DNA of 64,000 bases, taken from positions 10,808 through 74,807 of the forward strand of contig DAIUEJ010000005.1 in assembly GCA_036845225.1 (NCBI GenBank), given 5' to 3'. Both the position numbers and the translations under genes were made by a program. The stretch is from Candidatus Anoxymicrobiaceae bacterium (GTDB lineage Bacteria; Actinomycetota; Geothermincolia; Fen-727; Anoxymicrobiaceae). The notes beneath the pieces were generated by a model, which made no database searches, was not told where the DNA came from, and was given only the letters and a program-made list of their open reading frames with translations. Numbering within the stretch: position 1 is the stretch's first letter; each line of letters begins with the position of its first letter. Shown one piece after another: positions 1-64,000 of the stretch.

Positions 1-358
1 TCACCATGGACAACGTCGAGTCAGTCAAGGCCCGCATTGTGGCGGAGGCCGCCAATGCCCCCGTGACGCCTGAAGCGGAGAGAGAGTCCTTTTCGAGCGC
101 GGTACCTTCGTGATCCCTGACATCCTCTGCAACGCGGGAGGAGTCACCGTGAGCTACTTCGAATGGGTGCAGAACATCCAGTCGCTCCTGTGGAAGGAAG
201 AGGACGTCTACGAGCGCCTGTACGAGATAATGGTCACCGCTTTCTACCGGGTCCTCGAGATCGGCAAGCACCATGGCGTGAACCTGCGTCTTGCTTCGAT
301 GATCCTGGCAGTCGACCGGGTCTCAAAGGCGATCAAGGCTCGGGGCCTTTACCCCTGA
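1..358 (+). CDS. gdhA: Glu/Leu/Phe/Val (glutamate) dehydrogenase, C-terminal part; 5' end lies outside the window; apparent -1 frameshift near nt 84-90
   Basis: Frame 3 (nt 3-107) reads ...KARIVAEAANAPVTPEAERE, then runs out of frame. Frame 2 (110-358) reads IPDILCNAGGVTVSYFEWVQN..., the conserved GDH C-terminus. Inserting 1 nt after gagagag restores ERE[I/L]LFERGTFVIPDIL. Confidence 0.75.
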
Positions 359-378
359 CTAAACTTTTAGGGCGTTCG

Positions 379-477
379 ATGCACCACTGGGGTCAGGCAC
401 CGGTGGTGCATTTTTGATGTTTGACCAGGGAAACGTATTTAAATGCACCACCGGTGCCTGACCCCAGTGGTGCATCC
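379..477. repeat. REP-like element: two inverted copies of a 34-nt hairpin unit (9-bp stem atgcaccac/gtggtgcat, loop tggggtcaggcaccg) separated by a 31-nt spacer, between the convergent gdh and nadE 3' ends
   Basis: Direct reading: 379-412 gatgcaccactggggtcaggcaccggtggtgcat is the reverse complement of 444-477. The loop sequence matches the loops in the inverted repeats flanking the RAYT-like transposase at 21958-22870. Confidence 0.7.
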
Positions 478-486
478 CCGAAACGT

Positions 487-2220
487 TTAGCGGCGGCGGG
501 TTGAGATGGGCATCCGCCAGTCGCGGCCGAACGCCCGGGGAGTGATCTTGACCCCGACGGGAGCCTGCCGCCGCTTGTACTCGTTGGCGTCGACCGTCGC
601 TATCACCCGTGAGACGAGTTCGTGGCTCATGCCTCTAGCCACTATCTCCTGAGCGCCCAGCCCTTGTTCGACGTACGCCTCCAGCACGGGGTCGAGCTCC
701 TCATAGGGAGGCAGTGAGTCGGTGTCGAGCTGGTCCGCCCGGAGCTCGGCGGTAGGCGGCCGCTCGATTATGAACGCCGGGATGACTTCCTTGCCCGCGC
801 GCTCGTTGATGTACTCGGCAACCTCGTAGACCTGTGTCTTCAAGAGGTCCTTGATCAGAGCGAAGCCTCCTGCCATGTCCCCGTACAGAGTGCAGTAGCC
901 CATCGACAGCTCGCTCTTGTTGCCGGTGGCCAGCACCAGCCAGCCGAACTGGTTGGATAACGCCATCAGGAGGTTGCCCCTGATCCGTGCCTGGAGGTTC
1001 TCGTAGGCGACCCCTTCGTCTTTCTCGCCCAGCTCAGGCGCCAGGTCCTCCACATAGCTGGTGTAGACCGATCCTATCGGCAGCACTATCAACTTCACCC
1101 CGAGGTTTTGCACGAGCTCCTCCGCCGCGCTGCCGCTCTCCCCCGCCGTGTACTTGGAGGGGAGGAAAACACATACCACGTTCTCCTTACCCAGCGCCTC
1201 TACGGCGAGCGCCGCGGTCAGCGCCGAGTCGATCCCGCCGGAGAGCCCGAGCACGACCTTCTTGAACCCGTTCTTGGCGACGTATTCATCCAGGCCCAGC
1301 ACCAGCGCCTCGAATATCTCTTCGGTGAGCGACATCTCCGCGACCGGCTCCACGCGCCCTGAATCAGGCCTCGCGGCCTCGAAGGTGGACGGCTTTTCCA
1401 GGACGCAGACCTCAACCTCTGAGTGAGGGCACTCCGCCCGGCTGTAGCGGAACCGCGGCTCCAGGAGGCGATTGCTCTTGAGGGGCTCGAGGTCGACCTC
1501 GCACACCAGCAGCTCTTCTTCAAACCTCCGGGCCGTCGCGATGAACCCCTGTTGAGGATGATAGACACAGGACCCGCCGTCGAAGACCAGCTCGTCCTGG
1601 GCGCCGACCATGTTGCAGTAAGCGATCACGACCGGCCCGTCCATCGACCTCGATGCGATCAGTTTCCTGCGGTACTCGTATTTTCCGCGGTTGAACGGGG
1701 ACGCCGATAGGTTGAGGATGATCTCGGCGCCTCCGCGCGCCACCTGCTCTTCCACCGGCCCGCCGGGGAACCAGATATCCTCACAGATGGTTATTCCCAC
1801 GCGCACCCCGGAGACTTCGATCACCACGTTGCGGTTGCCGGCGCCGAAGTACCTCTTCTCATCGAAGACGCCGTAGTTAGGGAGAAAAGTCTTCCTGTAG
1901 ACGCAGCGCAACTTTCCCCGGTTGATAACGGCCGCCGAGTTGAAGACGTCGTAGTCCGCCTCGGCGTAGCCCACCACCGCGATGGTGTCACCGATGCCGC
2001 TCGCGAGCTCGTTCATCGCGGCCATGCTGCTGCGGTTGAAATCGGTCTTGAGGAGGAGGTCCTCGGGAGGATACCCGGTCAGGCAAAGCTCCGGGAAGAG
2101 CACTATGTCCGCGCCGGCGGCCTTTGCCTCCTCGACGTACTCCATTATCTTGCTCGAGTTGCCCTCGAGATCTCCGACCGCGCTCTTGACCTGAGCGAGC
2201 GCAAGAACCAGTCCTGGCAC
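487..2220 (-). CDS. nadE: Glutamine-dependent NAD+ synthetase (N-terminal CN-hydrolase/nitrilase domain plus C-terminal NAD synthase domain)
   Basis: 577 aa. N-terminus has the carbon-nitrogen hydrolase pattern (LFPELCLTGYPPEDLL) and the C-terminus the NAD synthetase P-loop region (VVLGLSGGIDSAL). Confidence 0.85.
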   Translation of the reverse strand: MPGLVLALAQVKSAVGDLEGNSSKIMEYVEEAKAAGADIVLFPELCLTGYPPEDLLLKTDFNRSSMAAMNELASGIGDTIAVVGYAEADYDVFNSAAVINRGKLRCVYRKTFLPNYGVFDEKRYFGAGNRNVVIEVSGVRVGITICEDIWFPGGPVEEQVARGGAEIILNLSASPFNRGKYEYRRKLIASRSMDGPVVIAYCNMVGAQDELVFDGGSCVYHPQQGFIATARRFEEELLVCEVDLEPLKSNRLLEPRFRYSRAECPHSEVEVCVLEKPSTFEAARPDSGRVEPVAEMSLTEEIFEALVLGLDEYVAKNGFKKVVLGLSGGIDSALTAALAVEALGKENVVCVFLPSKYTAGESGSAAEELVQNLGVKLIVLPIGSVYTSYVEDLAPELGEKDEGVAYENLQARIRGNLLMALSNQFGWLVLATGNKSELSMGYCTLYGDMAGGFALIKDLLKTQVYEVAEYINERAGKEVIPAFIIERPPTAELRADQLDTDSLPPYEELDPVLEAYVEQGLGAQEIVARGMSHELVSRVIATVDANEYKRRQAPVGVKITPRAFGRDWRMPISTRRR

Positions 2221-2281
2221 CTTTCAACCTCCCTGCCGTGCCGCTTCAAAATAGCATACCACGACACGCCGGGAGGCACGC

Positions 2282-2620
2282 TCAGATGGCCCGGTCTCCG
2301 ACCTCTCCCGTCCTTACCCGTATCGCGTCGGCTACATCGGTGACGAATATCTTGCCGTCGCCGATCGCGCCGGTTCGCGCCTTCCTGACGATGATGTCGA
2401 TCATCTTCTCCAGGTCCTCGTCCATGACGACGACCTCGACCTTCACCTTTGGTATGAACCGGATAGTGTAGGCGTTGCCCCGCCATTGCTGCTCCAGGCC
2501 CTTCTGCTTGCCGTGGCCTTTCACCGCGGTGATGGTGACGCCCGGGTAACCGATGGTCTCGAGCCCGTCGATCACTGAATCCAGCTTGTTCGTTCTAACT
2601 ATCGCCTCGACCTTTTTCAT
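2282..2620 (-). CDS. glnK: Nitrogen regulatory protein P-II (GlnK/GlnB family)
   Basis: 112 aa: MKKVEAIVR...TGEVGDGKIFV, the typical PII fold sequence, located immediately downstream of amtB. Confidence 0.9.
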   Translation of the reverse strand: MKKVEAIVRTNKLDSVIDGLETIGYPGVTITAVKGHGKQKGLEQQWRGNAYTIRFIPKVKVEVVVMDEDLEKMIDIIVRKARTGAIGDGKIFVTDVADAIRVRTGEVGDRAI

Positions 2621-2638
2621 CAGTCCTCCACTATCGGC

Positions 2639-4195
2639 TCAGGCAATGTCGTCATAAAGGTCCGTGGTCTCGTCCGTGTATGCCGGGACTCCCATCTCTG
2701 CGGAGTCGAGGCCGTTCACCTCATCCGCGGGGGCCACCCTGATGCCCTGGATCTTATCCTGCACTTTGAAGAACGCATACGCGAGCGTGCACACGAACAC
2801 GATGCACGTCGCCGCGCCGATGAGCTGCACCAGGAACTGTCCATATCCCCCGTAGAGCAGGCCTCTGACGGTCCCTGACACACCGTTCCACCCGGCACCG
2901 TAGGTGCCGTCCGCGAAGATGCCCAGCGCGATGACTCCCCATAGTCCGTTGACGCCGTGGACCGCCACCGCGCCGACGGGGTCGTCGATCTTGAAGCGCC
3001 GCTCCAGTGTGGTCACCGCGACGCACACCAGCACGCCGGCGATGGCACCTATGATCGCGGCTTCCCAGCCGGACACGAAAGCGCACGGCGCGGTGATGGC
3101 CACGAGTCCCGCGAGGCACCCGTTGGCGCTCATGGACGGGTCCGGGAACCCCGTCTTCTTCCACATATACAGCATCGCCACTACGGCACCGAAACAAGAC
3201 GCGAGCAAGGTGTTGGTGGCGACCACCGCCAGCCTGAGGTCGCCGCCGTTCAGGGTGCTGGCGGCGTTGAACCCGAACCATCCGAACACCAGGATGATGG
3301 TCCCGACGATCGCTAGGGGGATGTTGTGCCCGGGTATCGCCCGCGGCGTGCCGTCTTTCTTGAACTTCCCGATGCGCGGTCCGAGCACGAGTATTCCCAT
3401 CAGGCCCGTCAGGCCGCCCACGGCGTGCACCACCGACGACCCCGCGAAATCGACGAAGCCGTGTCCGAGGTGAGCGTGCACACCGAGCTGCGACAGCCAG
3501 CCGCCGCCCCATACCCAGTTGCCGAAGATCGGGTACAGGATAGCGCCCATGAATAACCCGTATACGCAGAACGCGGAGAACTTCCAGCGCTCGGCCATCG
3601 CCCCGGTGGGAATGGTCGCCGCCGTGTCCATGAACACTACTTCAAACAGGAAGAACAGGAAGATCCCGGTATCGTATGCCGGGCCACCCAGGGCGAAGCC
3701 CTTGAACCCGAAGAGGCCCCATCCGCCGATACCCACCTCGCGCGTCATGATCGCGGTGCCGCCGAACATCTTGAGCGCGCCTACCCCTCCGAACATGATC
3801 CCGAACCCGACGAAGTAGAAAGCCAGTACGGCGATGCCGAATATCATGAAGTTGGTCATCATGACGTGGAGCGCGTTCTTCTTCTGGCAGAAGCCCGTCT
3901 CGAGCAGCGCGAACCCGGCCTGCATGAAGAAGACCAGGATGCCGCCGAGAAACACCCAGATGAAGTTGGTGGCGATCTTGTTGTGGCCGACGTCATCGAG
4001 CACGGCGTCCACGGGGCTGGCGCCCTTGTCGGCCGGAGCAGAGACATCGGTCCTGTTGCCGGTCTTTGTTCCGTTCGGGTCACCCGCCCTCGCGATGGAA
4101 CCGAGGCAGAACAGGGCCATAATGATAAGTGCGGCCACCAGCGTCGCCCTGTATAGCTTGTGGCGCCTGTCGCGCATGGTCGTCAAATCCGTCAC
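2639..4195 (-). CDS. amtB: Ammonium transporter (Amt family), forming an amtB-glnK operon
   Basis: 518 aa polytopic membrane protein with Amt signatures (FALLETGFCQKKNALHVMM, DFAGSSVVH) and a signal/TM N-terminus. Confidence 0.9.
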   Translation of the reverse strand: MTDLTTMRDRRHKLYRATLVAALIIMALFCLGSIARAGDPNGTKTGNRTDVSAPADKGASPVDAVLDDVGHNKIATNFIWVFLGGILVFFMQAGFALLETGFCQKKNALHVMMTNFMIFGIAVLAFYFVGFGIMFGGVGALKMFGGTAIMTREVGIGGWGLFGFKGFALGGPAYDTGIFLFFLFEVVFMDTAATIPTGAMAERWKFSAFCVYGLFMGAILYPIFGNWVWGGGWLSQLGVHAHLGHGFVDFAGSSVVHAVGGLTGLMGILVLGPRIGKFKKDGTPRAIPGHNIPLAIVGTIILVFGWFGFNAASTLNGGDLRLAVVATNTLLASCFGAVVAMLYMWKKTGFPDPSMSANGCLAGLVAITAPCAFVSGWEAAIIGAIAGVLVCVAVTTLERRFKIDDPVGAVAVHGVNGLWGVIALGIFADGTYGAGWNGVSGTVRGLLYGGYGQFLVQLIGAATCIVFVCTLAYAFFKVQDKIQGIRVAPADEVNGLDSAEMGVPAYTDETTDLYDDIA

Positions 4196-4246
4196 GCCCG
4201 TCTGACCCCCGTTCGCAGACCGTGTCTCATGAACTCAGGTTAGAAG

Positions 4247-4292
4247 GGCGATGTTTCGTGACGGTTTCACGAATGTAAAATGTAGGTAACAG
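4247..4292 (-). promoter_or_regulatory. Putative nitrogen-regulator (GlnR-type) operator upstream of amtB: GTTAC-n6-TTTAC-n6-GAAAC-n6-GAAAC, followed by ATCGCC
   Basis: Minus strand reads tGTTACctacatTTTACattcgtGAAACcgtcacGAAACATCGCC. The same GAAAC-n6-GAAACATCGCC core occurs upstream of glnA (37883-37917). Confidence 0.45.
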
Positions 4293-4306
4293 CCGAATGC
4301 GCCTCC

Positions 4307-4360
4307 GAGGTCAGGCCCCCGTGGTGCATTTTGACATCAGGCTCAGGACCGGTCAGGGAA
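4307..4360. repeat. Degenerate copy of the REP-like element (ggtcaggcccccgtggtgcattttga...gaccggtcagggaa)
   Basis: Aligns with 391-435 (ggtcaggcaccggtggtgcatttttga...gaccagggaa). Confidence 0.5.
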
Positions 4361-4423
4361 GAGGCGTTCCCGGTGGGTGCTTTCGGGCGCGTTGCTTCTC
4401 TACGGCGTCTGTGACGCCCATCA

Positions 4424-5242
4424 GTGCCTTCTCGAGTGCCGCCCCGTAGCCCGCGCCGACTGCTCCATGAACAGCCCCCTGCGAGCGCCCTCAGGGCGCG
4501 TGCTACGCGATGCGGGGTCAAGGGCTCCGGGGTCCGGCTCGCACTCGGCGCCCAGCAGTCTTCCCCAGTAATACGGGGTTGTGAGCTCTACTTCCGAGGG
4601 GATGCCGCCTTCGCCTCACCGGGCGTCTACGAATACCTGGAGCAGAACCACATCCTCTACGCCACCAGACTTCCCGCAAACCAGGTACTCTCCAGGGATA
4701 TAGAGCACCTCATGACCAGGCCGGTGGGAAGACCTCCCAAGAGACCAAGGGTTTTCTACCATGACTTCTCCTACCAGGCCACCTCCTGGAGCACGCCCAG
4801 GAGGGTGATTGCGAAGGTGGAGTGGCACGCAGGTGAGCTGTTCCCGAGGGTTGGCTTTATCGTGACCAACATGACCGCGAAAGCCAAGAACGTGGTGAGG
4901 TTCTACAACAAGCGCGGCAACTGCGAGCAGTGGATAAAGGAAGGGAAACGCACCCTTACCTGGACCAGGTTATCCTGCACCAGGTTCTCCTCCAACCAGG
5001 TGAGGCTCGCGCTGTTCGTCCTGGCGTACAACATGGGAAACTTCCTCCGCCGTTTCGCCCTTCCGAGTCAGGTCTCGCACTGGTCGCTATCCAGCATCCA
5101 GCTCAAGCTCATAAAGATTGGAGCAAAGGTGATGAGCCATTCGAGGAGGACGATCTTCCAGATGGCGGAGGTCGCCGTCCCTGAGGCGCTATTCGCCGCT
5201 CTCCTGGAGCGTATACGTTGCCTGGTCGCCGCGCCGACTTGA
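4424..5242 (+). pseudogene. IS1380-family DDE transposase, N-terminally truncated remnant (C-terminal ~215 aa only)
   Basis: Motifs RVIAKVEWHAGELFPRVGFIVTNM...FYNKRGNCEQWIKEGKRTLTWTRLSCTRFSSNQVRLALFVLAYNMGNFLRR match the IS1380-family C-terminus. The N-terminal ~60 residues of the ORF are non-homologous read-through, and no N-terminal transposase half is present. Confidence 0.7.
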
Positions 5243-5358
5243 TAGGCACAGAGGTTGTTCACATGAACGCAGAGATAACGGTCAATGGTCCTCAATCGTC
5301 ATCGAAGACGGGCTCGACAGGCAGGCGGTAACTTCGAGAAAGAGAGACGAGGGCGAGA

Positions 5359-5637
5359 TTGCGCCTCGGTAATCGGCTTCAAGGGGGTATAATGATGGCG
5401 TCGGCGGCTGGAAATGGGAAATGTCAGCTGAAAGTAATAGGCCGCTTGAAACCCCCCTTGTTTTCACCAGAAGAAACATGGGAGAAGATTGGGAATGTCG
5501 ACAACGTGGTTTTCCCTACCGGAGCAGTGGTTAGAAATGGCCGTGTCTATATTTACTATGGCGCTGCCGACAAGTTGATTGCCGCGAGATCTGTTGATCT
5601 GGCAGAGCTGTTGACCAAACTCAAGAGAAGCCCGTGA
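5359..5637 (+). pseudogene. Glycoside hydrolase family 130 (GH130), C-terminal fragment only
   Basis: NVVFPTGAVVRNGRVYIYYGAADKLIAARSVDLAELL matches the conserved GH130 C-terminus and is paralogous to the full GH130 gene at 8969-9910. Only ~90 aa are present, directly after the IS remnant. Confidence 0.6.
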
Positions 5638-5641
5638 GACC

Positions 5642-7921
5642 ATGAGCCCCCAACAGCAGAATAGATACTGGATAGTCTGTGTTTCTACCTTCCCGCCGCG
5701 ACAGTGCGGCATCGCCACCTTTACCACTGACCTTACCAATGCTGTTGACAAGATGTTCGAACCGTCGATTAGGTCAAAGATTATTGCGATGAATCGTACT
5801 GAAGTAAGTCATTATTCCTACCCTGACAAAGTAATATCCCAGATATGTCAACCCCGTGAAAAAGACTACGTTGATGCTGCCGACAAGCTCAACCGGCTCG
5901 AAAAGGTAAGACTTGTCAACATCCAACATGAATTCGGGATCTTCGGAGGGGAGAACGGTTCACACATACTTCTCTTTTTAGAAAAACTTCAGAAACCGCT
6001 TGTTGCCACATTACACACAGTTCTTCCCACTCCAGACGAAGGAATGCGCAACGTTGTTCAAGCTATCATGGAGTATTCAAAAGGAATAATCGTTATGACG
6101 CACTACTCAAAGAAGATTCTCGAAAGAGATTACGGGTTGGATCCTAATCGAATTCAAGTTATTCCTCATGGGATCCACCATGTTCCCTATAGAAATACCA
6201 AGAAAGCCAAGTCTGCACTTGGCTTTTCTGGCAAATTGATCCTTTCAACCATTGGATTCCTTAGCCCCGGCAAGGGGATCGAGTACGTGATCGAGGCCTT
6301 GCCGCCGGTAGTACGGAAGTTCCCTAATGTTCGATATCTCGTCGCCGGCATTAGCCATCCTCTTGTTGTGAAACAGGAAGGCGAAAGTTACCGTAATTCT
6401 CTCATAAAGAAAGTTTACGAACTCGGTTTGAGCGAATACGTTCTTTTCGACAACACCTATTATGATCTAAATGACCTTCTAGAGTTCCTATCGGCTACCG
6501 ATATCTATATATCTCCCTCCTTAGATCCAAACCAGACCGTCTCCGGCACTTTGTCTTACGCCCTTGGCAGCGGTCGTCCGGTAATATCCACGGCTTTTGC
6601 CCAGGCCAGAGAGGACATTACTGATGATGTAGGCGTATTAGTTGACTTTAAGAACCCGCAGGCTTTCAGTGATGCCATCATTGAATTGTTGGGCAATGAT
6701 CAGCTTCGTCTGCAAATGGGCAAGAGATCTTATCTACACACAAGACACATGACCTGGCAAAATGTTGCCCTTTCCTACGTGAAATACTTCTCTCAATTTG
6801 TGCCGGAGCTAACCCTGGCACAAAGGGAACTTCCACGCGCAAAGCTTACGCATCTGGCTAAATTGACTGACAACTTCGGCATTATTCAGTTTGCCGAGTT
6901 TGCCGAGCCGGATCTTTCCTCTGGATATACCTTGGACGATAATGCCCGGGCTTTGGTTGTTGCCGCGCTCGATTATGAACAACACAGAACCTCTTCTTCA
7001 CTAAGTCTCGTCTCCATCTACCTCGACTTTCTTTATCGGGTAGCCAAACCCGATGGTTATTTCGATAACTATGTCAATCCAAACCACACTATTGACGAAC
7101 AGAGGAATAGCCGTGAATACTCAGAAGATGCCAGCGCCAGGGGACTATATGCGCTTGCCGTGGTCTCAACTACCAAACAAATCCCCGGACGCTTGAGAAA
7201 AAAGGCCCATTACTTGTTTGAGCAGAGTTTCCGGAAAGACATTGCTTTCTCCTCACCTCGTGCTATCGCTTCTTATATCAAGGCCCTCGCAAGTTTGCTT
7301 TCGAGATGGGAGGATGCAAGAACGCTTGCTGCACTAAAACACAACTGTGAAAAACTCTTGGCTCTATACGAGAAGAATCACTCACAGGACTGGGAGTGGT
7401 TCGAGCCTTATCTGACGTATTCAAATGCTCTCATGCCAGAAGCTCTTCTACACGGATGCAGAATAACCGGTGCGAGAAAATATTTCGAAGTGTCTGAAAA
7501 AACCCTCAGCTTCTTGATTAAGCATACCTTCAATGACAGCATGTACATCCCCATAGGCCAAGACGGCTGGTTTGTAAGGGGAGAGACGAGACAGTATTTT
7601 GACCAACAGCCCGAGGATGTTGCTGCTACCGTAGTAGCTCTCAACGCGATGTTTCGGGTAACGAACGAGGAGCATTACAGGGAATTGGCATACAAAGCAT
7701 TCAACTGGTTCCTGGGAGATAATATGCTTGGGCAGGTTGTCTATGATCACACCACCGGAGGATGTCATGATGGGCTTGGGAAAAAGTCCATTAACTTGAA
7801 TCAGGGAGCTGAATCTACCATTTCTTGCCTTTTGGCCCGTTTTTCATTCGACTGCTCAAAGTCAACTAAAAATTCCCTAGTTACAAACAATCATCGTCTC
7901 CCAATCACCCGGTTAGCATAA
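5642..7921 (+). CDS. Bifunctional-architecture protein: N-terminal GT4 (group 1) glycosyltransferase plus C-terminal (alpha/alpha)6 six-hairpin glycosidase-like domain
   Basis: 759 aa. N-terminal WIVCVSTFPPRQCGIATFTTDL and the Glycos_transf_1 region (GKGIEYVIEAL...). The C-terminal half has repeated helical-hairpin signatures (DNARALVVAALD, GLYALAVV, NQGAES). Confidence 0.6.
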   Translation: MSPQQQNRYWIVCVSTFPPRQCGIATFTTDLTNAVDKMFEPSIRSKIIAMNRTEVSHYSYPDKVISQICQPREKDYVDAADKLNRLEKVRLVNIQHEFGIFGGENGSHILLFLEKLQKPLVATLHTVLPTPDEGMRNVVQAIMEYSKGIIVMTHYSKKILERDYGLDPNRIQVIPHGIHHVPYRNTKKAKSALGFSGKLILSTIGFLSPGKGIEYVIEALPPVVRKFPNVRYLVAGISHPLVVKQEGESYRNSLIKKVYELGLSEYVLFDNTYYDLNDLLEFLSATDIYISPSLDPNQTVSGTLSYALGSGRPVISTAFAQAREDITDDVGVLVDFKNPQAFSDAIIELLGNDQLRLQMGKRSYLHTRHMTWQNVALSYVKYFSQFVPELTLAQRELPRAKLTHLAKLTDNFGIIQFAEFAEPDLSSGYTLDDNARALVVAALDYEQHRTSSSLSLVSIYLDFLYRVAKPDGYFDNYVNPNHTIDEQRNSREYSEDASARGLYALAVVSTTKQIPGRLRKKAHYLFEQSFRKDIAFSSPRAIASYIKALASLLSRWEDARTLAALKHNCEKLLALYEKNHSQDWEWFEPYLTYSNALMPEALLHGCRITGARKYFEVSEKTLSFLIKHTFNDSMYIPIGQDGWFVRGETRQYFDQQPEDVAATVVALNAMFRVTNEEHYRELAYKAFNWFLGDNMLGQVVYDHTTGGCHDGLGKKSINLNQGAESTISCLLARFSFDCSKSTKNSLVTNNHRLPITRLA

Positions 7922-7931
7922 AGGGTTAGCT

Positions 7932-8966
7932 ATGCGCATTGCGATGCTCTCTCCGATTGCTTGGCGCACGCCGCCGCAACATTACGGCCCGTGGGAAAGC
8001 GTGGTCTCCCTTTTGACCGAGGGGCTGGTCTCGCGCGGCTATGATGTTACCCTCTTTGCGACCGGTGATTCGCAAACAAGCGGCAAGCTCCATGCCGTTT
8101 GCGCGCGGGGCTATGAAGAAGACCTCTCCATTATGCCAAAAGTATGGGAGGGCCTGCACATTTCGGAACTCTTCGAGCATGCTGAAGATTTCGATATTAT
8201 CCATAACAATTTTGACTTTCTACCTCTGACATACACCGGCCTTACCACCACCCCGGTCGTTACTACTATTCACGGCTTTTCATCGCCCGGGATTTTGCCG
8301 GTTTACAAGAAATACAACGGCAAGGTGTTCTATGTTTCCATCAGCGATGCCGACCGGTCGCCGGATCTGGACTATATCAAAACCATCCATCACGGCATAG
8401 ATATAAAGCAGTTTGATTTTCAGCCTGAACCGGACGATTATCTGCTCTTTTTCGGGCGCATTCACCATGACAAGGGTGCCAGAGAGGCCATTGAAATTGC
8501 CAGGGCTTGCAATAAAAAGCTGATATTGGCGGGAATCATCCAGGATGAAGCCTACTATCACCAGCACATCGAACCGCACCTGGACAACGACAATGCGGTT
8601 TATGTCGGCAGCACCGGGCCGGTTCAGCGCAACCGGCTGCTTGGCAAGGCATGCGCGCTTCTGCATCCCATAAATTTCAATGAGCCTTTCGGCCTGGCCG
8701 TTATCGAGTCCATGGCCTGCGGCACTCCTGTAATCGCCTTTAACAGGGGTAGCATGCCCGAACTTATAGAAAACGGCAAGAACGGTCTTCTCGTAAAAAC
8801 AGTGGATGAGGCAATAGGGGCTGTTGCACGCATAAAAGATATTGACCGGGTATGCTGCCGCCGCCGTGTTGAACAGCATTTCACGGTCGATCGTATGGTT
8901 GAAGAATATATTCAGGTCTATGAAACGGTTCTCGAAAAAACGAAAAGAGAGGACCACCGACACTGA
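7932..8966 (+). CDS. GT4 family glycosyltransferase (group 1)
   Basis: 344 aa: MRIAMLSPIAW...EPFGLAVIESMACGTPVIAFNRGSMPELIENGKNGLLV, the canonical GT4 C-terminal domain. Confidence 0.8.
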   Translation: MRIAMLSPIAWRTPPQHYGPWESVVSLLTEGLVSRGYDVTLFATGDSQTSGKLHAVCARGYEEDLSIMPKVWEGLHISELFEHAEDFDIIHNNFDFLPLTYTGLTTTPVVTTIHGFSSPGILPVYKKYNGKVFYVSISDADRSPDLDYIKTIHHGIDIKQFDFQPEPDDYLLFFGRIHHDKGAREAIEIARACNKKLILAGIIQDEAYYHQHIEPHLDNDNAVYVGSTGPVQRNRLLGKACALLHPINFNEPFGLAVIESMACGTPVIAFNRGSMPELIENGKNGLLVKTVDEAIGAVARIKDIDRVCCRRRVEQHFTVDRMVEEYIQVYETVLEKTKREDHRH

Positions 8967-8968
8967 CT

Positions 8969-9910
8969 ATGACTACTCAATATCCCATTATAAAACGTTA
9001 TAAAATAAATCCCATTCTCACAAAAGATGATGTCCCCTACCCTGTAGCCACGGTCCACAATGCCGGCATAGTCAGGCATGGCGGCCGCTACATTATGCTG
9101 TTCAGGTCGCACCGTTACAACGGACGCTCCATCATCGGCAGGGCCGACAGCGATGATGGTTTTTCCTTCACTGTCCATCCCAAACCCTTTCTCATACCTG
9201 CAAAGGACAACATGTTTGCAGAATATGAAGAGTTCGGAGTCGAGGACCTGAGAATCTGCCCGGTAGAGGACGACTACCTGCTTACCTACAGCGCGTATTC
9301 CCGTCACGGCGTTCGGACTGCCCTTGCGCGCACCAGAGATTTTGAAAAAGTTGAACGCATTGCGCTTATAACCCAGGCCGACCTTCGCAACGTCGTCATT
9401 TTCCCTGTAAAGTTCGGTGGCAGGTATGCGCGTCTTGACCGGCCACATTCCGAAATTTCACCCTGGTCTATCTGGATTTCCTATTCCCCCGACCTGGTTC
9501 ACTGGGGTGATTCACGGGTGATTATGAAGCCGGTTCCCTATCATTGGGATGGAATGAAAATCGGTCCCGGCGCACCGCCCTTCAAGACCGACAAGGGATG
9601 GCTGCATATTTACCATGGGGTCTTTATGACCATGGCTGGGGCGGTATATCGCCTTGGTGCGGCCCTGCATGACCTTAATGATCCGGCAGAAATCATCGGG
9701 GTTTCCGATCAGTGGATACTGCAGCCCGAGGATCCCTGGGAGGTAAGCGGCTATGTGCCCAATGTTGTTTTTAGCTGCGGCGCTGTTCCTGAAGACGACG
9801 GTACGGTAAAAATATACTGGGGCGGTGCTGATACGGTTATGTGTGCCGGTACGGCAGTGATTGATGACCTTGTACAATTATGTCTTACAAATACCAGGCC
9901 GGCGCTGTAA
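8969..9910 (+). CDS. GH130 family glycoside hydrolase / beta-mannoside phosphorylase-like
   Basis: 313 aa with a GH130 five-bladed propeller profile (ATVHNAGIV, LLTYSAYS, KGWLHIYHGV, NVVFSCGAV...IYWGGADTVMCAGTA). Confidence 0.8.
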   Translation: MTTQYPIIKRYKINPILTKDDVPYPVATVHNAGIVRHGGRYIMLFRSHRYNGRSIIGRADSDDGFSFTVHPKPFLIPAKDNMFAEYEEFGVEDLRICPVEDDYLLTYSAYSRHGVRTALARTRDFEKVERIALITQADLRNVVIFPVKFGGRYARLDRPHSEISPWSIWISYSPDLVHWGDSRVIMKPVPYHWDGMKIGPGAPPFKTDKGWLHIYHGVFMTMAGAVYRLGAALHDLNDPAEIIGVSDQWILQPEDPWEVSGYVPNVVFSCGAVPEDDGTVKIYWGGADTVMCAGTAVIDDLVQLCLTNTRPAL

Positions 9911-10283
9911 AAAAGGTTAAGAGGACCTTGCCAAGAGCAACCTTCTTGGCGTACTCGCTCCGCTCCCTCTCGAGCTCGTCAGGCCCGAGGAGCGTCATGC
10001 ACCAGGCACCCTCGCGATCGGAGCCATCACAAGCAGCGTTGTCGCAACGATCGCGATCGCATAGTGTGCATTCTCACGTAACTGAACACTGATTCTCATC
10101 TTGCTTGAGCACTTCCGGAATTAGAGGATTCGAACCCTCTCCTGTCGTTTTACCCCGATCAATCACTTCGAGGCCAAGACCCTTGTTGCATTTCGATCTC
10201 ATGCTGAAAGAGCCCAGCGGTAAGGCATAACGCTGGACTAGATTGCGCATCCAGTCTTGAAAGTGAATATCGACTGGGGCTCC

Positions 10284-10334
10284 CCCCGGCCCCCCTGAGT
10301 CGAGGGTTCGAATCCCTCCAGCTCCACCACCAAA
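10284..10334 (+). repeat. Partial, inverted copy of the tRNA-Ala 3' half (acceptor/T-arm plus CCA plus 4 nt), forming a 39-bp perfect inverted repeat with the adjacent tRNA-Ala gene
   Basis: 10296-10334 gagtcgagggttcgaatccctccagctccaccaccaaat is the exact reverse complement of 10363-10400. The upstream ggggctcc mimics a tRNA 5' end, but no D-arm or anticodon arm is present. Confidence 0.55.
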
Positions 10335-10365
10335 TATGAAGGGTGGTCAGGAAGAGTGAAGGATT

Positions 10366-10443
10366 TGGTGGTGGAGCTGGAGGGATTCGAACCCTCGACT
10401 TCTACCCTGCCAAGGTAGCGCTCTCCCCCTGAGCTACAGCCCC
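10366..10443 (-). tRNA. tRNA-Ala (anticodon GGC), G3:U70 present, CCA encoded
   Basis: Minus strand reads GGGGCUGUAGCUCAGGGGGAGAGCGCUACCUUGGCAGGGUAGAAGUCGAGGGUUCGAAUCCCUCCAGCUCCACCA. Clean cloverleaf with anticodon loop UUGGCAG. Confidence 0.85.
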
Positions 10444-10494
10444 ACACGGGTGCAAAAGATGCGAGTGTAATGATAACCGTACCTCAGGAGCCGC

Positions 10495-10896
10495 TCAAGA
10501 GCGCCCGGCGGCGCCCGGCTCGCCGGCGTGCTCGTCCCACTCGACTATCGGAACATTGCCCCAGAGGCGCTCGAGGTTGTAGAACTCGCGGTCTTCGTCG
10601 AGGAATATGTGGACGACCACGTCGATATAGTCAAGGAGGATCCAGCGACCGAAGCGTACCCCTTCTCGGCGGACCGGCTTCACTCCGCTCTCCCTCAGCT
10701 CCTCCTCCACCGCGTCCTGAAGTCGCTTGACCTGTCGCTCGTTCCGGCCGCTCGCGATGACGAAGTAGTCCGTGAGCCCGAGCGTATCCCTCATGTCCAT
10801 GATGCGGACGTCGGTTGCTTTCTTGTCGTCTGCCGCCCTCGCGGCAGCGATTGCCAACTGCTCAGCTGTCAGCAACTGATCTGCTCCAGCCTTCAA
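10495..10896 (-). CDS. rsfS: Ribosomal silencing factor RsfS (Iojap family)
   Basis: 133 aa; DYFVIASGRNERQVKRL...WILLDYIDVVVHIF is the RsfS signature. Confidence 0.85.
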   Translation of the reverse strand: MKAGADQLLTAEQLAIAAARAADDKKATDVRIMDMRDTLGLTDYFVIASGRNERQVKRLQDAVEEELRESGVKPVRREGVRFGRWILLDYIDVVVHIFLDEDREFYNLERLWGNVPIVEWDEHAGEPGAAGRS

Positions 10897-10950
10897 ACTC
10901 CCTCGCTTACCGTACCGTGCAAGAAAAAGGTTTGACCCCTATTTTGCAGG

Positions 10951-12261
10951 CTATTTGCTCGCATAGTCTTTCCCGACTATCACGCTGATGTCCGAAAGGG
11001 TCTGGGACTGCGGGTGCGCCTCCAGCTTGCCGACCTCCAGCTCGTTGCGCAGCTCCTGCGCGGCCGCCGTAATGGTCTTGTCGTCGCTGTAGACGATTAT
11101 CAGCGTCTCGGCGTGGTCGAAGTTGTCGGCGTTTGAGGAGTTCACTATCTGGTAGCGCGCCATGTCGATGTCGGCGGCGACCCTCTCCCCTATCCCCGGG
11201 ACTCCGCACCCGTTGAGCACTTCGATCTTCACGCGCTTCGACGAGGGCAGGCTCGAGGACGACTTCAGGTAGGACCTGACGAAAGCTGGAAGCGACTCCT
11301 GGTTCACCCTGTGCACGATCGTCTTCTCGAACCGGAACTCTTTGACCGGGACAATGGCGACCTGCAGGCTCTTTCCGCCGAGGGAGGTGAACGCTTTCGC
11401 GATGCCGGCCAGCTCCTTGTTGGAGGCGTCCGTGTCGAAGAGGTTGCCGTTCTTCGCGACGAACTTGTCGATATCGGTGCCTTTGAGGAGGGCAAGCGCC
11501 TCAGGCGTAAACGCGGCCTGCCGCTTCGCGAGGTCAAGCTCTTTTCCTGATGGAGCATAGGTCATGTAAGAGGCCAGGACGCTCGAAGCCAGGTTCTGCT
11601 TGCCCGCTTTCAGGTCGACGTTGACCCCCAGGCTCGGATCCTTGAACGATATCTTCGATATCCCTGCCACGGGGAAATTGGTGCCGAGCTGATTGAGGAT
11701 GATCCGGACGTCCCGATCGGAGGCGAGGACATACCTGTCCACCTGCGTTCCCAGCATGTTCTCGACGGTCACGAGCGTGCTGCTTATCCTGCCCCCGTCG
11801 AGCTCCACCAGGTTTGACATCTCGTCCGTACCCATGCCCGGGGTGGCCACCAGCAGGTCGGTCGGGAATAAGATCAGGCTGCCTGTCTTTGTCTGCCCGT
11901 CGTAGGACGCGAGGACACACGTGGTCAGGACTGTCGCGCCGTTCTGTTGTTTAGTGACGCCGATGAGGTAGTTGGCGGTCTTCTTGCCTTCCGGAAGGAA
12001 ATCGGAGGCAATCACTTTCTTGGAGGACTTGAACGGCCAGGCGTGCTTGCCGAGCCACGAGAACCCGTGCGTGGTCTTGGTCCACGCCTTGTCGAACGGG
12101 TAGACCTTTACCACGGCGCCCAGCAAGACGAATATCGCGATAAGCACCGCGAGGACCACCAGCCACTTCCAGAGCTTTTTCTTCTTCTTCTTGCTGTCGA
12201 GCCGTTTCCTGGTTCGATATCCTACGTATTCTGCCACGCTCTCCACTTCCCGCCGGGGCAC
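10951..12261 (-). CDS. LCP family protein (LytR-CpsA-Psr) with C-terminal LytR_C domain
   Basis: 436 aa with an N-terminal lysine-rich stretch and TM segment followed by an LCP domain. It sits between nadD and rsfS, as in actinobacterial genomes. Confidence 0.7.
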   Translation of the reverse strand: MPRREVESVAEYVGYRTRKRLDSKKKKKKLWKWLVVLAVLIAIFVLLGAVVKVYPFDKAWTKTTHGFSWLGKHAWPFKSSKKVIASDFLPEGKKTANYLIGVTKQQNGATVLTTCVLASYDGQTKTGSLILFPTDLLVATPGMGTDEMSNLVELDGGRISSTLVTVENMLGTQVDRYVLASDRDVRIILNQLGTNFPVAGISKISFKDPSLGVNVDLKAGKQNLASSVLASYMTYAPSGKELDLAKRQAAFTPEALALLKGTDIDKFVAKNGNLFDTDASNKELAGIAKAFTSLGGKSLQVAIVPVKEFRFEKTIVHRVNQESLPAFVRSYLKSSSSLPSSKRVKIEVLNGCGVPGIGERVAADIDMARYQIVNSSNADNFDHAETLIIVYSDDKTITAAAQELRNELEVGKLEAHPQSQTLSDISVIVGKDYASK

Positions 12262-12284
12262 CCGGCGTTGAACTCAATATATTC

Positions 12285-12920
12285 TTATTCGGAAGGCCGC
12301 TGTTCACCTTTCAGGTAGAGGCCTTTCGCCTTTATGTACTCCCACACCGCGTCTCGGACCAGGTACCTGAACGGCCGCCCTTCCGTGGCGCGCGCCCGTA
12401 TGTCCGTCGAGCTTATCGCGAGAGCGGGTATCTCCATGCTATAGACGCTTTCAAGGGCGATCTCGCCCCCGCTGTTGCGCTCCGGAAGAGCCTCGCGCAG
12501 CGTCTCGAGTGGAAAGCCGGGGCGCGTCGCCGCGATGAACTTCGCCTCGGCGAGCAGCTCGGCCGGGTCCTTCCAGGTGAGTATCTCGAGGATGGCGTCG
12601 GCACCGGTTATAAAGAACAGCTCGGCGCCGAGTCCGTGTATCCTGTGGAGCTCCCGGAGGGTATCGACCGTGTAGGAGAGGCCCTCGCGGCCGAGCTCCA
12701 TGTCTGAAACCTCGAGGAACGGGTTGCGGCTGATGGCGAGCTCGACCATCCGCAGCCTGTCGGAGGCCGGGCTGTGCGGACTGTCTGTCTTGTGAGGGGG
12801 CCTCGCGGACGGGATGAAGATGACCTTGTCGAGTTCGAACTGGCAGCGCGCCTCTTCCGCCGTGACGAGGTGGCCTATGTGAATGGGGTCGAACGTCCCC
12901 CCCATTACGCCGATCCTCAA
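12285..12920 (-). CDS. nadD: Nicotinate-nucleotide adenylyltransferase
   Basis: MRIGVMGGTFDPIHIGHL... is the (H/T)xGH nucleotidyltransferase motif; 211 aa. Confidence 0.9.
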   Translation of the reverse strand: MRIGVMGGTFDPIHIGHLVTAEEARCQFELDKVIFIPSARPPHKTDSPHSPASDRLRMVELAISRNPFLEVSDMELGREGLSYTVDTLRELHRIHGLGAELFFITGADAILEILTWKDPAELLAEAKFIAATRPGFPLETLREALPERNSGGEIALESVYSMEIPALAISSTDIRARATEGRPFRYLVRDAVWEYIKAKGLYLKGEQRPSE

Positions 12921-15343
12921 GTAGGTTCACCTTCCCGCTCGCGCCCTCTAATCGAGGCGCCGAGCTCGCCGACGAGAGCGGCGATTATCTTGTCCATCTC
13001 CGCGTGGGCCTCGTCGTCGGTGAGCGTGCCCTCCGCCGAGCCGAACTCAAGCGCGTAAGCGAGGCTCTTCTTGCCCTCACCTATCTGGGGGCCGCGGTAG
13101 AGGTCGAACAGCCGGACGTACATGAGAAGCGCGCCGCCGCTCTTCCGGATCACGTCCTCGATCGACCGCGCCTGCACTGCCTCGTCCACGATGACGGCGA
13201 TGTCGACCTTCACGTTCGGGAAGCGGCCGACCGGGCTGAACACGCGAGCAAGCGCGCTGTCCAGCAGCGGGTCCGCCTCGACTTCCGCGATGAATACGTC
13301 CTCCTCGAGGCCGAAGCCCGTGGCGACCCTCGGGTGGACCTGTCCCAGATAACCTATCACCTCACCGCCGAGTGTAAGACGCGACGCCCTCCCCGGTGCG
13401 AGGAACGGCTCACCGCCTGTCTCGAACTCGAGCCCCCTGACCCCCAGGGCGGCTGCGACGTTCTCGAGCATCCCTTTCAGGTCAAAGAGGTCGGACGGCC
13501 TCGGCCCTTGCGACCACTCCGGGGGCACAATGTCCCCGTAAAGGAGCATCGCCACCGTCTCGACCTCCCGGGGAAGCTTTTCATCGCCATCCGCGATGAA
13601 TGCCCGTCCCAGCTCGAACAGCGAAAGGTCCTTGTTTCCCCTGTTGATGTTCCCGGCCGCGACGCGAAGCATTCCCGGGGCCAGCGTGGTCCTCATGGCG
13701 TCACCGGTCTCGACCAGCGGGTTCATCAGCGTGATCATGTTCCGTCGCCTGTCGTCGGCGGCGATCTCCATGAGATCGAGGTCGTCGGGCCTCATAAAGC
13801 TGTAGGTGATCACCTGGGAGGCGCCCTGCGCGACGAGCTCTTTCCGGAGGGCCGCTTCACGCAATTGCCTGAGCGTCAGGCCGGCGTCGAAGCCTCCCCC
13901 ACGAGGGACCGTGCCTTCAATCCTGTCGTATCCGTAGATGCGGGCGACCTCCTCCACGAGGTCGATCTCCCTCACCAGGTCGCGCCGGTAGGTCGGGACC
14001 GTCACCGACAGGGTCTCCCCCTCCTCTACCTCGGCACCGAGCGCTTTGAGTATCCCGGCCATGGTCTCCCGAGGCACGTCAGTGCCCAGAAGCAAGTTGG
14101 CGCGGTCCGGCCGCAGCGGGACTGTCGGGCCGACGATCTCGCGGGGATAAGCGTCGATGACTCCGCGTGCAACCTGTCCCCCGGCGAGCTCGTTCATGAG
14201 CCTCGCGGCCCGCGCCGCGGCGAACGCCGTCCCTCCGGGGTCCACACCCCGCTCGAAACGGGCCGAAGCTTCCGTGCGAACGTCAAGGCGCCTCGAGGTC
14301 AGCAGGATTGAGGTGGGGTCGAAGTGGGCGGACTCGATGAGGATGTTGACACTGCGGTCGGTGACCTCGGAATCCTCTCCGCCTATGATGCCCGCGATCG
14401 CGACCGGCTCATCCGCGTCTGCGATCACCAGCGCGTTCTCGTCGAGTTGCCGTTCCATGTCGTCCAGGGTCGTCAGCGGCTCACCCGGGGTGGCACGCCT
14501 CACGACAATAGTGTTTTTCGAGAGGTTGTCGAGGTCGAAGGCGTGCAGCGGCTGGCCGAGCTCCAGCAGCACGTAGTTGGTCACGTCGACGATGTTGCTG
14601 ATCGGCCTCATCCCGGCGGCGGTGAGCCGCCTCTGCATCCACGCCGGTGACGGCGCGGCCTTCACCCCCAGCACAGCCCTCGCCGTATACCGGGGACACC
14701 CCTCGGGGTCCTCGAGTATCACCCTGGCGAGGCCGTCAATATCCGGTCCGCTCTCGTCCAGGTCGACCGGCGGGAGCTTGAGGGGCGCCCCACTGATTGC
14801 GGAGACCTCGCGCGCGATGCCGACCACGCACATGCAGTCGGGCCTGTTGGGGGTGATCTCGAGCTCGAGGACGATGTCCTCCAGCGGCAGGACCTCGTGG
14901 ACGTCGACGCCGACCTGCGCCTCAGGCGGCAGCTCGATGATGGCGGTGTGGTCGTCGCTCAGCCCCAGCTCGTCGGGTGCCAGCAGCATGCCCGAGCTCT
15001 CGACGCCGCGTATCCGGGCCTTCTTGAGCGGCTTGTCCGTGACCGCGGGAAGCAGGGCGCCAACCCGCGCGAACGGGCTCTTCATGCCGGCCCGGAGGTT
15101 GGGAGCGCCGCAGACTACCTCGGTGACCTCTTCCCCGTCGTCGACGACCGCGAGCATCAGGCTATCCGCGCCGGGGTGTGGTTTCACTTCTTTTACCTCG
15201 CCCACTACCACACCACTCACGCCGCCGCCGAGGGTCAGCGTGCGCTCCACCTCGAGCCCCGCCATGGACAGGGCGAGCGCGAGCTCTTCCAGCGTCATCT
15301 CGATGTCTACATATTCTTTAAGCCACTCGAGAGAGACTCTCAA
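12917..15343 (-). CDS. pheT: Phenylalanine--tRNA ligase beta subunit
   Basis: 808 aa: MRVSLEWLKEYVDIE... with tRNA-binding, B3/4, B5 and FDX-ACB regions. Confidence 0.9.
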   Translation of the reverse strand: MRVSLEWLKEYVDIEMTLEELALALSMAGLEVERTLTLGGGVSGVVVGEVKEVKPHPGADSLMLAVVDDGEEVTEVVCGAPNLRAGMKSPFARVGALLPAVTDKPLKKARIRGVESSGMLLAPDELGLSDDHTAIIELPPEAQVGVDVHEVLPLEDIVLELEITPNRPDCMCVVGIAREVSAISGAPLKLPPVDLDESGPDIDGLARVILEDPEGCPRYTARAVLGVKAAPSPAWMQRRLTAAGMRPISNIVDVTNYVLLELGQPLHAFDLDNLSKNTIVVRRATPGEPLTTLDDMERQLDENALVIADADEPVAIAGIIGGEDSEVTDRSVNILIESAHFDPTSILLTSRRLDVRTEASARFERGVDPGGTAFAAARAARLMNELAGGQVARGVIDAYPREIVGPTVPLRPDRANLLLGTDVPRETMAGILKALGAEVEEGETLSVTVPTYRRDLVREIDLVEEVARIYGYDRIEGTVPRGGGFDAGLTLRQLREAALRKELVAQGASQVITYSFMRPDDLDLMEIAADDRRRNMITLMNPLVETGDAMRTTLAPGMLRVAAGNINRGNKDLSLFELGRAFIADGDEKLPREVETVAMLLYGDIVPPEWSQGPRPSDLFDLKGMLENVAAALGVRGLEFETGGEPFLAPGRASRLTLGGEVIGYLGQVHPRVATGFGLEEDVFIAEVEADPLLDSALARVFSPVGRFPNVKVDIAVIVDEAVQARSIEDVIRKSGGALLMYVRLFDLYRGPQIGEGKKSLAYALEFGSAEGTLTDDEAHAEMDKIIAALVGELGASIRGREREGEPT

Positions 15344-15352
15344 AGTCGCACC

Positions 15353-16441
15353 TCAGAACTGTCTCAGGAAACGCATGTCGTTCTCGTAGAAGACGCGCAT
15401 GTCGTCCACCCCGTACTTGAGCATCGCCAGCCTCTCTATCCCGGCGCCGAACGCGAAACCGCTGTACTCCTCGGGGTCGTAGCCGACGTAGGCGAACACC
15501 TCCGGGTCGATCATCCCGCAACCGAGTATCTCCAGCCAGCCGACCCCCTTGCATATGCCGCACCCGGCTCCGTCGCAGCCGAAGCAGGAGACGTCGAACT
15601 CCGCGCTCGGCTCGGTGAACGGGAAGAAGTGCGGACGGAAGCGCACGGCCCTCTGTGCGCCGAACATCTTCTTCACGAACACCTCCAGGGTGCCCTTGAG
15701 GTCCCCCATCGTTATGTCGCGCGCCACGGCGAAACCTTCGATCTGGTGGAAGACGGGCGAGTGGGTCGCGTCGACCTCGTCCTTGCGATATGCCTTGCCG
15801 GGGCTCACCACGTAGAGCGGCGGCTTCTCGGACTCCATCACCCGTATCTGAACGGGCGAGGTGTGCGTCCTCAGCAGGACGTCATCCGGGCTCTCACGGA
15901 TTGGGTCCTTCCTGCTGACATAAAGAGTGTCGTGGAGCGACCGGGCGGGGTGGTAGGCCGGCTGGTTGAGCGCCTCGAAGTTGTAGTAGTCGAGCTCGAC
16001 CTCGGGGCCCGAGACCACCTTGTAGCCGAGGCTGATGAAGATGCTCGTCGCCTCTTCGACGACCTGGCTCAGAAGGTGCTCGTGGCCCAAAGCGGGCCTG
16101 CGTCCAGGCAGCGTCACGTCGACGGCCTCGCGCAGGAAGCGCTGCTCCGTCTCGGCGGCCTTCAGGCTTGCGGCCTTCTCGCTCAGTCCGGCCTCGACGG
16201 CAATGCGCAGGATGTTGCCTATCTGGCCGACCACGCGCTTCTCCTCAGGGGGAAGCGCTCCAAGCCCCTTGAAGACCGCGGTGACAGATCCTTTCTTGCC
16301 GAGAAGGCCCACCCGCGCGCTCTCCAGTTCGTCCGGCGTGTTCGAGGCTTCGATCGCCGCCATCGCCTCGTCGGCGAGGGCCGCGAGCTCGGGCCTGCCG
16401 GCCGTCAATTCTTTGAGTTTCCTGCTTGCGTCTTCAGTCAT
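15353..16441 (-). CDS. pheS: Phenylalanine--tRNA ligase alpha subunit
   Basis: 362 aa; class II aaRS motifs (FRPHFFPFTEPSAEFDV, GAGIERLAML). Confidence 0.9.
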   Translation of the reverse strand: MTEDASRKLKELTAGRPELAALADEAMAAIEASNTPDELESARVGLLGKKGSVTAVFKGLGALPPEEKRVVGQIGNILRIAVEAGLSEKAASLKAAETEQRFLREAVDVTLPGRRPALGHEHLLSQVVEEATSIFISLGYKVVSGPEVELDYYNFEALNQPAYHPARSLHDTLYVSRKDPIRESPDDVLLRTHTSPVQIRVMESEKPPLYVVSPGKAYRKDEVDATHSPVFHQIEGFAVARDITMGDLKGTLEVFVKKMFGAQRAVRFRPHFFPFTEPSAEFDVSCFGCDGAGCGICKGVGWLEILGCGMIDPEVFAYVGYDPEEYSGFAFGAGIERLAMLKYGVDDMRVFYENDMRFLRQF

Positions 16442-16448
16442 TACCCCT

Positions 16449-16487
16449 CACCCTGCCCTCTCCCCCAAGGGGAGAGGGTGACAAGCA
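16449..16487 (-). promoter_or_regulatory. Strong hairpin (10-bp G/C stem ccctctcccc/ggggagaggg) between rlmB-like 3' end and pheS start; its 3' arm overlaps the pheS Shine-Dalgarno sequence
   Basis: Direct reading: tcaccctgccctctcccccaaggggagagggtga, located 7 nt upstream of the pheS ATG. Confidence 0.5.
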
Positions 16488-17288
16488 TCACACACATTCT
16501 CCGCGCCTCTGCCTCAGCGCCTCAAAGAGGACGACCGCCGCGGCTGAAGCCACGTTGAGCGACTCGGCCTTTCCCGGCATGTGGATATAGACCGTGCCGT
16601 CCAGGATGGGGCGGTCGACATCGGTGATCCCGAACGCCTCGTTTCCGACGACGAGCGCCACAGGCCCCGTCAGGTCCTCGTCCAGGTAACAGCGGTCGCC
16701 CCTGGGGTCGAGGCCGAGCATCCTCACGCGGTCGCCGACGTCCTGGCTGAGCCTCAGCACCTCGACGTCCTTCACCGACGTCACGTGGAAATGAGACCCG
16801 GCCGCGGAGCGGACGACCTTGGGGTTGTACAGGTCCACGCACCCTGTCGTCATCACAAATCCATCAACTCCGGAGGCATCGGCGATGCGCAGGAGCGCCC
16901 CGAGGTTGCCCGGGTCCCTGACCTGGTCCGCGACCAGCAGCATGGATAGCTCAGAAGACACCAGCTCCTCGTAGCTCGAGTCCAGCTGGTCTACGATGCC
17001 CACGATGCCCTGCGAGGTGACCACGTCGGATATCCAGTCCATCAACTGCTGGCTGATCTCGTGGGCGGGGACCGGCTCATCGAGCCGGGACCTTATGTAC
17101 GCGGCCTCTTCCGCCCTGGCATTGACGTAGGCGAGTTCCTTGAGCGTCGCACCGGCGTCAAGGCCTTCCTGTATCAGGTTGAGGCCCTCCACCATGAACA
17201 AGCCGTACTTGTCTCGGTGGCTGCGTCGTCCCAGCTTTCGGAAGCGCTTGACCACCTCGTGGTTTCGGCTCGTGATTGGACTCAGCAT
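16488..17288 (-). CDS. TrmH/SpoU family RNA 2'-O-methyltransferase (RlmB-like)
   Basis: 266 aa with a SPOUT methylase C-terminal domain (LVVGNEAFGI...ESLNVASAAAVVLFE). Confidence 0.8.
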   Translation of the reverse strand: MLSPITSRNHEVVKRFRKLGRRSHRDKYGLFMVEGLNLIQEGLDAGATLKELAYVNARAEEAAYIRSRLDEPVPAHEISQQLMDWISDVVTSQGIVGIVDQLDSSYEELVSSELSMLLVADQVRDPGNLGALLRIADASGVDGFVMTTGCVDLYNPKVVRSAAGSHFHVTSVKDVEVLRLSQDVGDRVRMLGLDPRGDRCYLDEDLTGPVALVVGNEAFGITDVDRPILDGTVYIHMPGKAESLNVASAAAVVLFEALRQRRGECV

Positions 17289-17315
17289 GACCGGCTTTCT
17301 GGGTTCTTTGCCCGC

Positions 17316-17759
17316 CTAGTCGCCTGCGCTCTCCGCGGCGGCCTTGCCAATTGTCGCCTTGCTGGCGGCTTTGCCCGCGGACTCCACCGCGTCAGGGATC
17401 TTGGCGGGGCTGCCGCCGGCCGCTACTTCGACGAGCCGCCCGAAGGTCTCGGGGTCGTTGATGGCGATGTCGGACAGGATCTTGCGGTCCACCTCGACGC
17501 CCGCGCTCTTGAGCCCGCTGATGAACTTGCTGTAAGACATGCCGTGCTCTCGCGCGGCGGCGTTTATCCTGCTTATCCAGAGCTTGCGGAAATCTCCCTT
17601 GCGGGCGCGGCGGTCCCTGTAGGCATACTGCAGAGAGTGCATCACCTGCTCGTTCGCGGGCCTGTAGCACTTGCTCTTCGGGCCGCGGTACCCGCGTGCC
17701 ATCTTGAGCACTTTTTTCCTGCGCTGCCGTGTCGCTACGGTGTTCTTGGTTTTTGGCAT
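17316..17759 (-). CDS. rplT: 50S ribosomal protein L20, with ~30-aa Ala/Lys-rich C-terminal extension
   Basis: [26 protein letters not shown]... is canonical L20; the extension is ...[35 protein letters not shown]. Confidence 0.9.
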
Positions 17760-17806
17760 GATAACCGACCCTCTCCTGGGGGAACGTTCATTACTTTACA
17801 GCCGGG

Positions 17807-18013
17807 CTACTTCGCGTTGGGCAGGCCCAGCACCTTGCGCATGTTCGCGTCGTCGGCGGGCGCAACCTCGCTCTGGGTGTCGAGCGTGTGCTTCCGCTTC
17901 GCGCTCTTATCCGTGAAGAGGTGGCCGTTGAAAGCGTGCTTCCGCATCAGCTTGCCCCTGCCGGTGGCGCGGAACCGCTTGGCGGCGCCTCTATGAGTCT
18001 TCATCTTCGGCAT
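17807..18013 (-). CDS. rpmI: 50S ribosomal protein L35
   Basis: MPKMKTHRGAAKRFRATGRGKLMRKHA... Confidence 0.9.
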   Translation of the reverse strand: MPKMKTHRGAAKRFRATGRGKLMRKHAFNGHLFTDKSAKRKHTLDTQSEVAPADDANMRKVLGLPNAK

Positions 18014-18017
18014 GCGA

Positions 18018-18608
18018 TCACTCCTTCTTCGGCTCGACGACGGCTATCGGGTTGAGCACCATCGTCATGTTCCGGCCGTCGAGCCTGGGCTTCGCTTCCA
18101 CAGTGGCGATCTCACTGACGTCGGCCGCCAGCCGGTTCAACAGGTTGAGCCCCAGCTCCGTGTGCGTCATCTCGCGCCCGCGGAACATTATGGTGACCTT
18201 GACCTTGTTCTGCTGGTTCAGGAACCTCACCACGTGTTTCTTCTTGGTCTCGTAGTCGTGGATGTCGATCTTAGGTCGCATCTTCATCTCTTTGACCACG
18301 ATGACGCTCTGTTTCTTTCGAGCCGCCTTCTGTTTCTGGTCCTGCTCGTAGCAGAACTTGCTGTAATCCATGATCTTGCATACCGGCGGTTGCCCCTGCG
18401 GGGCGACCTCCACAAGATCCAGGTCCTTCTCGAGAGCGATCTTCTGGGCTTCCTCGATGGGTTTGACCCCCAGTTGCTCGCCCGTTTCGGATATCAGGCG
18501 CACCTGCGGGCACCTGATGGACTCGTTGACCCTCAGCTTTCCAATTATGGCGACTCCTCCTTTGCTAGTCCTGCAAGTAAAAAGGGGTGGCACAATGCCA
18601 CCCTTCAT
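18018..18608 (-). CDS. infC: Translation initiation factor IF-3
   Basis: Starts MKGG... (as E. coli IF3) followed by IF3 N- and C-domains ([14 protein letters not shown]...DLVEV; [18 protein letters not shown]). Confidence 0.9.
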
Positions 18609-18824
18609 TATCCGATATGGATAACCCTGCCGGCTGCCATTTTACGCTCCGTATCGGACCCGGCGCCGCAGGGTGAGGAGCGGCATCTACGCCCCTTCTT
18701 ACCTCTGTTGTATGCAGAGTATAGCATACGGGGCCTGTCGTTTCAGCGGAACACATGACCGATACTCTGGCGAAACCGGCCTCTCTAACCGATAATACTC
18801 ATGTAACAGAAAGGACGATCCGAA

Positions 18825-19764
18825 TTGCTGCAACCCAGACCCAAAGTGCTCGTCGCCGATGACGACCACAACTTGAGGCAACTGCTGATGGAGGCGCTGC
18901 CCAAGCACAAGTTCGAGGTCTACCAGGCGGCCGACGGCAACGAGACCTGGGACACCGTGAAGAACCTGAGGCCCGACATAGTCCTGCTCGACATCATGAT
19001 GCCGGGCCTGGACGGCCACGAGATCTGCAAGCTGATGCGCGAGAACCCGCAGACGCGCAACATCCCGGTCATAATGCTGACCGCGCGCGCCCAGCTCAAA
19101 GACAAGCTGGAGGGCATCGAGGCGGGCGCCGACGACTACATCACAAAACCGTTCGACCCCATGGAGCTCCAGGCGCGCATCGAGATGCACCTCCGGCGCT
19201 ACCTCCGCGACAGCGATATGAGTCCCATCACCGAGCTGCCCGGGAACAAGGCTATCGAGAGCGCGCTGGTCGAGCGCATCGAGTCGGGAAGGAAGTTCGC
19301 CTTCCTCTACATCGACCTCGACGACTTCAAGGCCTTCAACGACTACTACGGCTTCACCGCGGGAAGCGACGTAATCCGGATGACCGGGGGTGTGCTGGCG
19401 GAGGCTCTCGAGGAGAACGGCTCGGGAGACGATTTCTTGGGGCACGTGGGCGGCGACGACTTCATCGTCCTGACGTCCATCGAGACGGCGGAGGCCGTCT
19501 TCGAAGGGGATCATCAGCGTTTTCGACGAGCGCATCCGCACCCACTACAGCCCCGAGGACCTGACCAAGGGCTACATCGTCTCGATCGACCGCCGCGGGT
19601 ACGTCATGAAGTTCCCGGTGATGACCATCTCGATCTCCATCGTCCACAACGATAACCGTGAGCTGACGGACCCCGCGCAGATCGGCAGGATCGCGGCTGA
19701 GCTGAAGAAATACGCGAAGGACCTCGAGGGAAGCGTTTACGTCTTCGACCGCAGGAAGGCATAG
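18825..19764 (+). CDS. Response regulator with REC plus GGDEF (diguanylate cyclase-like) domains; signature reads GGDDF; apparent +1 frameshift in a G4 run near 19505-19512
   Basis: REC region (VLVADDD...DIVLLDIMMPGLDGHEICK) followed by a GGDEF region (FAFLYIDLDDFKAFNDYYGF...HVGGDDFIVL). After ...AVFEG the frame is lost. The next frame gives IISVFDERIRTHYSPEDLTKGYIVSIDRRGYVMKFPVMTISISIVHNDNREL...YVFDRRKA*, the genuine GGDEF C-terminus ending at 19764. Confidence 0.75.
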
Positions 19765-19805
19765 GGACTGGCGGCGGGCGCGCCGATCGACTTCGGATCA
19801 CTGAC

Positions 19806-21968
19806 ATGAACTATCGCGGCCTACTTTCTCGCAGGGGCGGGCCCGGCCACGAACAGGGCTACCGTGCGAGGGGCGACATCAGCCACCTCTTGTTCGTGAC
19901 CGCGCGGCCCGGCATACAGCTCCTCTGGACCATCCTCGTGGTGGCCACCCTTGCCTATACGCTCATCAGCAGCGGCCCGAAGTATCCCGGCGTGGTGGTC
20001 CTCATGATGGCGACCTTCGCGCTGGTAATCCTCGGCAACCATTTCTTCCCGTTCGACGAATACCGGCCCGTGCTGTTCTTCTTCCTCATGGCCGCCTCTT
20101 TGGCCCTGACCTCGTCCATCGTGTTCCTGACCGGCAACCGGAACAGCCTGCTGGGCTTCCTCTTCTTCGCGGTACCGATCTTCGCATCCGCTTACTACGG
20201 CTATCCAGGCACGCTCCTGATGTCCCTCCTGACCGGGTTCGCCCGTTACATCCCGTTCATGACGGGTGGGGTCTCGGGACTGCAGCAGCTCGCGCTCGCC
20301 CTGTCCGCGGCGACCTACGTGTTCATCGGCATGATGTCCTGCTACGTGGTCGAGGGCGAGAAGATGTACGCGAGGGAGTCGAACGAGTACCGGCACCTGC
20401 TGGAGCTCTCGCGTCACAAGGAGCGCGATGTATCGCGCATCTACAACCTGAGCAGGCGGTTCTCGTATACGCTCGACCTCGACACGATCCTGAAGACGAC
20501 GGCCGCCCTCGCCCGGCAGATGCTCGCCTCCGAAAGCGCGCTGGTGTTCCTCATGGAGGGTGGCAGGCCTGTCCTCAAGGCCGCGCTCGGGCTCCTGCCG
20601 TTCACTGACATGGCCTCCGTTTCGGTCCCCGTTGAGAGCGCCTGGTTCCAGCGGCTGGCCGCCGGCGACGCTGTCATCGAGGAGAAGGCCACCCTCGGCT
20701 GGCTGCCTCTCACCCCCGAATCCGCGGGCAAGAAGCACAACATCGCCGCGGTCCCGCTTTTCACGGGCGGGGACGTGACCGGCTACCTCCTATGCCTCTC
20801 GCCGGCCGCGAGGTCTTTCAGGGAGTCAAACCTGGAGATCCTTTCGACGATCGCGAGCCAGGCTGCGGTGGCGGTCGAGAAAGCACAGCTCTACGCCGAG
20901 ACCCTCGATGACAAGACCAAGGTCGAGACTATCCTGAGCGCCTTGCGGGACGGCCTCCTGCTGACCGACACCCGGGGCAGGCTGGTCGAGGCCAACCCGG
21001 TCGCGGCGAGGATGCTAGGACTCGAGACGGATCCTGACGGCACCCGCCTGCAGGAGGTGCTCGCCACGGTCGTCGAGGATTGCGACCTCGGCCACCTCAC
21101 CCTGAACGAGGCGGTCGAGGCCGCGCTGGATGGGCGCACCGTCTTCGGTGAGATGGTCCTCTCGGGCGAGACCCACATGACCGTGCAGGCCCACTTCATC
21201 CCGCTCCGCGACCAGCTCTCCAACGTCTCGGGCGTTGTACTGGTCCTGCATGACATCACCGAGCTCAAAAGGGTCGACGAGATGAAGTCCAATTTCGTCA
21301 CCAACGTCTCGCACGAGCTGCGCACGACTCTCACCAGCATCTCGGGTTTCGTGAGCCTGCTTCTCGCCGGACGTGCGGGGGCGCTGTCTGCCAACCAGGA
21401 GAAGTACCTCGACGTGGTGAAGCAGCAGGCTTCGAACCTCACCAGGATGATCGAGGACCTCCTTGACCTCTCCAGGCTGCAGGCGAGCCGCAGCAGGGCA
21501 GGCGCGCAGCGCTCCGAGCTCGTCGACCTCGCCGAACTAGCGGCCAGGCAGTTGGCCGAAGCGGCGAACGACGGCTCGATCGATGTCCGGCTCAACATCA
21601 GCGAAGACCTCCCGCCGGTGGACGCCGACCCGGCCCGCCTTTCGCAGGTCCTCATCAACATCATGGAGAACGCGATCAAGTTCACCCCGCCTGGCGGGCT
21701 GGTGGAAGTGGGGGCCATGCTCAACGGTTCATTCGTCCAGGTGAAGGTGTCTGACACCGGCGCGGGCATCTCGCATTCGGCGCTGCCCCACATCTTTGAC
21801 AGGTTCTTCCAGGCGCACGGCGGCGACTCCGCGGACCAGGGGGGCTTCGGGCTGGGGCTCGCGATATCGCGTGAGATCATCGAGCTTCACGGCGGCAGGA
21901 TCTGGTGCGAGAGCGACCCGGGGCGTGGCTCGACTTTCTACTTCACAGTCCCCATCTATGCAAAATAG
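19806..21968 (+). CDS. Sensor histidine kinase: multi-TM N-terminal domain, GAF, PAS, HisKA, HATPase_c
   Basis: 720 aa; H-box DEMKSNFVTNVSHELRTTL and ATPase N/G boxes (NIMENAIKFT; DTGAGIS; GGFGLGLAISREI). Confidence 0.85.
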   Translation: MNYRGLLSRRGGPGHEQGYRARGDISHLLFVTARPGIQLLWTILVVATLAYTLISSGPKYPGVVVLMMATFALVILGNHFFPFDEYRPVLFFFLMAASLALTSSIVFLTGNRNSLLGFLFFAVPIFASAYYGYPGTLLMSLLTGFARYIPFMTGGVSGLQQLALALSAATYVFIGMMSCYVVEGEKMYARESNEYRHLLELSRHKERDVSRIYNLSRRFSYTLDLDTILKTTAALARQMLASESALVFLMEGGRPVLKAALGLLPFTDMASVSVPVESAWFQRLAAGDAVIEEKATLGWLPLTPESAGKKHNIAAVPLFTGGDVTGYLLCLSPAARSFRESNLEILSTIASQAAVAVEKAQLYAETLDDKTKVETILSALRDGLLLTDTRGRLVEANPVAARMLGLETDPDGTRLQEVLATVVEDCDLGHLTLNEAVEAALDGRTVFGEMVLSGETHMTVQAHFIPLRDQLSNVSGVVLVLHDITELKRVDEMKSNFVTNVSHELRTTLTSISGFVSLLLAGRAGALSANQEKYLDVVKQQASNLTRMIEDLLDLSRLQASRSRAGAQRSELVDLAELAARQLAEAANDGSIDVRLNISEDLPPVDADPARLSQVLINIMENAIKFTPPGGLVEVGAMLNGSFVQVKVSDTGAGISHSALPHIFDRFFQAHGGDSADQGGFGLGLAISREIIELHGGRIWCESDPGRGSTFYFTVPIYAK

Positions 21969-22870
21969 GGACAGGCACCGTTTTGCATCAGCAACATATT
22001 TCTTGCACCCTACTTGATATGCTTGTACTGCTAGGGCATAATATTGTTCAAATGCGCCAGCCACGACTGCAAGCCTCGGACGCCCTGCATCATGTCTTCA
22101 CACGAGGCAACAATAAGCAAACCATCTTCCGTGAGGCAGGTGACAAGGTGTACTTCTTGAACCTCCTGTCCTCAGTTATCTCAAGATACGCTTGGATTTG
22201 TCACTCATACTGCCTCATGGACAACCATTATCACCTTCTCCTTGAGACACCGAGTGGCTTCCTTTCTGAAGGAATGCACGTCATCAACGGCGCCTACACC
22301 ACAAAGTTCAACAGCAAGTACGGGTGTTCAGGGCATGTACTGCAAGGGCGCTATCACTCGCCGCTGGTGGAGCAGGAATCTCACTTCCTTGAACTACTGA
22401 GATACATCGCCTTGAACCCTGTGAAGGATGGATTTGTCCTGCATCCAGAAGACTGGCGATGGAGCTGTTATAGAGCGCTTGCCGGGATAGAACCTTTACC
22501 TGCCTTCCTTTCCACCCAGCGTGCCCACGGGGTTTTCGACCAGGACACAACCAACGCCAGACGACTTTATTCCGATTTTGTCCTTGAGCGGCTTCCGGAA
22601 GCACTGGAGCGGGCAAGGGGAAGGCCTTCACTCTCGATGATCTTCGAGTGCTGCCAAGACACTGACCGGAGTGCAGCTGCCATCGTTACAGCTTATGCCA
22701 AACACCGATACAGCATGACCGAGATTGCCCGGTACCTCAGAATCAGTTGCGCAACAGTCAGCAGGGTCATTTCAAAAGCGGATCAAGCAGACCTTGATTG
22801 GGAATTCAGGATTTAGGAGATCCCGCTTCATGTTAACAATGCAAAATGGTGCCTGTCCCTATTTTGCAGG
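21958..22870 (+). mobile_element. ~0.9 kb low-GC insertion carrying a RAYT/IS200-like Y1 transposase gene bounded by ~36-39 bp imperfect inverted repeats, each containing a hairpin (tgcaaaa-[tagggacaggcaccg]-ttttgca)
   Basis: Left 21960-21996 gcaaaatagggacaggcaccgttttgcatcagcaaca; right 22830-22868 atgttaacaatgcaaaatggtgcctgtccctattttgca (reverse complement). The inverted repeats abut the stop codons of the two convergent host genes (histidine kinase and HD-GYP). AT content is higher than in flanking DNA. Confidence 0.7.
22052..22816 (+). CDS. REP-associated/IS200-like Y1 (HUH) tyrosine transposase with C-terminal DnaA-C-like HTH
   Basis: ALHHVFTRGNNKQTIF...YCLMDNHYHLLLE (HuH motif)...RYIALNPVKDGFV (Tyr region)...MTEIARYLRISCATVSRVISK (HTH). 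The ATG at 22052 is chosen; the ORF upstream of it is junk. Confidence 0.7.
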   Translation: MRQPRLQASDALHHVFTRGNNKQTIFREAGDKVYFLNLLSSVISRYAWICHSYCLMDNHYHLLLETPSGFLSEGMHVINGAYTTKFNSKYGCSGHVLQGRYHSPLVEQESHFLELLRYIALNPVKDGFVLHPEDWRWSCYRALAGIEPLPAFLSTQRAHGVFDQDTTNARRLYSDFVLERLPEALERARGRPSLSMIFECCQDTDRSAAAIVTAYAKHRYSMTEIARYLRISCATVSRVISKADQADLDWEFRI

Positions 22871-22875
22871 GTTTG

Positions 22876-24981
22876 TTAGACCATGCCAGGAAGGCGCCGG
22901 GTCGGGGCCACCTCTTCCTGCCTCGCAAACCCGGTGTTCGTCAGCTCTTCCTCAGCGACCGCCGCCATGAACGCTTTTACGACCACCGGGTCGAACTGCG
23001 TCCCGGCGTTGAGCTCCAGTTCCCTGACGGCCTCGGCGACGGGCAATGCCTTGCGGTAAGGCCGGTCCGACATCATCGCCTCGAAAGAGTCAGCCACCGC
23101 GAGTATCCTCGCTCCCAGCGGGATATGCTCGCCCGCGAGGCCGTCCGGATACCCCTTGCCGTCAAACCGCTCGTGGTGGTGCAGGATGATCTCCCGGGGC
23201 GCCTGCAGGAAAGTCACGGGCTCAATGATGGAGTCGCCGAGTTGCGGATGGGTCTTGACGTGCACGAACTCCTCCTCCGAGAGGGCGCCCGGCTTGTTCA
23301 GGATCTTTCTCGCGATTCCGATCTTCCCGATGTCGTGGAGGGCCGCCGCGTACTTCACGTTGCGGCACTCCCACTCCGACAGCTCGAGCTTGCGCGCGAT
23401 CGCCATGGCGTAGTCCGTTACACGCTCGGAGTGGCCGTAGGTGTAGGGGTCCTTGACCTCGATGGCCCTGGCGAGCGCCTTGACCGTCGAGAAGTAGCTC
23501 ATCTCCAGGTCCTCGTACAGGGACGCGTTCTCGAGCGCCACCGCCGCCTGGCCCGCGATGCCGGTCACCATGTTCAGGTCATCGCTCTCGAACTCGTCCC
23601 CCTCCTTGGAGGAGAAGAGCACGACCATGCCGAGCAGGTTCTCGCGCGAGAAGATCGGCACCAGCACGACGGAGCGCGTCAGGGTGTCTTCGATGCGCCC
23701 GCGCGGGATGAACGGCGAGAGCTGCGGCTCGCAGATGGCCACCTGGTGGTTGAACAGGGACTCGACGTCCTCGTCGGTGAGGTCCGCCGGCTGCACGCCT
23801 TCGCCCAGCTCCATCTCCCAGTCCGAGTCGGGGAAGACGCCGAAAGTGGCCGTCGGATAGAAGCGGCCGCTTTCGGTGACGTAGATGTACACGCTGCACT
23901 TGCCGACCTCGCAGACGTCGGCGGTGATCTGGACCAGGCGGGAGAGCAGTACGTCGATGTCCAGCGTGGAGGTGACCAGCCTCGCGACCTCCAGGAGCGC
24001 CATGGTCTCTTTCAGCTTCTGCTGCTCGCTCCCGTGGAGGCGCGCGTTCTCCATCGCGGCGGCGACCTTGTTGGAGAACCTCACCGCCAGGTTGACCATC
24101 TCCTGGGTGAACATCTGGGGGCGCTCGACGTTGTCGATGAGCATCATCCCGACGTTGCGGTCGCGGACCATCAGCGGCGTGATGAGAACGACTTTCGTCT
24201 TCATCTTCTTCATCAGCGAAGACATCGCCGGCATGGTCCGCGGATACCCCTCCACCACCACGGCTTCGCCGTCGTGGACGAGCTGCTTGATGAGGACCTC
24301 GTCGAGGTTGAAGCCGCCCTCTCCGAACACCCTCTCGTGGTCGAAATTGGAGGCCTCGACGTGCAGTTCGTTCGTGAGCAGGTCCCTTGTGATGAACGCG
24401 CACCTGCCGGCGTCGACCAGCTCGATGCACTTCTTGATGGAGGTGAGCATCAGCGTGGTGAAATCGAGGGTGGCCGCCAGGTTGCTCGGGAACCTGTCTA
24501 TGTCCTTCTGGTAGGCGTGGTAGAACTTTATGACCTCGTCCCTGGTCTGCGTGAACGACTGCGCCCGGATGTTCTCCGCCTGCCCGAGCAGGTCATCGAG
24601 GACGAGAGAACACTGGAAGGCGGCCGTCGGGCTCGCCTCACCCTGCTCCACCATGTCCTTCACCACTGCGATGAGCGCCGTCTTTACCGCGACCGGCACG
24701 CACAGGACGTCCTTCAGGGAGTATCCGTTCTTCGCATGCGAGTAGCTCTGGAAAGTCTCGTTGCCGAGGAAATCCGTGGTGTCGCCGTCGGAGATGGCGC
24801 CCTTGAGCGAGTCGAGGTAGTTGATGAAATACTTCTTGCGGGTCAGCTTCATGAAGGCGTAGAACGAGGACGATGGCGTGTCGTGCTCGGGTATCTTCGC
24901 GAGGACGTCCGCCCGCCTCCTTGAGTGCACGTCGAGCGCCAGTGCCCTGCCTTCTTTGTACTCCGATGAGGATGCCGTCAT
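22876..24981 (-). CDS. c-di-GMP phosphodiesterase-like protein: GAF-GAF-HD-GYP
   Basis: 701 aa; two GAF regions followed by an HD-GYP domain (AAALHDIGKIG...HHHERFDGKGYPDGL). Confidence 0.8.
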   Translation of the reverse strand: MTASSSEYKEGRALALDVHSRRRADVLAKIPEHDTPSSSFYAFMKLTRKKYFINYLDSLKGAISDGDTTDFLGNETFQSYSHAKNGYSLKDVLCVPVAVKTALIAVVKDMVEQGEASPTAAFQCSLVLDDLLGQAENIRAQSFTQTRDEVIKFYHAYQKDIDRFPSNLAATLDFTTLMLTSIKKCIELVDAGRCAFITRDLLTNELHVEASNFDHERVFGEGGFNLDEVLIKQLVHDGEAVVVEGYPRTMPAMSSLMKKMKTKVVLITPLMVRDRNVGMMLIDNVERPQMFTQEMVNLAVRFSNKVAAAMENARLHGSEQQKLKETMALLEVARLVTSTLDIDVLLSRLVQITADVCEVGKCSVYIYVTESGRFYPTATFGVFPDSDWEMELGEGVQPADLTDEDVESLFNHQVAICEPQLSPFIPRGRIEDTLTRSVVLVPIFSRENLLGMVVLFSSKEGDEFESDDLNMVTGIAGQAAVALENASLYEDLEMSYFSTVKALARAIEVKDPYTYGHSERVTDYAMAIARKLELSEWECRNVKYAAALHDIGKIGIARKILNKPGALSEEEFVHVKTHPQLGDSIIEPVTFLQAPREIILHHHERFDGKGYPDGLAGEHIPLGARILAVADSFEAMMSDRPYRKALPVAEAVRELELNAGTQFDPVVVKAFMAAVAEEELTNTGFARQEEVAPTRRLPGMV

Positions 24982-25103
24982 GAACCACCTCGGACTTTTC
25001 TATCGCTGCCCCAATTATAGGGCTGTCATGCGATATTGTGAATTTCGACGTAGATGGCGCGAACCATCCCCATGGATGTCTCCGCCGCCTTGAGTCGCGC
25101 CGC

Positions 25104-25565
25104 CTACATCGTCGACATCAGGTTGGCCATCTCGATCGCGGTGAGCGCGGCCTGCCAGCCTTTGTTGCCTGCTTTTGCGCCCGCCCGGTCGACGGCCTGC
25201 TCCAGGGTATCCGCGGTGATGATGCCGAACGCCACCGGAACACCGGTCTCCAGGCCCACTCGCGCTATCCCCTTGGACACTTCCGCCGCGACATAGTCGA
25301 AGTGCGGCGTGCTGCCCCTGATGACCGCCCCGAGGCAGATCACCGCGTCGTACTTCCCCGAAGCCGCCATCTTGTTCGCGACCAGCGGTATCTCGAACGA
25401 TCCCGGCACCCACGCGATGTCGATGTTCTCGTCAGAGGCCTCGTGGCGCTTGAGCGAGTCGATCGCCCCGGACAGCAGGTTCTTACTGATGAACTCGTTG
25501 AAGCGGCTCACCACTATCCCGAACTTGTAATCCCTTGCGACAAGCTGTCCCTCGAACGTGCTCAT
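25104..25565 (-). CDS. ribH: 6,7-dimethyl-8-ribityllumazine synthase
   Basis: [26 protein letters not shown]...; start set at MSTFEG rather than the upstream ORF extension. Confidence 0.85.
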
Positions 25566-25593
25566 GTCCGTCCCTCCCTTGTTAATTTCGCGC

Positions 25594-26811
25594 CTACTCC
25601 TTGACGTCATCGAAGTCGAGCGCGTGGTCCATCTTCTCTTTCTTGGTCCTCAGGTAGCGTATATTCTCTGCGCACGGCTCGACCTGCAGGGGCACACGCT
25701 CGGTGACCGACAGGCCATAGCCCTCGAGCCCCACCCTCTTGGCGGGGTTGTTGGTCAGCAGCCTCATGGAGGTGAGCCCGAGGTCCCGCAGGATCTGGGC
25801 GCCCGTCCCGTAGTCCCTGGCGTCGACTGGTAGACCGAGCTCGATGTTGGCCTCCACCGTGTCGAGCCCCATATCCTGGAGCTGGTACGCCTGCAACTTA
25901 TGGGCGAGCCCGATGCCGCGCCCCTCGTGCCCTATGATGTAGAGCAGCACGCCTTCGCCGGCCTCGTCGATCATGCGCATCGCCTCCCTGACCTGCGTCC
26001 CGCAGTCGCACCTGGTGGAACTGAAGACGTCGCCGGTCAGGCACTCGGAGTGGACACGCACAAGCACGTCCTTCTTCCCGTTGACGTCGCCCTTCACGAG
26101 CGCCAGGTGGAAAGTCTTGTCGACGAGGCTCTCGTACCCGACCGCCCTGAACTCCCCGTACGTCGTCGGGAGCCGGGCCTCCGACACCTGCTTGACCAGG
26201 TGCTCGGAGCCGATTCGGTGCTTGATGAGTTCTTCCACAGTGATCATCTTGAGCCCGAACTTCCTGGCGAACTTCTCGAGCTCCGGGACGCGGGCCATCG
26301 TGCCGTCCTCGTGCATGATCTCGCAGATCACGCCGGCCGGGAAATGCCCCGCCAGCCGCGCGAGGTCGACGGCCGCCTCCGTGTGCCCCGCGCGCATCAG
26401 GACGCCGCCCTCACGCGCCCTCAAAGGGAACACGTGTCCGGGCTTGCTGATGTCCGCCGCGGTCGTCTCCGGGTTGATCACAGCCTGGACCGTCGCCGAC
26501 CTGTCGTAGGCGGATATGCCGGTTGTGATCTTTCCCTTGGCGCCGATCGATACCGTGAACGCGGTGCCCTGCGCGCTCGTGTTGTCTTCGACCATGGCAG
26601 GGATGTCCAGCTCGTCCAGCCGGCTCGCCACGCATGGCATGCAGATCAGGCCGCGCCCGTTCTTGCTCATGAAGTTGATGACGTCCGGCGTCACCATCTG
26701 CGCGGAGCACACCAGGTCACCCTCGTTCTCCCGGTCCTCGTCGTCGACCACGATGATGATGTGGCCTTCCTGCAGCTCTTCGATTGCCTCCTCAATAGTG
26801 CTGAAGGGCAT
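25594..26811 (-). CDS. ribBA: Bifunctional 3,4-dihydroxy-2-butanone-4-phosphate synthase / GTP cyclohydrolase II
   Basis: 405 aa; DHBP synthase N-terminal half (RENEGDLV) and GCH-II C-terminal half (CxxGHE region RCDCGTQ). Confidence 0.9.
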
Positions 26812-26823
26812 CTCAATCTCCTC

Positions 26824-27468
26824 CTATTCACCCTCGCCGAGTATGTATCCACCCCGGGCAAGAGCATCTTCTATGCCTGACTGCCCGCCTCTGCGGGCGA
26901 GAAACGCTTCCACGTACTTCGCGATGATGTCCACCTCTATGTTCACGCTGGCGCCCGGTCTCGCGTCGTCGAGGGTCGTCTCGGCGAGCGTGTGGGGGAT
27001 GATCGAGACCGAGAACCCACCCTGGCGGGCGTCGACCACCGTCAGGCTGATCCCGTCCACCGTCACGGACCCCCTGGGCACGATGTACCTTGCCACGTCG
27101 CTGTCGACCGCGATGTCGAATAAGACCGCGTTGCCCTGGTGTTTGCGGGAGCGCACGGTCCCTACGCCGTCCACGTGGCCGTTCACGATGTGCCCCCCCA
27201 GGCGCCCGTCAGCCTGCAACGCCCTCTCCAGGTTGACGGCGGCGCCCGGCCGCAGCGAGCCGAGGATGCTTCTCGCCAGGGTCTCCTGCATGACATCGAC
27301 CGTGAACGACGAACCGTCCATGTCGACCACCGTCAGGCAGACGCCCGAGACCGCTATCGACTCGCCCACGCTGGTCCCCTCGAGCACGCGTTTCGCCGCG
27401 ACCTTGAGCGCCCCGGCGGGCGTCAGCTCCATGACCTTGCCTCTCTCCTCGATAATGCCGGTGAACAT
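26824..27468 (-). CDS. ribE: Riboflavin synthase alpha subunit
   Basis: MFTGIIEERGKV... with the two lumazine-binding repeats; 214 aa. Confidence 0.9.
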   Translation of the reverse strand: MFTGIIEERGKVMELTPAGALKVAAKRVLEGTSVGESIAVSGVCLTVVDMDGSSFTVDVMQETLARSILGSLRPGAAVNLERALQADGRLGGHIVNGHVDGVGTVRSRKHQGNAVLFDIAVDSDVARYIVPRGSVTVDGISLTVVDARQGGFSVSIIPHTLAETTLDDARPGASVNIEVDIIAKYVEAFLARRGGQSGIEDALARGGYILGEGE

Positions 27469-27472
27469 GCGA

Positions 27473-28624
27473 TCATCCTCCGGATGGATATGCGGTTATC
27501 TTCAGGTCGGAGCCGATAGCCTGGACCGTGAATATCTCCACTCCACGTACCAGTGACATGGTTTCCACGCCTTCTCCGGCGACCGGCCCGGGGGCCGACG
27601 ACCCCCCTATCACTTTCGGGGCGAGGTACAAGACCAGCCTGTCCACCAGCCCTGCCTCCCACAGCGACGCCGCCATGGTCGGCCCGCCTTCGGCGAGCAC
27701 GCTCGTGAGGCCGCGGCGGCCGAGGGCTTCGAGAAGGACGTCCAGCTCGACCCGCTCGGCGGCCCCCGCCTCCAGTATCTCAACGCCCTTCTTCTCCAGG
27801 GCGCCGCGGTCAGTGGCAGCAGCATGAGCCGTGACCGCAACGAGGGTCGGGGCCTCGGAGGTGTCCGCCAGCTTGCTTTGAAGGGGAGTCCTCGCGAGGC
27901 TGTCGGCCACGACGCGGAGGGGCTGGCGGGCCGCCCGTATTCCTCTCGCGGTCAGTTGCGGGTCGTCCGCGAGGACGGTCCCGAACCCAACCATGACCGC
28001 GTCGCTCTCCGCCCGCATCCTGTGCACGTCGGACCTGGACGCATCTGAGGTGACCCACCTCGACTCGCCGGTCCTTGTCGCTACTTTGCCGTCCAGGCTC
28101 ATCGCCATCTTCAGAGTCACAAAAGGCCGGCCGGTGGTGATCCACTTTATGTACGGCTCGTTCTGACGCACCGCGATGTCGCGGTACGGCCCCATCGCTA
28201 CCTCGATATCGGCTTCCGACAGCACCCTCATCCCCGCTCCGGCGACAAGGGGGTTCGGGTCCTTCATGGCGATGACGACCCTGGCCGGGGCTGCCTCGAC
28301 GAGGAGCGGGGCGCAGGGGGGCGTCCTTCCATGGTGCGAGCACGGCTCGAGCGTCAGGTAGATCGTGGCGCCCTTCACCCTGTCCCCCGCCTCCTCGACC
28401 GCCCTGACCTCCGCGTGAGGCCCTCCCGCGCGCTGGTGGAAGCCCTCTCCGACGACCTTGCCTCCCGAGACGACCACCGCCCCTACCATGGGGTTCGGGG
28501 ACGTGGTCCCGCGACCCAGCTCGGCGAGCTCGAGGGCGCGCAGCATGTGCAGCTCGTCGTCGCTCCCCGGAAGCGGCTTCGGCAGGCCCGCTATTGTTTC
28601 TGTTCCGCTCGAGATCAGTCTCAT
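27473..28624 (-). CDS. ribD: Bifunctional diaminohydroxyphosphoribosylaminopyrimidine deaminase / 5-amino-6-(5-phosphoribosylamino)uracil reductase
   Basis: CMP/dCMP deaminase zinc motif (HAEVRA...PCSHHG) plus RibD C-terminal reductase domain. Confidence 0.9.
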   Translation of the reverse strand: MRLISSGTETIAGLPKPLPGSDDELHMLRALELAELGRGTTSPNPMVGAVVVSGGKVVGEGFHQRAGGPHAEVRAVEEAGDRVKGATIYLTLEPCSHHGRTPPCAPLLVEAAPARVVIAMKDPNPLVAGAGMRVLSEADIEVAMGPYRDIAVRQNEPYIKWITTGRPFVTLKMAMSLDGKVATRTGESRWVTSDASRSDVHRMRAESDAVMVGFGTVLADDPQLTARGIRAARQPLRVVADSLARTPLQSKLADTSEAPTLVAVTAHAAATDRGALEKKGVEILEAGAAERVELDVLLEALGRRGLTSVLAEGGPTMAASLWEAGLVDRLVLYLAPKVIGGSSAPGPVAGEGVETMSLVRGVEIFTVQAIGSDLKITAYPSGG

Positions 28625-28689
28625 GTCTCCATGGCGTCAACGGGAATAAAGAATGCGCCGGGAGAAGCGACCGGCGCACAGCAGGTTAG

Positions 28690-28810
28690 CAAGATCTTCT
28701 CCCATCCGGACTGTTACCGTCGGCCCCGGAATTTCGCCGGGTCAGCTCTTTCGAGCTCGCGGGCTTTACCGCCGGTCGGGGATTTCACCCTGTCCCGAAG
28801 ACTATATATT
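28690..28810 (-). promoter_or_regulatory. FMN riboswitch (RFN element) in the rib operon leader
   Basis: Minus strand reads CUUCGGGACAGGGUGAAAUCCCCGACCGGCGGUAAAGCCCGCGAGC...GGCGAAAUUCCGGGGCCGACGGUAACAGUCCGGAUGGGAGAAG, matching the conserved RFN cores (GGGUGAAAUUCCC, GACCGGCGGUA, AGUCCGGAUGGGAGA). Confidence 0.85.
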
Positions 28811-28930
28811 CTTTGATGATAGCAAAAGTTGGCGCGGCACAACAAGGGTGCCGCCTGCCCGCGCCTTGTCGGGCCGCCGGAGCGGTAATAACATGGATCG
28901 AATGCTGTTAAGAGATGCGATGGAGGCCTG

Positions 28931-29515
28931 ATGAGAAAGTCGGCAAGAGAGTTGGTGGCTGTATGCTGCTGCGCCGTCTTGCTGGCAGCTTTGTTCGTGC
29001 TTTCGGGGTGCGGGAGCGGCAGGAACAGCACTCAGCAGGTCCTCGACAAGGCAGACCGTTTCGTGAACAGCGTTGACAGCAACGTGGACCGGCTCTCGAC
29101 CGACGTCAAAGCCCTCGCGCGGAGCATCAAGGAAGGGACGGAGATAACGCGCGAGATGCTCTCGGAGACTTACGCCTCCATGAAAGGCCAGGCGCAAAAG
29201 GTCGTCGACTCAGTCAGGAGCGCACAGGCTGAGATAAAGAAGATAGTGGCGGACAGCGGTGCCGGCGGCATCGACAGGTACCTGGATATTCAGAACGAGA
29301 TCCTCGACAACGCGGTTACGCTGACGAACACGCTCTCCGACCTGTTCGGTCAGCTCTCCTCCGCCGCGAAAGCGATGGCTTCGGGTGGCGCCCCCGACGC
29401 CTCAGGGCTCTCGCGCACTGCTGAGGAGTGGGTCTCATCGTTCGACCGCATCGAGGAGAACAGCCGGGCGCTGGTCGAAAAAGCCAGCAAGCTGAAGGAT
29501 GAAGGCGGGCCGTGA
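28931..29515 (+). CDS. Predicted lipoprotein (signal peptide with LSGC lipobox), helical; function unknown
   Basis: MRKSARELVAVCCCAVLLAALFVLSGCGSG... Confidence 0.6.
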   Translation: MRKSARELVAVCCCAVLLAALFVLSGCGSGRNSTQQVLDKADRFVNSVDSNVDRLSTDVKALARSIKEGTEITREMLSETYASMKGQAQKVVDSVRSAQAEIKKIVADSGAGGIDRYLDIQNEILDNAVTLTNTLSDLFGQLSSAAKAMASGGAPDASGLSRTAEEWVSSFDRIEENSRALVEKASKLKDEGGP

Positions 29516-29596
29516 GCGCGTATCCGGCGGGAGTCGCGGCAGGGCCTTTATGATACTATCGGTCAGATGTTTTCGGGCCTGTGGAAAGGAGCATGC

Positions 29597-30139
29597 ATGA
29601 AGAGGTTGCTGGCGCTGGTTCTTGCCGTCCTCATCCTGGCAACGCTCGCGGGAGCGCTCGCCGGATGCGGCGGGGACACCGCGCAGGCCAAAGCGGATAT
29701 GAAGAATGCCGACTTGCTCTGGGCCAAGGTCGTGGCGGACTCCAACCCGGTGGCGGGCAAGGTCACAGCGGCATATGGCGACATCACCGACCCCGCGAAG
29801 TTCAAGGCCGCCGTCGACGGGCTCAACGCCTTCCTGGACGGGATAGACAAGAAGGTTGAGGTTGCGCAGGCCTCCTATCAGAAGATCAAGACTCTCAAGG
29901 GAGTTCCCGACTACGCCACCTACGCCGGTATGCAGGTAGACCTCAATGGCTTGATCAAAGAGATGACTTCACAACTGAAGACCCTGCTGACCCAGCTTCA
30001 GGAAGCGGTTACCGCCGCAGACCAGGCCAAGCTCGATTCGATCCAACAGAACTTCGAGCCCGCCTTCACCGCGCTGTCTGACAAGGTCAACAAGCTGGAG
30101 AACCAGGCCAAGCAGTTCAAAGCGGACAAGAACCTTTAG
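29597..30139 (+). CDS. Predicted lipoprotein (LAGCGGDT lipobox), paralog of the next gene
   Basis: MKRLLALVLAVLILATLAGALAGCGGDTAQAKA...; start placed at MKRLL. Confidence 0.6.
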   Translation: MKRLLALVLAVLILATLAGALAGCGGDTAQAKADMKNADLLWAKVVADSNPVAGKVTAAYGDITDPAKFKAAVDGLNAFLDGIDKKVEVAQASYQKIKTLKGVPDYATYAGMQVDLNGLIKEMTSQLKTLLTQLQEAVTAADQAKLDSIQQNFEPAFTALSDKVNKLENQAKQFKADKNL

Positions 30140-30161
30140 TGTTCCGTCCAAGGAGCCCCAT

Positions 30162-30725
30162 TTGAATCACTGGAAACTGACCACCCTCATCATCAGCGCC
30201 CTGCTTGCCGCCGTCCTGTTCGTGGCCGGTTGCGGGGGGGATACTGGACAGGCAAAGGCATACGTGTCACGGGGCGACGCGGACGTGGTGAAGCTCCAGC
30301 CGGTCTCGAACCGCCTCACCAAGAGCGTGGAGGCGCTCTTCTCGGACGTCTTCGCCGGCGGCAAGGTGGACGCCACGGCGTTCAAGAAGGACGCCGCGAG
30401 CGTCCGGTCGCTCGCAGAGGAGCTCTCCACGGGCGCGAATGTCGCTTCAAAGCAGTACGCCCTGGTCGACGGCCTCAAGGACGTGCCTGCTTACAAGAAA
30501 TACGTCGACCTCGAGCAGAAGGTCATCTCTCGGAACGAAGAAGGCCTCTCAAGGCTCAAGGCCTTTCTGGACAAGTGGTCTGCCGCTATCAGTTCACCCA
30601 ACTTCGACCCGGTGGCTTTCGTGGGGGACGCGAGAGATTTCAGCACCATGGCGGATAAGACGGCCGCGGAGATCGAGAAGCTGGAGAAGGAAGCCGCCAG
30701 CCTCAAGAAGAGCCAGAAGCTGTGA
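30162..30725 (+). CDS. Predicted lipoprotein (VAGCGGDT lipobox), paralog of the previous gene
   Basis: ...LFVAGCGGDTGQAKA...LKDVPAYKKYVDLEQKV..., similar to the previous protein (LKGVPDYATYAGMQVDL). Confidence 0.6.
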   Translation: MNHWKLTTLIISALLAAVLFVAGCGGDTGQAKAYVSRGDADVVKLQPVSNRLTKSVEALFSDVFAGGKVDATAFKKDAASVRSLAEELSTGANVASKQYALVDGLKDVPAYKKYVDLEQKVISRNEEGLSRLKAFLDKWSAAISSPNFDPVAFVGDARDFSTMADKTAAEIEKLEKEAASLKKSQKL

Positions 30726-30726
30726 G

Positions 30727-31413
30727 TCAGGCGGGCGCCACGCCCGCGGCGCTGCTGTTCAATATCGACTTGATCTCCAGGGCCGCCGCGCCGACGTCCG
30801 CCGAGGCAAAGATCGAGGAGCCCACCACCACGTTGTCCGCGCCCGCCTCGATCACCATCGGAAGGTTCTGGGCCTTGACGCCGCCGTCCACCTCCACCTC
30901 GACCGAGACGCCCAGCTCAGAGGCGTCGCGCTTGATCGCGCCGACCCGGTTGAGCATCTCGGGCATGAGCTTCTGCCCCCCGAATCCCGGGTAGACGCAC
31001 ATGACGATGACGAAGTCCACCATCGCCAGGAATGGCTTCAGCTCGAAGACCGGGACCTCCGGGCTGATGGCGAGCCCGGGTGATACCCCGAGCCCCCTGA
31101 TCGCCCGCACCACGCTCTCGCAATCGCGGCAGGACCGCAGGTGGAACGATATCCGGTCCGAGCCGGCATCCGCGAAAGTCTCGACCCACTCCGGCGGGTT
31201 GTAGATCATGAGGTGGGTATCCAGCGGGACGGCGGTCATCTTCTTGACGGCCTCGACCACGATCGGCCCGAAAGTGATGTTCGGCACGAAGTGGCCGTCC
31301 ATCACGTCAAGGTGTATGTAATCAGCGACAGGCTCGATCGCCTTGATGGCTGCGCCAAGGTTGGAGAAGTCGGCGTTCAGTATGGAGGGAGACAGCTTTA
31401 CTTTTGCGCCCAT
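30727..31413 (-). CDS. rpe: Ribulose-phosphate 3-epimerase
   Basis: MGAKVKLSPSILNADFSNLG...HLDVMDGHFVPNITFGP...; start set at MGAKVKL. Confidence 0.85.
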   Translation of the reverse strand: MGAKVKLSPSILNADFSNLGAAIKAIEPVADYIHLDVMDGHFVPNITFGPIVVEAVKKMTAVPLDTHLMIYNPPEWVETFADAGSDRISFHLRSCRDCESVVRAIRGLGVSPGLAISPEVPVFELKPFLAMVDFVIVMCVYPGFGGQKLMPEMLNRVGAIKRDASELGVSVEVEVDGGVKAQNLPMVIEAGADNVVVGSSIFASADVGAAALEIKSILNSSAAGVAPA

Positions 31414-31501
31414 TGGAAAAGCCCCCGGAGCCTCGGCAACCTGCTTACTGTCTAGAATATTACGCGCAAGGGCCCTCGAGTCCTTGCCGGGGGAAGACAG
31501 C

Positions 31502-32266
31502 TCAATACACGTACAGATTGCCGTACGGCCGGTGCGAGAACGGCTCCAGCTTCTTGAAGTCCTCCGGCGCGATGCCGCCGAGGTCCATCTCCGTGTCCGA
31601 AGCGAACTCCGCCAGGAGATCTGAGAGCATCTTGCGGTCGTCGTCATCCACCGGGAACTCTCGCACCTCTCTGCCCAGTTGGTGTTCCTTCAGCTCGCCG
31701 CGCACGTAGATGGTGCCACCGTGCATCCCGGTCCCGAGGTAGCTTCCCGCGACGGGGCCGGGCTCGTCACCCATTCCCAGAAGCACCAGCAGGCCACCGG
31801 CCATGTACTCTCCGAAGAAATCGCCTGCGCGGCCACCCGCGACGATGATGGGCACCTGGTCCTTGTACGACTTCATGTGAATGCCGACCCGGTAGCCCAC
31901 GTTGCCGCCGACGAACACCTTGCCGCCGCGCATCCCGTACCCGATCACGTCACCGGCGTGGCCCTTGACCACTATCTTGCCGCTGTTCATGGTGTTGCCG
32001 ACGCCGTCCTGGGCGTTCTCGTTCACGATGACCGTGGGGCCGTCCATGAAAGCGCCGAGGTCGTTGCCCGGAACACCGTTGATGACGATGCGGACCTTCT
32101 CCCGGAGCCCGTCGGCGATATACCGCTGTCCGTTTACCCCGTCGAGCACGATCTCCGCGCAGCCGTTAGAAGCCAGCTCGCGTATCATGCTGTTCAGTTC
32201 CCTGTAGTAGAGGCCGGCAGCGTCCAGAATCTTGCAGTTGTCGGTCTGCTTAGCGCTCTTTGCCAT
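31502..32266 (-). CDS. Glutamate synthase GXGXG-domain subunit (archaeal-type GltB C-terminal-domain protein)
   Basis: Repeated GxGxG beta-helix motifs (VKGHAGDVIGYGMRGGKVFVGGNVGYRVG). Confidence 0.75.
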   Translation of the reverse strand: MAKSAKQTDNCKILDAAGLYYRELNSMIRELASNGCAEIVLDGVNGQRYIADGLREKVRIVINGVPGNDLGAFMDGPTVIVNENAQDGVGNTMNSGKIVVKGHAGDVIGYGMRGGKVFVGGNVGYRVGIHMKSYKDQVPIIVAGGRAGDFFGEYMAGGLLVLLGMGDEPGPVAGSYLGTGMHGGTIYVRGELKEHQLGREVREFPVDDDDRKMLSDLLAEFASDTEMDLGGIAPEDFKKLEPFSHRPYGNLYVY

Positions 32267-32269
32267 CTC

Positions 32270-33772
32270 CTACCTTCCCGCCGGTTTCACGCCGATTATC
32301 TCGGTCGTGCTCGCGTCCAGCCCCAGCGAGCGCAGGCGCTCCCTGTTTCCCCTGAGTGATTCTATTGCGTTTACCCCCAGCGCGCCCAGGATCTCCTTGA
32401 GCTCGAGGCTCCAGGAGTTGACCAGGTTGACCAGACGCTCGGCGCCCCAGTCCGGGTCGAGCCTGCCGGTCAGCTCGGGGCGCTGGGTGGCGATGCCCCA
32501 CGAGCAGTTGCCGGTGTAGCATTTCTGGCACAGCCTGCATCCGAGCGCTATCAGGGCCGCGGTGCCGATGCCTACCGCGTCCGCCCCGAGCGCTATCGCC
32601 TTGGCGACGTCCGCGCTCGACCTTATGCCGCCCGCCGCGATTATAGACACCCAGTTCCTGATGCCTTCGCTCCGCAGTTGCTGGTCGACCACCGCCAGCG
32701 CTATCTCGAGCGGGATCCCCACGTGGTCCCGGATGACCGCCGGGCTCGCGCCCGTGCCACCCCTGAAGCCGTCCAGGTAGATGATGTCGGCCCCCGCCCT
32801 GGCGATGCCGCTCGCGATGGCCGCGACGTTGTGGACGGTCGCGATCTTCACGGAGACCGGCTTGTACCCGGTCGCCTCCTTCAGCGCGTAGATCAACTGC
32901 CTCAGGTCTTCTATCGAGTAGATGTCGTGGTGCGGCGCAGGGCTCAGCGCGTCGGTGCCCTCGGGTATCATGCGCGTCCCGGAGACCTCGACCCCTATCT
33001 TCTCGCCCGGGAGGTGCCCGCCGATGCCCGGCTTGGCGCCCTGCCCGACCTTGATCTCGACCGCGACCCCCGCGTTGAGGTACTCGGAGTGCACCCCGAA
33101 CCTGCCGGAAGCACACTGTACGATGATGTGGTCCTTGTACGGGTAGAGCTCTCTGTGCAGCCCTCCCTCTCCGGTGTTCATGACCGTCCCGAGCTTCTCC
33201 GCCGCGATGGCGAGCGCCCGGTGGGTGTTCAGGCTCACCGAGCCGTAGGACATGCCGCTGAACATTATCGGTATGTCCAGCTTGATGTTGTTCGCCACCT
33301 TTGTCTCCAGCCGGAACTCTCCGTTCGACCTCTCGACCTTCAGGCTATCGGGCTTGCGCCCGAGGTAGGTCCTGAGCTCCATCGGCTCGCGCAGCGGGTC
33401 GATGGACGGGTTGGTCACCTGGCAGGCGTCGATGAGCAGGTGGTCGAATACGTTCAGCCACGGCAGGTCGTTGCCCATGCCGGTCAGGATCATGCCCGGC
33501 GTCTGGGCCTGCTTCCAGATCGCCTTGCGCTTGTCGACGTCCCAGGAGGAGTGCTCCCGGAAGGCGAGAGGGTTGCGCACTATCGTTATCGCTTCCTCCG
33601 GGCAGAATATCGCGCAGCGGTGGCACGCCACGCACTTGGACGAGTCCGCTGTGGTCATGCTCTGGAAATCGAAGACCCCGAAGCCGCAGTTGAGTATGCA
33701 GCGCTTGCACCTGCGGCAGCGCTCGTGGTCGACGTTGACCAGGAACTCGCTCGTGACCAGGTTGCCCGGCAT
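32270..33772 (-). CDS. Glutamate synthase FMN-binding catalytic subunit (archaeal-type), with N-terminal 2x[4Fe-4S] ferredoxin motif
   Basis: N-terminal CRRCKRCILNCG...CVACHRCAIFCP followed by a GltS FMN/TIM-barrel domain (GAKPGIGGHLPGEKI). Confidence 0.8.
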   Translation of the reverse strand: MPGNLVTSEFLVNVDHERCRRCKRCILNCGFGVFDFQSMTTADSSKCVACHRCAIFCPEEAITIVRNPLAFREHSSWDVDKRKAIWKQAQTPGMILTGMGNDLPWLNVFDHLLIDACQVTNPSIDPLREPMELRTYLGRKPDSLKVERSNGEFRLETKVANNIKLDIPIMFSGMSYGSVSLNTHRALAIAAEKLGTVMNTGEGGLHRELYPYKDHIIVQCASGRFGVHSEYLNAGVAVEIKVGQGAKPGIGGHLPGEKIGVEVSGTRMIPEGTDALSPAPHHDIYSIEDLRQLIYALKEATGYKPVSVKIATVHNVAAIASGIARAGADIIYLDGFRGGTGASPAVIRDHVGIPLEIALAVVDQQLRSEGIRNWVSIIAAGGIRSSADVAKAIALGADAVGIGTAALIALGCRLCQKCYTGNCSWGIATQRPELTGRLDPDWGAERLVNLVNSWSLELKEILGALGVNAIESLRGNRERLRSLGLDASTTEIIGVKPAGR

Positions 33773-34893
33773 CAGACATCACCTTTCAATTTCCCTATCA
33801 CTGGCTGCCCGGCATTGGGAGCCCACACTTTGTCGGGCCGCGGGCATATCTGCCTGATCGCGGCCTCCTCGCTCGCTACGTACAGGAGGTCGTCCTTCCT
33901 CGCGGCGATGAGCGGCCTCAGCTTGATACGGTCGTTCAGACCGAGCATGCCGCGGGAGAAGCCGACGATCACCGCGAACGGCCCGTTGACCAGCGCGCTG
34001 GCGTAGACCATCCGCAGCGACTCGAAGAGCTCTTTCTCGCCCGGGTCCTCGTCGATGTCGATGTCCTTCCAGAACGGCGCGGCCAGGACCTTGCAGGCCA
34101 CTTCCAGCGGGAGGCCGTGCTTGCGTATCAGCAGGTCGAACAGGTACGCCATGACCTCAGTGTCAGTAAGCAACGTGCATTCGTATCCGAACATCTCCAG
34201 GTATCTCTTGTTGATCCCATAGGATGAGATCTCTCCGTTGTGGACGACCGCCCAGTCCAGGATGTTGAACGGGTGCGCGCCGCCCCACCACCCGGGGGTG
34301 TTGGTCGGGAAACGCCCGTGGCCTATCCAGGTGTAAGCCTGGTACTCGGGCAGCTTGAAGAACTCGCCCACGTCCTCGGCGAACCCCACCGCCTTGAAGA
34401 CGCCCATGTTCTTTCCGCTCGAGAACACGAAGGTCCCCGGAACGGTGGTATTGATGGTCATCACCAGGCGGACCATGAAGTCGTCATCGCCCAGGCCCGC
34501 AGCTTCCACCAGCTCGCCGCGCGGCTTTGCGAAGTACCTCCAGAGGATGGGAGCGTTGACGATGGCCGGGGACGGCTGCGTCGGCAGGTCGCCGGCCGCC
34601 GCCACCTCCAGGCTCTCCTCGAGCAGCGACTCGCAGGCGACTTTACCGGCGCTGTCCTCGAACATGATGTGCAGCGCGTAATGGTCCGGGTAGTCGGGGT
34701 AGATCCCGTAGGCCGCGAAGCCGCCCCCCAGCCCGTTGCCACGGTCGTGGATGTTCCGCATGGACTCGATTATCTGGTCTCCGGCCATGAGGTTGCCGTC
34801 CTCGCTCATGATGCCGGAAAGGCCGCAGGCCGCGGGCACCTTGCAGGTATCTACTCTCCACTCCCTGTACTGGTCACCGAATGCCACAATCAC
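33772..34893 (-). CDS. Glutamate synthase class-II glutamine amidotransferase subunit (Ntn hydrolase)
   Basis: CGLSGIM (N-terminal nucleophile Cys region) with a GATase-2 fold sequence. Confidence 0.75.
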   Translation of the reverse strand: MIVAFGDQYREWRVDTCKVPAACGLSGIMSEDGNLMAGDQIIESMRNIHDRGNGLGGGFAAYGIYPDYPDHYALHIMFEDSAGKVACESLLEESLEVAAAGDLPTQPSPAIVNAPILWRYFAKPRGELVEAAGLGDDDFMVRLVMTINTTVPGTFVFSSGKNMGVFKAVGFAEDVGEFFKLPEYQAYTWIGHGRFPTNTPGWWGGAHPFNILDWAVVHNGEISSYGINKRYLEMFGYECTLLTDTEVMAYLFDLLIRKHGLPLEVACKVLAAPFWKDIDIDEDPGEKELFESLRMVYASALVNGPFAVIVGFSRGMLGLNDRIKLRPLIAARKDDLLYVASEEAAIRQICPRPDKVWAPNAGQPVIGKLKGDV

Positions 34894-36398
34894 TCACCCT
34901 TCCCCTTGAAGGTGTCCTTCAAGAGCTCCGCCAGCTCGTCGGAGCCCGGCTCCGCCACCGGCCCCAGGCCGAGTTTCGCCCTGGCCCTTTCGCGCGCCTT
35001 CCCGAGCACGCCCGCATTCTGGAACATCTCGATCCCCTGCCTCGTCTCCGCCGGGCCGAGCCCGCGCTCGAGCGCCATGCGCTTCGCTTCCTTCATCACC
35101 TTGACCATGCCGAAGCTGTTCGGGCACAGCTCGGTGCAGGTGCCGCACTCGAGGCACTTCCAGATGTCCTCACCCGTTATTACGCTCTCGGCCTCGCCGG
35201 CGAGAATGCTCCGGATCACGTCGTGCGGGGCGTAGCTCTCATCCACCTGCGTGACAGGGCAGTCGTTCGAGCAGGACTCGCACTCGACGCAGCGCGCCAT
35301 GGACGCGTAGTCGAACTCCAGTGGGACCAGCTCGCGTATGCGCTTGACCTCACGCCACTTGTCGAAGAACGGCTGCACGTCGATCCTGTGCATGTCGAGG
35401 CCCAGCTCAGCGGGCTCGAACCCCAGGGCGAGCGCCGCCAGTTCGGAGTAGTAGAAGACCGGTATGTTCAAGGTCTCGTGGTGCTTCTTTATCACCATCT
35501 GCTGCGTCTCGAACTGCCCGAAGCACGCCGGGCAGACCACTACGATGGCGTCGGCCCCGAGTTGCTCGAGCTCGAACAGCTTCAAGCGGGCGCTGGCCAT
35601 CGACTCCTCCGGGCTGCCGGAGCGCCCGAGCGCCTCCCCGCAGCACATGAGCTTGGAGTGGTAATCGAGGCTCTCGAGCCCGAGACACTCGGCGAGCCTG
35701 TCGAGCTTGACGGGCCTCGCCGCGTCGTCGAGCCTCACGGTCGGGCCCGGCCTCAGCAACTGGCAGCCGTTGTGCACTCCGACCGTCAGGCCGTCCATCG
35801 GCGCCACGACCTTCCGCGCGATGACGTCAGGCCCTATTTTGTCGTGGAGCACCTCGATCACGTGGTATACGGAGGTGCGGAAGTTGTACTCCAGGCCGAC
35901 TTCCGCGAGACGTTCGGCGACCTCGTTGCGAAGCTCGCTCGAGGCGTGAAAAGCCGCTATCGCCGATCGGAAAGTCGCATAGCACCCGTTGCAGGCCACG
36001 AGCAGGTCCTTGCCTTCCCTCTCGGCGAGCGCCAGGTTGCGCGCGGCGGTCAGGTACCACGCCTTCTCGGAGAGGGTCTCGACCAGGAACTTTTCCGGGC
36101 AGCACGTGAAGCCCTCGATCTCGGAGTACCTCACGCTCAGCCTCTCGAGTAGGAGGCGGAGAGACTTCTCGAGGAATGGATACCTGCCGGGGATGGTGCA
36201 CCCCCAGAAGAACACGTAATCGTCCACTTTCGCCCGTTTCCTTACTCTGCCAGTCGACTTTTCGCATTTTAGCACAGACACCAAACGGGCATACGGGCCC
36301 GTACCTTTACGAAAGCGCATCGGGGACTGCCCGCGCAATGATATCCGTCGAGCTCCATAGCGCCGGCGTCCCCCCGGCATGACACCCGCTCCCCACAA
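34890..36398 (-). CDS. HdrB-like (2x CCG domain) / HdrC-like (2x[4Fe-4S]) fused Fe-S oxidoreductase; start codon uncertain
   Basis: CCG motifs (FTCCPE, LMCCGE; CNGC, CPAC) and C-terminal ferredoxin clusters (CVECESCSNDCP; CLECGTCTELCP). Overlaps the gltB1 start by 4 nt. The N-terminal ~40 aa of the ORF are Arg-rich and may not be real. Confidence 0.65.
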   Translation of the reverse strand: MWGAGVMPGGRRRYGARRISLRGQSPMRFRKGTGPYARLVSVLKCEKSTGRVRKRAKVDDYVFFWGCTIPGRYPFLEKSLRLLLERLSVRYSEIEGFTCCPEKFLVETLSEKAWYLTAARNLALAEREGKDLLVACNGCYATFRSAIAAFHASSELRNEVAERLAEVGLEYNFRTSVYHVIEVLHDKIGPDVIARKVVAPMDGLTVGVHNGCQLLRPGPTVRLDDAARPVKLDRLAECLGLESLDYHSKLMCCGEALGRSGSPEESMASARLKLFELEQLGADAIVVVCPACFGQFETQQMVIKKHHETLNIPVFYYSELAALALGFEPAELGLDMHRIDVQPFFDKWREVKRIRELVPLEFDYASMARCVECESCSNDCPVTQVDESYAPHDVIRSILAGEAESVITGEDIWKCLECGTCTELCPNSFGMVKVMKEAKRMALERGLGPAETRQGIEMFQNAGVLGKARERARAKLGLGPVAEPGSDELAELLKDTFKGKGE

Positions 36399-36414
36399 AT
36401 GCCTGCCCGACTTG

Positions 36415-36438
36415 AGAAAAAGGACCTGACCCCGAAAA
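36415..36438. repeat. REP-like unit (gaaaaaggacctgaccccgaaaag) between the hdrBC-like start and glnA terminator
   Basis: Inverted 18/18 match to 61798-61815. Confidence 0.5.
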
Positions 36439-36446
36439 GTTGAGTC

Positions 36447-36487
36447 GTCAAAGGAAAGCGCCCCGCCCTTGGTCGGACGGGGCGCGA
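36447..36487 (-). terminator. Intrinsic terminator downstream of glnA
   Basis: Minus strand: GC-rich hairpin gcgccccg...cggggcgc followed by CUUUCCUUU. Confidence 0.5.
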
Positions 36488-36501
36488 TGTTTACGCCTGC
36501 T

Positions 36502-37839
36502 CTACAGGATCGGCAGGTAGTTATTCAGCTCGTACTCGGTCACCACAGCTCTGTACTTCTCCCACTCGACCTTCTTGTCGGTGATGAGCGAATGGAAGAC
36601 GTGCTCGCCCAGGGACTCCTTCAGCAGCTCGCTGTTCTCGGCGAGCTTGATGGCCTCCCAGAGGTCTTCGGGGAGGCTCTTGATGCCCAGGGACTCGCGC
36701 TCCTCTTCCGGCATCTCGTAGATGTTTCGCTCGATCGGGGCCTCCAGGTCCAGGTCGTCCTCGATCCCTTTCAGGCCGGCGGCCAGCATGACCGAGAAGG
36801 CGAGGTACGGGTTGCATGCCGGGTCGGGCGAGCGGAGCTCGATCCGGGTCGAGTTCTCCTTGCCGGGCTTGTAGGTCGGCACCCTGATGAGGTCGGACCG
36901 GTTGCGCTGCGCCCAGGAAAGGTATACCGGCGCCTCGTAGCCGGGCACCAGCCGCTTGTAGGAGTTCACGAACTGGTTCGTGACCAGGCAGAACTCCTGG
37001 GCGTACTTGAGCAGCCCCGCGATGAAGGCCTTGGCCTCATGTGTGAGGTAGTACTGGTCTTTCGGGTCGAAGAACGCGTTCCTGTCACCTTTGAACAGGG
37101 ACATATGCGTGTGCATCCCGCTTCCGTTCTCATCGGACAGGGGCTTGGGCATGAACGTCGCGTGGACGCCCTGCTTGATCGCAACTTCTTTGACGACGAG
37201 CCTGTAGGTCATGGCATTGTCGGCCATCTGGAGCGCGTCAGTGTAGCGCAGGTCGATCTCGTGCTGGCTCGGCCCGACCTCGTGGTGCGAGTACTCGACG
37301 CCGATGCCCATCTCCTCGAGGGTGAGGACGGTCTCGCGCCTGAGGTCGCTCGCCACGTCAAGCGGAGTGAGGTCGAAATAGCCGCCCCGGTCCAGTGTCA
37401 CCGGCGGGGGCTCGGAGTCCGCGAAGTAGTAGTACTCGAGCTCCGGTCCGACGTAGAAGGTGTATCCGAGCTCCTGCGCCTTCTTCAGGTTGCGCCGCAG
37501 CACGAAGCGCGGGTCGCCCTGGTGGGGGCTCCTGTCAGGCTCGAGGATGTCGCAGAACATCCTCGCAACCGCGCTGTGGCCGCTAGGGCGCCAGGGCAGC
37601 AGGGCGAACGTCGACGGGTCAGGCTGGGCGATCATGTCGCTCTCGTCGATCCTGGCGAAGCCCTGGATGCTCGAGCCGTCGAAGCCCATGCCGTTTTCCA
37701 GTGCCTCCTCGAGCTCTTCCCTGGTTATGGCGAAGCTCTTCAGGAAGCCGAGGATGTCCGTGAACCACAGCCGTATGAACTTCACGTCGTGCTCGCGCAC
37801 CGCTTCCAGAACGTAGTCGTTGTCCGGGCCTGATACCAT
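36502..37839 (-). CDS. glnA: Glutamine synthetase type I
   Basis: 445 aa; GS beta-grasp and catalytic domains (FDGSSI; KPLSDENGSGMHTHMSLF). Confidence 0.9.
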   Translation of the reverse strand: MVSGPDNDYVLEAVREHDVKFIRLWFTDILGFLKSFAITREELEEALENGMGFDGSSIQGFARIDESDMIAQPDPSTFALLPWRPSGHSAVARMFCDILEPDRSPHQGDPRFVLRRNLKKAQELGYTFYVGPELEYYYFADSEPPPVTLDRGGYFDLTPLDVASDLRRETVLTLEEMGIGVEYSHHEVGPSQHEIDLRYTDALQMADNAMTYRLVVKEVAIKQGVHATFMPKPLSDENGSGMHTHMSLFKGDRNAFFDPKDQYYLTHEAKAFIAGLLKYAQEFCLVTNQFVNSYKRLVPGYEAPVYLSWAQRNRSDLIRVPTYKPGKENSTRIELRSPDPACNPYLAFSVMLAAGLKGIEDDLDLEAPIERNIYEMPEEERESLGIKSLPEDLWEAIKLAENSELLKESLGEHVFHSLITDKKVEWEKYRAVVTEYELNNYLPIL

Positions 37840-37882
37840 AGTTCCTCCTTATCAGCGTTGCCTTTCCACGCAATTGTAGAGA

Positions 37883-37917
37883 GGCGATGTTTCCAAAATG
37901 TTTCATAGCCGTGAAAT
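37883..37917 (-). promoter_or_regulatory. Putative nitrogen-regulator operator upstream of glnA (TTCAC-n6-GAAAC-n6-GAAACATCGCC)
   Basis: Minus strand reads aTTTCACggctatGAAACattttgGAAACATCGCC; it shares the GAAAC-n6-GAAACATCGCC core with the amtB upstream site. Confidence 0.45.
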
Positions 37918-37981
37918 AGTTGTAAATCAGCCGGACGGGAGCGGACCCGGCTCGAGGAACAATGGCCGGGGTCCCTCGCCG

Positions 37982-38653
37982 CTACTTGCCGGTGAACCGG
38001 TAGCCTACTCCGTGGACCGTCTCTATGTACTGGCGAGAGGTCTCGATCTTCGCCCGCAGGCGCCGGATGTGGACGTCCACCGTCCTCGTCCCGCCAAAGT
38101 AGTCGTATCCCCAGATGCTCTTCAGCAGTTCTTCCCTGGTGTACGCGCGGCCCGGGGTCGCCGCCAGCATCTTGAGGAGTTCGTACTCCTTGTACGTCAG
38201 GTCCAGCGGCTTGCCGGCGAGCACGACCTGGTGCGCGTCCATGTTGATGACCAGGTCGTCAAAGGCCATCACGTTGCCTTCCCTGCCTCTCCTGATGCCC
38301 ATGATCCGCACCCGTGATACGACCTCCAGTGCCGTTCCGGGGCTGACCACGAAATCATCGAAGTATTTGAGCGTCTCAATTTCGGAGAGGAGCCCGGCAT
38401 CCCTCAGTGCGGCCATCAGTGGGATCCTGGAAGCCCAACCGCCGACCTTCTGCATGGCGTTCCTGGCGGCGCGGGCCTGGTGAACGTGCGGGCTCACGAT
38501 GAGGACCGCGGCGAAGCTGTCGTCCAGCACCGTCTCCAGGTCATCTGATTTTTCAAAGCCCAGGACGGTGAGCCCGAGGTCCCTCAGCCCCTCCTCGAGG
38601 GACGCGGAGTAATCGGACCCGTCGCCGCAGAAGGCTATGCTCTCGTCGTTCAC
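37982..38653 (-). CDS. OmpR-family winged-helix response regulator with atypical receiver domain (GlnR-like candidate nitrogen regulator)
   Basis: C-terminal trans_reg_C (LTYKEYELLKMLAATPGRAYTREELLKSIWGYDYFGGTRTVDVHIRRLRAKI...GVGYRF). The N-terminal receiver lacks an obvious cognate kinase nearby. It is adjacent to glnA. Confidence 0.6.
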   Translation of the reverse strand: MNDESIAFCGDGSDYSASLEEGLRDLGLTVLGFEKSDDLETVLDDSFAAVLIVSPHVHQARAARNAMQKVGGWASRIPLMAALRDAGLLSEIETLKYFDDFVVSPGTALEVVSRVRIMGIRRGREGNVMAFDDLVINMDAHQVVLAGKPLDLTYKEYELLKMLAATPGRAYTREELLKSIWGYDYFGGTRTVDVHIRRLRAKIETSRQYIETVHGVGYRFTGK

Positions 38654-38708
38654 GGCAAATCCCTTGTCACGGTAATGATGATACAGGACAGTCGATTGCG
38701 ATGCAGGG

Positions 38709-40049
38709 TCAATGCAGCCTTCTCATGACCGCCATGAACATCCCGTCGCAGCGGTCCGTATCAGGGAACAACTGCAGGTGGGGCATCACTTCGCAGCCCC
38801 TGAGCGTGGCGGGCTCCGCCCCGAACCCCGGAACATTCTCCATGAACGCCGCCACGACGCCCGCGTTCTCCCGGTGAGAGATGGTGCAGGTCGAATAGAC
38901 CAGCAGACCGTGGGGGGCGACCACCTTCGCCGCTTCCGCCAGCAACTGCGATTGAAGCTCAACGAGCCTGTCAACGTCTTCGGGCTTCTTGCGCCACCGC
39001 GCGTCCGGCCTCCTCGCAAGAGTCCCGAGCCCTGTGCACGGCGCGTCCAGCAGGACCCGTTCAAAAGACGCGTCCAACCATGCGCTGGCCCTCCTGGCGT
39101 CCATCTCCATTGTGCTGACTATGGTGTTGCCAAGCCTCTCGGCGGCCTCCGACACCAGTGCCAGCCGGGCCGGGTTCGCGTCGACGGCCACCACGGAGCC
39201 GACATTTCCCATCAGTTCCGCCAGGTGGTTCGCCTTGCCCCCCGGGGCCGCGCAGAGGTCCAGGACTTTCATCCCCGGATCGGGGCCGACCTGGTGCGCC
39301 ACCAGTTGAGAACCCTCATCCTGCACGGCGAAAAGCCCACCCCTGAACTCCTCCAGGTCGCCGACCGGCCCGGTCCCCTTGACCTTGAGGCACTCCGGCG
39401 TGATCTCGCCCGCCGAGACGTCGATGCCCTTGGAGGCGAGCGACGCCGCCAGATCGTCCCTGCTCACCCGCGGCAGGTTGGCTCGAAGAGACAGCAGGGG
39501 TTCGACGTTGTCGGCCTCGCAGATCGCCTCGGCTTTCTCGAAGGAGAGCTCACGTATCCACATCTCGACGACCCACCTGGGATGTGAATATCGCGTCTCG
39601 AGGTATCCGGCCGGGTCTTCTTCCCTATCGGGGAAGGCTATCTTCTCGTAGCTCCGCGAGAATGCCCGCATCACCGCGTTGACGAAGCCCACCGCGTGTT
39701 GCCCCACAACCTCCGCGGTCGCCGTGGCGGCCATGTCCACCGCGGCGTAGCCGGGGACCGACATGAACATCAACTGGAATGCCGAGAGCCTCAACGCCCA
39801 GATCACGCCGGGGTCGAGCGACTCAAGAGGACGGTTGGAAAACTGTTTGAGCACCCAGTCGAGCGTGAGCTTCATGCGGACGGTGCCCTGGACCAGGCCC
39901 GTCACCAGGGCCTTGTCGCGGCGGTCCAGTCCCGACCCTTCGAGCGCCGATGACAGCAGCGAGCCGACGAACACGTCCCGCTGCTGGTAGTCCAGCAATA
40001 TCCGCAGGGCCAGGATGCGGGACGGGGCTCCGCCGGTGTCCGTTTCCAC
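38709..40049 (-). CDS. rsmB: 16S rRNA (cytosine967-C5)-methyltransferase (NusB-like N-domain plus Rossmann MTase)
   Basis: LDLCAAPGGKANHL AdoMet motif; 446 aa. Confidence 0.85.
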   Translation of the reverse strand: METDTGGAPSRILALRILLDYQQRDVFVGSLLSSALEGSGLDRRDKALVTGLVQGTVRMKLTLDWVLKQFSNRPLESLDPGVIWALRLSAFQLMFMSVPGYAAVDMAATATAEVVGQHAVGFVNAVMRAFSRSYEKIAFPDREEDPAGYLETRYSHPRWVVEMWIRELSFEKAEAICEADNVEPLLSLRANLPRVSRDDLAASLASKGIDVSAGEITPECLKVKGTGPVGDLEEFRGGLFAVQDEGSQLVAHQVGPDPGMKVLDLCAAPGGKANHLAELMGNVGSVVAVDANPARLALVSEAAERLGNTIVSTMEMDARRASAWLDASFERVLLDAPCTGLGTLARRPDARWRKKPEDVDRLVELQSQLLAEAAKVVAPHGLLVYSTCTISHRENAGVVAAFMENVPGFGAEPATLRGCEVMPHLQLFPDTDRCDGMFMAVMRRLH

Positions 40050-40053
40050 GCCG

Positions 40054-40998
40054 CTAATCCTCCACGCCGCTGTCGAAGCTCTCGGCGATCAAGAGGCGCT
40101 GGCCGCGCGAGAACTCGGGAGCCCCCATCCTGTTCTTGCCCTCAGGCTGCAACGTCACGATCTGGATGCCAGTCGAGCCGGTGTTGACAAGGAAGCCTTC
40201 CTTGCCCAGATTCATGATGGTCCCGGGCTCGTCTTCCGGGGGCACCTCGGTCACGTGCGCCGCCCATATCTTCACCCGCTTTCCTCTGAACCAGGTGTAG
40301 GCGCCGGGCGAGGGGTTCATCGCCCGCACCAGACGATCGATGGACTCCGCCGGCCGGTCCCAGTCGATCTCGGCGTCGGGCGCCTTCAGCGGTGGGGCGT
40401 AGGTCGCCTTGTCTTCTTCCTGCGCCACAGGGGACGCGGCGCCCGCTTCGATGTCATCCAGCGTAGCTGCCAGCACTCCTGCGCCTGCGTGTGAGAGCCT
40501 TGCGCCCAGGACCCCCGAGTTGTCGTCGTCGTAGATGGGCACTTCCTGGTGCTCGAGGATGTCCCCGGTGTCAAGCCGCTCGTTCATCATTATCGTAGTC
40601 ACACCGGTTATGCTTGCGCCGTTCATCAGCGCGCGCTCGATCGGCGCCGCGCCACGGTACCTGGGGAGGAGTGAGGGATGAAGGTTGATGAATCCGAGTG
40701 GTGGCACATCCAGCAGCCAGCGCGGGATGAGCCCGCCGAACGCGACCACGACCCCGGCGTCCCACTCGACGCCGTCGACGAAGCCGCCGAAGCACTGCCT
40801 GGAAAGGTTTTCGGGCTGCCAGACCTCGATGCCGAGCTCGCGTGCCTTTGTTACCGCCGGGGTGGGGACGGTGCGCAGGCCGCGTCCGGCGGGCCTGTCC
40901 GGGCGGCTCACCAGTGCGAGCACAGAGTGAGTGCTCGCCGCGAGCTTCTCGAGCGGCTCGATCGCGAAACTGTCGCTTGCGAAGAATAAGACCCTCAA
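40054..40998 (-). CDS. fmt: Methionyl-tRNA formyltransferase
   Basis: MRVLFFASDSFAIEPLEKL...RGAAPIERALMNG; 314 aa. Confidence 0.9.
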   Translation of the reverse strand: MRVLFFASDSFAIEPLEKLAASTHSVLALVSRPDRPAGRGLRTVPTPAVTKARELGIEVWQPENLSRQCFGGFVDGVEWDAGVVVAFGGLIPRWLLDVPPLGFINLHPSLLPRYRGAAPIERALMNGASITGVTTIMMNERLDTGDILEHQEVPIYDDDNSGVLGARLSHAGAGVLAATLDDIEAGAASPVAQEEDKATYAPPLKAPDAEIDWDRPAESIDRLVRAMNPSPGAYTWFRGKRVKIWAAHVTEVPPEDEPGTIMNLGKEGFLVNTGSTGIQIVTLQPEGKNRMGAPEFSRGQRLLIAESFDSGVED

Positions 40999-41013
40999 GC
41001 CTTCTCCGGGGGT

Positions 41014-41526
41014 TCAGGCGCCTGGCATCGCCCGTCGGATCTCGAGCTCCTGGTATTCCTCCAGGGCCCGCTTCCTCTCCTCACTGTCGCACCGGTCCAA
41101 TATCAGGACACCGTCAAGGTGGTCGCACTCGTGCTGCATGACCCTGGCGGGAAAACCTTCAGCTTCGATGAGGACATTGTGGCCGGAAGGCGTCACGCAC
41201 TTCGTGACCACCCTCGAGTGCCTCTCCACGTTCACGTAGATGCCGGGCAGGCTGAGGCAGCCTTCGTCGTTCTGCTCTTCACCCTCGGCCTCGACTATTT
41301 CCGGGTTCACCATACACCTTGGGCCGCAACCGAAGTCGTAGACGAACAGCCGCTTGAGGACTCCCACCTGCGGGGCGGCGAGCCCCACGCGCCCCGGCTC
41401 GGCCAAGAGCGTATCGGACATCTCCTTGATGAGGCTGCGAGCGTCGGAGTCTATCTCTGAGAGCTCACGGCTCCGCTCCCTGAGAACAGGGTCGCCCAGC
41501 TTCCTGATCTTCAGCGCCAAGTGCAA
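41014..41526 (-). CDS. def: Peptide deformylase
   Basis: GLAAPQVG, EGCLSLPG and HECDHLDG motifs. Confidence 0.9.
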   Translation of the reverse strand: MHLALKIRKLGDPVLRERSRELSEIDSDARSLIKEMSDTLLAEPGRVGLAAPQVGVLKRLFVYDFGCGPRCMVNPEIVEAEGEEQNDEGCLSLPGIYVNVERHSRVVTKCVTPSGHNVLIEAEGFPARVMQHECDHLDGVLILDRCDSEERKRALEEYQELEIRRAMPGA

Positions 41527-41532
41527 GTCCCC

Positions 41533-42732
41533 CTAGAGTCCCGCTTCCTGCCTGAGTACAGCAGCTTTATCCGTCCTCTCCCAGGTGAATCCTTCTTCGT
41601 CCCTGCCGAAATGACCGTACGCGGCGGTCGCCTTGTATATGGGGTTGAGCAGTTTGAGGTCACGGATAATGGCCGCCGGCCGCAGGTCGAAGACCTCTCG
41701 TATCAGTTCCTCTATCCGCTCGATCGGGACCTTCTCGGTACCGTAGCCCTCGCAGGAGATGGAGACCGGGTGCGCCTTGCCGATGACGTAGGCGAGCTGT
41801 ATCTCGAACCTGTCGGCGAGCCCCGCAGCCACCACATTCTTCGCGACGTAGCGGGCCGCGTAAGACGCGGAGCGGTCGACCTTCGATGGGTCCTTGCCGG
41901 AGAAGCACCCGCCGCCGTGGCGGGCCATGCCGCCGTAAGTGTCGACGATTATCTTCCGCCCCGTCAGGCCGGTGTCTCCCATCGGCCCGCCGGTGACGAA
42001 GGCTCCCGTCGGGTTCACCAGGAACTGCGGCTTCAGCGCCAGCCACTCCTCCGGGATCACCGGTTTGAGCACGTGCTCCTCCAGGTCCGGCTTCATGAGC
42101 CCCATGATATCTATGCCGTCGTTGTGCTGCGCCGAGATGACCACGGTGCGGATACCGATCGGCTTGTAGCCGTCATACTCGATGGTGACCTGGCTCTTGC
42201 CGTCCGGCCTCAGGTAAGGGATTATGCCAGCCTTGCGCACGTCGGCGAGGCGCCGCGCCAGCTTGTGCGCGAGCATTATCGGCATGGGCATGAGCTCCTC
42301 GGTCTCGTTGCACGCGAAGCCGAACATCATTCCCTGGTCGCCGGCCCCCTGCGCGTCGAGCTGCTCGTCGCTGGCTTTGCCCAATCGCAGTTCCAGGGAG
42401 GAGTCGACCCCTTGCTTGATGTCGGGAGACTGCTCGTCTATGGATATCATCACGCCGCAGGTCTCGAAGTCGAATCCCAACTCGGGCCTGGTGTATCCGA
42501 TGTCCCGCACGGTCTCCTTGATGACCTTGCGCATGTCCACATAGGCGTCTGTAGTGATCTCGCCGGACACAACGGTCAGTCCGGTCGTCACCAACGTCTC
42601 GCACGCCACGTGGGCGTTCGGGTCTGTCCCGATTATCTCGTCGAGGATCGAGTCGCTTATCATGTCCGCCACCTTATCGGGGTGTCCCTCCGTGACGGAT
42701 TCGGATGTAAAGAGCTTCATTTCCTGCGCCAT
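41533..42732 (-). CDS. metK: S-adenosylmethionine synthetase
   Basis: [27 protein letters not shown]...; start set at MAQEM rather than the upstream ORF extension. Confidence 0.9.
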
Positions 42733-42973
42733 AATCTCCCTCCAGTAACAATAGAAGTCCGCGTGATGCGCCACGCCCGCGAAGCGCTCCCGAGCACAAC
42801 TTCGCCTCGGCGATGTAGCAATGCGTTGTGTCCCTTGTGTACTGTACCCCCTCCCAGGCCTGGAAGGAGGCACTTTAAACACGGGATTCCAACGCGGATA
42901 GGATATCACAAACGGGATCACGTCGCGGTTGAAGCCGTCGCTGTCCTGTCACGCGGGAGGCGGTCGGCTGCGC

Positions 42974-43657
42974 TCAGGACCCCGGCTGCGCCGTCGTCTT
43001 GGTGATGAAATCCCCGTTCATTCCGTCGACCAGGACATGGAGGACCTCGGAGCCCGGGGTCGGGACCCGGTAGGAGACGTCCCATATCCACTGGTACCTG
43101 GGTGCCGGCGTCTTCTCGCCGACGGCGTCATAGTCGGCCTTACAGCGCAGGACCGCATCGACCTTGGCGTCAGAGTGCGTATTCTGGTAGTCTCCCCCGC
43201 CGTTGCGGAAGGCTACTGTGTAAGCCTCGGGCGAGTCGACTCGGAAACTCTCCTTCGGCTTCTCTTTCTTGTAAGTCTCCTGGCCGGTGTCTCCACCCTT
43301 GGCTTCCCCGGGCGCGTTCGGCCAGACGTTGCCGCGGTTGTAGATGACGAACATCTGAGAGTCCGTTTCCGGTGTGGGAGAGTAGTATTAGACCTCCCAG
43401 ATCTTGGCCTTGCCGTCCCGCCCCAAGCCGTCCGGGTCTCCGCTGCGCACCTGGATCATCCAGTTGTCGGACTGCCACTTGTCAGCCGCCGGCTTGGTGA
43501 ACTGGGTGGCTTCGTACGCCGTGACCGACTCGGGCCGGCCCTCGGTCGGGTCCACCACGGCGTCGCTCTTCTTCCCACAACCCGGCAATACGACCGCCGC
43601 CGCGATGAGCGCCGCGCACGCTATAAACAGTACGATGATCGATCTGCTCTTCCGCAT
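42974..43657 (-). pseudogene. Secreted lipoprotein (signal peptide plus LPGC lipobox) interrupted by a single in-frame TAA at 43388-43390; the two ORFs 43388-43657 and 42974-43354 are in the same frame
   Basis: (43657-42974+1)=684 nt is a multiple of 3. Only one stop (TAA) separates ...AKIWEV* from ...YYSPTPETDSQMFVIYNRGN... Confidence 0.55.
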
Positions 43658-43832
43658 CGCTTCTCCTGGTGTTCACAAGGCTCCGGAACGCGCTGCCTGA
43701 TGGCTCACTGTGTATAACGGCCGGAAGGCTCTCCGGGAGCGCCAAAGTTTATCATACCTGAGAGTTTAGACTCTCCAAACCTACTACTGGTTCGTCCGGT
43801 CAGCCACGCTTTTTCTCAACTGCCCGCGCTCC

Positions 43833-44591
43833 TCACCTCCCGACCGCGAGCCTCGATGAAAGGAAAACCGGTAGCCCGACCTCCTCCATCTTCTTCTGCA
43901 CGCTCTGAACGTCATACTCTACCCGGTGGAAAGAGAGCGCGCCCTCTTCAGGCCTGAAGGTGACGTAGCACGCCCGCGGGTCGCCGTCGCGCGGCTGCCC
44001 GACGCTACCTGCGTTGATCAGATACCTGGTGCCTTCCTCCAGCTCGATCTGGAGGGCGTCGGACGGCATTGCGAACTCGAGCGCGTCGCGGTCGCCGGAC
44101 TCCTGCGCTTCCAGCGGCCAGCTGAAGACCGCGGGAGAGTGCGAGTGCCCGTGGAAGCAGAGGCGGTTCTCGAGTTTGAGGAAGCTGCGGTAAGCCTGTT
44201 CAGGGGAGAGGATGTACTCCCACACGGGGTCGCGCGGGCTCCCGTGGACCAGGAGGGCGGCGTCGTGGAGCAGGCTCCGGGCCGTCGCGAGCCCGGCGAT
44301 ACAGGCGGCTTCGAGCTCGCCAAGCACGCCGCGCGTCCACTCGTTGGCGAGGCGGGCGTCGGGGTTGAAGCGCTCCAGGGATATCGCGCCTATCGAGCCC
44401 AGGTCGTGGTTGCCGACCACGCAGGCCGCCTCCAGCCGCGAGACCAGTGAGATGCACTCGTTGGGGAAAGGCCCGTAGCCGACGGTGTCGCCGGCGCACC
44501 ACCATGCGTCCAGGTCACCGGCGTGCCTCAAGACGGCCTCGGCCGCCGGCAAATTGGCGTGGATGTCCGCGACGATCCCGATCTCGCTCAA
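43833..44591 (-). CDS. Metallophosphoesterase (calcineurin-like, YfcE/MJ0936-type)
   Basis: MSEIGIVADIHANL...GDTVGYGP...VVGNHD motifs. Confidence 0.8.
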   Translation of the reverse strand: MSEIGIVADIHANLPAAEAVLRHAGDLDAWWCAGDTVGYGPFPNECISLVSRLEAACVVGNHDLGSIGAISLERFNPDARLANEWTRGVLGELEAACIAGLATARSLLHDAALLVHGSPRDPVWEYILSPEQAYRSFLKLENRLCFHGHSHSPAVFSWPLEAQESGDRDALEFAMPSDALQIELEEGTRYLINAGSVGQPRDGDPRACYVTFRPEEGALSFHRVEYDVQSVQKKMEEVGLPVFLSSRLAVGR

Positions 44592-44639
44592 TGTGGCTCC
44601 TGCCCGAACGGCTCCGGCCCTTCGGCCGGTCGGCCAGGC

Positions 44640-44921
44640 TCAGGTGGCGATATGGCCGTGGAGGGCGATGATGTTGCTCCATGGGATGAAGTAGTGGTGC
44701 ATCCCCAGCTCTCCGCGGGCGGCGAGGGTGATGCCTTCGACTTTGACCGCCACGACCGCGTAGAACTTGACGTTGGGTATCTCGTGTCTGATGAATATCT
44801 CGAGCGCCTGGCACGCGGAGTCCCACCCGAACATCTGCCGGCACAGCTCCACGGGCAGGTGCTTGATGTCATCTCCCGGAGCCTGCACGTAACACGGCTC
44901 CCTCAAGCTTATGATCTGCAT
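44640..44921 (-). CDS. Hypothetical protein (93 aa)
   Basis: ORF with gene-like codon usage in an otherwise empty gap; no recognisable domain. Confidence 0.35.
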   Translation of the reverse strand: MQIISLREPCYVQAPGDDIKHLPVELCRQMFGWDSACQALEIFIRHEIPNVKFYAVVAVKVEGITLAARGELGMHHYFIPWSNIIALHGHIAT

Positions 44922-45074
44922 GGTTCATGCCTCCTTTTAAGCGTTATCGCGGTAAGGATAGACCACTACCCGAGTTGTTTCAAATGAGGAGCCGGGTGAC
45001 GCCGCCTGGCGGCTTTGTTGTAGAATACGGTAATTTTCAACGCTTGTTCAGGAACATCCCTTGGAGCGTAGTAT

Positions 45075-46451
45075 TTGAAGACATGTGAACTCTGCGGCAT
45101 CGAGAACCCGGATGAAGCCCGCTTCTGCATGAAGTGCGGGAAAGACCTCGACAAGGTCAAATCGTCCGACGTCCCTGAGGAGATGCTGTCCGGCTCCGAC
45201 ACGTTCACGCCAGTGGACGACGATGAATTCGCGCGCCTCGCCCCCACCCGCCGCATCACCAGGGAGCCGGTCGGCGACGTAGCTTCATACAAAGAGGCCG
45301 CTGCCGCCGCTGCGGCCGCGTGGGAAGCTGAAGAGGAGCAGGCAAATCTTCAGGAGCAGGCAGCGAGTCAGAAGCAGGCCGACACCGCTGCGCAGGCAGC
45401 GCCGGCTCCGCAGCCCGGCCAACCCCCCTCGTCCGTGCAACCGCAACAGCCGGCCGCGGAGGCTTCGGAGATCCATCAAACGGGGGTGACCGCGGACTTC
45501 AAGGACCAGAAGCAGTTCTGCCACCGTTGCGGGATGGCGAACCCCCGCGACCAGCGTTTCTGCAAAAACTGCGGGTCCGCCCTCGCGGGCGCTCCCGGAG
45601 GTATAGCCGACCAGACTTTTGACGCGGCGCTGACGATGTCGCTGCCTGGTGTGCCCGTCGAGACCACCATGCTGGCCGACGTCTCGCCCGCGAGCGTCTA
45701 CTCGACAGCGGACGCGGCCGTGGAGGGACGGGCGCGCGAGCGACGCGGCTCCGGGGGCCTCGCGGACTGGGACGCCCGCGAGTGGCTGGGGTTGATCGTC
45801 GCCACCCTGATCGCCGCCGTCGGCATCTGGTTCGCGTTCTTCGGTGGATACGCCCTTCTCTTCAACGCGGGCTCCAACAACATCCACAAGGCCGGCGCCA
45901 CCATGGAGAAGCTCACCAGTTTTGCTTTCGGCATCTCGGCGACCTTCGAGACCCAGCAGGGCAAGTCCCCTGGCGGCGGACACGTGATGTTCCTGTCCCC
46001 CGACAGGTCCGCCTGGGAGATCAGCCGCAGCGGGCCGGGGCCCGCGGCGATCCAGGGAACCGTTCAGGTGGCCGAGAAGACGTTCTCCGGCCCCGGAGGC
46101 GCCTGGCAGCCGGCGGACCCCGCGACGGCTACCGGCAATGTCCTGTTGATGTGGAAGAGCTTCAAGAACGTCGAGACTCTGCCGAACGCGCCAATGGGCG
46201 CGAGCCCGGTGTGCCTGCACTACAAGTACCGGATGGACCCCCGGCTGTTCATGACCGTCCTCGGGCTCGGGAACCAGGACGTGGTGAGCGACGCGGTCAT
46301 GGAGGTGTGGATCGACAAGACCTCGTTCCAGATCATCCGCGAGACCGCCCAGGTCTTCAACGCACAGGTGAACGGGGAGCGGACGAGCGTCGTCCTGGTG
46401 ATGGACCTGAACGAGACGGGGAAGCCGTACCAGATCAATCCGCCGATCTAG
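45075..46451 (+). CDS. Double zinc-ribbon membrane protein: N-terminal CxxC...CxxC pair, second zinc ribbon, Pro/Gln/Ala-rich linker, TM helix, C-terminal domain of unknown function
   Basis: CELCG...CMKCG and CHRCG...CKNCG; TM LGLIVATLIAAVGIWFAFFGGYALLF; TTG start. Confidence 0.55.
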   Translation: MKTCELCGIENPDEARFCMKCGKDLDKVKSSDVPEEMLSGSDTFTPVDDDEFARLAPTRRITREPVGDVASYKEAAAAAAAAWEAEEEQANLQEQAASQKQADTAAQAAPAPQPGQPPSSVQPQQPAAEASEIHQTGVTADFKDQKQFCHRCGMANPRDQRFCKNCGSALAGAPGGIADQTFDAALTMSLPGVPVETTMLADVSPASVYSTADAAVEGRARERRGSGGLADWDAREWLGLIVATLIAAVGIWFAFFGGYALLFNAGSNNIHKAGATMEKLTSFAFGISATFETQQGKSPGGGHVMFLSPDRSAWEISRSGPGPAAIQGTVQVAEKTFSGPGGAWQPADPATATGNVLLMWKSFKNVETLPNAPMGASPVCLHYKYRMDPRLFMTVLGLGNQDVVSDAVMEVWIDKTSFQIIRETAQVFNAQVNGERTSVVLVMDLNETGKPYQINPPI

Positions 46452-46485
46452 ACCCGGGGGCGCCGACCGCCCGGCCCAGGCGTCC

Positions 46486-48291
46486 TCAACCTTCCAGCGT
46501 CATACCCTTCGGCGCCTTGAACCGCCTCTCAAGTGAGCCGTCTTTCTTGCGCTCGACGCGGGCCTCTATGAATCCGCCGGGGACAGGTACCCTCCCCTCG
46601 ACCCACTCGAGCCCGGACGGCCTCGGGTCGAACTTGAAGCTCCTGTAGCCGGGCCCCGAGGGCCGGATACCGAGCACGTATTTCGAAAGCAGCGGCAGCA
46701 CCCCGGCCGACCAGCCGTGGCACAGTGAGGTAAAGTGTCCATCCACCCCTCCCCTTCTTCCCGCCCATTCCCAGTAGGTCGTGGAAGGAGCGGTGTCGAC
46801 CATGGTGCCCCAGCACCGCCTGATGAGCTCCAGGGCGCCGGCGTCGTCCCCCGCGGCAAACCTGGCGAGGGCTTCGTAGTTGACCATGAACGGCACCACC
46901 CTCTTGTTGTGGGGCTGCAGGCCGGGGGTGAGTCGATAGTAAGGGATGTCCACGTTGGTCGAGCCCCAGGCGACCCACATCTTCTCACGGATGTAGTCGA
47001 GCACGCGCCGCGCCTCCTCCGGCTCCTCCGTGAGGCCCGCGATGATAGCGAGGACGTTGGCGTCCTGAGGCACCCGTCCCGGGTCCACGGTGGTATCGAC
47101 GAGGACGCCCTTGCCCTCGTCCCGCAGCTCGCGCTCGATGTTCTGCCCGAGCCTGAAAGCCCTCGAGACGTAGCCGATGGAGATGTCTTCCTCGCCGACC
47201 TCATGCGCTATGCTGGCCGCGCTGTTCAGCGCCCAGTAATACATGACGTTGGTGTAAGAAGGCTTTCCCAGGCGGAAGACGGTGAAGCACCACTCCCACA
47301 TATTGAGCGGTGTCTGGCGGAACAGCCCGCCGCGACATTGACCGTGAAGATAAGCGAGCGCCCTCTTGATGACAGGGAACATCTCGCGCATCAGTGCCTC
47401 GTCCCCGGTGTGCATGTAGTACTGGTAAAGGACCACGACCCACCACGCCACATAGTCGCCGAAGAACCCGCTGGCCACCCTCGCCGGGATGGGACCCGGG
47501 CTGCATGCGGGGATGTATCCGCTCTTCTCCTGGAAGGTGGAAAGCGACAGCGGGGAGTCCCTGATGGCGTCGGTCTCATACGTGCTCGCATATATGGCCG
47601 CGCCCGCCGGAGCGAGGTCGGCGGTCCAGACGAGCCTGTCCCGCTTGGCCCCGTCCACCACGACCCAGTCGCCTTCGGCTATCCTGTGCCTGGCGGCGAC
47701 GCCGCCGAGGGCCGGGTCCACGGTGCACATCTCCACTGTGTGCAGCCCCGCGTACCACGCCCTGTTGAGAAGCTCATCGCTGCACAGGAAGTACCCGCAT
47801 GAATCGAGGTCGCTGTGGTGGGGGGTGTAGGTCACCGAAGCGCTCTTCAACTCGACCTTGCCCGGCCGCTCGGGGTAGGCCCACAGATAGCGGAAACCCC
47901 CGCAGTGCGGCAGCTCGACCTGGCCGTTCTCCCTCGCCCGCACGTGGTGGTAGTAGATGATGGGGTCGGCGATGGCGGCCGCCTCAGCGACGAGCGGATT
48001 GAGCAGGTGCTGGAGGGATTCGACCGCCTGCACCCCGACCTTCCTGCAGTGCCCGGCCCCGAATGTCAGGCGAGGGTATCCACTGACCTCGCGCCCGAAA
48101 TCTATGAGAATACCCCTGTTCGACGTCGGGGTGATCCTGATCTCGAGGCCGGCGGCCTCCGAGTACGGTATCTGCTCGTAAGCTTTGCCGAAGACGTTCG
48201 CGGTGCCGAGGGTTGCGGGCGCGACGGACCTCGAGTCGGGCTCGAGCCAGAACTCTTTGATTGAGGCGGTTTCTCTGAGGATCCGTGGCAA
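46486..48291 (-). CDS. GH78-like alpha-L-rhamnosidase catalytic ((alpha/alpha)6 six-hairpin) domain protein
   Basis: LCSDELLNRAWYAGLHTVEMCT...VVDGAKRDRLVWTADL matches the rhamnosidase catalytic-domain N-terminal signature; 601 aa. Confidence 0.55.
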   Translation of the reverse strand: MPRILRETASIKEFWLEPDSRSVAPATLGTANVFGKAYEQIPYSEAAGLEIRITPTSNRGILIDFGREVSGYPRLTFGAGHCRKVGVQAVESLQHLLNPLVAEAAAIADPIIYYHHVRARENGQVELPHCGGFRYLWAYPERPGKVELKSASVTYTPHHSDLDSCGYFLCSDELLNRAWYAGLHTVEMCTVDPALGGVAARHRIAEGDWVVVDGAKRDRLVWTADLAPAGAAIYASTYETDAIRDSPLSLSTFQEKSGYIPACSPGPIPARVASGFFGDYVAWWVVVLYQYYMHTGDEALMREMFPVIKRALAYLHGQCRGGLFRQTPLNMWEWCFTVFRLGKPSYTNVMYYWALNSAASIAHEVGEEDISIGYVSRAFRLGQNIERELRDEGKGVLVDTTVDPGRVPQDANVLAIIAGLTEEPEEARRVLDYIREKMWVAWGSTNVDIPYYRLTPGLQPHNKRVVPFMVNYEALARFAAGDDAGALELIRRCWGTMVDTAPSTTYWEWAGRRGGVDGHFTSLCHGWSAGVLPLLSKYVLGIRPSGPGYRSFKFDPRPSGLEWVEGRVPVPGGFIEARVERKKDGSLERRFKAPKGMTLEG

Positions 48292-48430
48292 AGGACACCT
48301 TTCGACAATCCCGGCGAACGCGCACCAGATGCGCCGCCGGAGCCGGACCCGTCCTGCGCGGCTCGCGGCGCGCCTGTGCCACGCCGCGGCCCGGCATAGG
48401 ATAACTCAAACGAAATGCGTCAGACAAATA

Positions 48431-49273
48431 TCATCTCCTGGCGAGGAACTGCACGCGCCGGGTGTCTTCAGATACCTTCCAAAGGCCCCGGGCGTCGTAG
48501 CGCTCGACGTGCTCGAAGCCCGCCGCAGCGAGCGCGTCATCGATAACTCCGATGTCGTAGGCGCGCTCCCGGTGGACCTCCTCCGACATCTCGTAGAGGC
48601 CCTCCTCGCGCTTCAAGAAGTTGGTCATCTTCAGCGTGTTCACCCGCTCGTCGGGGTCCCAGGAGGATTCCCAGATCGAGACGCCGGCGCTCAGGCGGTG
48701 GATCATCACCGCCTCCGACCGGCCCGCTTCGAGCTCTCTTGCCGTGTTCATGTCGAACAGCGCGTAACCGCCGGGCTTGACGGAACGCCCGAACCGCGCC
48801 AGCGCCTCACGCAGGGCGCTCTCATCAGTCAGGTAGTTGAGCGAGTCGAAGTTGCAGGTGAGGAGGTCGACGGGCTCGGGAAGGGCCAGCTCGGTGAAGG
48901 ATTGCCTGATGAAAGAGATGTTCCCCCGGGCGCTTCTGGCCCGCGCCACTGCCAGCATCCGCTCCGAGATATCCACCGCATACACGCGCGAGCACCGCTC
49001 CCCGAGATACAGGGCGGCGAGTCCCGTGCCGCACGCGATGTCGGCGGCCACCTCGAAGCCGATCCCGTTCCTGTTCACCAGCCTTTCGAGGTTGTCGCGC
49101 CAGCACTCGAAGGCGGTGTTGCCAACCAGTTCGTCGTATATCCCGGCCAGGTCGTCGTATGCTTCTTCCACTGCCGGACAGCCTTTCTCTCCACCGCCTT
49201 CGCATCTGCGATTATCGCGCCGTACGGCAGCCTGCTCAAGCGCCGCCAGCGTGACAAGCCAATCAAACCCCAT
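48431..49273 (-). CDS. Class I SAM-dependent methyltransferase
   Basis: VAADIACGTGLAALYLGERCSRVYAVDISERML (motif I region). Confidence 0.75.
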   Translation of the reverse strand: MGFDWLVTLAALEQAAVRRDNRRCEGGGEKGCPAVEEAYDDLAGIYDELVGNTAFECWRDNLERLVNRNGIGFEVAADIACGTGLAALYLGERCSRVYAVDISERMLAVARARSARGNISFIRQSFTELALPEPVDLLTCNFDSLNYLTDESALREALARFGRSVKPGGYALFDMNTARELEAGRSEAVMIHRLSAGVSIWESSWDPDERVNTLKMTNFLKREEGLYEMSEEVHRERAYDIGVIDDALAAAGFEHVERYDARGLWKVSEDTRRVQFLARR

Positions 49274-49341
49274 TATGATAGTAGTTTCCGGGGCATAGCC
49301 TCTCGCGAGGAAACGCCGCGAGATGAGCGAAGGAGGGACAG

Positions 49342-49476
49342 ATGAAGGAGCGCAAGATCCACAAGCTGGAGAAGAAGGCCAAGAAGCTGGACAAGAAGGC
49401 GCGCAAGATCAGCAAGAAGTCCGGCAAGGCGACCAAGAAGGCCGAGAAGGCCAGGGGTAAGGCCTCCGCCGAGTAG
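49342..49476 (+). CDS. Small (44 aa) extremely Lys-rich basic protein, not in the supplied ORF track
   Basis: ATG preceded by a perfect SD aggaggg 5 nt upstream. Translation is MKERKIHKLEKKAKKLDKKARKISKKSGKATKKAEKARGKASAE, using aag/gcc codons as in host genes. Confidence 0.45.
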   Translation: MKERKIHKLEKKAKKLDKKARKISKKSGKATKKAEKARGKASAE

Positions 49477-49550
49477 CGATATTCCACCGCGTTCCCATCT
49501 GGGGCGGGGCCGCCGGCCGCTTCGCGCCGGTCCCCACGACTGGAGCAACT

Positions 49551-50633
49551 ATGAGAAAGTGCCGCCAGTGCGATTTTCCCAGGAAGTTCGCGCGGTTCTT
49601 CGACTGGCGAAGCGACGGCACGATCATCTCCACCGACAGCACCCGCACCCGCTCGCAGATAACCTTCCTCGAGGCGGGCGAGTTGGAGAGCCTCTTCAGG
49701 GACCTCTCTGAGACTATCGGCGTCAACATCGACCGTTTCCTCATCCAGGCTCAGAAGAACATCGGGAAAGCCGTCTACGCGAACCTCCCCATCAGGCACA
49801 TGAAGCGTGTGCCCGACAACCGTTTCTTCCGCCCGCAGTGGCTCGCCCGCCTGCTGGTCCGCGCGATTGCGACAGACATCGCGGGCCTGGGAGACGGACG
49901 GGTCAGCCTCGACCGCTACGTCGCGGGCAAGACCCTCGTGGTGCGGTTCAAGGACCCGGTGGTCAGCACCCTTCTCGTCGGCAGCCTCGCCGGCATCTAT
50001 GAATCCATCGAGGAGATGCCCAGCTCCAGCGTCGATTACCGGAACGAGAACGGCGACCTGGTGGTAATCCTCACCCACGGCGCCGAACGCCCCGAAGAGC
50101 AGGAGCGCCTCTACCTGGAAGAGGTCAAAGCGGGCGAAGGCCCTCTCGTGTGGGACAGGTGCTGTGACTGCCGCGTCCCGGTCGAAGCCGCGCGCACGTT
50201 CTCGTGGGACATCGACAGGGGGATGATCTCGAACAGGCAGACCGGCGAGAGAGACGTCGTGGTCGCGGTGCAGTCAGTGAACGCGATACTGCGCGAGCTC
50301 GAGGCCGAGCTGGGTGAGGACGTCGCACAGCTCGTCTACGACCACCAGAAGGCTTTCACTTTGAAAGACCTCGAGGGGGCAGCGGCCGACGACTCGGGCG
50401 CTTTTCTGAACAAGCAACTCATGGACATGGCGCTGCGAGGCCTGGGATACCCCGCCACCTTCGACTTCGACGGCGCTTCCGTCTCGGTGGCGATAACAAA
50501 CGCGTACAACCAGGTCCTGTACGCCGCCAAGATTGCCGCCGCCCTCGAGAAAGTGACGGGCAAGGCTTCAGACGTCGCCTGGGAGAAACGGGAGCCCGAC
50601 GACAGCGTCTACTCGATCACGACCGCCCCGTAG
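49551..50633 (+). CDS. Hypothetical protein (360 aa; N-terminal CxxC pair)
   Basis: MRKCRQCDFPRKF...; no confidently recognisable domain. Confidence 0.45.
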   Translation: MRKCRQCDFPRKFARFFDWRSDGTIISTDSTRTRSQITFLEAGELESLFRDLSETIGVNIDRFLIQAQKNIGKAVYANLPIRHMKRVPDNRFFRPQWLARLLVRAIATDIAGLGDGRVSLDRYVAGKTLVVRFKDPVVSTLLVGSLAGIYESIEEMPSSSVDYRNENGDLVVILTHGAERPEEQERLYLEEVKAGEGPLVWDRCCDCRVPVEAARTFSWDIDRGMISNRQTGERDVVVAVQSVNAILRELEAELGEDVAQLVYDHQKAFTLKDLEGAAADDSGAFLNKQLMDMALRGLGYPATFDFDGASVSVAITNAYNQVLYAAKIAAALEKVTGKASDVAWEKREPDDSVYSITTAP

Positions 50634-50735
50634 GCCCGCACGTCCGGGCTCATTCCAGCCTGAAATATCTCTTGAGGCGCCATCGCGCCATGGGGGTCTG
50701 ATCACTTTCGCCCGACCGGGCGACTAGCGAGGGCC

Positions 50736-50930
50736 TCACCTGAAACGGCCGCGCTCGGGAGGCGCGCACCAGCGCCCGTCCGGCCCCGGGATCAGGTAGG
50801 TCCAGAACACCTTCCTGATCACTCCCGTCCTGCACGTCAAGCACATCCTGCCGGTCGAGTCCTCCCCCTGCCTCTGCAGCCTCTGGGTCCTCTCGCCGCA
50901 CATTGTGCACTCGTACTCGTAGATGGGCAA
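50736..50930 (-). CDS. FmdB-family zinc-ribbon putative regulatory protein
   Basis: MPIYEYECTMCGERTQ...CLTCRTG. Confidence 0.7.
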   Translation of the reverse strand: MPIYEYECTMCGERTQRLQRQGEDSTGRMCLTCRTGVIRKVFWTYLIPGPDGRWCAPPERGRFR

Positions 50931-50963
50931 CTGGCCACCCTTCCGGCCGGCGGCGCCGGCCTC

Positions 50964-51959
50964 TTAAGACGGAATGAAGTCGCTCTCCCGGACCTCGTCC
51001 AGCGCGATGGCCCCGGTCGGGCAGACTACCTGGCACAGGCCGCAGCCCATGCACGCCTCTGCGTCTATCATGGCCCCCGCCGACTCGTCCTCCATCGAGA
51101 GCGCTCCGAAATAACAGCGCTCCAGGCAGTCTCCGCAGGAGTCGCAAAGGCTTGCGTCGACTCTCGCTGCGAACCTCGAAGGGTCACACATCTTGAGCTG
51201 ACGGTTTATCAACATGGGGAACGTCATGCAACAGTCGTTGCAGCAGTTGCAGATGAAGTGGGTGTCCGCGGCCCGGTTCATGGTGACGTGGATGAGGCCG
51301 GCCTGCTCGGCTTTCTTCAGGAGCTGCAGGGCTTCTTCCTTCGAGAGCTCTCTTCCCGTTCCGCGGTCTATCGAGTAGGCGCCGGCTTTGCCGAGCTGCA
51401 TGCAGATCTCGACCGGGCGGTCGCACTTGTGCGCGGTCAGCCGGCAGGTGCAGTTGGTCACCGCTATCACGTCAGCCTCGTCGATCATCTGCCTGACGTC
51501 CTCGAAAGCGAGGATCTGCTGGCGCGCTTCGAGCGCCTCGCTGACCGGGATAATCCGCGTAACGGGGCGTGGCAGCATCTTCTCGACCATCTCCGAGAAG
51601 GCGGGCCACTCCTCCTCCATGAACTCCTGCCAGAGGTCCAGGTAGCTGCGGGGCGCCTCCGGCCAGAGTATGGAAGCGTCATGGAACTGCATAAGGTCGC
51701 GGCACATCCGGTACAGGGTCCCTTCGGGGGTCTCCTTCTTGAACGCCAGGCCTTTCCGGTAGAGGTCGTCGAGCATCCCGGCCGCTTTCGTCTCCTCGAT
51801 GCCGAACTGCCCCGCGACGGCCGTCGCCGTGCCCGGGAGCGCCAGCAGGACATCGGCTTCCTCGGGCGGCGCTATGGCCTCGAACAGCATCGGGATCAGG
51901 CGCGAGTTGCCCATGAAGATCTTGTCGGCGAGCTTTGTGTACCGGTCATCCATATCCAT
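50964..51959 (-). CDS. Cys-rich 4Fe-4S dicluster domain-containing protein
   Basis: C-terminal CDSCGDCLERC...CMGCGLCQVVCPTGAI; additional Cys cluster HFICNCCNDCC. Confidence 0.6.
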   Translation of the reverse strand: MDMDDRYTKLADKIFMGNSRLIPMLFEAIAPPEEADVLLALPGTATAVAGQFGIEETKAAGMLDDLYRKGLAFKKETPEGTLYRMCRDLMQFHDASILWPEAPRSYLDLWQEFMEEEWPAFSEMVEKMLPRPVTRIIPVSEALEARQQILAFEDVRQMIDEADVIAVTNCTCRLTAHKCDRPVEICMQLGKAGAYSIDRGTGRELSKEEALQLLKKAEQAGLIHVTMNRAADTHFICNCCNDCCMTFPMLINRQLKMCDPSRFAARVDASLCDSCGDCLERCYFGALSMEDESAGAMIDAEACMGCGLCQVVCPTGAIALDEVRESDFIPS

Positions 51960-52082
51960 GTCTCGACCCCCTGTGCTCTTCTCCGTTGATTACGTATATT
52001 AGCAGCGTGCCCGCGTTCTGCCCCTGACATAAATCAACCCGCGGGATAAACGCTCCTCGAGCGCTGCCTCCGAACGCTGCCC

Positions 52083-52649
52083 TCAGGGCATCAGGTCGGT
52101 GGCGGTCCTGACGTAGATGTCGTAGTCGCGCTTTCCGAAACAGCAGCAGATGACCTTCTCGACGCTCTCGTCCTTTTCCAGGAAAGCCTTGATCTCACCG
52201 ATAGCGATCTCGGTCGCCCTGTCGATCGGGAAACTGTAGACGCCCGTGCTGATCGCCGGAAACGCGATGGTCTTCACCTCGTTCTCGACCGCGAGCCGCA
52301 GGCTGTTGCGGTAGCAGTCCGCCAGCAGTCCTTCCTCGTTGCTGGAGCCCCCGTGCCACACCGGGCCCACGGTGTGGATGACGAACTTCGCCGGCAGGTT
52401 GTGGCCAGCTGTTATCTTCGCCTCGCCGGTCCGGGCCCCACCGAGCGTCCGTGTCTCGGCCAGCAAGCCCGGGCCCGCCGCCCTGTGGATGGCGCCGTCC
52501 ACCCCGCCGCCGCCGAGCAGGCTCTTGTTGGCCGCGTTGACTATGGCGTCGACCTCGAGCCGGGTGATGTCGCCTTCAATGATGTCGACGCGTCCGTTCA
52601 GGAATTCCACCGGAGCCCCCTTTTTGAAGTGACGAGCGAAGTATATCAA
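52083..52649 (-). CDS. Macro-domain protein (O-acetyl-ADP-ribose deacetylase-like)
   Basis: [34 protein letters not shown] macro signature. Confidence 0.85.
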
Positions 52650-52738
52650 ACAGGCAGGGTCGGACCGCTTGCCGTTGAATGAGTAGGTTGCTTTGACTGT
52701 CTAGATCACAGGGAGGTGGCGAGGTGGAGAACCCGGAG

Positions 52739-52864
52739 ATGGATTTCCTGCAGTATCTGTTGAAGCGCTTCATCGCCAACGAGGACATCGATGTCGAGAA
52801 GTGCACGGTCAAGGACCTGCTTGACAGGCTGATGGAAGAGATGACCCCTATCGGCGGCGGTTGA
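52739..52864 (+). CDS. Possible small ORF (41 aa) in the macro/pknB intergenic gap
   Basis: SD-like gggaggtgg upstream; MDFLQYLLKRFIANEDIDVEKCTVKDLLDRLMEEMTPIGGG; alternative GTG start at 52724. Confidence 0.25.
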   Translation: MDFLQYLLKRFIANEDIDVEKCTVKDLLDRLMEEMTPIGGG

Positions 52865-52898
52865 TACCGTACACGCCGGCGAGCGAAAATATCACGGG

Positions 52899-54563
52899 TT
52901 AAGGCTGGGGCGCTGGAAGGACCGGCCTTGACCCGTTCTGCTGCGACGGCGGCAGCGGTGTGGAGCCGTTGGGAGGCTCGACGAAGTCCTTCGGCCTCAC
53001 GCCGTTGTTCACGATCATGGTGACCGTTTCACCGTACGCCAGCAGAGTGCCTGGCGCCGGCCTCGTAGCTACGACGCTGCCCACTGGTATCGTCGTGCTG
53101 AAGCCGGTCTCCTGCTTGACCTTGAACTGGTAGGAGATAAGCGTTTCCCTCGCCTGCTGGGCCGGCATCCCGATGACGTCCTTCGGCACCTGAGCGACCT
53201 TGTTTCCGAGGCTTACCTCGATGTTGACCTTGCTGTTCCGGGGTACCCTGGTGCCGTCGTTCGGCCTCTGTTTCGAGACCCGTCCCCTCGCGAACTCATA
53301 AGCGAAGACATCCTCTACGGTGCCGGTCTTGAGCCCCTCTTTCCTGATTGTCTGGACGGCCACGTTCCGCTCGAGATTGATAAGGTACGGGACTTTCACC
53401 TCGGACGAGTTGAAGGCGCCGAACACGAAGAGCAGCAGCACCGCCAACCCCGCGAGCGCGGCGGCCCCGCCCCCGACCGCGATGCCCTTCCAGTGCCGCC
53501 GCACGAAGCCTCGCTTCCCTGAGCCCTCGCTCTCGAGGTCACGGCTGAACTGGAGTATCTCGGTCCGCGTGACGTCGGCCTCCGGCTCCGCGGGCTCGCC
53601 GCCTCCGGCGACGGTCAGGGCCTCGGCCATCACGCCCGTCGCCGCGGCATCGTCTCGGGAAGCCTTCGGGGCCCTGGCTCTCTTTCGCCTGCGGTCCGGC
53701 GCGGCCTCCCCCTCCAGGTCCAGGCTCTCGGCGGCCGCCGCAAGGGCTCGACGTGCGTCGCCGCCGTCCTGGTAGCGGTCGTCAGGGTCTTTCGCGAGCA
53801 TCCCGGCCACGACCTCGTCGATCTGCGCCGGCACCGCTTCGTTCAGGGTGGACGGCGGCTTCGGGTCCTCGGACATGATCCTGTATATGACGCGCACGAA
53901 AGACTCGAAGGCGTTATCGGGGCCGAACGGCCTGACGCCGGTCAGCATCTCGTAGAACACCGCGCCGAAAGAGAACACGTCGGTGCGCTTGTCGGCGGGC
54001 TTTCCGTCGATCACCTCGGGGGCGATATAACCCGGGCTTCCCATCACCGTTCCGCTCTGGGTGATGGTCGTCGACGCCTGGACCCTGGCCAGGCCGAAGT
54101 CGACGAGCTTAACGCCGTCGGAGCCGGAGAGGAAGATGTTGTCGGGCTTCACGTCGCGGTGGATGACCTCGCGGGAGTGAGCGTATTCGAGCCCCGCCAG
54201 CACCTGGTCGGCAACCTGTATCGCCTGCCCGAGGGGCATCGGCTCACCGGAGATGACCTCGGAGAGGGGCACGCCCTCGAGGAACTCCATCGAGATGAAG
54301 TGCCTGTCTTTAGCTTTGGAGATGTCGTGGATTATCACCACGTTCTGGTGTGATAGGCCGGCCGCGGCGCGTGCCTCGCGGTAGAAGCGGTCGACAAGGT
54401 GCTGCTTCTCGTCCTCGGTGAGGCCGTCCGGTATCGACATGACCTTGAGCGCCACGTCGCGCCTCAGCAGGTTGTCACGTGCGAGGTACACGACGCCGAA
54501 AGCGCCCCGGCCAATCTCGCGCTCGATCTTATATCGCGGGCCTTGGATCTCGGACACGGGCAC
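52899..54563 (-). CDS. Ser/Thr protein kinase with TM segment and C-terminal PASTA repeats (PknB-like)
   Basis: Kinase subdomains (GRGAFGVVY; HRDVKPDNIFL; DFGLA), Ala/Pro-rich linker, TM segment, PASTA-like repeats. Confidence 0.85.
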   Translation of the reverse strand: MPVSEIQGPRYKIEREIGRGAFGVVYLARDNLLRRDVALKVMSIPDGLTEDEKQHLVDRFYREARAAAGLSHQNVVIIHDISKAKDRHFISMEFLEGVPLSEVISGEPMPLGQAIQVADQVLAGLEYAHSREVIHRDVKPDNIFLSGSDGVKLVDFGLARVQASTTITQSGTVMGSPGYIAPEVIDGKPADKRTDVFSFGAVFYEMLTGVRPFGPDNAFESFVRVIYRIMSEDPKPPSTLNEAVPAQIDEVVAGMLAKDPDDRYQDGGDARRALAAAAESLDLEGEAAPDRRRKRARAPKASRDDAAATGVMAEALTVAGGGEPAEPEADVTRTEILQFSRDLESEGSGKRGFVRRHWKGIAVGGGAAALAGLAVLLLFVFGAFNSSEVKVPYLINLERNVAVQTIRKEGLKTGTVEDVFAYEFARGRVSKQRPNDGTRVPRNSKVNIEVSLGNKVAQVPKDVIGMPAQQARETLISYQFKVKQETGFSTTIPVGSVVATRPAPGTLLAYGETVTMIVNNGVRPKDFVEPPNGSTPLPPSQQNGSRPVLPAPQP

Positions 54564-54669
54564 CAGCGAAGATGTCTGAGGCTTCTCTGCGTGCCCGAAT
54601 TATAGACCTCGCGCGCCGGTCTCACAATTGACGGGACCCGGGGTTGTGCCATGTGACGTGAGGCACCGG

Positions 54670-55608
54670 TCAGTGATGCTCGGCGACCGGCTCGACCTTT
54701 ATCTCGGGGAAAGCCTTCGCGAAGCTCTCGGGCTCCGCCAGCCCGGGCCCGGAGTTCATTACCGCCGACACCGAACAGGCGAGCCCGATGTGGAACACGC
54801 GCTCGAGAGGAAGGTTCTGGACAATGCCCATGACGAGCCCGGCGACCATGGAGTCCCCGGCGCCGACGGTGTCCGCGCTTATCACCGGCACGGTCCCCTT
54901 GAGGGCCACGTCGCGCGTCACCAGCAGGGCCCCTTTCTTGCCCATGGACACCACCACGATCTCGACTCCCTTCTCGTTCAGCGTCCGCGCGTGTGACACT
55001 ATGTCGTCCTCGGAGGCGAGCTCGACCCCGACCATCTCGCCGAACTCGGTGATGTTGGGCTTGATCAGGTATGGCCCCGCCTCGATCGCGGCGACCAGGG
55101 GCCCACCCTCCGAGTCGACGATCACCTTCGAGCCGCGCGCCTTGCCTTCCACGGTTATCGAGTAGTAGATATCGTCCTGCACTCCGGGCGGGAGTGAGCC
55201 TGACAGCACCAGCACCTCAGGCGCCTGCGCGATCTGGAACACCAGGTTGCTGATCCTCTCTGTCTCGGTCTTCTCGACGGGAGGCCCGGCCGCGCGTATC
55301 ATGAGCTCCTTGCCGTCACGCTGCCCGATGATGATGACGTTGGTCCGCGTCTCGTTCTTGATGCGCACGATCTGCAGGATGAGCCCTTCCGCCTGCAGGA
55401 GGTCGAGAACCTCGTCTCCGACGTGCCCGCCTGCCACGCTCATCGTGACGGAATCCGTGCCCATGGCCCGCAAGGCCCTCGACACGTTGATGCCTTTGCC
55501 CCCTGGGCTCTTCAGGACCTGGACAGCCTTCACCGGCTCGCCGAACTCGAACTTGTCGAGCACGTAAGTTATGTCGAGTGTGGGGTTGAGCGTCACAGTG
55601 TAGATCAT
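54670..55608 (-). CDS. PfkB-family sugar kinase (1-phosphofructokinase/tagatose-6-P kinase-like)
   Basis: MIYTVTLNPTLDITY...SPGGKGINVS...DTVGAGDSMVAG. Confidence 0.8.
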   Translation of the reverse strand: MIYTVTLNPTLDITYVLDKFEFGEPVKAVQVLKSPGGKGINVSRALRAMGTDSVTMSVAGGHVGDEVLDLLQAEGLILQIVRIKNETRTNVIIIGQRDGKELMIRAAGPPVEKTETERISNLVFQIAQAPEVLVLSGSLPPGVQDDIYYSITVEGKARGSKVIVDSEGGPLVAAIEAGPYLIKPNITEFGEMVGVELASEDDIVSHARTLNEKGVEIVVVSMGKKGALLVTRDVALKGTVPVISADTVGAGDSMVAGLVMGIVQNLPLERVFHIGLACSVSAVMNSGPGLAEPESFAKAFPEIKVEPVAEHH

Positions 55609-55826
55609 CGCGCCCCCGCAACCTCCCTGGGATCCCGTCGTGCCTTGGATGATACCACCCGGGCATCACTTCCTTTCCTTCGAGGCCCGCGGTGCTATGC
55701 CTCCATGGGGCTCGCGCCGGTTCGTCCGGTTCCCTGCAACTTTCCGCGCTCTCTCAAAAGGTGGACTCCGCGCTGCCGAAGAAATAAAGACGGGCGCCGG
55801 AGAACAGCCGAAAAGGCGGCAGCGTT

Positions 55827-56489
55827 ATGCATAACACAACGTGGGAAATCACAATACGTATCCTGCTGTCGCTCGTGCTCGGCGGCCTCGTGGGCATGGA
55901 GCGAGAGCTGACAGACCACCCCGCGGGCATCCGCACGCACATCCTCGTCACGGTCGGCGCGTGCGCCTTCACCACCATGTCTCTCTTCGGGTTTCCGGGC
56001 TTCCTGGGCGGGGACCGTGTCGCCGCGGCTATCGTCACCGGCATAGGCTTCATAGGTGGCGGCGCCATCCTGAAGGCAAAAGACGGCTGGGTGACCGGGC
56101 TCACTACCGCGGCAAGCCTCTGGAGCGTCGCCGCTGTCGGCATGCTCGTCGGGACTGGTTTCTATGCGGTCGGAGCCATCGTGACCGGGATCGACCTCGT
56201 GGTGCTCGAGTTCATCGACTGGGTCGTCGATAAGCTGGCGCCGAAATACAAGAGCCGGAAGCTGCCGGTGGAAGTCGCCGGCGCGCATTCAGCAGACAGC
56301 CTCAACTCGGTGCTCGACGTCCTGCGCAGCGGCGGGTGCTCCCCCGAGCTCGTCCGGTACAACCGCCACGAGGACGGCACTAGATTCGACATGTCCCTGG
56401 TCGCGAAGATCGCCAGTGACACGGACTTGCAGAAACTCACGGAAGACATCTACCGGGTCACTGGCGTGAGCGACGTGCTCTGGGGATGA
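55827..56489 (+). CDS. MgtC/SapB family membrane protein
   Basis: ILLSLVLGGLVGMERE...; MgtC N-terminal TM domain plus C-terminal ACT-like domain. Confidence 0.8.
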   Translation: MHNTTWEITIRILLSLVLGGLVGMERELTDHPAGIRTHILVTVGACAFTTMSLFGFPGFLGGDRVAAAIVTGIGFIGGGAILKAKDGWVTGLTTAASLWSVAAVGMLVGTGFYAVGAIVTGIDLVVLEFIDWVVDKLAPKYKSRKLPVEVAGAHSADSLNSVLDVLRSGGCSPELVRYNRHEDGTRFDMSLVAKIASDTDLQKLTEDIYRVTGVSDVLWG

Positions 56490-56528
56490 GCCCTCCTCTC
56501 ACTTCAACAAGGTAAGCGGACCCCGCCA

Positions 56529-57428
56529 TCACCGTGGCGGCCGGTCGCCAGGTGCCAGGCTTTCCTCATAGGCGGGATCCGTCCAGCAGAGAGGCCCGAG
56601 AGCTTCGGACAGGGGGTCGGAGTCCGTGCGGCTGAAGCCGAGGTGGAGGTGGCGGCGCCAGCCTTCCGAGTGGTTGAACCGCCCGGAAGCGCGGCCGACC
56701 TCGCTGCTCATGAGTTCCATGCCCTCCAGGTAGTCGAGGTCCAGGCTCTCGCGTAGCCACTCCAGTTGGCTGTGATGCATCTCCAGCAGGCGGCGCTTCT
56801 CCCCCATCACCTCCGCGGTATTGACATACTGCCCTGCCGCGACCCGCCTCCGCAGCCCGTCGAGCAGGCCGTACGGAAGCGCATGGTAGATCGTCACCTC
56901 TCCGTCCCAGGGAGGCATATCAGGCACGGTGCGGTAATCCTGGAAACCCCGCACAAACGCTGCCGCCACGACGAGCCGGCACGAGTTCTCGTGGTCAGGG
57001 TGATAGTCGCCGGGGGAATGGACGAGGATGATGCGCGGCCTCACGGAGCGGATCACTGCTGCGGCGCGCGCGACCATGTCCGGGCCGCAGGATATGCCCA
57101 TGTCGGGCGCGACCGGCCCGTGGAACTCCGCGCCCGCGGCATCGGCGGAGGCACGCGCTTCGGCGAGCCGGATCTTCGCGGTGGCCTCCCTGCTTTTGTC
57201 GACAGACCCGAGAGAGCCGTCCGACACGCTCCACATGTGGATGCGCGCCCCAGCGTTCCGCAGCATGAGCAGGGTGCCGGCCATCATGAACTCGATGTCG
57301 TCCGGGTGCGCGCCGGCCGCGAGGGCGACGAGCGCTTCGTGGTCAATCTCTGGCACCTTTGTCTCCCCTTTCCGGGACGACCAGTCAGAAGATATGCCAA
57401 GAAAAGCACTGATGGCCTGGAGGCGCAA
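56529..57428 (-). CDS. PIG-L/LmbE family N-acetylglucosaminyl deacetylase
   Basis: AHPDDIEF...HSPGDYHPDHE zinc-binding motifs; N-terminal ~35 aa of the ORF are uncertain. Confidence 0.7.
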   Translation of the reverse strand: MRLQAISAFLGISSDWSSRKGETKVPEIDHEALVALAAGAHPDDIEFMMAGTLLMLRNAGARIHMWSVSDGSLGSVDKSREATAKIRLAEARASADAAGAEFHGPVAPDMGISCGPDMVARAAAVIRSVRPRIILVHSPGDYHPDHENSCRLVVAAAFVRGFQDYRTVPDMPPWDGEVTIYHALPYGLLDGLRRRVAAGQYVNTAEVMGEKRRLLEMHHSQLEWLRESLDLDYLEGMELMSSEVGRASGRFNHSEGWRRHLHLGFSRTDSDPLSEALGPLCWTDPAYEESLAPGDRPPR

Positions 57429-57487
57429 GGCAGGAAGTAACAGTCAACGGTAGAAAACAGGTCTGGTAGCGATAGAAGCAAGGAGGC

Positions 57488-57829
57488 GTGATGGGAGTTA
57501 TCTTTACGCGGATGAAGCAAGGGCCGGGTGCAGCCGTGCACTTCGTTTCCGACCGGATGAAGAAAGGCGAAGACATGGAACCGGCAAAGCTCGAACCGGG
57601 CACGGGGGCACTGCTGGAGGTCAAGGGCAAGAAGCTCGCCATATACAAGGACGAAAAAGGCGAGCTCCACGTGATGTCGCCGGTCTGTCAGCACCTGCGC
57701 TGCATCGTGGGGTGGAACGCCGAGGCGAAGACGTGGGACTGCCCGTGTCACGGCTCGAGGTATGACGCCACGGGCAAGGTCCTGAACGGCCCGACCAAGC
57801 ACGACCTGCTGCCCGAGACCCTCGACTGA
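57488..57829 (+). CDS. Rieske [2Fe-2S] domain protein
   Basis: CQH...CPCHGS Rieske ligand boxes. Confidence 0.75.
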   Translation: MMGVIFTRMKQGPGAAVHFVSDRMKKGEDMEPAKLEPGTGALLEVKGKKLAIYKDEKGELHVMSPVCQHLRCIVGWNAEAKTWDCPCHGSRYDATGKVLNGPTKHDLLPETLD

Positions 57830-57858
57830 GCAAGGCGGCGCCCGCTGCGCCGCTTCAG

Positions 57859-58797
57859 TCAGACTGCATCGAGGCCTTCCATGGCGGCACGGCACGCCTC
57901 GATCTCATCGCGGCTCATCCACTCATTCTTGTCACGCTGCGTTGCAAGGGGGCTCGAGCGACCGAGCTTGCGGTCCTTGTCGAGCCACAGAGGGTTGTAT
58001 TGCAGGAGGGCGACCCTCTTCGCGCCGCTGTCTCTCAGGAATCCCGCGATCGCCTTCAGGTTCTCCTCCGTCGCGGTTATCCCTGGAATGAGCGGGACAC
58101 GGGGCAGCAGCTCGGTGCCGCGCTCGGCGCAACTCTGGAGAAGGGCCTTGAAGTTCTCGAGGATGAGGCTGTTCGACACGCCGCACTGCTCGCGGTGCAG
58201 CGCTTCGTCGTGGATCTTGATGTCAAAGTAGACCGCGTCGGCGTGCGGGAGCACGAGCCGCTCGAACCCTTCGAGCGCGAAGTACCCGCAGGTCTCGACA
58301 ATTGTATGCACGCCCTTCTCCTTCAACCTCGCCAGCAGTCGCGAGCAGTACTCCATGAAAAGAGTGGGCTCGCCGCCCGAAAGGGTCACCCCGCCCCCCG
58401 ACGTCTTGAAGAACGGCAGGTCTTTCTCGATCTCGAGGGCCACTTCCTCGACGGTCATGTGCCGGCCGACCAGCGCAAGCGCTCTGGAGGGACAGGCTTC
58501 GACGCAGTCGAGGCACATGTCACAGCGCTCGCGGTCGATGAAGCCCGGCAGGTCCCTGGACAGCGCACCGAGGCCGCACGCCTCGATGCACGCGTCGCAC
58601 GCCACGCACTCATTCTCGTCGAACGATATCTCGGCGCCGGCGCGCTTGCTCTCGGGGTTGTGGCACCAGGAACAGTCGAGCGGGCAGCCCTTGAAGAACA
58701 CCACCGTGCGGATGCCCGGCCCGTCGTCGAGGGAGTTGCCTTTGATCTCCAGTATCAGAGGCTCTCTGCCGGGCCTGTCGTCGTGCAAGAGCCCCAC
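57859..58797 (-). CDS. Glycyl-radical enzyme activating enzyme (radical SAM, with extra ferredoxin-like Cys clusters)
   Basis: GCPLDCSWCHNPE radical-SAM cluster; CVACDACIEAC and CDMCLDCVEACP auxiliary clusters. Confidence 0.85.
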   Translation of the reverse strand: MGLLHDDRPGREPLILEIKGNSLDDGPGIRTVVFFKGCPLDCSWCHNPESKRAGAEISFDENECVACDACIEACGLGALSRDLPGFIDRERCDMCLDCVEACPSRALALVGRHMTVEEVALEIEKDLPFFKTSGGGVTLSGGEPTLFMEYCSRLLARLKEKGVHTIVETCGYFALEGFERLVLPHADAVYFDIKIHDEALHREQCGVSNSLILENFKALLQSCAERGTELLPRVPLIPGITATEENLKAIAGFLRDSGAKRVALLQYNPLWLDKDRKLGRSSPLATQRDKNEWMSRDEIEACRAAMEGLDAV

Positions 58798-61770
58798 CTA
58801 GATCCCATACTCTGCGCGCTCGATCAGCTCGATCTGCATGTCCCTGTTAAGGGTCACGAAGTAAGCGTTGTAGCCGGAGATGCGGACGAGGAGGTTGCGA
58901 TAGTCCTCCGGGTGCGCCATGGCGTCGCGCAGCATATCGGTGGTGACCACGTTCATCTGCATCTGCATCCCACCGAGGTCGAAGTAAGTCTTCACGTAGG
59001 AGAACATGTTCTCCACGATGCGCTCGTGGCTGTCGGATGCTCCGGGGACCACCTTCACGTTGAAGGCGATGTTGTTGTTCATGTTTCGCGCGTCGAGGCT
59101 GGCGACGTCTCGGATGTTGTCGAGCAGGTTTGGCGAGGCGTTGGGCTCGGGGGTGAGCCCCGGGGTGAACGCCTTTCCGGCGAGCCTGCCCGATGGGAGC
59201 GCCCCGGTGAGCGTCCCGAAGGCGACGTGGTTGGACATCGACCAGAAGCCGGCGGTGTACGGGCCGCCCCTGAAGTTCCTGTGCGCGCCGTAGGTGTCGT
59301 GGGCGAACTTCGCCACCCGGTCCGCCATCGCCACGGCCTCAGCGCTGCCCGAGCCGAAAAGCGGGACCCGCTTCGTGACCATGGCATGGAGCGCCGCGTC
59401 GCTCGCGAAGTTGGTGTCGACGGCCCGCTTCAAGTCGGTGAACTTCACCTTCTTGTCGTCGTACACAAGGGTCTTGATGACCATCAGCGAGTCCGTGATG
59501 TCCGCGAGCCCTATGCAGGCCGCGCCAGACGAGTTGTAGCGCGCGCCTCCCACGGTCGCGTCCTTGCCTTCAGAAATGCAGTCATCCTGGAGCGACGAGA
59601 GCAGAGGGGTCGGCCGCAGCAGGCTGTGCGCCTCCCCGAGCATGTTGTTGTACTCCACCGAGTTGTCGATCAGGAACTTGAACTGGGTGGTGAACGCCGC
59701 GAAGAAGTCCTCGAAGGTCTCGAAGTCGCCGGCTTCGATGCTGCCGGTCTTCGGGCCGACGTCCCATTCCATGAGCGGATGGCGCCCGTTGTTCATGGCC
59801 ATCTCGAAGGCGGCGACCATGTTCATCATCATGCAGTTGGTGTGGCCCATGTGTTTGCCGGAGAGGGTCGGCTCGACGCAGCCGGTTGCCGCCCAGTCGC
59901 GCAGGTCCTCGGGTGCGTAGCCGAACTCTTCGAGCGACTTCATCACGGCGAGGTCGTTGTGCAGCGACGGTGTCGCCGCGGTGATCAGGTTCACCTCGCA
60001 TAGACGTTTAAGGTAAGCGTCCGAATTCTTCTCCGGGTTGAACCTCGCGTTCACGTTCGGGTCCCGTATGCCCAGTATCTCCGTCACCTTCAGGAAGACG
60101 TACGTCATGTCGTTGACCGCGTCCTCCCCCTCCGGCGTGACACCGCCAAGCGTTATCGCCTGGTCGGAGGAAGAGCCGCCGAACAAATAGTTTCCTATGT
60201 CCGGCACAAGGGGAAGGTGGTCCGTGCACCGCATGTAGAAGCAACCGACGAGTTCGACCGCCTTCTTGATGTATTCCTTTTTCTCCTCAGGCGTTCCCAG
60301 CTTCGCCATATCGGCCTCGAAGAACGGCTGCAGCCATTGGTCCATCCGCCCGATGGACAGCCCGGCGTTGGTGCTCTCCATATGCAGGCCGACCCATCCG
60401 ATCCAGATCGCGTTGAGGGCTTCATCCAGCGTCTCCGCGGGGTGCTCGGGGACTCTGCGGCATGTCTCCGCCAGCCTCTCGAGCTCAGCCTTTCGAACGG
60501 GGTCGGTCTCGGCAGCCGCGTCTTTCTCCGCCTGAGCCGAAAGGTTCCGAGCGTAGGCGGTGAGGCCTTCGAGGCAGAGCACCATGGCCTCGAGGGTATC
60601 CTTCTTCTCCTGGCTCGCGGAGGCATCCGCTGCCAGCTCCTGCTCTATCTCGCGGATGATCCCGCCGGTGCCCAGCCGCAGCAGCTTCGGGAAGTCGAGT
60701 ATGGTGTGCGACAGCGACGCCGTCTTCCACATGAAGTACACAGCGAAACGCTCGTCCATCTTCTGGGAGAGCGGCTGTGAGTACTTGTCGCGCACCCACT
60801 CGCGCATGTTGCGCTTCGACCAGTAGGGAAACACCTTGTGGTGGAAGGCCTCCCGCGTCTCCTCGCTTATCTCGTAGGGGTTCAGGGGGCGGCCGGGCAG
60901 CGAGCCGAGCTCTCCCCATATCATGGTGCCGTGGGTGTCGGGGTAGACCACGACCCCGATCTCTTTGGTGGTGGTGGTGCCGGCGATCAGGTCGTCCTCG
61001 CGGATTATCGGCTCGCGGTTCTCCATCAGGTATTTGTATGCCTGTGCCTGCCTGAGCGCCGGCACCCACTCCTCGCCCTGGACGTCGGTCTCGAAACCGT
61101 TCTCGAGGAACCAGTCGGTCAGGAGAGACGAGCGCTCGTGGCACACCTCGGGAGTGCGGGTGAAGTGGACGTCGAGAAAACGCTCGAGCCTGGGGAAGTC
61201 GTCGAGCGAGTATTCCGCGAGGTAGGGGTCGTCCAGGTGCTTGACCCCGGAGTCCACCCTCTCACCTTTCATCCTCACCTTATGCCGCTCCGACATCTCG
61301 CGCGACAGAGCCGGGTCGGACGGTCCGCCCATGCTGGCGCGCTCTTTCGCGTCGGCGGCTTTCGCCTTCTCCGTCAACTTCTTCTGGGTCTTGGAGAGCA
61401 CCAGGGAAAGGTAGTAGTTGAAGAGGTTCATGTACGAGAGGTTGCCCTCGAGCCTGAACTCGCTCTTCAGAAGGAGGTTCAGCATCTCGCTGGGCGGCAG
61501 ACTCAGCATCCGCTTGATGACGCTGTCGTCCCTGTAGACCATCGTGACGTCAGCGTCCGCGGGGACCGAGGAGGCCACGCGCGCCTTGCCGTCCCGGAAA
61601 GTGATGGACTGCTCGACGGTGTTCGCCTCGGTCCTGAAGCCGACCGAGAGATCGAACCAGGAGCCGTTGGTCCGCATCTCCTCTTTCAGGGAGGGCCTGT
61701 GGTTGAAGCTCCCCGCCATCATGCGCAGGAGCGCGTTCGCGAGAAGGTTCGTCGATGTGTGACCGTTCAC
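58798..61770 (-). CDS. Glycyl radical enzyme, eliminase/dehydratase type (GCVEP Cys loop), 990 aa, with N-terminal ~190-aa SCP2-like extension
   Basis: C-terminal glycyl radical motif RISGYNAYFVTL; Cys loop ATGCVEPTLSGK. N-terminus has ADVTMVYRDDSVIKRMLSLPPSEMLNLLLKSEFRLEGNLSYMNLF, which resembles the SCP2 sterol-carrier fold signature. Confidence 0.8.
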   Translation of the reverse strand: MNGHTSTNLLANALLRMMAGSFNHRPSLKEEMRTNGSWFDLSVGFRTEANTVEQSITFRDGKARVASSVPADADVTMVYRDDSVIKRMLSLPPSEMLNLLLKSEFRLEGNLSYMNLFNYYLSLVLSKTQKKLTEKAKAADAKERASMGGPSDPALSREMSERHKVRMKGERVDSGVKHLDDPYLAEYSLDDFPRLERFLDVHFTRTPEVCHERSSLLTDWFLENGFETDVQGEEWVPALRQAQAYKYLMENREPIIREDDLIAGTTTTKEIGVVVYPDTHGTMIWGELGSLPGRPLNPYEISEETREAFHHKVFPYWSKRNMREWVRDKYSQPLSQKMDERFAVYFMWKTASLSHTILDFPKLLRLGTGGIIREIEQELAADASASQEKKDTLEAMVLCLEGLTAYARNLSAQAEKDAAAETDPVRKAELERLAETCRRVPEHPAETLDEALNAIWIGWVGLHMESTNAGLSIGRMDQWLQPFFEADMAKLGTPEEKKEYIKKAVELVGCFYMRCTDHLPLVPDIGNYLFGGSSSDQAITLGGVTPEGEDAVNDMTYVFLKVTEILGIRDPNVNARFNPEKNSDAYLKRLCEVNLITAATPSLHNDLAVMKSLEEFGYAPEDLRDWAATGCVEPTLSGKHMGHTNCMMMNMVAAFEMAMNNGRHPLMEWDVGPKTGSIEAGDFETFEDFFAAFTTQFKFLIDNSVEYNNMLGEAHSLLRPTPLLSSLQDDCISEGKDATVGGARYNSSGAACIGLADITDSLMVIKTLVYDDKKVKFTDLKRAVDTNFASDAALHAMVTKRVPLFGSGSAEAVAMADRVAKFAHDTYGAHRNFRGGPYTAGFWSMSNHVAFGTLTGALPSGRLAGKAFTPGLTPEPNASPNLLDNIRDVASLDARNMNNNIAFNVKVVPGASDSHERIVENMFSYVKTYFDLGGMQMQMNVVTTDMLRDAMAHPEDYRNLLVRISGYNAYFVTLNRDMQIELIERAEYGI

Positions 61771-61794
61771 GTCGGCCTCCTTGACTTAACACTA

Positions 61795-61856
61795 GGGGTC
61801 AGGTCCTTTTTCTTAAGTCCCGGGACTAAACTTTTTGGGGTCAGGCCCCTTTTTGT
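61795..61856. repeat. Cluster of REP-like units upstream of the GRE gene: ggggtcaggtcc-ttttt / palindrome agtcccgggact / ggggtcaggcccc-ttttt
   Basis: Shares an 18-nt identity (gaaaaaggacctgacccc, inverted) with 36415-36438 and the GGGGTCAGG core with the elements at 379-477 and 4307-4360. Confidence 0.55.
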
Positions 61857-61930
61857 TTAGTCGCAGGGATAATCATAGTACGGTTGGGCGCGAGGTGATA
61901 ATGACGGATGACGTATTCCCGTCGAGCGCC

Positions 61931-62602
61931 TTATTGAGCCCGGCCGACCGGACAGGCCACGGCGCACATCGCGCAGGCGTGCTTGCGGCCGAGGACAGGG
62001 ATGTGTGAGCGCCTCCACCGGTCACACTCGAACGCATCGATAAGCTCGTCGCGGCCGCAGCCGGGGCTCCAGGTGCCACTTTTCAGCGCCCCGGAAGGGC
62101 AGGCATCCACGCACAGGCGGCACCTGCCGCAGCGAGAACCGGTGACAGGCTTGCCGGCCGTCATTCGCTCGGCGGCGAGCACCGTCGCCATCTCGAGGCG
62201 CGGACCGAACGCGGGCGAGACCAGCATGCCGTTCCTCCCGACCCATCCCAGCCCGGCGAGCGTGGCGGCAGTCTTCTGCTGGAATCACGCCGATAGCGAG
62301 CACTCGTCCTGGCCCGAGATGCGCACGTTCGGGATGCCCAGGCTGTCCAGTAACGAGCATAACTCCGTGACTGCGCCCTTCAGCCCGCGGTCGGCTTCGA
62401 GTTCCGCGGAGTGGTACGACTCCTCGTCGTAGGACTCGAGCGTCGGGGCCTCCGCTCCCGGGAACAACGGGGAGACCAGCACCAGCGCCGAGCCGTAGCC
62501 CCAGGGCCCTGACTCGCCGAGTACGGACAGGTCCGCGACGCCCCAGGCCGCCAGGCCCAGGCCGTCGAGCAACGTCTTTATGGCTTCGTAGTTCTTGCTC
62601 AT
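61931..62602 (-). pseudogene. QueG-like epoxyqueuosine reductase-family Fe-S protein (short), interrupted by an in-frame TGA at 62285-62287
   Basis: Upstream ORF ends ...QDECSLSA-TGA, then the same frame continues FQQKTAATLAGLGWVGRNGMLV... (QueG AGLGWIGK motif), followed by CGRCRLCVDACP and CAMCAVACP clusters. (62686-62227)=459 is a multiple of 3. Confidence 0.5.
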
Positions 62603-62735
62603 CGTCCCATCATGATACCGGCGATTTCGTCCCATTGCACCGTTTGCGGTCGATGCCGACGGCCTCCTCCTGAACGACCGCGTCATCCCGGCGTTTGTTA
62701 TAGACTCTAACCGTGGCTGAAGGCGGAGCGGGAGG

Positions 62736-63713
62736 ATGGGAATGGACCTCGATATCGACGAGGAGCTTCTCGGTCAGTTCGAGCGCCAGCTCGACCCGAG
62801 GCACCCCGAGGCGGGCGAGATCCCGGCAAAAGTCCTGGGATACGGCGAGATAAGCACCGTGTTCGAGATCGGCTCGGGCAGCCAGGCGGACGTCGCCTAC
62901 AAGCGCATGCCCATCTTCGAGACCGAGGCCGAGCTCGACAAGTACCGCTGGATCTTCCGCGAGTACAACCAGTTGCTGTCATCGCAGGTCGGGCTGCTGC
63001 TGCCGCCCTTCGGGCACGCCACGGTGACGGGCTCCGATTCCAAGCCCGTGATGTTCCTCGCACAGAAGAAACTCGACCCCGCTTCGATCGGCAACAAGGC
63101 GATTCAGGTCCTCTCGGAGGAAGATACCGTGCGCCTGGTGGTCCTGGTCCTGCGGGAACTCGCGAAGCTCTGGGACTTCAACGCGCGGCAGGGCGAGGTG
63201 GAGCTGGGCATCGACGGCCAGATATCCAACTGGTCGGTCGAGGGCTTCGACCCCGCGAACCCCGCCGTCAGCGACGAGACGCGCCTCTACTACATCGACA
63301 CCAGCACCCCGTTCATAAGGCTCGAGGGAGTGGAGCAGCTCGACCCGGAGCTCTTCCTGAGGAGCGCGCCGTCATTCCTGGTGTGGCTTCTGCGATTGAT
63401 GTTCCTCGAGGACGTGATGACCCGCTACTACGACTTCCACCTGGTCGCCGTGGACATCATCGCGAACTTCTACAAGGAGCAACTGCCGCAGCGCATACCC
63501 GCGCTGGTGAAGGCGGCCAACGAGTTCTTCGAGGGCGAGGCCGCGGCGCTTGACGTTGCGCCTCTCACGGAGAAGGAGATCAAGTCTTATTACCGCGAGG
63601 ACGCCATGATCTGGAGGCTGTACCTCGCGATGAGGAGGAGTGACCGTTTCCTGCGGACCAGGATAACCAGGAAAGGCTACCCCTACATCCTGCCGGGAAA
63701 GATCAAGAGATAG
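62736..63713 (+). CDS. Hypothetical protein (325 aa)
   Basis: Long ORF with host-like codon usage; no recognisable motif. Confidence 0.45.
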   Translation: MGMDLDIDEELLGQFERQLDPRHPEAGEIPAKVLGYGEISTVFEIGSGSQADVAYKRMPIFETEAELDKYRWIFREYNQLLSSQVGLLLPPFGHATVTGSDSKPVMFLAQKKLDPASIGNKAIQVLSEEDTVRLVVLVLRELAKLWDFNARQGEVELGIDGQISNWSVEGFDPANPAVSDETRLYYIDTSTPFIRLEGVEQLDPELFLRSAPSFLVWLLRLMFLEDVMTRYYDFHLVAVDIIANFYKEQLPQRIPALVKAANEFFEGEAAALDVAPLTEKEIKSYYREDAMIWRLYLAMRRSDRFLRTRITRKGYPYILPGKIKR

Positions 63714-63734
63714 CGAGCGCACAGGAGGCACGCG

Positions 63735-64000
63735 ATGTCTGTCATCGGGCAGTTGCCCAAGGAGAAGATCACCGAACTCTTCGCGCGGCACGTGTCGAGC
63801 GGGAAAGTGGAGTTCTTCGAGAACGCGGGAATCGACCTCGTGCCGGGCCGGCGTGAGGGCGTGTACCTCTACGACATAGACGGCCAGCGGCTCATCAACT
63901 GCAACTCCAACGGCGGGGTCTTCAACCTGGGGCACCGCAACCCGCAGGTACTGGCCGCCCTGGAGGAAGCGCTCGCCGAGCTCGACATCGGGACGCACCA
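63735..64000 (+). CDS. Class-III (PLP-dependent) aminotransferase, N-terminal part; 3' end outside the window
   Basis: MSVIGQLPKEKITELFARHVSSG...DIDGQRLINCNSNGGVFNLGHRNPQV, typical of the acetylornithine/ornithine/putrescine aminotransferase family; SD acaggagg upstream. Confidence 0.65.
   Translation, partial: MSVIGQLPKEKITELFARHVSSGKVEFFENAGIDLVPGRREGVYLYDIDGQRLINCNSNGGVFNLGHRNPQVLAALEEALAELDIGTH

Follow-up and report, generated by a model that had tools for sequence, protein, structure and literature searches.

The locus at 21958-22868 of the window, by which we mean the whole analysed stretch of 64,000 nucleotides, is very probably a TIRtron: a single-copy TIRYT gene with its own promoter, enclosed by 39-nt terminal inverted repeats (TIRs) and operating by the mechanism proposed below. 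TIRYTs and TIRtrons were described as a class by Di Nocera, De Gregorio and Rocco in 2013 (PMC3733652), and the class is equated here with TnpA_Y1 subclass 2.1 of Quentin, Siguier, Chandler and Fichant (2018; PMC6006769). Elements of this kind are thus already published; the window locus is a further member and leaves the picture of RAYT-like systems unchanged. In an earlier note on this DNA the transposase was regarded as unusual for its HTH extension. Because the class is defined by a C-terminal HTH together with TIRs carrying the motif GGGGWSAS (PMC3733652), the HTH is typical rather than unusual; it is the defining trait of subclass 2.1, a group that 14.9% of the surveyed strains carry (PMC6006769), and it recurs in hundreds of homologues of 250-290 aa. 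The element comprises the following features:

21958..21997, plus strand: left TIR with the hairpin ATGCAAAA-[TAGGGACAGGCACCG]-TTTTGCAT at 21958-21988
22014..22042, plus strand: putative sigma-70-like promoter, TTGATA-17 nt-CATAAT
22052..22816, plus strand: TIRYT gene, 254 aa (profiles, alignment, AlphaFold2 model)
22830..22868, minus strand: right TIR with the hairpin TGCAAAA-[TAGGGACAGGCACCA]-TTTTGCA at 22840-22868

The Transposase Protein

The ORF at 22052-22816 had been recognized before as a gene for a 255-aa protein; the reading frame stands, the length is 254 aa. Residues ~1-150 constitute a Y1/HUH nuclease domain, which is followed by a linker and a C-terminal three-helix HTH. The Y1_Tnp profile search that the earlier note had proposed gave a match above threshold (Pfam PF01797, 34.7 bits with a cut-off of 23, E 2.2e-8, residues 13-120). 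The HuH (HYH) and Tyr motifs read from the sequence correspond to H59-Y60-H61 and the catalytic-type Y118 and are invariant across 30 homologues; H59, H61, Y118, N122 and P123 are unchanged in all 30 aligned sequences. In a profile search the protein matched TnpA_REP 4ER8 across the Y motif, and the AlphaFold2 model (pLDDT 90.7) had the same E. coli TnpA_REP structure as top PDB match (E 9.6e-7, TM 0.76), followed by the transposases of ISDra2, IS608 and IS200. The HUH fold of the model matched 4ER8, 2XMA, 2VJV and 2F4F, each with a probability of 1.00. With the RAYT equivalog of NCBIfam, REP_Tyr_transpos (NF047646), the protein scored 68.3 bits, under the cut-off of 80. These analyses support a RAYT-like Y1/HUH protein. 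Protein and flanks are not a classical GTAG-REP/RAYT pair; from the self-contained RAYT/REP system suggested previously, the RAYT-like gene and its cognate dispersed hairpins are retained.

For the C-terminal HTH, likewise part of the previous description, AlphaFold2 predicted three helices at 204-247. Matches in Pfam were sub-threshold only (HTH_38, HTH_28 with E 0.012 and HTH_23 with E 0.013), and the profile search gave the DeoR HTH 7BHY (E 0.007). A DnaA_C-like HTH, as had been surmised, was not found, since Bac_DnaA_C had no match in Pfam at E<=1. The HTH types reported for subclass 2.1 are Bac_DnaA_C, HTH_23 or HTH_28 (PMC6006769), and the HTH of the 254-aa protein corresponds to the “short version” of that study.

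Element Ends, Promoter and Composition

The inverted repeat arms (21959-21997 and 22830-22868) measure 39 nt and are 87% complementary, in agreement with the ~36-39 bp noted before. Both terminal hairpins present the loop TAGGGACAGGCACC. A 7-bp stem with a 15-nt loop had been assigned to both ends, which is right for the right end; at the left end, ATGCAAAA-[15 nt]-TTTTGCAT forms an 8-bp stem. Folded on its own, the left hairpin does not exceed shuffled sequence in stability (z = -1.4). The AT-richer character of the ~0.9-kb segment was confirmed: GC content is 0.507 in 21958-22868 (0.91 kb) vs. 0.639 and 0.626 in the 3 kb on either side, and GC3 is 0.59 in the TIRYT gene vs. 0.88 and 0.91 in the flanks. 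The candidate promoter matches the sigma-70 consensus at 10 of 12 positions and ends 9 nt ahead of the ATG. As no Shine-Dalgarno sequence is visible ahead of this ATG, the TIRYT mRNA is probably near-leaderless; the same promoter-to-ATG arrangement occurs in two relatives (L002 and L112).

Related Hairpins in the Window and in Metagenomes

Within the window the sequence TRGGGWCAGGCACCG was matched five times at up to two mismatches, with 0.64 matches expected, and none of 100 shuffles reached five. The related copies are:

379..477, no strand assigned: B-type hairpins ATGCACCAC-TGGGGTCAGGCACCG-GTGGTGCAT arranged as an inverted, REPIN-like doublet with a ~37-nt spacer
4297..4329, plus strand: degenerate B-type hairpin ATGCGCCTCC-GAGGTCAGGCCCC-CGTGGTGCAT, single, between divergent genes
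36422..36433, minus strand: motif remnant GGGGTCAGGTCC, no hairpin
61783..61863, plus strand: two tandem hairpins with other stems (ACTTAA.../...TTAAGT; GACTAAAC.../...GTTTAGTC), carrying GGGGTCAGGTCC and GGGGTCAGGCCCC

Every copy is intergenic; those at 4297 and 61783 lie in divergent (5') regions, the doublet between two converging ORF ends. The inverted duplicate of a 9-bp-stem hairpin proposed for 379-477 was recovered as two inverted hairpins (-52.5 kcal/mol, z = -12.5). Among the degenerate relatives proposed along with it, those at 4297-4329 and 61783-61863 are true hairpins and the one at 36422-36433 is a remnant that folds into no hairpin (z = +0.7). A truncated DDE transposase gene adjoins the hairpin at 4297-4329. 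Rfam, applied to the whole window at gathering thresholds, returned only an FMN riboswitch and a tRNA, and the hairpins are covered by no known RNA family. A “tmRNA*” called by ARAGORN at 9904-10461 has no support from Rfam and was treated as false.

A scan of metagenomes matched at least 117 stretches with 178 hairpins at no fewer than 79 distinct sites, which are pooled from several organisms and do not represent counts per genome. These sites include 18 simple +- doublets, 14 of them in window-like contigs with GC>=0.55, and two three-hairpin clusters. Two of the hairpin-bearing contigs, L110 and L203, match the window at 99.4-99.6% identity and represent its own organism. The proposal that the terminal hairpins match dispersed REP-like elements is thereby upheld. 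A-type hairpins flank the window TIRYT gene and B-type hairpins a 43.6%-identical TIRYT gene in L112, and in relatives of 45-72% identity the stems differ in sequence yet stay complementary. The observations support that the flanking hairpins belong to dispersed repeat families, REPIN-like inverted doublets included, and that each hairpin type is paired with its own cognate gene. As the doublet spacers are mostly unrelated in sequence, simple copying of the doublet as one unit is a poor fit; that the doublets arose by deletion from the present TIRtron was ruled out, because the spacers are unlike the inner ends of the TIRtron. The A-rich 5' and T-rich 3' flanks of doublets are mere extensions of the stem.

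The Motif Across the Family

Homologues were listed from GTDB representatives by a protein-pattern scan (32-52% identity). Among the matches listed, which stem from many phyla, GGGGTCAG lies no more than 200 nt upstream of the gene in 44 of 80 distant homologues, and its inverted form lies downstream in 29 of the 80; the reversed control motif was found in 0/80 upstream and 0/80 downstream. The homologue set includes a locus of Accumulibacter (L082), the genus of one of the original TIRYT examples (PMC3733652). In the Geothermincolia-like clade of actinobacteria the repeats all fold as hairpins with the motif placed in the loop and, judged by its letters, this loop motif, (A/G)GGG(A/T)CAGGCACC, is a version of the published TIRYT motif GGGGWSAS. 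The TIRs of the window gene read AGGGACAG, corresponding to seven of the eight GGGGWSAS positions, and the exact GGGGTCAG is found in the window doublet. The conserved loop is consequently no private signature, as had been assumed, but the clade's form of the published motif (PMC3733652), which occurs across phyla. A literature search with the motif string returned only unrelated papers. It had also been claimed that stems differ while the loop is conserved; as a family-wide rule this is ruled out, since stems of at least 6 bp around the motif numbered five among distant homologues, with 5.1 expected by chance. Recognition of a hairpin cannot be the general rule, because in the wider family the motif lies mostly outside hairpins.

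Insertion Between Convergent Genes

The element had been described as wedged exactly between the stop codons of two convergent genes. This applies with a correction: the HD-GYP stop (22876-22878, minus strand) lies outside, 7 nt beyond the right hairpin, and the histidine-kinase stop TAG (21966-21968) sits within the left hairpin loop. Empty sites were recovered from related genomes (L221-L224) whose neighboring genes are 78-81% identical, and there one stop codon directly meets the other (TGATCA) or shares bases with it (CTAG). By this comparison, a gene-carrying copy would have entered a junction with zero intergenic DNA between two convergent genes, and one host gene would now end on a TAG supplied by the repeat. 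In two further relatives (L219/L220) a GGGGTCAGGTCTTG-type TIR follows the HD-GYP gene, i.e., different elements occupy the same junction. Distances between element ends and ORF stops were 0-3 nt in 21 of 54 ORF-end gaps (3.5 expected, p = 9e-12), and besides these, seven ORFs terminate on the loop TAG; the proximity is seen on both sides of the elements. No consistent target-site duplication was found across the doublet flanks.

These findings lead to a tentative and rather doubtful proposal, namely that TIRtrons and ~90-nt doublets may target the exactly abutting or overlapping stop codons of convergent genes (the palindromes TGATCA and CTAG) and that the same junctions may be recolonized by different TIRYT lineages. 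If true, this would be a site-selective single-strand transposition that homes in on the 3' ends of genes and provides them with substitute stop codons, in contrast to repeats that merely survive in intergenic DNA.

Alternative Explanations

A possible, though unlikely, explanation is that the whole 0.91-kb unit is an autonomous insertion sequence that moves horizontally into convergent-gene junctions, the short hairpins being its MITEs, with no resident RAYT-like helper gene. The empty sites beside 78-81% identical neighbors and the different elements sharing one junction (L219/L220) favor it, as do a GC3 of 0.54-0.66 for TIRYT genes in five lineages vs. 0.82-0.91 for neighboring genes and, at the FlpD/acsE junction, TIRYTs of just 45% identity between neighboring proteins of 90% identity. 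An insertion sequence is, however, at odds with the single copy in the 64-kb window, with at most one copy per TIRYT-bearing contig examined, and with the 80 genome loci listed, among which only one comes from a genome represented twice. Moreover, when close strains are compared, the locus has diverged at three to five times the rate of its flanks, for which reason fast divergence in place could explain the 45% vs. 90% without any re-insertion. Re-insertion and rapid evolution fit the same data, which cannot separate them. Long vertical inheritance, suggested by the shared synteny of P0004, P0008 and P0015, was downgraded by the same identities and the faster divergence.

The nearness of element ends to stop codons on both sides, the intergenic position of all window copies and the literature, which places REPs mostly downstream of coding regions (PMC3733652), would also suit hairpins that are chiefly host-selected 3'-end elements (mRNA stabilizers, terminators or insulators between convergent genes), with the TIRYT gene merely lying between two of them or maintaining them. 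We consider this improbable: the scan found no terminator-like site, the AT-rich stems being followed by no T-run; each of two hairpin types is found around a TIRYT gene of its own; homologues from many phyla are flanked by the motif, with a hairpin or without; and the copies at 4297 and 61783 lie in 5' regions. Hardly credible is a reading of the protein as mainly an HTH transcription factor and of GGCAC...TGCA in the repeats as a regulator operator or a sigma-54 (-24/-12) promoter. The sigma-54 consensus is TGGCACG-N4-TTGCW, and the B-type hairpin (AGGCACC-GGTG-GTGCA) does have GG and GC at the corresponding spacing. In the A-type repeats that flank the window gene (AGGCACC-GTT-TTGCA), however, the spacing is one base short, and on this ground the sigma-54 promoter was ruled out. 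In addition, the wider family motif GGGGTCAGGTCTTG lacks GGCAC, the catalytic residues (HUH and Tyr) do not vary and a sigma-70-like promoter adjoins the ATG.

Proposed Mechanism and Significance

The TIRtron reading is accompanied by a mechanism whose steps we infer by analogy with TnpA_REP and with IS608/ISDra2; this applies to cleavage, to the single-stranded substrate and to mobilization in trans. Transcription of the TIRYT gene would start from a promoter of its own within the left end. In a single-stranded state of the DNA the hairpins would extrude, and the HUH/Y1 domain would bind them and cut and rejoin the strand via Tyr118, while the C-terminal HTH may add binding to the motif and/or repress the adjoining promoter. 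Acting in trans, the enzyme would spread short non-coding copies, either hairpins on their own or REPIN-like inverted doublets of ~90 nt, which would come to rest hard against the stop codons of genes.

TIRYTs (subclass 2.1) are among the commonest Y1 protein groups outside IS200, and we know of no experimental work on any member. With its relatives, the locus makes a small and well-defined system for experiments: it combines two genes whose hairpins can be told apart, doublets resembling REPINs, one gene junction in both filled and empty form, and a simple motif displayed in a loop. This material suffices for designing binding and cleavage assays and for asking whether insertion aims at stop-codon junctions.

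Comparison with Known Systems

With the IS200/IS605 elements IS608, ISDra2 and IS200 the locus shares the HUH/Y1 catalytic fold, a presumed single-strand cut-and-rejoin on hairpin DNA and the lack of any target-site duplication seen. An IS200-like organization, as formerly proposed, does not apply. Those elements lack TIRs and have subterminal hairpins that differ between the left and the right side, a TnpA of ~130-150 aa without an HTH, often a tnpB and multiple copies, whereas the window holds one copy with symmetric TIRs and a 254-aa protein with an HTH.

RAYT/TnpA_REP (4ER8; Pseudomonas REPINs) is the nearest solved relative in fold and sequence. Common to both are a single-copy gene between inverted copies of a dispersed repeat, doublets that form long hairpins, a separate repeat family for each gene and repeats at gene 3' ends. 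In contrast to RAYT systems, the window hairpins have neither a GTAG- or CGTC-tagged palindrome nor a GTAG at the hairpin foot, the conserved bases reside in a large 15-nt loop and not in a conserved stem, and the protein is ~90 residues longer including the HTH, with REP_Tyr_transpos of NCBIfam below cut-off.

The closest agreement is with the TIRYT/TIRtron class: a RAYT-like Y1/HUH protein longer than RAYTs with a C-terminal HTH, TIRs with GGGGWSAS or a close variant flanking the gene at a fixed short distance, TIR copies scattered as singles, dimers or groups in some genomes and usually one gene copy per genome. The window locus differs from it in that its TIRs (AGGGACAG) keep seven of the eight motif positions and that, in its clade, the loop of a hairpin displays the motif while the stems co-vary. 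Near the subclass 2.1 genes of their survey, Quentin et al. saw no sequences resembling REPs (PMC6006769), whereas hairpin and REPIN-like families are evident here. A further difference from the class is the insertion exactly at a stop/stop junction, for which empty sites were recovered.

Structure of the TIRtron in the window

The element between the convergent histidine-kinase and HD-GYP genes of the window (21958-22868) is a member of a published kind: Di Nocera et al. (2013; PMC3733652) introduced the name TIRYTs for RAYT-like genes with flanking terminal inverted repeats (TIRs), and TIRtrons for the units. The compact element with hairpin repeats between convergent genes, which the earlier note had described, was confirmed in the sequence by the ORF, the TIRs, the GC content and the motif copies.

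TIRtron parts and copies of the loop motif in the window
21959-21997 and 22830-22868: terminal inverted repeat, 39 nt, arms 87% complementary
22014-22042: sigma-70-like promoter TTGATA-17 nt-CATAAT, 9 nt between its end and the ATG
22052-22816 (+): TIRYT gene, ORF of 254 aa
two flanks of the TIRYT gene: motif copies
379-477: motif copies, inverted doublet
4297-4329: motif copy, degenerate hairpin
36422-36433: motif copy, remnant
61783-61863: motif copies, two tandem hairpins

A 303-aa reading from a GTG at 21905 was rejected as an artefact, since the homologues begin at the same MRQ/MRE position. The left outer end forms the hairpin ATGCAAAA-[TAGGGACAGGCACCG]-TTTTGCAT and the right outer end a 7-bp version. 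The TAG in the left loop is the stop codon of the upstream histidine-kinase gene, and the stop of the convergent HD-GYP gene lies 7 nt beyond the right hairpin. A comparison of base composition, as proposed earlier, placed the TIRtron segment (GC 0.507 vs 0.63-0.64 in the flanks) and its gene (GC3 0.59 vs 0.88 and 0.91 in the adjacent genes) below their neighbors.

With up to two mismatches the loop motif occurred five times in the window, compared with 0.64 expected; a looser search combined with inspection yielded eight copies, all eight of which are intergenic. Folding of 36422-36433 gave no hairpin. Within 358-490 the doublet 379-477 is seemingly nested in a degenerate copy of the hairpin GACTAAACTTTT...GAAACGTTTAG, of which 61824-61863 is an intact copy whose loop contains GGGGTCAGGCCCC, and may represent one hairpin element inserted into the loop of another.

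Further features of the window include a low-GC island at 5642-9910 (GC 0.46-0.52 vs 0.62), which encodes two GT4-type glycosyltransferases and a GH130 mannoside phosphorylase-like protein and has a 5'-truncated DDE_Tnp_1_4 transposase gene (4424-5242) on one side and a tRNA-Ala (10369-10443, minus strand) on the other. A permuted tmRNA called by ARAGORN at 9904-10461 (-), overlapping this tRNA, is probably a false positive, because Rfam found no tmRNA there. An ordinary FMN riboswitch (110.6 bits; 28690-28806, minus strand) lies upstream of a riboflavin operon with ribD, ribE, ribBA and ribH at about 25.0-28.6 kb.

The transposase

The TIRYT of the window has the HUH/Y1 fold with its catalytic residues, and its C-terminus is a helical tail that matches HTH profiles weakly. 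The Y1/HUH assignment was upheld by Pfam Y1_Tnp (34.7 bits, threshold 23); NCBIfam REP_Tyr_transpos scored 68.3, under its cut-off of 80. Within an alignment of 30 homologues H59, H61, Y118, N122 and P123 are invariant. When PDB sequences were searched with a profile, the match to Escherichia coli TnpA_REP (4ER8) covered the Y motif, and the tail matched a DeoR HTH. AlphaFold2 predicted the structure with confidence (pLDDT 90.7) and placed three helices in the C-terminal part, at 204-247; the model was structurally closest to 4ER8 (E 9.6e-7, TM 0.76 on the target), with the ISDra2, IS608 and IS200 transposases next. Pfam returned only sub-threshold HTH matches for the C-terminus and no Bac_DnaA_C match, so that a specifically DnaA_C-like HTH, as suggested earlier, found no backing in Pfam.

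Distribution of the family and its motif

In the protein database 490 relatives were found at E<=1e-5, mostly of 250-290 aa and many carrying the JGI name "REP element-mobilizing transposase RayT". Species-representative genomes contained at least 594 relatives; 80 loci, retained from these, span Nitrospirota, Acidobacteriota, several proteobacterial classes, Thermodesulfobacteriota, Parcubacteria, Bipolaricaulota, Thermotogae and others. Alignment of each upstream flank to the reverse complement of the downstream flank showed most of these loci to be bracketed by an inverted repeat with GGGGTCAGGTCTTG at its beginning, the inner end lying about 25-35 nt upstream of the start codon. Forward GGGGTCAG was present within 200 nt upstream in 44/80 loci and inverted downstream in 29/80, while the reversed control word was found in none of the 80 on either side; distant copies of GGGGTCAG were about 2.8-fold commoner than the control word. 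As the motif is common to homologues across phyla, the loop in the window is a clade variant of it. A gammaproteobacterial homologue (L072) carries on both sides arrays of GGGGTCA / GGTCA units (9900-10000 and 10870-10940), which recall iterons, besides the terminal GGGGTCAGGTCTTG.

Hairpins and their cognate genes

Close relatives of 45-72% identity likewise have a hairpin repeat, whose loop contains or adjoins the motif; the stem sequences differ and complementarity is kept. L-numbers denote other contigs or loci.

Hairpin stems (5' arm, 3' arm)
L002: AAACGCAAA, TTTGCGTTT
L092, L098: ACGCAAxAAAG, CTTTxTTGCGT
L225: TGCATAAAA, TTTTATGCA
L226: GCAAAAAGGGG, CCCCTTTTTGC
L112 and window doublet: TGCACCAC, GTGGTGCA

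In the flanks of the 80 distant loci the motif was not in excess within stems of at least 6 bp (5 vs 5.1 in shuffled flanks). The hairpin embedding is a trait of the window clade, not of the family.

These hairpins are also dispersed. At least 117 metagenome stretches matched the pattern TGCAN{3,4}TRGGGWCAGGCMCCN{4,5}TGCA, for which we estimate a few chance matches, and the matches listed include the window's own organism (L110, 99.6%; L203, 99.4%; L142, 97% identity). After merging and removal of duplicates by flanking sequence, at least 178 hairpins at no fewer than 79 distinct sites remained; 48 of the 79 sites listed lie in contigs of window-like GC and 31 in contigs with GC 0.39-0.50. Two families dominate the high-GC contigs among the matches listed: type A, which has the same sequence as the window TIRtron ends, and type B, that of 379-477. 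Inverted doublets of about 90 nt occupy 14 high-GC sites among these matches. Their two arms co-vary and are nearly identical, with spacers of constant length, 30-36 nt (L104-L208, e.g., L113 8705-8795 and 10635-10724). The spacer sequences are mostly unrelated, only the two copies in L113 and that in L166 sharing one among the matches listed, which is not as predicted by simple copying of the doublet as one unit.

L112 encodes a second TIRYT (251 aa, 43.6% identical) with its own promoter adjoining the ATG and type B hairpins on both sides. Since type A flanks the window gene and type B the L112 gene, each hairpin type has its own gene. Within L112 317-1146 this gene runs into the right hairpin and stops at the TGA of CCTGACCCC; the repeat therefore provides the transposase's own stop codon.

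Insertion sites

Filled and empty sites exist for the same junction. The HD-GYP orthologues are named Candidatus Anoxymicrobiaceae or Geothermincolia (Actinomycetota). In L221 and L222 (HD-GYP orthologue 81% identical) the kinase stop TGA abuts the HD-GYP stop as TGATCA with 0 intergenic bases, and in L223 and L224 (78% relatives) the two stops overlap in CTAG; the window TIRtron therefore sits in a junction without spare DNA. The kinase now ends in ...YAK* on the TAG of the repeat, compared with ...YA* otherwise. L219 and L220 (89% HD-GYP orthologue) have, at the same gene end as in the window, a different TIR of classic type, GGGGTCAGGTCTTGAATCTTGC, whose start is 15 nt past the HD-GYP stop (L219 5613-5649, where the contig ends), and the junction seems to serve as a site for more than one kind of element.

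The position of element ends hard by ORF stops is general. In the high-GC contigs, ORFs of at least 100 codons whose ends lie no more than 60 nt from an element end had 54 non-negative gaps; 21 of these measured 0-3 nt, compared with 3.5 under a uniform distribution (p = 9e-12). The loop TAG is the stop of seven further ORFs, and in L002, L225 and L226 the end of the upstream ORF also falls inside the repeat or at it. No consistent target-site duplication was detected.

Three relatives compared for synteny (P0004, P0008, P0015) all lie at the FlpD/Fer4-acsE junction of a Wood-Ljungdahl cluster. At this junction the TIRYTs of L002 (3001-3765) and L092 (10001-10783) are only 45% identical, the adjoining acsE-like Pterin_bind proteins 90%. 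Against close strains, divergence of the window TIRtron is 3-5 times that of its flanks (L001, 2.96% vs 0.57-0.98%; L203, 1.43% vs about 0.33%), and each of the five lineages examined has a low TIRYT GC3. Repeated colonization of favored junctions fits these data, and so does fast evolution in place.

Proposed mechanism and comparison with known systems

By analogy with TnpA_REP and IS608/ISDra2, the TIRYT would act on extruded single-stranded hairpins via Tyr118 and could mobilize the short hairpin copies in trans, and the HTH might bind the motif and/or repress the promoter. An autonomous IS with MITEs, host-selected 3'-end elements and sigma-54 promoters were considered as alternatives.

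The idea of a RAYT/REP-like system in the earlier note was largely right; the element belongs to the TIRYT/TIRtron kind, a term which in the literature searched occurs only in Di Nocera et al. (2013) and Quentin et al. (2018) and for which no experimental study was found there. TIRYTs share the motif GGGGWSAS, and some genomes contain moderately abundant TIR families as singles, dimers or groups (PMC3733652). Most TIRYTs were assigned to TnpA_Y1 subclass 2.1, a group with members in 14.9% of strains and with a C-terminal HTH of Bac_DnaA_C, HTH_23 or HTH_28 type as its defining feature (Quentin et al., 2018; PMC6006769); the HTH extension, previously called unusual, is thus a hallmark of the subclass. 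Quentin et al. found no REP-like sequences near subclass 2.1 genes (PMC6006769). To this class the window clade adds the presentation of the motif in a hairpin loop, clear REPIN-like partners in a subclass said to have none, and insertion at stop junctions with empty sites. As for types A and B, RAYT/REP systems likewise have one gene per repeat type.

Follow-up and report, generated by a model that had tools for sequence, protein, structure and literature searches.

Glutamate synthase (GOGAT) occurs in archaea and in many anaerobic bacteria as a domain-split enzyme for which, to our knowledge, no physiological electron donor has been established. Three described systems offer points of reference. 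The first is a putative F420-dependent split GOGAT, for which an FrhB-like "subunit 4" has been put forward (PMC3087415, PMC9012536). The second is TfrAB, the thiol:fumarate reductase of Methanothermobacter, in which the CCG module of TfrB oxidizes thiols and feeds the electrons into the biosynthetic reduction carried out by a flavoenzyme. In the third, the sHdr-LbpA system, an Hdr-like CCG protein has genetic links to a lipoylated carrier protein and to dedicated lipoate-assembly genes, in archaea also to dihydrolipoamide dehydrogenase, and a lipoamide/NAD redox link has been proposed (PMC6067878, PMC11094781). A precedent exists for Hdr-like complexes that operate together with lipoate-binding proteins and with dihydrolipoamide dehydrogenase (PMC6067878), and the E0' of lipoamide (∼-0.29 V; PMC6067878) lies near that of NADPH, the driver of bacterial GOGAT. 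Here, we describe the coupling of an HdrBC-like gene to split GOGAT genes in a stretch of 64,000 nucleotides from a Candidatus Anoxymicrobiaceae bacterium (the whole of which we call the window), an association of which we found no description in the literature searched.

Organization of the hdrBC-glt locus

The genes and signals of the locus, all on the minus strand, are as follows.

30727..31413, minus: rpe, ribulose-phosphate 3-epimerase, 228 aa (Ribul_P_3_epim)
31502..32266, minus: gltB3, GXGXG domain subunit, 254 aa (PF01493, 120.7 bits)
32270..33772, minus: gltB2, Fer4 plus Glu_synthase subunit, 500 aa (PF01645, Fer4)
33772..34893, minus: gltB1, class II (Ntn) glutamine amidotransferase subunit, 373 aa (GATase_2, Pfam)
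34890..36227, minus: hdrBC, HdrBC-like fusion gene, 445 aa, HdrB(2xCCG)-HdrC(2x[4Fe-4S])
36237..36243, minus: ribosome-binding site AAGGAAA, 9 nt upstream of the GTG at 36227
36266..36274, minus: extended -10 element TGCTAAAAT of the hdrBC-gltB operon, conserved in aligned spacers
36458..36485, minus: intrinsic terminator hairpin 3' of glnA, 11 pairs (10 G-C), T-rich tail
36502..37839, minus: glnA, glutamine synthetase type I, 445 aa, immediately upstream of hdrBC
37982..38653, minus: OmpR-family regulator with a degenerate receiver domain, GlnR-like by inference

The TGA stop of hdrBC shares the four nucleotides GTGA with the GTG start of gltB1, and the glt genes are co-oriented and abut or overlap by 1 to 4 nt. 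The terminator after glnA would set the hdrBC-gltB transcription unit apart from glnA, an inference drawn from sequence alone. The OmpR-family regulator upstream of glnA is conserved in Geothermincolia, the lineage of the window, and its Coriobacteriia counterpart gives a faint match to PF21695 (GlnR_1st). The gene amtB is also present in the window, and the context of glnA, GlnR-like or ANTAR regulators, and amtB fits nitrogen assimilation.

The original prediction had placed the Hdr-like gene at 34890-36398, with a 4-nt overlap of the gltB1 start on the same strand. The overlap held, and an open reading frame with these bounds exists on the minus strand, but the start did not hold: 36398 is only the longest possible start and lies 171 nt too far upstream. 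All 68 aligned homologs (68/68) are ∼445 aa long with an N-terminus of the form MxxYxxFWGC, the ribosome-binding site precedes the GTG at 36227, and the extended -10 box sits downstream of 36398, inside the longer reading frame; we therefore assign hdrBC to 34890..36227. The pattern TGCTA.AAT is invariant in 11 aligned Geothermincolia glnA-hdrBC spacers (the window and 10 related loci), and the box was detected only through this alignment. A generic sigma-70 scan made no promoter call in the window, missing the box because no good -35 element is present at standard spacing. In an Rfam scan of 30-39 kb (E ≤ 1), the 230-nt leader gave no match to a riboswitch, whether for glutamine or of another class.

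Domains, cysteine ligands and predicted structure of the HdrBC-like protein

Pfam analysis of the HdrBC-like ORF identified two CCG domains and one 4Fe-4S dicluster domain, with PF02754 matching in 2 stretches at 91 bits against a cut-off of 20.6, which meets the criterion for the CCG/HdrB superfamily. The HdrB-like half (aa 1 to ∼295) carries two complete CCG motifs, composed of C10, C42C43 and C79xxC82 and of C155, C195C196 and C232xxC235, at spacings of 31/35 and 39/35 residues that fit the published CCG signature, CX31-39CCX35-36CXXC. The HdrC-like half (aa ∼300-445) contains two CX2CX2CX3C motifs (C313/316/319/323 and C358/361/364/368). All 18 cysteines (10 CCG and 8 dicluster) are invariant in 68 bacterial and archaeal sequences. 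Comparison with the PDB returned HdrB (E=1e-90) and HdrC (5e-20), and the alignment of the HdrB half with solved HdrB runs over the full length, at 35-39% identity. An AF2 model (pLDDT 91) predicts a fold that superposes on HdrB at 1.7-1.9 Å with a TM score of 0.92-0.94, and on HdrC with a TM score of ∼0.58; LutA and EtfD are among its structural neighbors.

The curated equivalog models for the methanogenic subunits were not satisfied. Against TIGR03288 (HdrB, cut-off 345.15) the window protein scores 257.3 bits and its ANME-2 and Bacillota orthologs 285 and 297, and against TIGR03290 (HdrC, cut-off 160) the window protein scores 60.4 bits despite having both motifs. In one ANME-2 locus, the GOGAT-linked fusion falls below both cut-offs (285 for HdrB, 68 for HdrC), whereas a canonical hdrC/hdrB pair in the same locus passes both (470>345 and 213>160). 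By these cut-offs, we infer that the GOGAT-linked HdrBC-like protein is distinct from the methanogenic enzyme. The TfrB model NF004898 was not met either (69.8 bits versus a cut-off of 385), and there is no fumarate reductase flavoprotein nearby. We found no dedicated family for the HdrBC-like protein; the full-length fusion occupies ∼25 clusters at 50% identity. A search of 150 representatives for an HdrB-Glt "Rosetta stone" fusion returned only TPR-HdrB fusions, C-to-B fusions, and fragments.

The second hdrC/hdrB pair in ANME-2 was considered as a component of the system and rejected: it is canonical by the curated cut-offs, and its adjacency may therefore be incidental.

Subunits of the split glutamate synthase

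The amidotransferase, FMN synthase and GXGXG genes are separate, adjacent and co-oriented, as required of a split ("archaeal-type") GOGAT; activity is inferred. GltB1 matches PF00310 at 31.3 bits (cut-off 19.9) and has a conserved candidate nucleophile cysteine in PAAC-GLSGIM after a leader of ∼22 aa, the removal of which is inferred; in the ANME-2 and Nitrospirota orthologs, the corresponding C-[GS]-x-SGI is also preceded by a leader. GltB2 matches PF01645 at 474 bits, with Fer4 matches at aa 12-63, and consists of an N-terminal 2x CX2CX2CX3C ferredoxin domain followed by an FMN/Glu_synthase domain with a CX2CX2CX4C motif (CRLCQKCYTGNC), which we take to be the position where classical GOGAT binds a [3Fe-4S] cluster. 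Neither GltD nor an FrhB-like subunit was found in the window cluster and its flanks, or among the conserved neighbor families of 80 loci.

This absence bears on the possibility that the HdrBC-like protein lies off the electron path, as a redox sensor or regulator of GOGAT (a thiol switch) or as a factor for cluster maturation or repair. In its favor, hdrBC is the leading gene of an operon under nitrogen control, next to glnA and to GlnR-like or ANTAR regulators, and its function is otherwise unproven. However, a protein of 445 aa with four Fe-S clusters, translationally coupled and presumably made in amounts like those of the catalytic subunits, would be an atypical regulator, and the cluster would be left without any electron-input subunit. 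We consider this explanation very unlikely.

Linkage of hdrBC to glt genes across Bacteria and Archaea

We examined 80 genomic loci that encode a homolog (43-79% identity), from Actinomycetota, Bacillota, Nitrospirota, ANME-2, Methanoperedens and Argoarchaeum. Directly downstream of hdrBC lies gltB1 in 72/80 loci; the glt order is permuted in 4/80, and the remaining 4/80 are cut by contig ends, so that glt genes adjoin hdrBC in 76/80. No informative locus is without glt genes, and additional metagenomic places agree. Locus L041, which appeared to be such an exception, was rejected as one because an upstream contig end cuts the locus and the same ilvN follows as in Bacillota-type clusters.

The four-gene module is kept in Actinomycetota (Geothermincolia and Coriobacteriia), Bacillota, Nitrospirota, and three Methanosarcinales lineages. 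Four-nucleotide overlaps (GTGA/ATGA) or gaps of ≤15 nt recur in Geothermincolia, Coriobacteriia, ANME-2 and Methanoperedens. The permuted orders are gltB1-B2-B3-hdrBC and glnA-gltB3-lpd-LD-hdrBC-gltB1-B2; hdrBC leads the module in most phyla, closes it in locus L090, and has a central position in loci L073 and L095. Pairwise HdrBC identities correlate with the corresponding values for GltB1/2/3 (Pearson 0.95/0.95/0.89, compared with 0.87-0.92 among the GltB subunits themselves); any genes inherited together should show a mirror-tree correlation of this kind. When 5,524 ORFs from 81 loci were clustered by all-against-all comparison, only gltB1-3, glnA and lineage-specific regulators proved to recur, and no hidden conserved small partner emerged; the Nitrospirota cluster gaps contain repeats and one small ORF for a zinc ribbon, but no thiol carrier. 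The gene glnA adjoins the module in 30/80 loci, frequently but not universally. The gene rpe follows gltB3 only in Geothermincolia (11 loci) and is a lineage-specific neighbor outside the conserved module.

The association of hdrBC with glt genes is far beyond chance. Fortuitous adjacency of an Hdr-like gene of unrelated function has nothing in its favor beyond the absence of experimental data, and it is all but excluded by linkage in 76/80 loci from two domains (the other four being truncated), by survival of the linkage through at least three gene orders, and by the recurrence of 4-nt overlaps. Of the hdrBC-gltB1-gltB2-gltB3-rpe block named in the original prediction, the four-gene part is thus upheld and rpe fails as a member. 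The prediction had called for a check of gene-order conservation, which we ran across phyla and which found the module kept, also in permuted orders; variable presence of the Hdr-like gene, or its occurrence in unrelated contexts in relatives, was to have counted as refutation, and neither was met in the 80 loci.

Lipoate genes beside hdrBC

In Bacillota clusters, lpd, lipA, lipB and a gene for a lipoyl-domain protein are inserted directly upstream of hdrBC. Curated scores support the assignments (lpd, TIGR01350, 563>409; lipA, 392>310; lipB, 172>84); LipA and LipB are canonical, and the lipoyl-domain protein is stand-alone, of E2 type and 77 aa long. In ANME-2, lplA lies 3' of gltB3 in 7 loci, which belong to one closely related lineage with copies that are 91-93% identical. 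Using tblastn and HMM searches, we found no Lpd, LipA, LipB, LplA or lipoyl-domain protein in the whole 64-kb window, nor in the Actinomycetota, Coriobacteriia, Nitrospirota and Methanoperedens loci, and in most lineages, that of the window included, neither a lipoate gene nor one for another thiol carrier lies within 8-10 kb of the module or, for the window, anywhere in its 64 kb. Two antisense ORFs were part of the seed of the lipoyl-domain HMM; even so, the true lipoyl-domain ORFs gave the best scores and were the only matches.

Members of the stand-alone lipoyl-domain family are also encoded apart from hdrBC, so the family is not a dedicated HdrBC partner. It is found beside aminotransferases in Omnitrophica and Lindowbacteria, beside CcdA/thioredoxin-like genes in Desulfolucanica, and beside a classical gltBD-glnA cluster in a Peptococcaceae genome, which has classical gltBD where its relatives hold the split genes and hdrBC.

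No HdrA or HdrE gene was present in the window cluster or the neighborhoods examined, so the association with these subunits that defines HdrABC or HdrDE was not met. The substrate of those enzymes is CoM-S-S-CoB, and a host must therefore make coenzymes M and B; bacteria, the hosts of most HdrBC-like fusions, are not known to synthesize either. A related possibility is that the HdrBC-like subunit ties GOGAT to a larger Hdr-type complex with an HdrA-like or other FAD subunit encoded elsewhere, GOGAT being a branch of a confurcating or bifurcating system or a disulfide being the electron acceptor. Methanogen hdrA is often unlinked from hdrCB, and solved complexes show HdrA contacted by the HdrC half. 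Against this, there is no hdrA-like gene in the ∼90 neighborhoods examined, dihydrolipoyl dehydrogenase is the only recurrent flavoprotein neighbor, and both the order of the fusion (B to C) and the universal linkage to glt genes favor GltB2 as the partner. We regard the larger complex as very improbable.

Proposed role in electron input

The reading we favor is that the HdrBC-like protein is a fourth GOGAT subunit that oxidizes a dithiol and wires the electrons to FMN, a proposal for which we judge the arguments on either side to be of similar weight. In this scheme, a dithiol would be oxidized at two HdrB-type noncubane [4Fe-4S] clusters, and electrons would travel through both cubane clusters of the fused HdrC half and then through the pair of [4Fe-4S] clusters in the ferredoxin domain at the GltB2 N-terminus before arriving at FMN. 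Ammonia set free by GltB1 would combine with 2-oxoglutarate to give 2-iminoglutarate, which FMN would reduce, for a net reaction of dithiol + glutamine + 2-oxoglutarate -> disulfide + 2 glutamate. The dithiol in Bacillota would most likely be the 77-aa lipoyl-domain protein, kept reduced by the co-encoded dihydrolipoyl dehydrogenase and NAD(P)H; the Geothermincolia clusters encode no dithiol partner nearby, and it is unidentified in this lineage.

The electron-input reading is supported by the linkage, coupling, co-evolution and intact cysteine sites, and by the lipoate genes in some clusters, the lack of any other input subunit, and the literature precedents. Domain content, cluster ligands, gene linkage, and the presence of lipoate genes in some lineages are shown; a physical complex, the direction of electron flow and the identity of the thiol are inferred only, without biochemical or expression data. 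The original prediction of an Hdr-like redox partner for split GOGAT is accordingly supported by linkage, with function inferred and no biochemistry, and its thiol/disulfide-linked option gains independent support from lpd, lipA, lipB, the lipoyl-domain gene and lplA in the Bacillota and ANME-2 clusters.

The principal alternative is a ferredoxin-dependent GOGAT, in which reduced ferredoxin or another one-electron donor supplies the electrons and the HdrBC-like protein is a plain wire or docking module that extends the Fe-S chain or stabilizes the complex, with no thiol chemistry at the CCG clusters. The hosts are all anaerobes, with ferredoxin as their usual reductant, and LutA and EtfD are structural neighbors of the model. 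The 2x[4Fe-4S] ferredoxin-like N-terminus of GltB2 could take ferredoxin electrons without HdrB; no thiol-carrier gene lies nearby in most lineages; and for several CCG-domain proteins (LutA, GlcF, GlpC and SdhE) no thiol substrate is known. These last three points also count against the dithiol reading, as does the lack of an HdrB-GltB fusion. However, a mere wire needs neither five-Cys noncubane motifs that are invariant from Bacteria to Archaea nor a full-length HdrB fold at 35-39% identity, and it leaves unexplained the recruitment of lpd, lipA, lipB and a lipoyl-domain protein beside hdrBC. We consider this alternative unlikely.

Extending the dithiol reading, we offer more tentatively, and leaning slightly against it, the possibility of an unrecognized class of dithiol-dependent GOGAT, in which an HdrBC-type module oxidizes protein-bound dihydrolipoyl or an analogous carrier and which would stand beside the NAD(P)H-, ferredoxin- and putative F420-dependent enzymes. 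Such a class would be widespread in strictly anaerobic Actinomycetota, Bacillota, Nitrospirota, and methane- and alkane-oxidizing Methanosarcinales. In it, lipoate would take on the new function of a redox shuttle, with stand-alone lipoyl-domain proteins and dihydrolipoyl dehydrogenase forming a thioredoxin-like soluble system in organisms that may lack 2-oxoacid dehydrogenases. The class would also bring HdrB-type noncubane chemistry to nitrogen assimilation, beyond energy metabolism (methanogenesis and sulfur oxidation), and correct "heterodisulfide reductase" annotations that now mislead reconstructions of ANME, Methanoperedens and subsurface Actinomycetota. Independently of this extension, the HdrBC-like proteins form a compact, well-delimited family that appears to be an obligatory genomic partner of one large GOGAT clade (split GOGATs without HdrBC were not counted), and the finding offers a concrete, testable donor system for split GOGAT.

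Comparison with known systems

Bacterial NADPH-GOGAT (GltB and GltD) and ferredoxin-GOGAT (PMC8097209) share with the split enzyme both their chemistry and their three domains, an Ntn amidotransferase, an FMN synthase and a GXGXG beta-helix. In contrast to these classical enzymes, the split enzyme is made of separate polypeptides, largely lacks the central domain, has no GltD, and carries in GltB2 an N-terminal 2x[4Fe-4S] domain in addition to the four-Cys motif at the [3Fe-4S] site. The putative F420-dependent split GOGAT (PMC3087415; FrhB10/FGltS, PMC9012536) has in common with the window a three-gene GOGAT with a separate fourth input subunit; its input module is an FrhB-type F420/FAD/[4Fe-4S] protein, whereas that of the window is of HdrBC type with noncubane clusters, and neither has been purified.

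With methanogenic HdrBC (HdrABC-MvhAGD; PDB 5ODC, 7BKB, 8RVU), the window protein shares the full-length HdrB fold, both five-Cys CCG motifs and the HdrC-type 2x[4Fe-4S] domain. It differs in that B and C are fused, in B-to-C order, and always linked to gltB1-3, with no HdrA, MvhD or HdrE partner near genes of this type; ANME-2 holds the fusion in addition to a canonical hdrCB pair. TfrAB is a conceptual precedent, but its acceptor is fumarate reductase rather than GOGAT, and its thiols are CoM-SH and CoB-SH.

The sHdr-LbpA system, which oxidizes sulfane sulfur, combines HdrA and two HdrB/C pairs with a GcvH-like LbpA and with sulfur transferases; none of its hallmarks (hdrC1B1A-hyp-hdrC2B2, lbpA, DsrE, TusA, sLpl/LipS) was found in the window or related loci. 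By comparison, the GOGAT-linked system has one B-C fusion and, in some lineages only, an E2-type lipoyl domain, with canonical LipA/LipB or LplA; its partner enzyme is GOGAT, and the proposed flow of electrons would run from dihydrolipoyl into the enzyme.

Gene order and the start of hdrBC

The HdrB-HdrC fusion gene, hdrBC, lies on the minus strand among genes of glutamine and glutamate synthesis, in the 5' to 3' order OmpR-family regulator, glnA, terminator, hdrBC, gltB1, gltB2, gltB3 and rpe. No Rfam family matched in the region of this cluster.

Features of the glnA-hdrBC-glt cluster
37982-38653, minus, OmpR-family regulator, of which the DNA-binding domain alone is recognisable
36502-37839, minus, glnA
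36485-36458, minus, strong intrinsic terminator between glnA and hdrBC
36274-36266, minus, extended -10 element TGCTAAAAT (TGCTA.AAT)
34890-36227, minus, hdrBC, from the corrected start
33772-34893, minus, gltB1, class II amidotransferase
32270-33772, minus, gltB2, 2x[4Fe-4S] ferredoxin domain and FMN Glu_synthase domain
31502-32266, minus, gltB3, GXGXG domain
30727-31413, minus, rpe

The original prediction, made from sequence alone, placed an Hdr-like gene beside a split glutamate synthase (GOGAT), and this observation is confirmed; the claimed overlap with gltB1 held exactly, the tetranucleotide GTGA being common to the hdrBC stop (TGA) and the gltB1 start (GTG). The claimed start at 36398 failed, being only the longest possible TTG start. 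We moved it to the GTG at 36227 (product of 445 amino acids) because close and distant homologues are all ∼445 amino acids long with the N-terminus MxxYxxFWGC, because a ribosome-binding site, AAGGAAA, lies 9 nt 5' of this codon, and because of the extended -10 element. This element is invariant when the glnA-hdrBC spacers of 11 Geothermincolia loci, the window's and ten related ones, are aligned, and transcription therefore begins within the reading frame originally drawn from 36398. The -35-like TTGAAC motif of the relatives is shifted away in the window by a ∼44-nt insertion. Given the glnA terminator and the extended -10 before hdrBC, hdrBC-gltB1-gltB2-gltB3 thus forms its own unit downstream of that terminator.

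The HdrBC-like protein

The first ∼295 residues can be aligned over their full length with methanogenic HdrB of solved structure (profile E = 1e-90), and residues ∼300-430 with HdrC (profile E = 5e-20). The AlphaFold2 model (68 input sequences, mean pLDDT 91) matches HdrB chains with TM scores of 0.92-0.94 (1.7-1.9 Å, 35-39% identity) and HdrC with a TM score of ∼0.58. All ten cysteines of the CCG motifs (C10, C42C43, C79xxC82; C155, C195C196, C232xxC235) and all eight of the two CX2CX2CX3C motifs are invariant in 68 sequences from bacteria and archaea. A member of the CCG/HdrB superfamily, the protein combines in one chain the full HdrB-type active site with a dicluster relay of HdrC type. 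It scores below the curated NCBIfam cut-offs for HdrB (257 versus 345 bits) and HdrC (60 versus 160 bits); NCBIfam holds no model dedicated to the fusion, and database names of homologues are generic ('heterodisulfide reductase-related iron-sulfur binding cluster'). A HMMER scan of 1.84 billion representatives recovered only ∼25 clusters (at 50% identity) of full-length B-to-C fusions, at 360-660 bits, below which come the usual HdrB proteins of ∼290 aa; this family is compact, with sharp bounds. In three ∼610-aa proteins found by HMMER (P0215, P0218 and P0229), TPR repeats at the N-terminus precede a full HdrB-like 2xCCG domain in the same chain, an unfamiliar architecture.

Conservation of the linkage to glt genes

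We surveyed one genome per GTDB species and retained the best 80 loci of 335 relatives, seeking glt genes in them by tblastn with the window's proteins. These loci come from Geothermincolia/Anoxymicrobiaceae (the window lineage, 60-79% identity), Coriobacteriia/Anaerosomatales, Bacillota (Desulfotomaculum copahuensis, Peptococcaceae, Thermacetogeniaceae), Nitrospirota and archaea (ANME-2/Ca. Methanogaster, Ca. Methanoperedens and Ca. Argoarchaeum, 43-48% identity). gltB1 lies immediately 3' of hdrBC on the same strand in 72/80 loci, and four Bacillota loci have glt genes in another order. The remaining four gave no glt match by tblastn; three of these reach a contig end 0-256 nt from hdrBC, and the fourth, the Bacillota locus L041, has the Bacillota-type order lipA-LD-hdrBC-ilvN (LD, stand-alone lipoyl-domain protein) with its upstream end cut. 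A variable or unrelated context in relatives would have refuted the prediction; with 76 loci linked and the rest contig-cut, the linkage stands, which supports the reading of the Hdr-like protein as a GOGAT redox partner, by a mechanism that remains plausible and unproven. The genetic coupling of hdrBC to a GOGAT whose FMN subunit has its own 2x[4Fe-4S] entry domain is obligatory.

The complete set of gltB1, gltB2 and gltB3 is found in 63 loci. In Geothermincolia, Coriobacteriia, ANME-2 and Methanoperedens, hdrBC and gltB1 repeatedly overlap by 4 nt or lie ≤15 nt apart. Independent metagenomic places agree with the linkage and add the order gltB1-gltB2-gltB3-hdrBC. Pairwise HdrBC identities correlate with those of GltB1, GltB2 and GltB3 (Pearson 0.95, 0.95 and 0.89; 0.87-0.92 among the GltB subunits), which is supporting evidence only, as any co-inherited genes would correlate somewhat. 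glnA is near the module in 30/80 loci; rpe, originally included in the block, follows gltB3 in Geothermincolia only. Nitrospirota clusters have unusually long intergenic gaps (L026:4209-4648 and 7260-8043) with repeat-like sequence, in which ...SRESGNP.../...FRGNDK... translations recur on both strands; the gaps also contain a zinc-ribbon ORF of 60 aa.

One ANME-2 lineage (7 loci, copies 91-93% identical) has a lipoate-protein ligase gene (lplA) after gltB3. In ANME-2 loci (L027:7091-9592; also L028, L032 and L053) a canonical hdrC/hdrB pair comes next after lplA, so that the archaeon encodes the subunits of the true heterodisulfide reductase close beside the GOGAT-linked fusion. The pair passes the NCBIfam HdrB and HdrC cut-offs (470 and 213 bits) and the fusion fails both (285 and 68 bits); from these curated scores we infer functionally distinct paralogues. 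A restriction-modification insertion separates gltB3 and lplA in L032.

Lipoate genes and a possible thiol partner

Bacillota loci place lipoate genes beside hdrBC. The order is gltB1-gltB2-gltB3-lpd-lipB-lipA-LD-hdrBC in L015 and L018, glnA-gltB3-lpd-LD-hdrBC-gltB1-gltB2 in L073, L077 and L095, lpd-lipA-hdrBC in L014 and lpd-hdrBC in L017.

Bacillota lipoate-gene stretches upstream of hdrBC
L015:3203-6422
L018:3949-7826
L073:6209-7927
L095:8535-10231
L041:121-1293, with lipA and the lipoyl domain within one open reading frame

The assignments exceed curated cut-offs for lpd (dihydrolipoyl dehydrogenase, TIGR01350, 563 > 409), lipA (lipoyl synthase, 392 > 310) and lipB (octanoyltransferase, 172 > 84). 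LD is a protein of 76-77 amino acids with the motif EM(S/T)T(S/N)KA...VP(S/A)P, and the sequences that it matches best are E2 lipoyl domains of 2-oxoacid dehydrogenases. Beside an HdrB-type disulfide/dithiol site, within a GOGAT operon, these clusters have thus gathered a lipoyl carrier together with the enzymes for its reduction and assembly.

LD is not exclusive to hdrBC, its family being large (670 matches at E ≤ 1e-8). Without hdrBC it occurs in Omnitrophica (acn-icd-mdh-lpd-lipB-LD-aminotransferase), in Lindowbacteria (lipA-LD-aminotransferase), in Desulfolucanica intricata, where its neighbours are CcdA and a thioredoxin-like gene, and in a classical gltB-gltD-ANTAR-glnA-glnA-lipB-LD-ilvN cluster of one Peptococcaceae genome.

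LD loci without hdrBC
L091:7021-10452
L092:8078-10562
L093:8178-10698
L094:1-10844

These contexts fit LD as a dithiol redox carrier of general use, in many cases for glutamate and nitrogen metabolism, rather than a dedicated subunit, and suggest a general dithiol-shuttle role for small lipoyl proteins of anaerobes.

We found no lpd, lipA, lipB, lplA or lipoyl-domain gene in the 64-kb window, nor within 8-10 kb in loci of Actinomycetota, Coriobacteriia, Nitrospirota or Methanoperedens, and ORF clustering of related loci revealed no other conserved small partner. The main rival, a ferredoxin-dependent GOGAT in which HdrBC is merely a wire, accounts for the missing thiol genes in most lineages; it leaves unexplained the invariant noncubane-cluster ligands and the lipoate genes, and we consider it unlikely. 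A PIG-L/LmbE-family deacetylase gene in the window (56529-57428, minus), of the family of MshB/BshB (mycothiol and bacillithiol synthesis), weakly hints at a low-molecular-weight thiol, and might bear on the unidentified partner in this lineage.

Regulators and other genes nearby

An ANTAR response regulator precedes hdrBC-gltB or glnA operons in Coriobacteriia and Clostridia (L085:7801-9799; L081:1100-1687; L095:5582-6034), accompanied in Coriobacteriia by a PdtaS-like kinase, and may indicate antitermination control of the module there; Geothermincolia have a GlnR-like regulator instead. The window holds further nitrogen-assimilation genes, for a glutamine-dependent NAD synthetase and an AmtB ammonium transporter (487-4195, minus), ∼30 kb from the cluster. 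At 4424-9910 (plus), a DDE transposase fragment (C-terminal half of the profile only) precedes a low-GC island (0.47-0.52 versus ∼0.63) with two GT4 glycosyltransferases and a GH130 phosphorylase, probably acquired horizontally. A 990-aa glycyl-radical enzyme of unassigned substrate (58798-61770, minus; PFL-like and Gly_radical domains) adjoins a 312-aa ORF (57859-58797).

Proposed mechanism

No GltD- or FrhB-type input subunit is present in the window cluster and its flanks or among the conserved neighbour families of the 80 loci. Very likely, the HdrBC-like protein works with the window-type GOGAT as a redox partner or as one of its subunits. In the dithiol-fed mechanism that we propose as the likeliest, it would form one enzyme with GltB1-3. 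The HdrB half would oxidise a dithiol, and electrons would travel along the HdrC clusters and then those of the GltB2 ferredoxin domain until they reach FMN, which would reduce 2-iminoglutarate made with ammonia channelled from GltB1. The Bacillota chain would run from NAD(P)H through Lpd, lipoyl-LD and HdrBC to GltB2. Bacterial GOGAT uses NADPH (PMC8097209), and a donor near -0.29 V is therefore adequate in energy; a dihydrolipoyl-type donor would also spare low-potential ferredoxin. As a whole this four-subunit mechanism is inferred and unproven, the thiol partner in the window lineage being unidentified, and we would as readily see it fall as stand.

Comparison with known systems

Lipoate-binding proteins are required by the sulfur-oxidising Hdr-like complex, for which a redox link through lipoamide, dihydrolipoamide dehydrogenase and NAD has been put forward (lipoamide ∼-0.29 V); this complex is the published precedent for a lipoate tie of an Hdr-like protein (PMC6067878). 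Methanothermobacter has an analogue in function, its thiol:fumarate reductase. The HdrBC-like protein fails the tests for canonical HdrB/HdrC and for TfrB, and its system fails that for sHdr, while the window glt genes satisfy the architectural definition of a split GOGAT. In the full-text literature searched, we found neither an Hdr-like subunit nor lipoate genes described for GOGAT clusters, although subscription journals were outside its scope and prior mention is possible. Whereas an FrhB-like fourth subunit has been proposed for other split GOGATs (PMC3087415, PMC9012536), the HdrBC-like family would be an alternative one. What would be new is a GOGAT with a different electron-input module and a metabolic role not previously described for HdrBC, by a mechanism that is unproven and now concretely testable.

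Follow-up and report, generated by a model that had tools for sequence, protein, structure and literature searches.

Short dispersed intergenic repeats with a TIRYT-type core motif in an uncultured actinomycetote

Canonical REP/REPIN-RAYT systems are reported from E. coli and Pseudomonas, as described by Nunvar in 2010, Bertels and Rainey in 2011 and Ton-Hoang in 2012. Canonical REPs are expected to be stable imperfect palindromes whose basal stem of 7-20 nt is fully paired, to be repeated as inverted doublets (REPINs) and to number tens to hundreds in a genome, for the most part between genes. A further criterion for a canonical REP is a GT[AG]G tetranucleotide located 0-2 nt 5' of the hairpin foot (PMC6006769). 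The TIRs flanking TIRYT genes share instead the motif GGGGWSAS, and some are scattered as families whose members stand singly, as dimers or in clusters (PMC3733652); examples of such 'TIRtrons' are ORFs 1152 and 4509 of Stenotrophomonas maltophilia K279a and ORF 1552 of Koribacter versatilis (Di Nocera et al. 2013, BMC Genomics 14:522). TnpA_Y1 subclass 2.1, with its HTH C-terminus, probably corresponds to TIRYT (PMC6006769), and the genes of this subclass were reported without adjacent REP-like sequences (Quentin, Siguier, Chandler & Fichant 2018, BMC Genomics 19:475). For Proteobacteria, there are good descriptions of REP-type repeats and their domesticated transposases; the TIRYT/subclass 2.1 branch is represented by only two descriptive papers, and no biochemical study of any TIRYT was found in the literature searched.

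We have analysed a 64-kb stretch of DNA from an uncultured member of the Actinomycetota, probably close to Ca. Anoxymicrobiaceae/Geothermincolia (hereafter, the window), in which a preliminary description had pointed out identical 18-nt cores at two distant intergenic sites. This observation was borne out: the 18-mer GAAAAAGGACCTGACCCC occurs as exact matches at 36416-36433 on the plus strand and 61795-61812 on the minus strand, the two sites having been correctly located and only their positions (36415-36432 and 61798-61815) being 1-3 nt off. A third copy, AAAAAGGGGCCTGACCCC, with three mismatches, was found at 61837-61854 on the minus strand. Three matches stand against a chance expectation of 0.04 in the window, and this number was reached in 0 of 100 dinucleotide shuffles. 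The identity could be extended to 25 nt (36409-36433 versus 61795-61819, 96%), and every copy of the 18-mer was seen to be the core of a B-type unit of approximately 38 nt with the structure GACTNAAC-T-rich-GGGGTCAGGYCC(C)-TTTTT-TTNAGTC. The three B units are as follows:

36409-36446, minus strand: B unit of site 1, GACTCAAC TTTTC GGGGTCAGGTCC TTTTTC TCAAGTC (46.4 bits, E 1e-12, with the model of 14 B units)
61783-61821, plus strand: B unit 2a of site 2, GACTTAAC ACTA GGGGTCAGGTCC TTTTTC TTAAGTC, containing the second exact 18-mer (39.1 bits)
61824-61862, plus strand: B unit 2b of site 2, of another subtype, GACTAAAC TTTTT GGGGTCAGGCCCC TTTTTG TTTAGTC (41.2 bits)

The pattern of the whole unit, GACTNAA-N5-6-GGGGTCAGGYCC-N0-1-TTTT, matched the window only at these three places (0.00 expected), and a sequence model built from 14 B units revealed no further diverged full-length copy there. 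Among the 14 aligned units the mean column identity was 85%, with an invariant GGGTCAGG core; GGGGTCAG, which fits GGGGWSAS exactly in both B and A units, was present in 13 of them and replaced by AGGGTCAG in the remaining one. The core GGGGTCAGG(T/C)CC carries the GGGGWSAS signature of TIRYT-flanking inverted repeats. Two other hairpin types of the window, A and C, have the apical core of the B unit at their top; B units have only this core of approximately 12 nt and the T-run in common with them, and are devoid of the TGCRTTTT segment shared by A and C. In total, the window contains three full B units, one split B unit, three A hairpins and two C hairpins, mostly in intergenic positions.

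A very large number of unrelated genomes contain the loose pattern GGGGTCAGGYCC(N)TTTTT, in many cases as terminator-like hairpins of the form A5-GGGG-TCAGG-CCCC-T5, and one may ask whether the likeness between the units is due to chance, or whether they are generic mini-hairpins, rich in G and followed by T-runs, of the sort recurring in any GC-rich genome. However, the similarity over 25-38 nt takes in parts lying outside any hairpin, and the shuffles, the full-unit pattern and the 14-unit alignment effectively refute this explanation, which we consider extremely improbable.

The preliminary description placed both sites immediately upstream of start codons of minus-strand genes. This is correct for the GRE gene at site 2 (GTG 61770, 12 nt off), whereas the start of the hdrBC-like gene adjoins site 1 only if the longest ORF is taken (TTG 36398). 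In identical or related contigs, gene callers set the hdrBC-like start 122, 218 or 277 nt past the stop of glnA. Four of the seven further contigs in the alignment have ACG in place of the ATG at 36380. The B unit itself is situated 56 nt downstream of the glnA stop. Between them, at 12 nt from the unit, lies the terminator hairpin of glnA (36458-36485), a strong one with an 11-bp stem containing 10 GC pairs. The unit is kept in seven other contigs with identical GlnA, in four of which its foot is a perfect TTGAGTC, as compared to TCAAGTC in the window. The unit of site 1 is therefore better described as downstream of glnA than as upstream of the hdrBC-like start.

At site 2, the left foot of unit 2a adjoins the Shine-Dalgarno sequence AAGGAGG of the GRE gene (61776-61782), whose GTG start is backed by many homologues of 990 aa. 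Units 2a and 2b follow one another in direct orientation, and the compound arrangement with a T-run after each, as reported earlier, was confirmed; the 'central palindrome' AGTCCCGGGACT is, however, no element of its own, being composed of the right foot of 2a (..AAGTC), CCGG and the left foot of 2b (GACT..). In a species with 81% identical GRE, the spacer between the Fer4 gene and the GRE gene is free of units; in a lineage with 84% identical GRE DNA it has one, adjoining the Shine-Dalgarno sequence, and in the window it has two, of different subtypes. Both would come to lie inside the GRE 5' leader, in which two hairpins are predicted (z -2.5), given a sigma-70-like promoter match at 61901-61872 on the minus strand, with a predicted transcript start near 61865.

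The units could be host regulatory RNA or DNA elements (weak terminators, mRNA-stabilising hairpins or translational modulators), kept for their function and not spread by a transposase. The predicted GRE leader, with its two hairpins and with the units beside the Shine-Dalgarno sequence, would agree with that, as would the persistence of site 1 in 8/8 contigs encoding identical GlnA, its placement downstream of glnA in T-run orientation, and the match of unit 2b to a terminator-like pattern, GGGGTCAGGCCCC plus TTTTTGTTTA. The orientation of units with respect to neighbouring genes is, on the other hand, inconsistent: the T-run strand of site 2 runs antisense to GRE, without a co-oriented gene ending there. 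At site 1, a strong genuine terminator already precedes the unit. Furthermore, the orthologous GRE leader is free of units in a related species and has a single one in another lineage, and the same weakly folding unit occurs beside unrelated genes. We thus hold a regulatory origin to be unlikely, and note that exaptation of units after their insertion is possible and compatible with the dispersed-repeat explanation that we prefer. The specific case of intrinsic terminators was dismissed in view of where the units lie, how they are oriented and how weakly they fold: the hairpin-plus-T pattern is fitted by 2b alone, upstream of which no gene ends on the plus strand, and site 1 itself was not called terminator-like.

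Scanning of metagenomes with the unit pattern detected 12 stretches in related contigs, corresponding to eight distinct sites, two of them orthologous to window sites and six in unrelated flanks of contigs with 57-66% GC. The B units at these eight sites and the GRE sites are either solitary, arranged in tandem or grouped with A and C hairpins. A scan of genome contigs with the pattern GGGGTCAGGYCCN{0,1}TTTTT was too loose, giving at least 118 stretches across many phyla; among the matches listed are repeat families from two MAGs, one of Pseudomonadales and one of Planctomycetota, that contain the core, and three RAYT homologues next to which it lies. The repeat family of the window thus exists, is dispersed to non-homologous sites and differs in copy number between related lineages. 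The initial suggestion of a short dispersed extragenic repeat is upheld, and the mobility proposed with it is backed, as a past event, by the non-homologous sites, the series of 0, 1 and 2 units in the GRE spacer and the presence of a Y1 gene in the window. We also checked whether the 18-mer is part of a longer conserved gene or known RNA, and it is not: no Rfam model matched the units at gathering thresholds over the window, and at E <= 1 nothing meaningful was detected around both sites. The Rfam matches of the window are to the FMN riboswitch and tRNA only. The stretch GGUCAGGUCC resembles what we take to be a conserved part of SRP RNA; no SRP RNA model matched, and the likeness was regarded as coincidence.

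Unit 2b, folded as single-stranded DNA (-8.1 kcal/mol, z -4.2), was the only one of the three clearly better than its shuffles, while the two units with the exact 18-mer, 2a and site 1, folded no better than shuffled sequences (z +0.4 and +0.8, respectively). The pairing of the feet is broken in 3-4 of 13 B units, and at foot position 5, where these mismatches lie, the pairs T:A, A:T and C:G were seen; such covariation, with three pair types at one position and several units mismatched or chimeric, is weak evidence for a selected structure. Taken together, the folding of two of the three window units and the broken feet mean that a hairpin substrate is not assured. No GT[AG]G was found at the foot of the hairpins, the feet being GACTNAA in B, ATGCACC in A and TGCAAAA or ACGCAAA in C. 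Because of the missing foot tag and the poor folding of two of the three units, B units are not canonical REPs; the match is to the TIRYT or 'TIRtron' type of repeat with GGGGWSAS.

Near the beginning of the window, B and A sequences are combined in one composite element, with a solitary A hairpin further along:

357-492, plus strand: composite element, B feet GACTAAACTTTTAGGG ... CCCCGAAACGTTTAGC around an A-type inverted doublet (-57.8 kcal/mol, z -14.9)
378-413, plus strand: A hairpin, left copy of the doublet, GATGCACCAC TGGGGTCAGGCACCG GTGGTGCATTT (-13.3 kcal/mol, z -6.1)
441-476, minus strand: A hairpin, right, inverted copy of the doublet, 36 nt, 100% complementary to 378-413
4297-4331, plus strand: solitary diverged A hairpin, ATGCGCCTCC GAGGTCAGGCCCC CGTGGTGCATTT

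The left half of the composite element (357-372) is matched by the 14-unit B model. In a related contig, L128, with flanks 97-99% identical to those of the window, a plain B unit, GACTAAACTTTTAGGGGTCAGGCCCCTTTTTGTTTAGC, occupies the place of the composite element, so that the window has an A doublet (113 nt) where L128 has the apex, of 15 nt, of a B unit. An attempt to read this difference as a clean insertion, with junctions that can be defined, failed: the TTTTT on the right-hand side is changed as well (GAAAC), and the difference is a replacement. The L128 orthologue of the solitary A hairpin carries GGGGTCAGGCCCC. A nested B+ A+ A- B- palindrome was found in another contig, L135, and at several loci B units lie directly beside A- or C-type hairpins.

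The C-type hairpins of the window flank a transposase gene:

21959-21987, plus strand: C hairpin, left inverted repeat, TGCAAAA TAGGGACAGGCACCG TTTTGCA
22052-22816, plus strand: Y1/HUH transposase gene, IS200-like, of RAYT/TIRYT type with a C-terminal HTH (Y1_Tnp PF01797, 34.7 bits, cutoff 23)
22840-22868, minus strand: C hairpin, right inverted repeat, TGCAAAATAGGGACAGGCACCATTTTGCA on the minus strand

The gene has a GC content of approximately 50-55%, versus approximately 63-68% in its flanks, and an alternative start at 22019, which is used in a 96% identical homologue (P0001). Its product (254/265 aa) scored 68.3 bits with NCBIfam REP_Tyr_transpos, under the cutoff of 80, and source records name its homologues 'REP element-mobilizing transposase RayT'. 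A phmmer search of PDB with the protein returned no match; a profile search gave a weak one to 4ER8 (E. coli TnpA_REP, E 0.006). In an alignment of the window transposase with 23 homologues (24 sequences), H59-Y60-H61 and Y118 do not vary, and this speaks for a retained nuclease/ligase activity. HTH domains were detected in the alignment members as HTH_23 (19/24), HTH_38 (14/24) and HTH_28 (7/24), the window protein itself having a weak HTH_38 match at residues 217-242 (19.5 bits, below cutoff). We provisionally assign it to subclass 2.1 by domain architecture, rather than by the HMMs or tree of the study that defined this subclass.

The inverted flanks of the gene extend to 39-nt arms (21959-21997 and 22830-22868) that are 87% complementary, and an upstream histidine-kinase gene takes its last codons and its stop from the left hairpin. 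The C-type flank motif (GGGACAGGCACC, GGGACAGG or AGGGACAG) agrees with GGGGWSAS at 7/8 positions, one base off. Inverted C-type flanks are also present in a syntenic strain and, likewise, around a 69% identical paralogue or orthologue at a different chromosomal locus, and C units without a transposase form inverted doublets in three contigs (L130, L135 and L136). B units were not found as flanks of a TIRYT gene: the TIRYT loci examined in this lineage were all C-flanked, in a survey of loci other than those of the close, 65-72% identical paralogues on contigs of approximately 1 kb (P0002, P0003, P0005 and P0006). Motifs of the GGGG[T/C]CA[G/A] type lie beside the gene both in homologues picked by protein alone (L144, L145 and L148) and in those of three loci from the motif scan (L098, L108 and L020, from Acidobacteriota, Gammaproteobacteria and a Deltaproteobacteria MAG); an exact or one-off GGGGWSAS is found beside the homologues in these six loci and in L140. 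The motif of the B units is also that of TIRYT gene flanks in several phyla, and in the window enzyme the catalytic residues are intact.

Another possible explanation is that the units are double-stranded operators for a DNA-binding protein, possibly the HTH domain of the TIRYT-like protein, which would have been domesticated as a regulator or as a factor organising the nucleoid, with sites that arose through duplication or selection and not transposition. The conserved part of the units is, indeed, a sequence motif (GGGGTCAGGYCC plus T-run) and not a stable hairpin, the associated protein family has a C-terminal HTH, and the gene is found at syntenic positions across homologues of 45-69% identity, as would be expected of a domesticated gene. 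However, whole 38-nt units, including the feet needless for a 12-nt site, have been copied to unrelated loci at high identity, and they cluster and nest with hairpin doublets as REP/REPIN-type elements do. The invariant HuH and Tyr residues and the absence of a common functional theme among neighbouring genes also speak against operators, and we deem them very unlikely.

We consider it likely that the B units are a TIRYT-associated, REP-like, non-autonomous dispersed repeat, probably mobilised in trans by a TIRYT, which may be that of the window or a paralogous one. Most likely, such a TIRYT would recognise the motif and the surrounding structure on DNA that is presumably single-stranded, and would then cut and rejoin it, short units being copied or moved in trans into intergenic DNA. 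New units would often land right beside or inside existing ones, giving rise to clusters. Any regulatory consequence for neighbouring genes would be a by-product, conceivable examples being a GRE mRNA with a hairpin-rich 5' leader and a weak additional stop after the terminator of glnA.

A more specific, and doubtful, version is that GGGGTCAGG(Y)C is a cross-phylum TIRYT recognition or nicking site exposed at the top of hairpins whose stems are free to vary, with the weakly folding B units serving as landing pads for new doublets, inserted into their apex or next to it, and the family targeting itself into nested clusters. Such a site could be likened to the loop nick site of the Rep/relaxase type, and contrasts with the foot-tag logic of GTAG REPs; the replacement between the window and L128 and the nested palindrome of L135 fit with landing pads. 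If this were true, the uncharacterised TnpA_Y1 subclass 2.1 would gain a defined substrate and a target rule. The window is a compact natural example of a TIRYT in an uncultured lineage of Actinomycetota, in which the gene of the enzyme is accompanied by flanking hairpins, two more subtypes with the same apex and between-strain variants, and its units could guide the design of oligonucleotides for a first TIRYT binding and cleavage assay. For annotation, the repeats account for identical short words between genes and for probable breaks in assemblies, and caution against reading such words as gene-specific regulatory sites.

Compared with known systems, the window protein has the catalytic fold family of IS200/IS605 (PF01797), with an expected chemistry of single-strand cleavage and ligation guided by subterminal structures. 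In contrast to IS200/IS605, there is no tnpB, the gene is apparently fixed at syntenic positions and not multi-copy, and it is the short flanking units that multiply, not the gene. With REP/REPIN-RAYT systems the window shares short extragenic palindromic units, often after gene ends, inverted doublets (A and C types) and an apparently single, stably located transposase gene between inverted units. Unlike REP/REPIN, the apex of the units is conserved and not the stem, and B units are weak hairpins; they are solitary at site 1 and in direct tandem at site 2, as opposed to the inverted doublets of REPINs, the only inverted arrangement of them being the outer layer of the composite in L135. The protein resembles TnpA_Y1 subclass 2.1 in its IS200-like HuH/Y1 core and C-terminal HTH (related to HTH_23/HTH_28/Bac_DnaA_C), and its family in the wide, patchy distribution, whereas its flanks, unlike those reported for the subclass, are self-complementary hairpins with dispersed relatives. 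Finally, as in TIRtrons, a RAYT-like Y1/HUH gene lies between inverted GGGGWSAS repeats with scattered copies and no GTAG tag. The differences from the TIRtrons described are that the B type was not seen flanking any transposase gene, that the lineage, uncultured Actinomycetota, is new, that three unit types have one apical core, the motif topping a hairpin with variable stems in A and C, and that natural presence/absence variants are documented here.

The 18-nt core GAAAAAGGACCTGACCCC, which a preliminary description had reported as repeated at two distant sites, is a real repeat: two exact copies are present in the window, at 36416-36433 (+) and 61795-61812 (-), and a version with three mismatches lies at 61837-61854 (-). 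The sites had thus been correctly located, with positions 1–3 nt out. Chance, for which 0.04 matches would be expected, is a less likely explanation, and none of 100 dinucleotide-preserving shuffles reached three matches. Likeness between the exact copies runs on to 25 nt at 96% (repeat-finder pair I12), and the 18-mer is held within a unit of approximately 38 nt (B-type), composed of GACTNAAC, 4–5 T-rich bases, GGGGTCAGG(T/C)CC(C), TTTTT(C/G) and TTNAGTC, the outer 7 nt on each side (the feet) being mutually complementary. Three such units were read from the sequence:

36409-36446, minus strand: B-type unit of site 1, beside glnA
61783-61821, plus strand: B-type unit 2a of site 2, before the gene for a glycyl radical enzyme (GRE)
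61824-61862, plus strand: B-type unit 2b of site 2

Matches to the whole-unit pattern in the window are confined to these three (expectation 0.00); a sequence model built from 14 B units recovered from the window the same three and a left half at 357-372, but no other full-length copy. The 'central palindrome' AGTCCCGGGACT previously proposed for site 2 consists of the right foot of 2a, CCGG and the left foot of 2b, and nothing more.

The repeat finder and a motif scan revealed that two other hairpin types of the window carry the B-unit core as well, the A-type (ATGCACCAC-TGGGGTCAGGCACCG-GTGGTGCAT) and the C-type (TGCAAAA-TAGGGACAGGCACCG-TTTTGCA):

378-413 and 441-476: perfect inverted pair of A-type hairpins
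4297-4331: diverged single copy of the A-type hairpin
21959-21987: left C-type hairpin
22840-22868: right C-type hairpin, inverted

The 64-kb window, itself an unbiased sample, contains three full B units and one split, three A hairpins and two C hairpins. Most of them are intergenic; the left C hairpin enters the upstream histidine-kinase gene, providing its last codons and the TAG stop at 21966-21968 (…TAT GCA AAA TAG). Several B units in the related contigs L127 and L128 open right at a TGA (cTGACTAAAC). Among related contigs, A- or C-type hairpins often directly follow B units, L135 holds a nested palindrome of the form B(+) A(+) spacer A(-) B(-), and C-type inverted doublets approximately 61 nt apart occur without a transposase in L130, L135 and L136.

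Folding was computed as single-stranded DNA and expressed as z against shuffles. Values of -13.3 kcal/mol (z -6.1) were obtained for the A-type hairpin, -57.8 kcal/mol (z -14.9) for a composite at 357-492 and -8.1 kcal/mol (z -4.2) for unit 2b, while 2a and the site-1 unit, both with the exact 18-mer, did not fold above shuffles (z +0.4 and +0.8). Foot position 5 is occupied by T:A, A:T or C:G pairs across units, and 3–4 of 13 units, which look like subtype chimeras, are mismatched there. Because of these weak folds and mismatched feet, it appears to be sequence, more than a stable fold, that defines the B unit. Neither site 1 nor site 2 matched any Rfam family.

Site 1 is flanked by glnA (36502-37839, -), itself neighboured by an OmpR-type regulator, and by an HdrB/HdrC-like gene, the first in a split glutamate-synthase-type cluster; the unit begins 12 nt past a strong glnA terminator (36458-36485; 11 bp including 10 GC, then a T-rich tail). 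At site 2, unit 2a (from 61783) directly adjoins the Shine-Dalgarno sequence of the GRE gene (AAGGAGG, 61776-61782). The earlier placement of the units before start codons is firm for this gene, which starts at GTG 61770 and encodes 990 aa, the length of most of its closest homologues too, but uncertain for the Hdr-like gene: the longest ORF runs from TTG 36398, the callers of other contigs place the start 122, 218 or 277 nt beyond the stop codon of glnA, and an ATG at 36380 reads ACG in 4 of 7 other aligned contigs. If the sigma-70-like match at 61901-61872 (-), a consensus match only, is a promoter, both site-2 units would lie within the GRE mRNA leader. The GRE homologues include one, 82% identical, named Candidatus Anoxymicrobiaceae (Actinomycetota, Ca. 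Geothermincolia), and others (70–77%) named Actinomycetota; together with the OmpR-type regulator beside glnA, they place the source of the window probably within or close to that group.

Several other features of the region deserve mention. The glnA/Hdr-like spacer contains a small palindrome without Rfam match (about 36262-36275, minus strand GTACGGGCCCGTAT) that reads GTATGGACCCATAT in L003, L004 and L007; this compensatory change between strains, from a C:G to a T:A pair, may indicate that the glutamate-synthase-type operon has a conserved hairpin in its leader. Upstream of GRE, a Fer4_16 (QueG/reductive-dehalogenase-like) gene is represented by two ORFs in the window, 61931-62227 (-) and 62285-62686 (-), and by one 225-aa gene at the same position in L154-L160; the split may stem from a frameshift or a misassembly, or the gene may be a pseudogene. 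All four independent assemblies from a related species with GRE (L150-L153) stop 222–475 nt upstream of it, inside or just past the Fer4 gene, L150 in a long G-run, which may reflect an assembly break at repeat or low-complexity sequence. An FMN riboswitch (RF00050, 28690-28806, -, 110.6 bits) precedes a riboflavin-biosynthesis cluster, whose genes seen in L001 and L139 encode RibD, a lumazine-binding protein and DHBP synthase/GTP cyclohydrolase II. The 3' end of tRNA-Ala(GGC) (10369-10443, -) has a perfect 38-nt inverted copy (10298-10335, +, against 10363-10400), situated 27 nt from the gene and comprising T-arm, acceptor stem, CCA and a few bases past it. A duplicated tRNA 3' end is usually the sign of a mobile element having integrated there, but the copies then normally form a direct repeat, unlike the inverted pair here.

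The site-1 unit is kept in all seven other contigs with an identical GlnA that extend past glnA, and in four of them the foot is TTGAGTC, fully complementary, instead of the TCAAGTC of the window. A unit-pattern scan of JGI metagenome contigs returned 12 stretches representing eight distinct sites, two orthologous to those of the window and six with unrelated flanks (contigs of 57–66% GC); the 14 B units aligned show a mean column identity of 85%. L128 is 97–99% identical to window positions 1-5279 and carries a plain B unit, GACTAAACTTTTAGGGGTCAGGCCCCTTTTTGTTTAGC, at the exact place where, at 357-492, the window has B-type feet around a 113-nt A-type doublet, a difference best regarded as a recent structural polymorphism. 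A clean insertion of the doublet is ruled out, since the right-hand TTTTT reads GAAAC in the window. The GRE leader holds no unit in a species with an 81% identical GRE and the same upstream Fer4 gene, one, adjoining the Shine-Dalgarno sequence, in a lineage with a GRE gene 84% identical in DNA, and two in the window. Unit 2b differs from 2a in a foot base pair (A:T versus T:A) and in its core (GGCCCC versus GGTCC) and matches a subtype found at other loci (L127, L128), so that a second, independent arrival would fit better than tandem duplication. The B repeats are a dispersed family whose copy number differs between close relatives; that they are a host regulatory element is less likely, and the host may have come to use them secondarily, after insertion. 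Any consequence for GRE or glutamate-synthase expression is putative.

The C-type pair encloses a stretch of approximately 50–55% GC within a region of approximately 63–68% GC, and a single ORF (22052-22816), 13.6 kb from site 1. Its product matched Pfam Y1_Tnp ('Transposase IS200 like') with 34.7 bits (cutoff 23) and the NCBIfam 'REP-associated tyrosine transposase' with 68.3 bits, under the model cutoff of 80. Of 487 relatives at E <= 1e-10, several are source-named 'REP element-mobilizing transposase RayT'. In an alignment of the window protein with 23 homologues, the HuH triad H59-Y60-H61 and Y118 (RYxxLNP helix) are invariant, and HTH_23, HTH_38 and HTH_28 were detected in 19, 14 and 7 of the 24 sequences, respectively; that the B units are an operator for this HTH domain is less likely. 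The nearest solved structure, E. coli TnpA_REP (4ER8), is a weak match by profile only. The gene is apparently intact. A 96% identical homologue in syntenic position has the same C-type flanks, and a 69% identical one at another locus, between a FlpD-like gene and an acsE-type pterin-binding gene, also has inverted C-type hairpins on both sides, whose stem differs (ACGCAAA...TTTGCGT). That second locus is also occupied by 56% and 45% identical homologues. All of the 45–69% homologues (L140-L143, L145-L147 and the contig of protein P0008) are located between an FDH/FlpD-type cluster and acsE/MTHFR/CdhD Wood-Ljungdahl genes, a stable position suggesting very long vertical inheritance in this group.

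The best-supported reading is a REP-like dispersed repeat associated with TIRYTs, a RAYT-like class of Y1/HUH transposases: as judged by sequence, the B family has the signature motif common to TIRYT gene flanks, and the ORF at 22052-22816 is an apparently intact TIRYT gene. On the model of IS200/IS605 TnpA and E. coli TnpA_REP, a TIRYT would mobilise B units in trans, acting on single-stranded DNA. The main weakness of this reading is that all TIRYT genes examined in this lineage have C-type flanks and none B-type, the part common to B and to A and C being only a core of approximately 12 nt and the T-run.

TIRYTs were so named, and their arrangements termed TIRtrons, for RAYT-like genes with terminal inverted repeats (TIRs) as flanks instead of GTAG REPs; GGGGWSAS is common to many of these TIRs, and some TIRs make up moderately abundant families dispersed as single copies, dimers and clusters (Di Nocera et al. 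2013, PMC3733652). Twenty of 26 TIRYTs were assigned to TnpA_Y1 subclass 2.1, whose defining feature is an HTH at the C-terminus akin to Bac_DnaA_C, HTH_23 or HTH_28, and beside whose genes canonical GT[AG]G REPs were not found (Quentin et al. 2018, PMC6006769). A full-text literature search found no additional TIRYT work. For this enzyme subclass, the locus supplies natural variants to work from. The heart of the 18-mer, GGGGTCAG, fits GGGGWSAS exactly, and the flanks of the window transposase, AGGGACAG, are one base off. Next to homologues chosen by protein, the motif reads GGGGCCAGGCCCC in L144 (an Actinomycetota MAG), GGGGTCAAACCAC in L145 and GGGGTCAGGTCTTG in L148. Among the matches listed from a loose core scan of genomes (at least 118 loci), three loci hold a transposase homologue and the motif flanks the gene in all three: GGGAAAAAGGGGTCAGGCCCCTTTTTCCC in Luteitalea, GGGGTCAGGTCTTG and its inverse in Aquimonas, and the motif in a Deltaproteobacteria MAG. 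The published motif is thus reproduced and somewhat extended, with a GGGG(T/C)CAGG(T/C)C core recurring across phyla. Multi-copy families on the same core were also seen in two unrelated genomes, each with its own: GAAAAAGGGGTCAGGTCCATTTTT, arrayed both in tandem and inverted, in the Pseudomonadales MAG OY762456.1 (L022, L037, L056, L070, L074, L076), and a palindrome of approximately 90 nt, CCACCCGAGTACAT-GGGGTCAGGCCC-TTTTT-CTCCGGGTG, in the Planctomycetota MAG Dive96_bin1.63 (L021, L058, L078, L080, L120, L121). The initial term 'REP-like' was right in spirit; however, the B repeat is not a canonical GTAG REP, but belongs to the known TIRYT/TIR-repeat kind.
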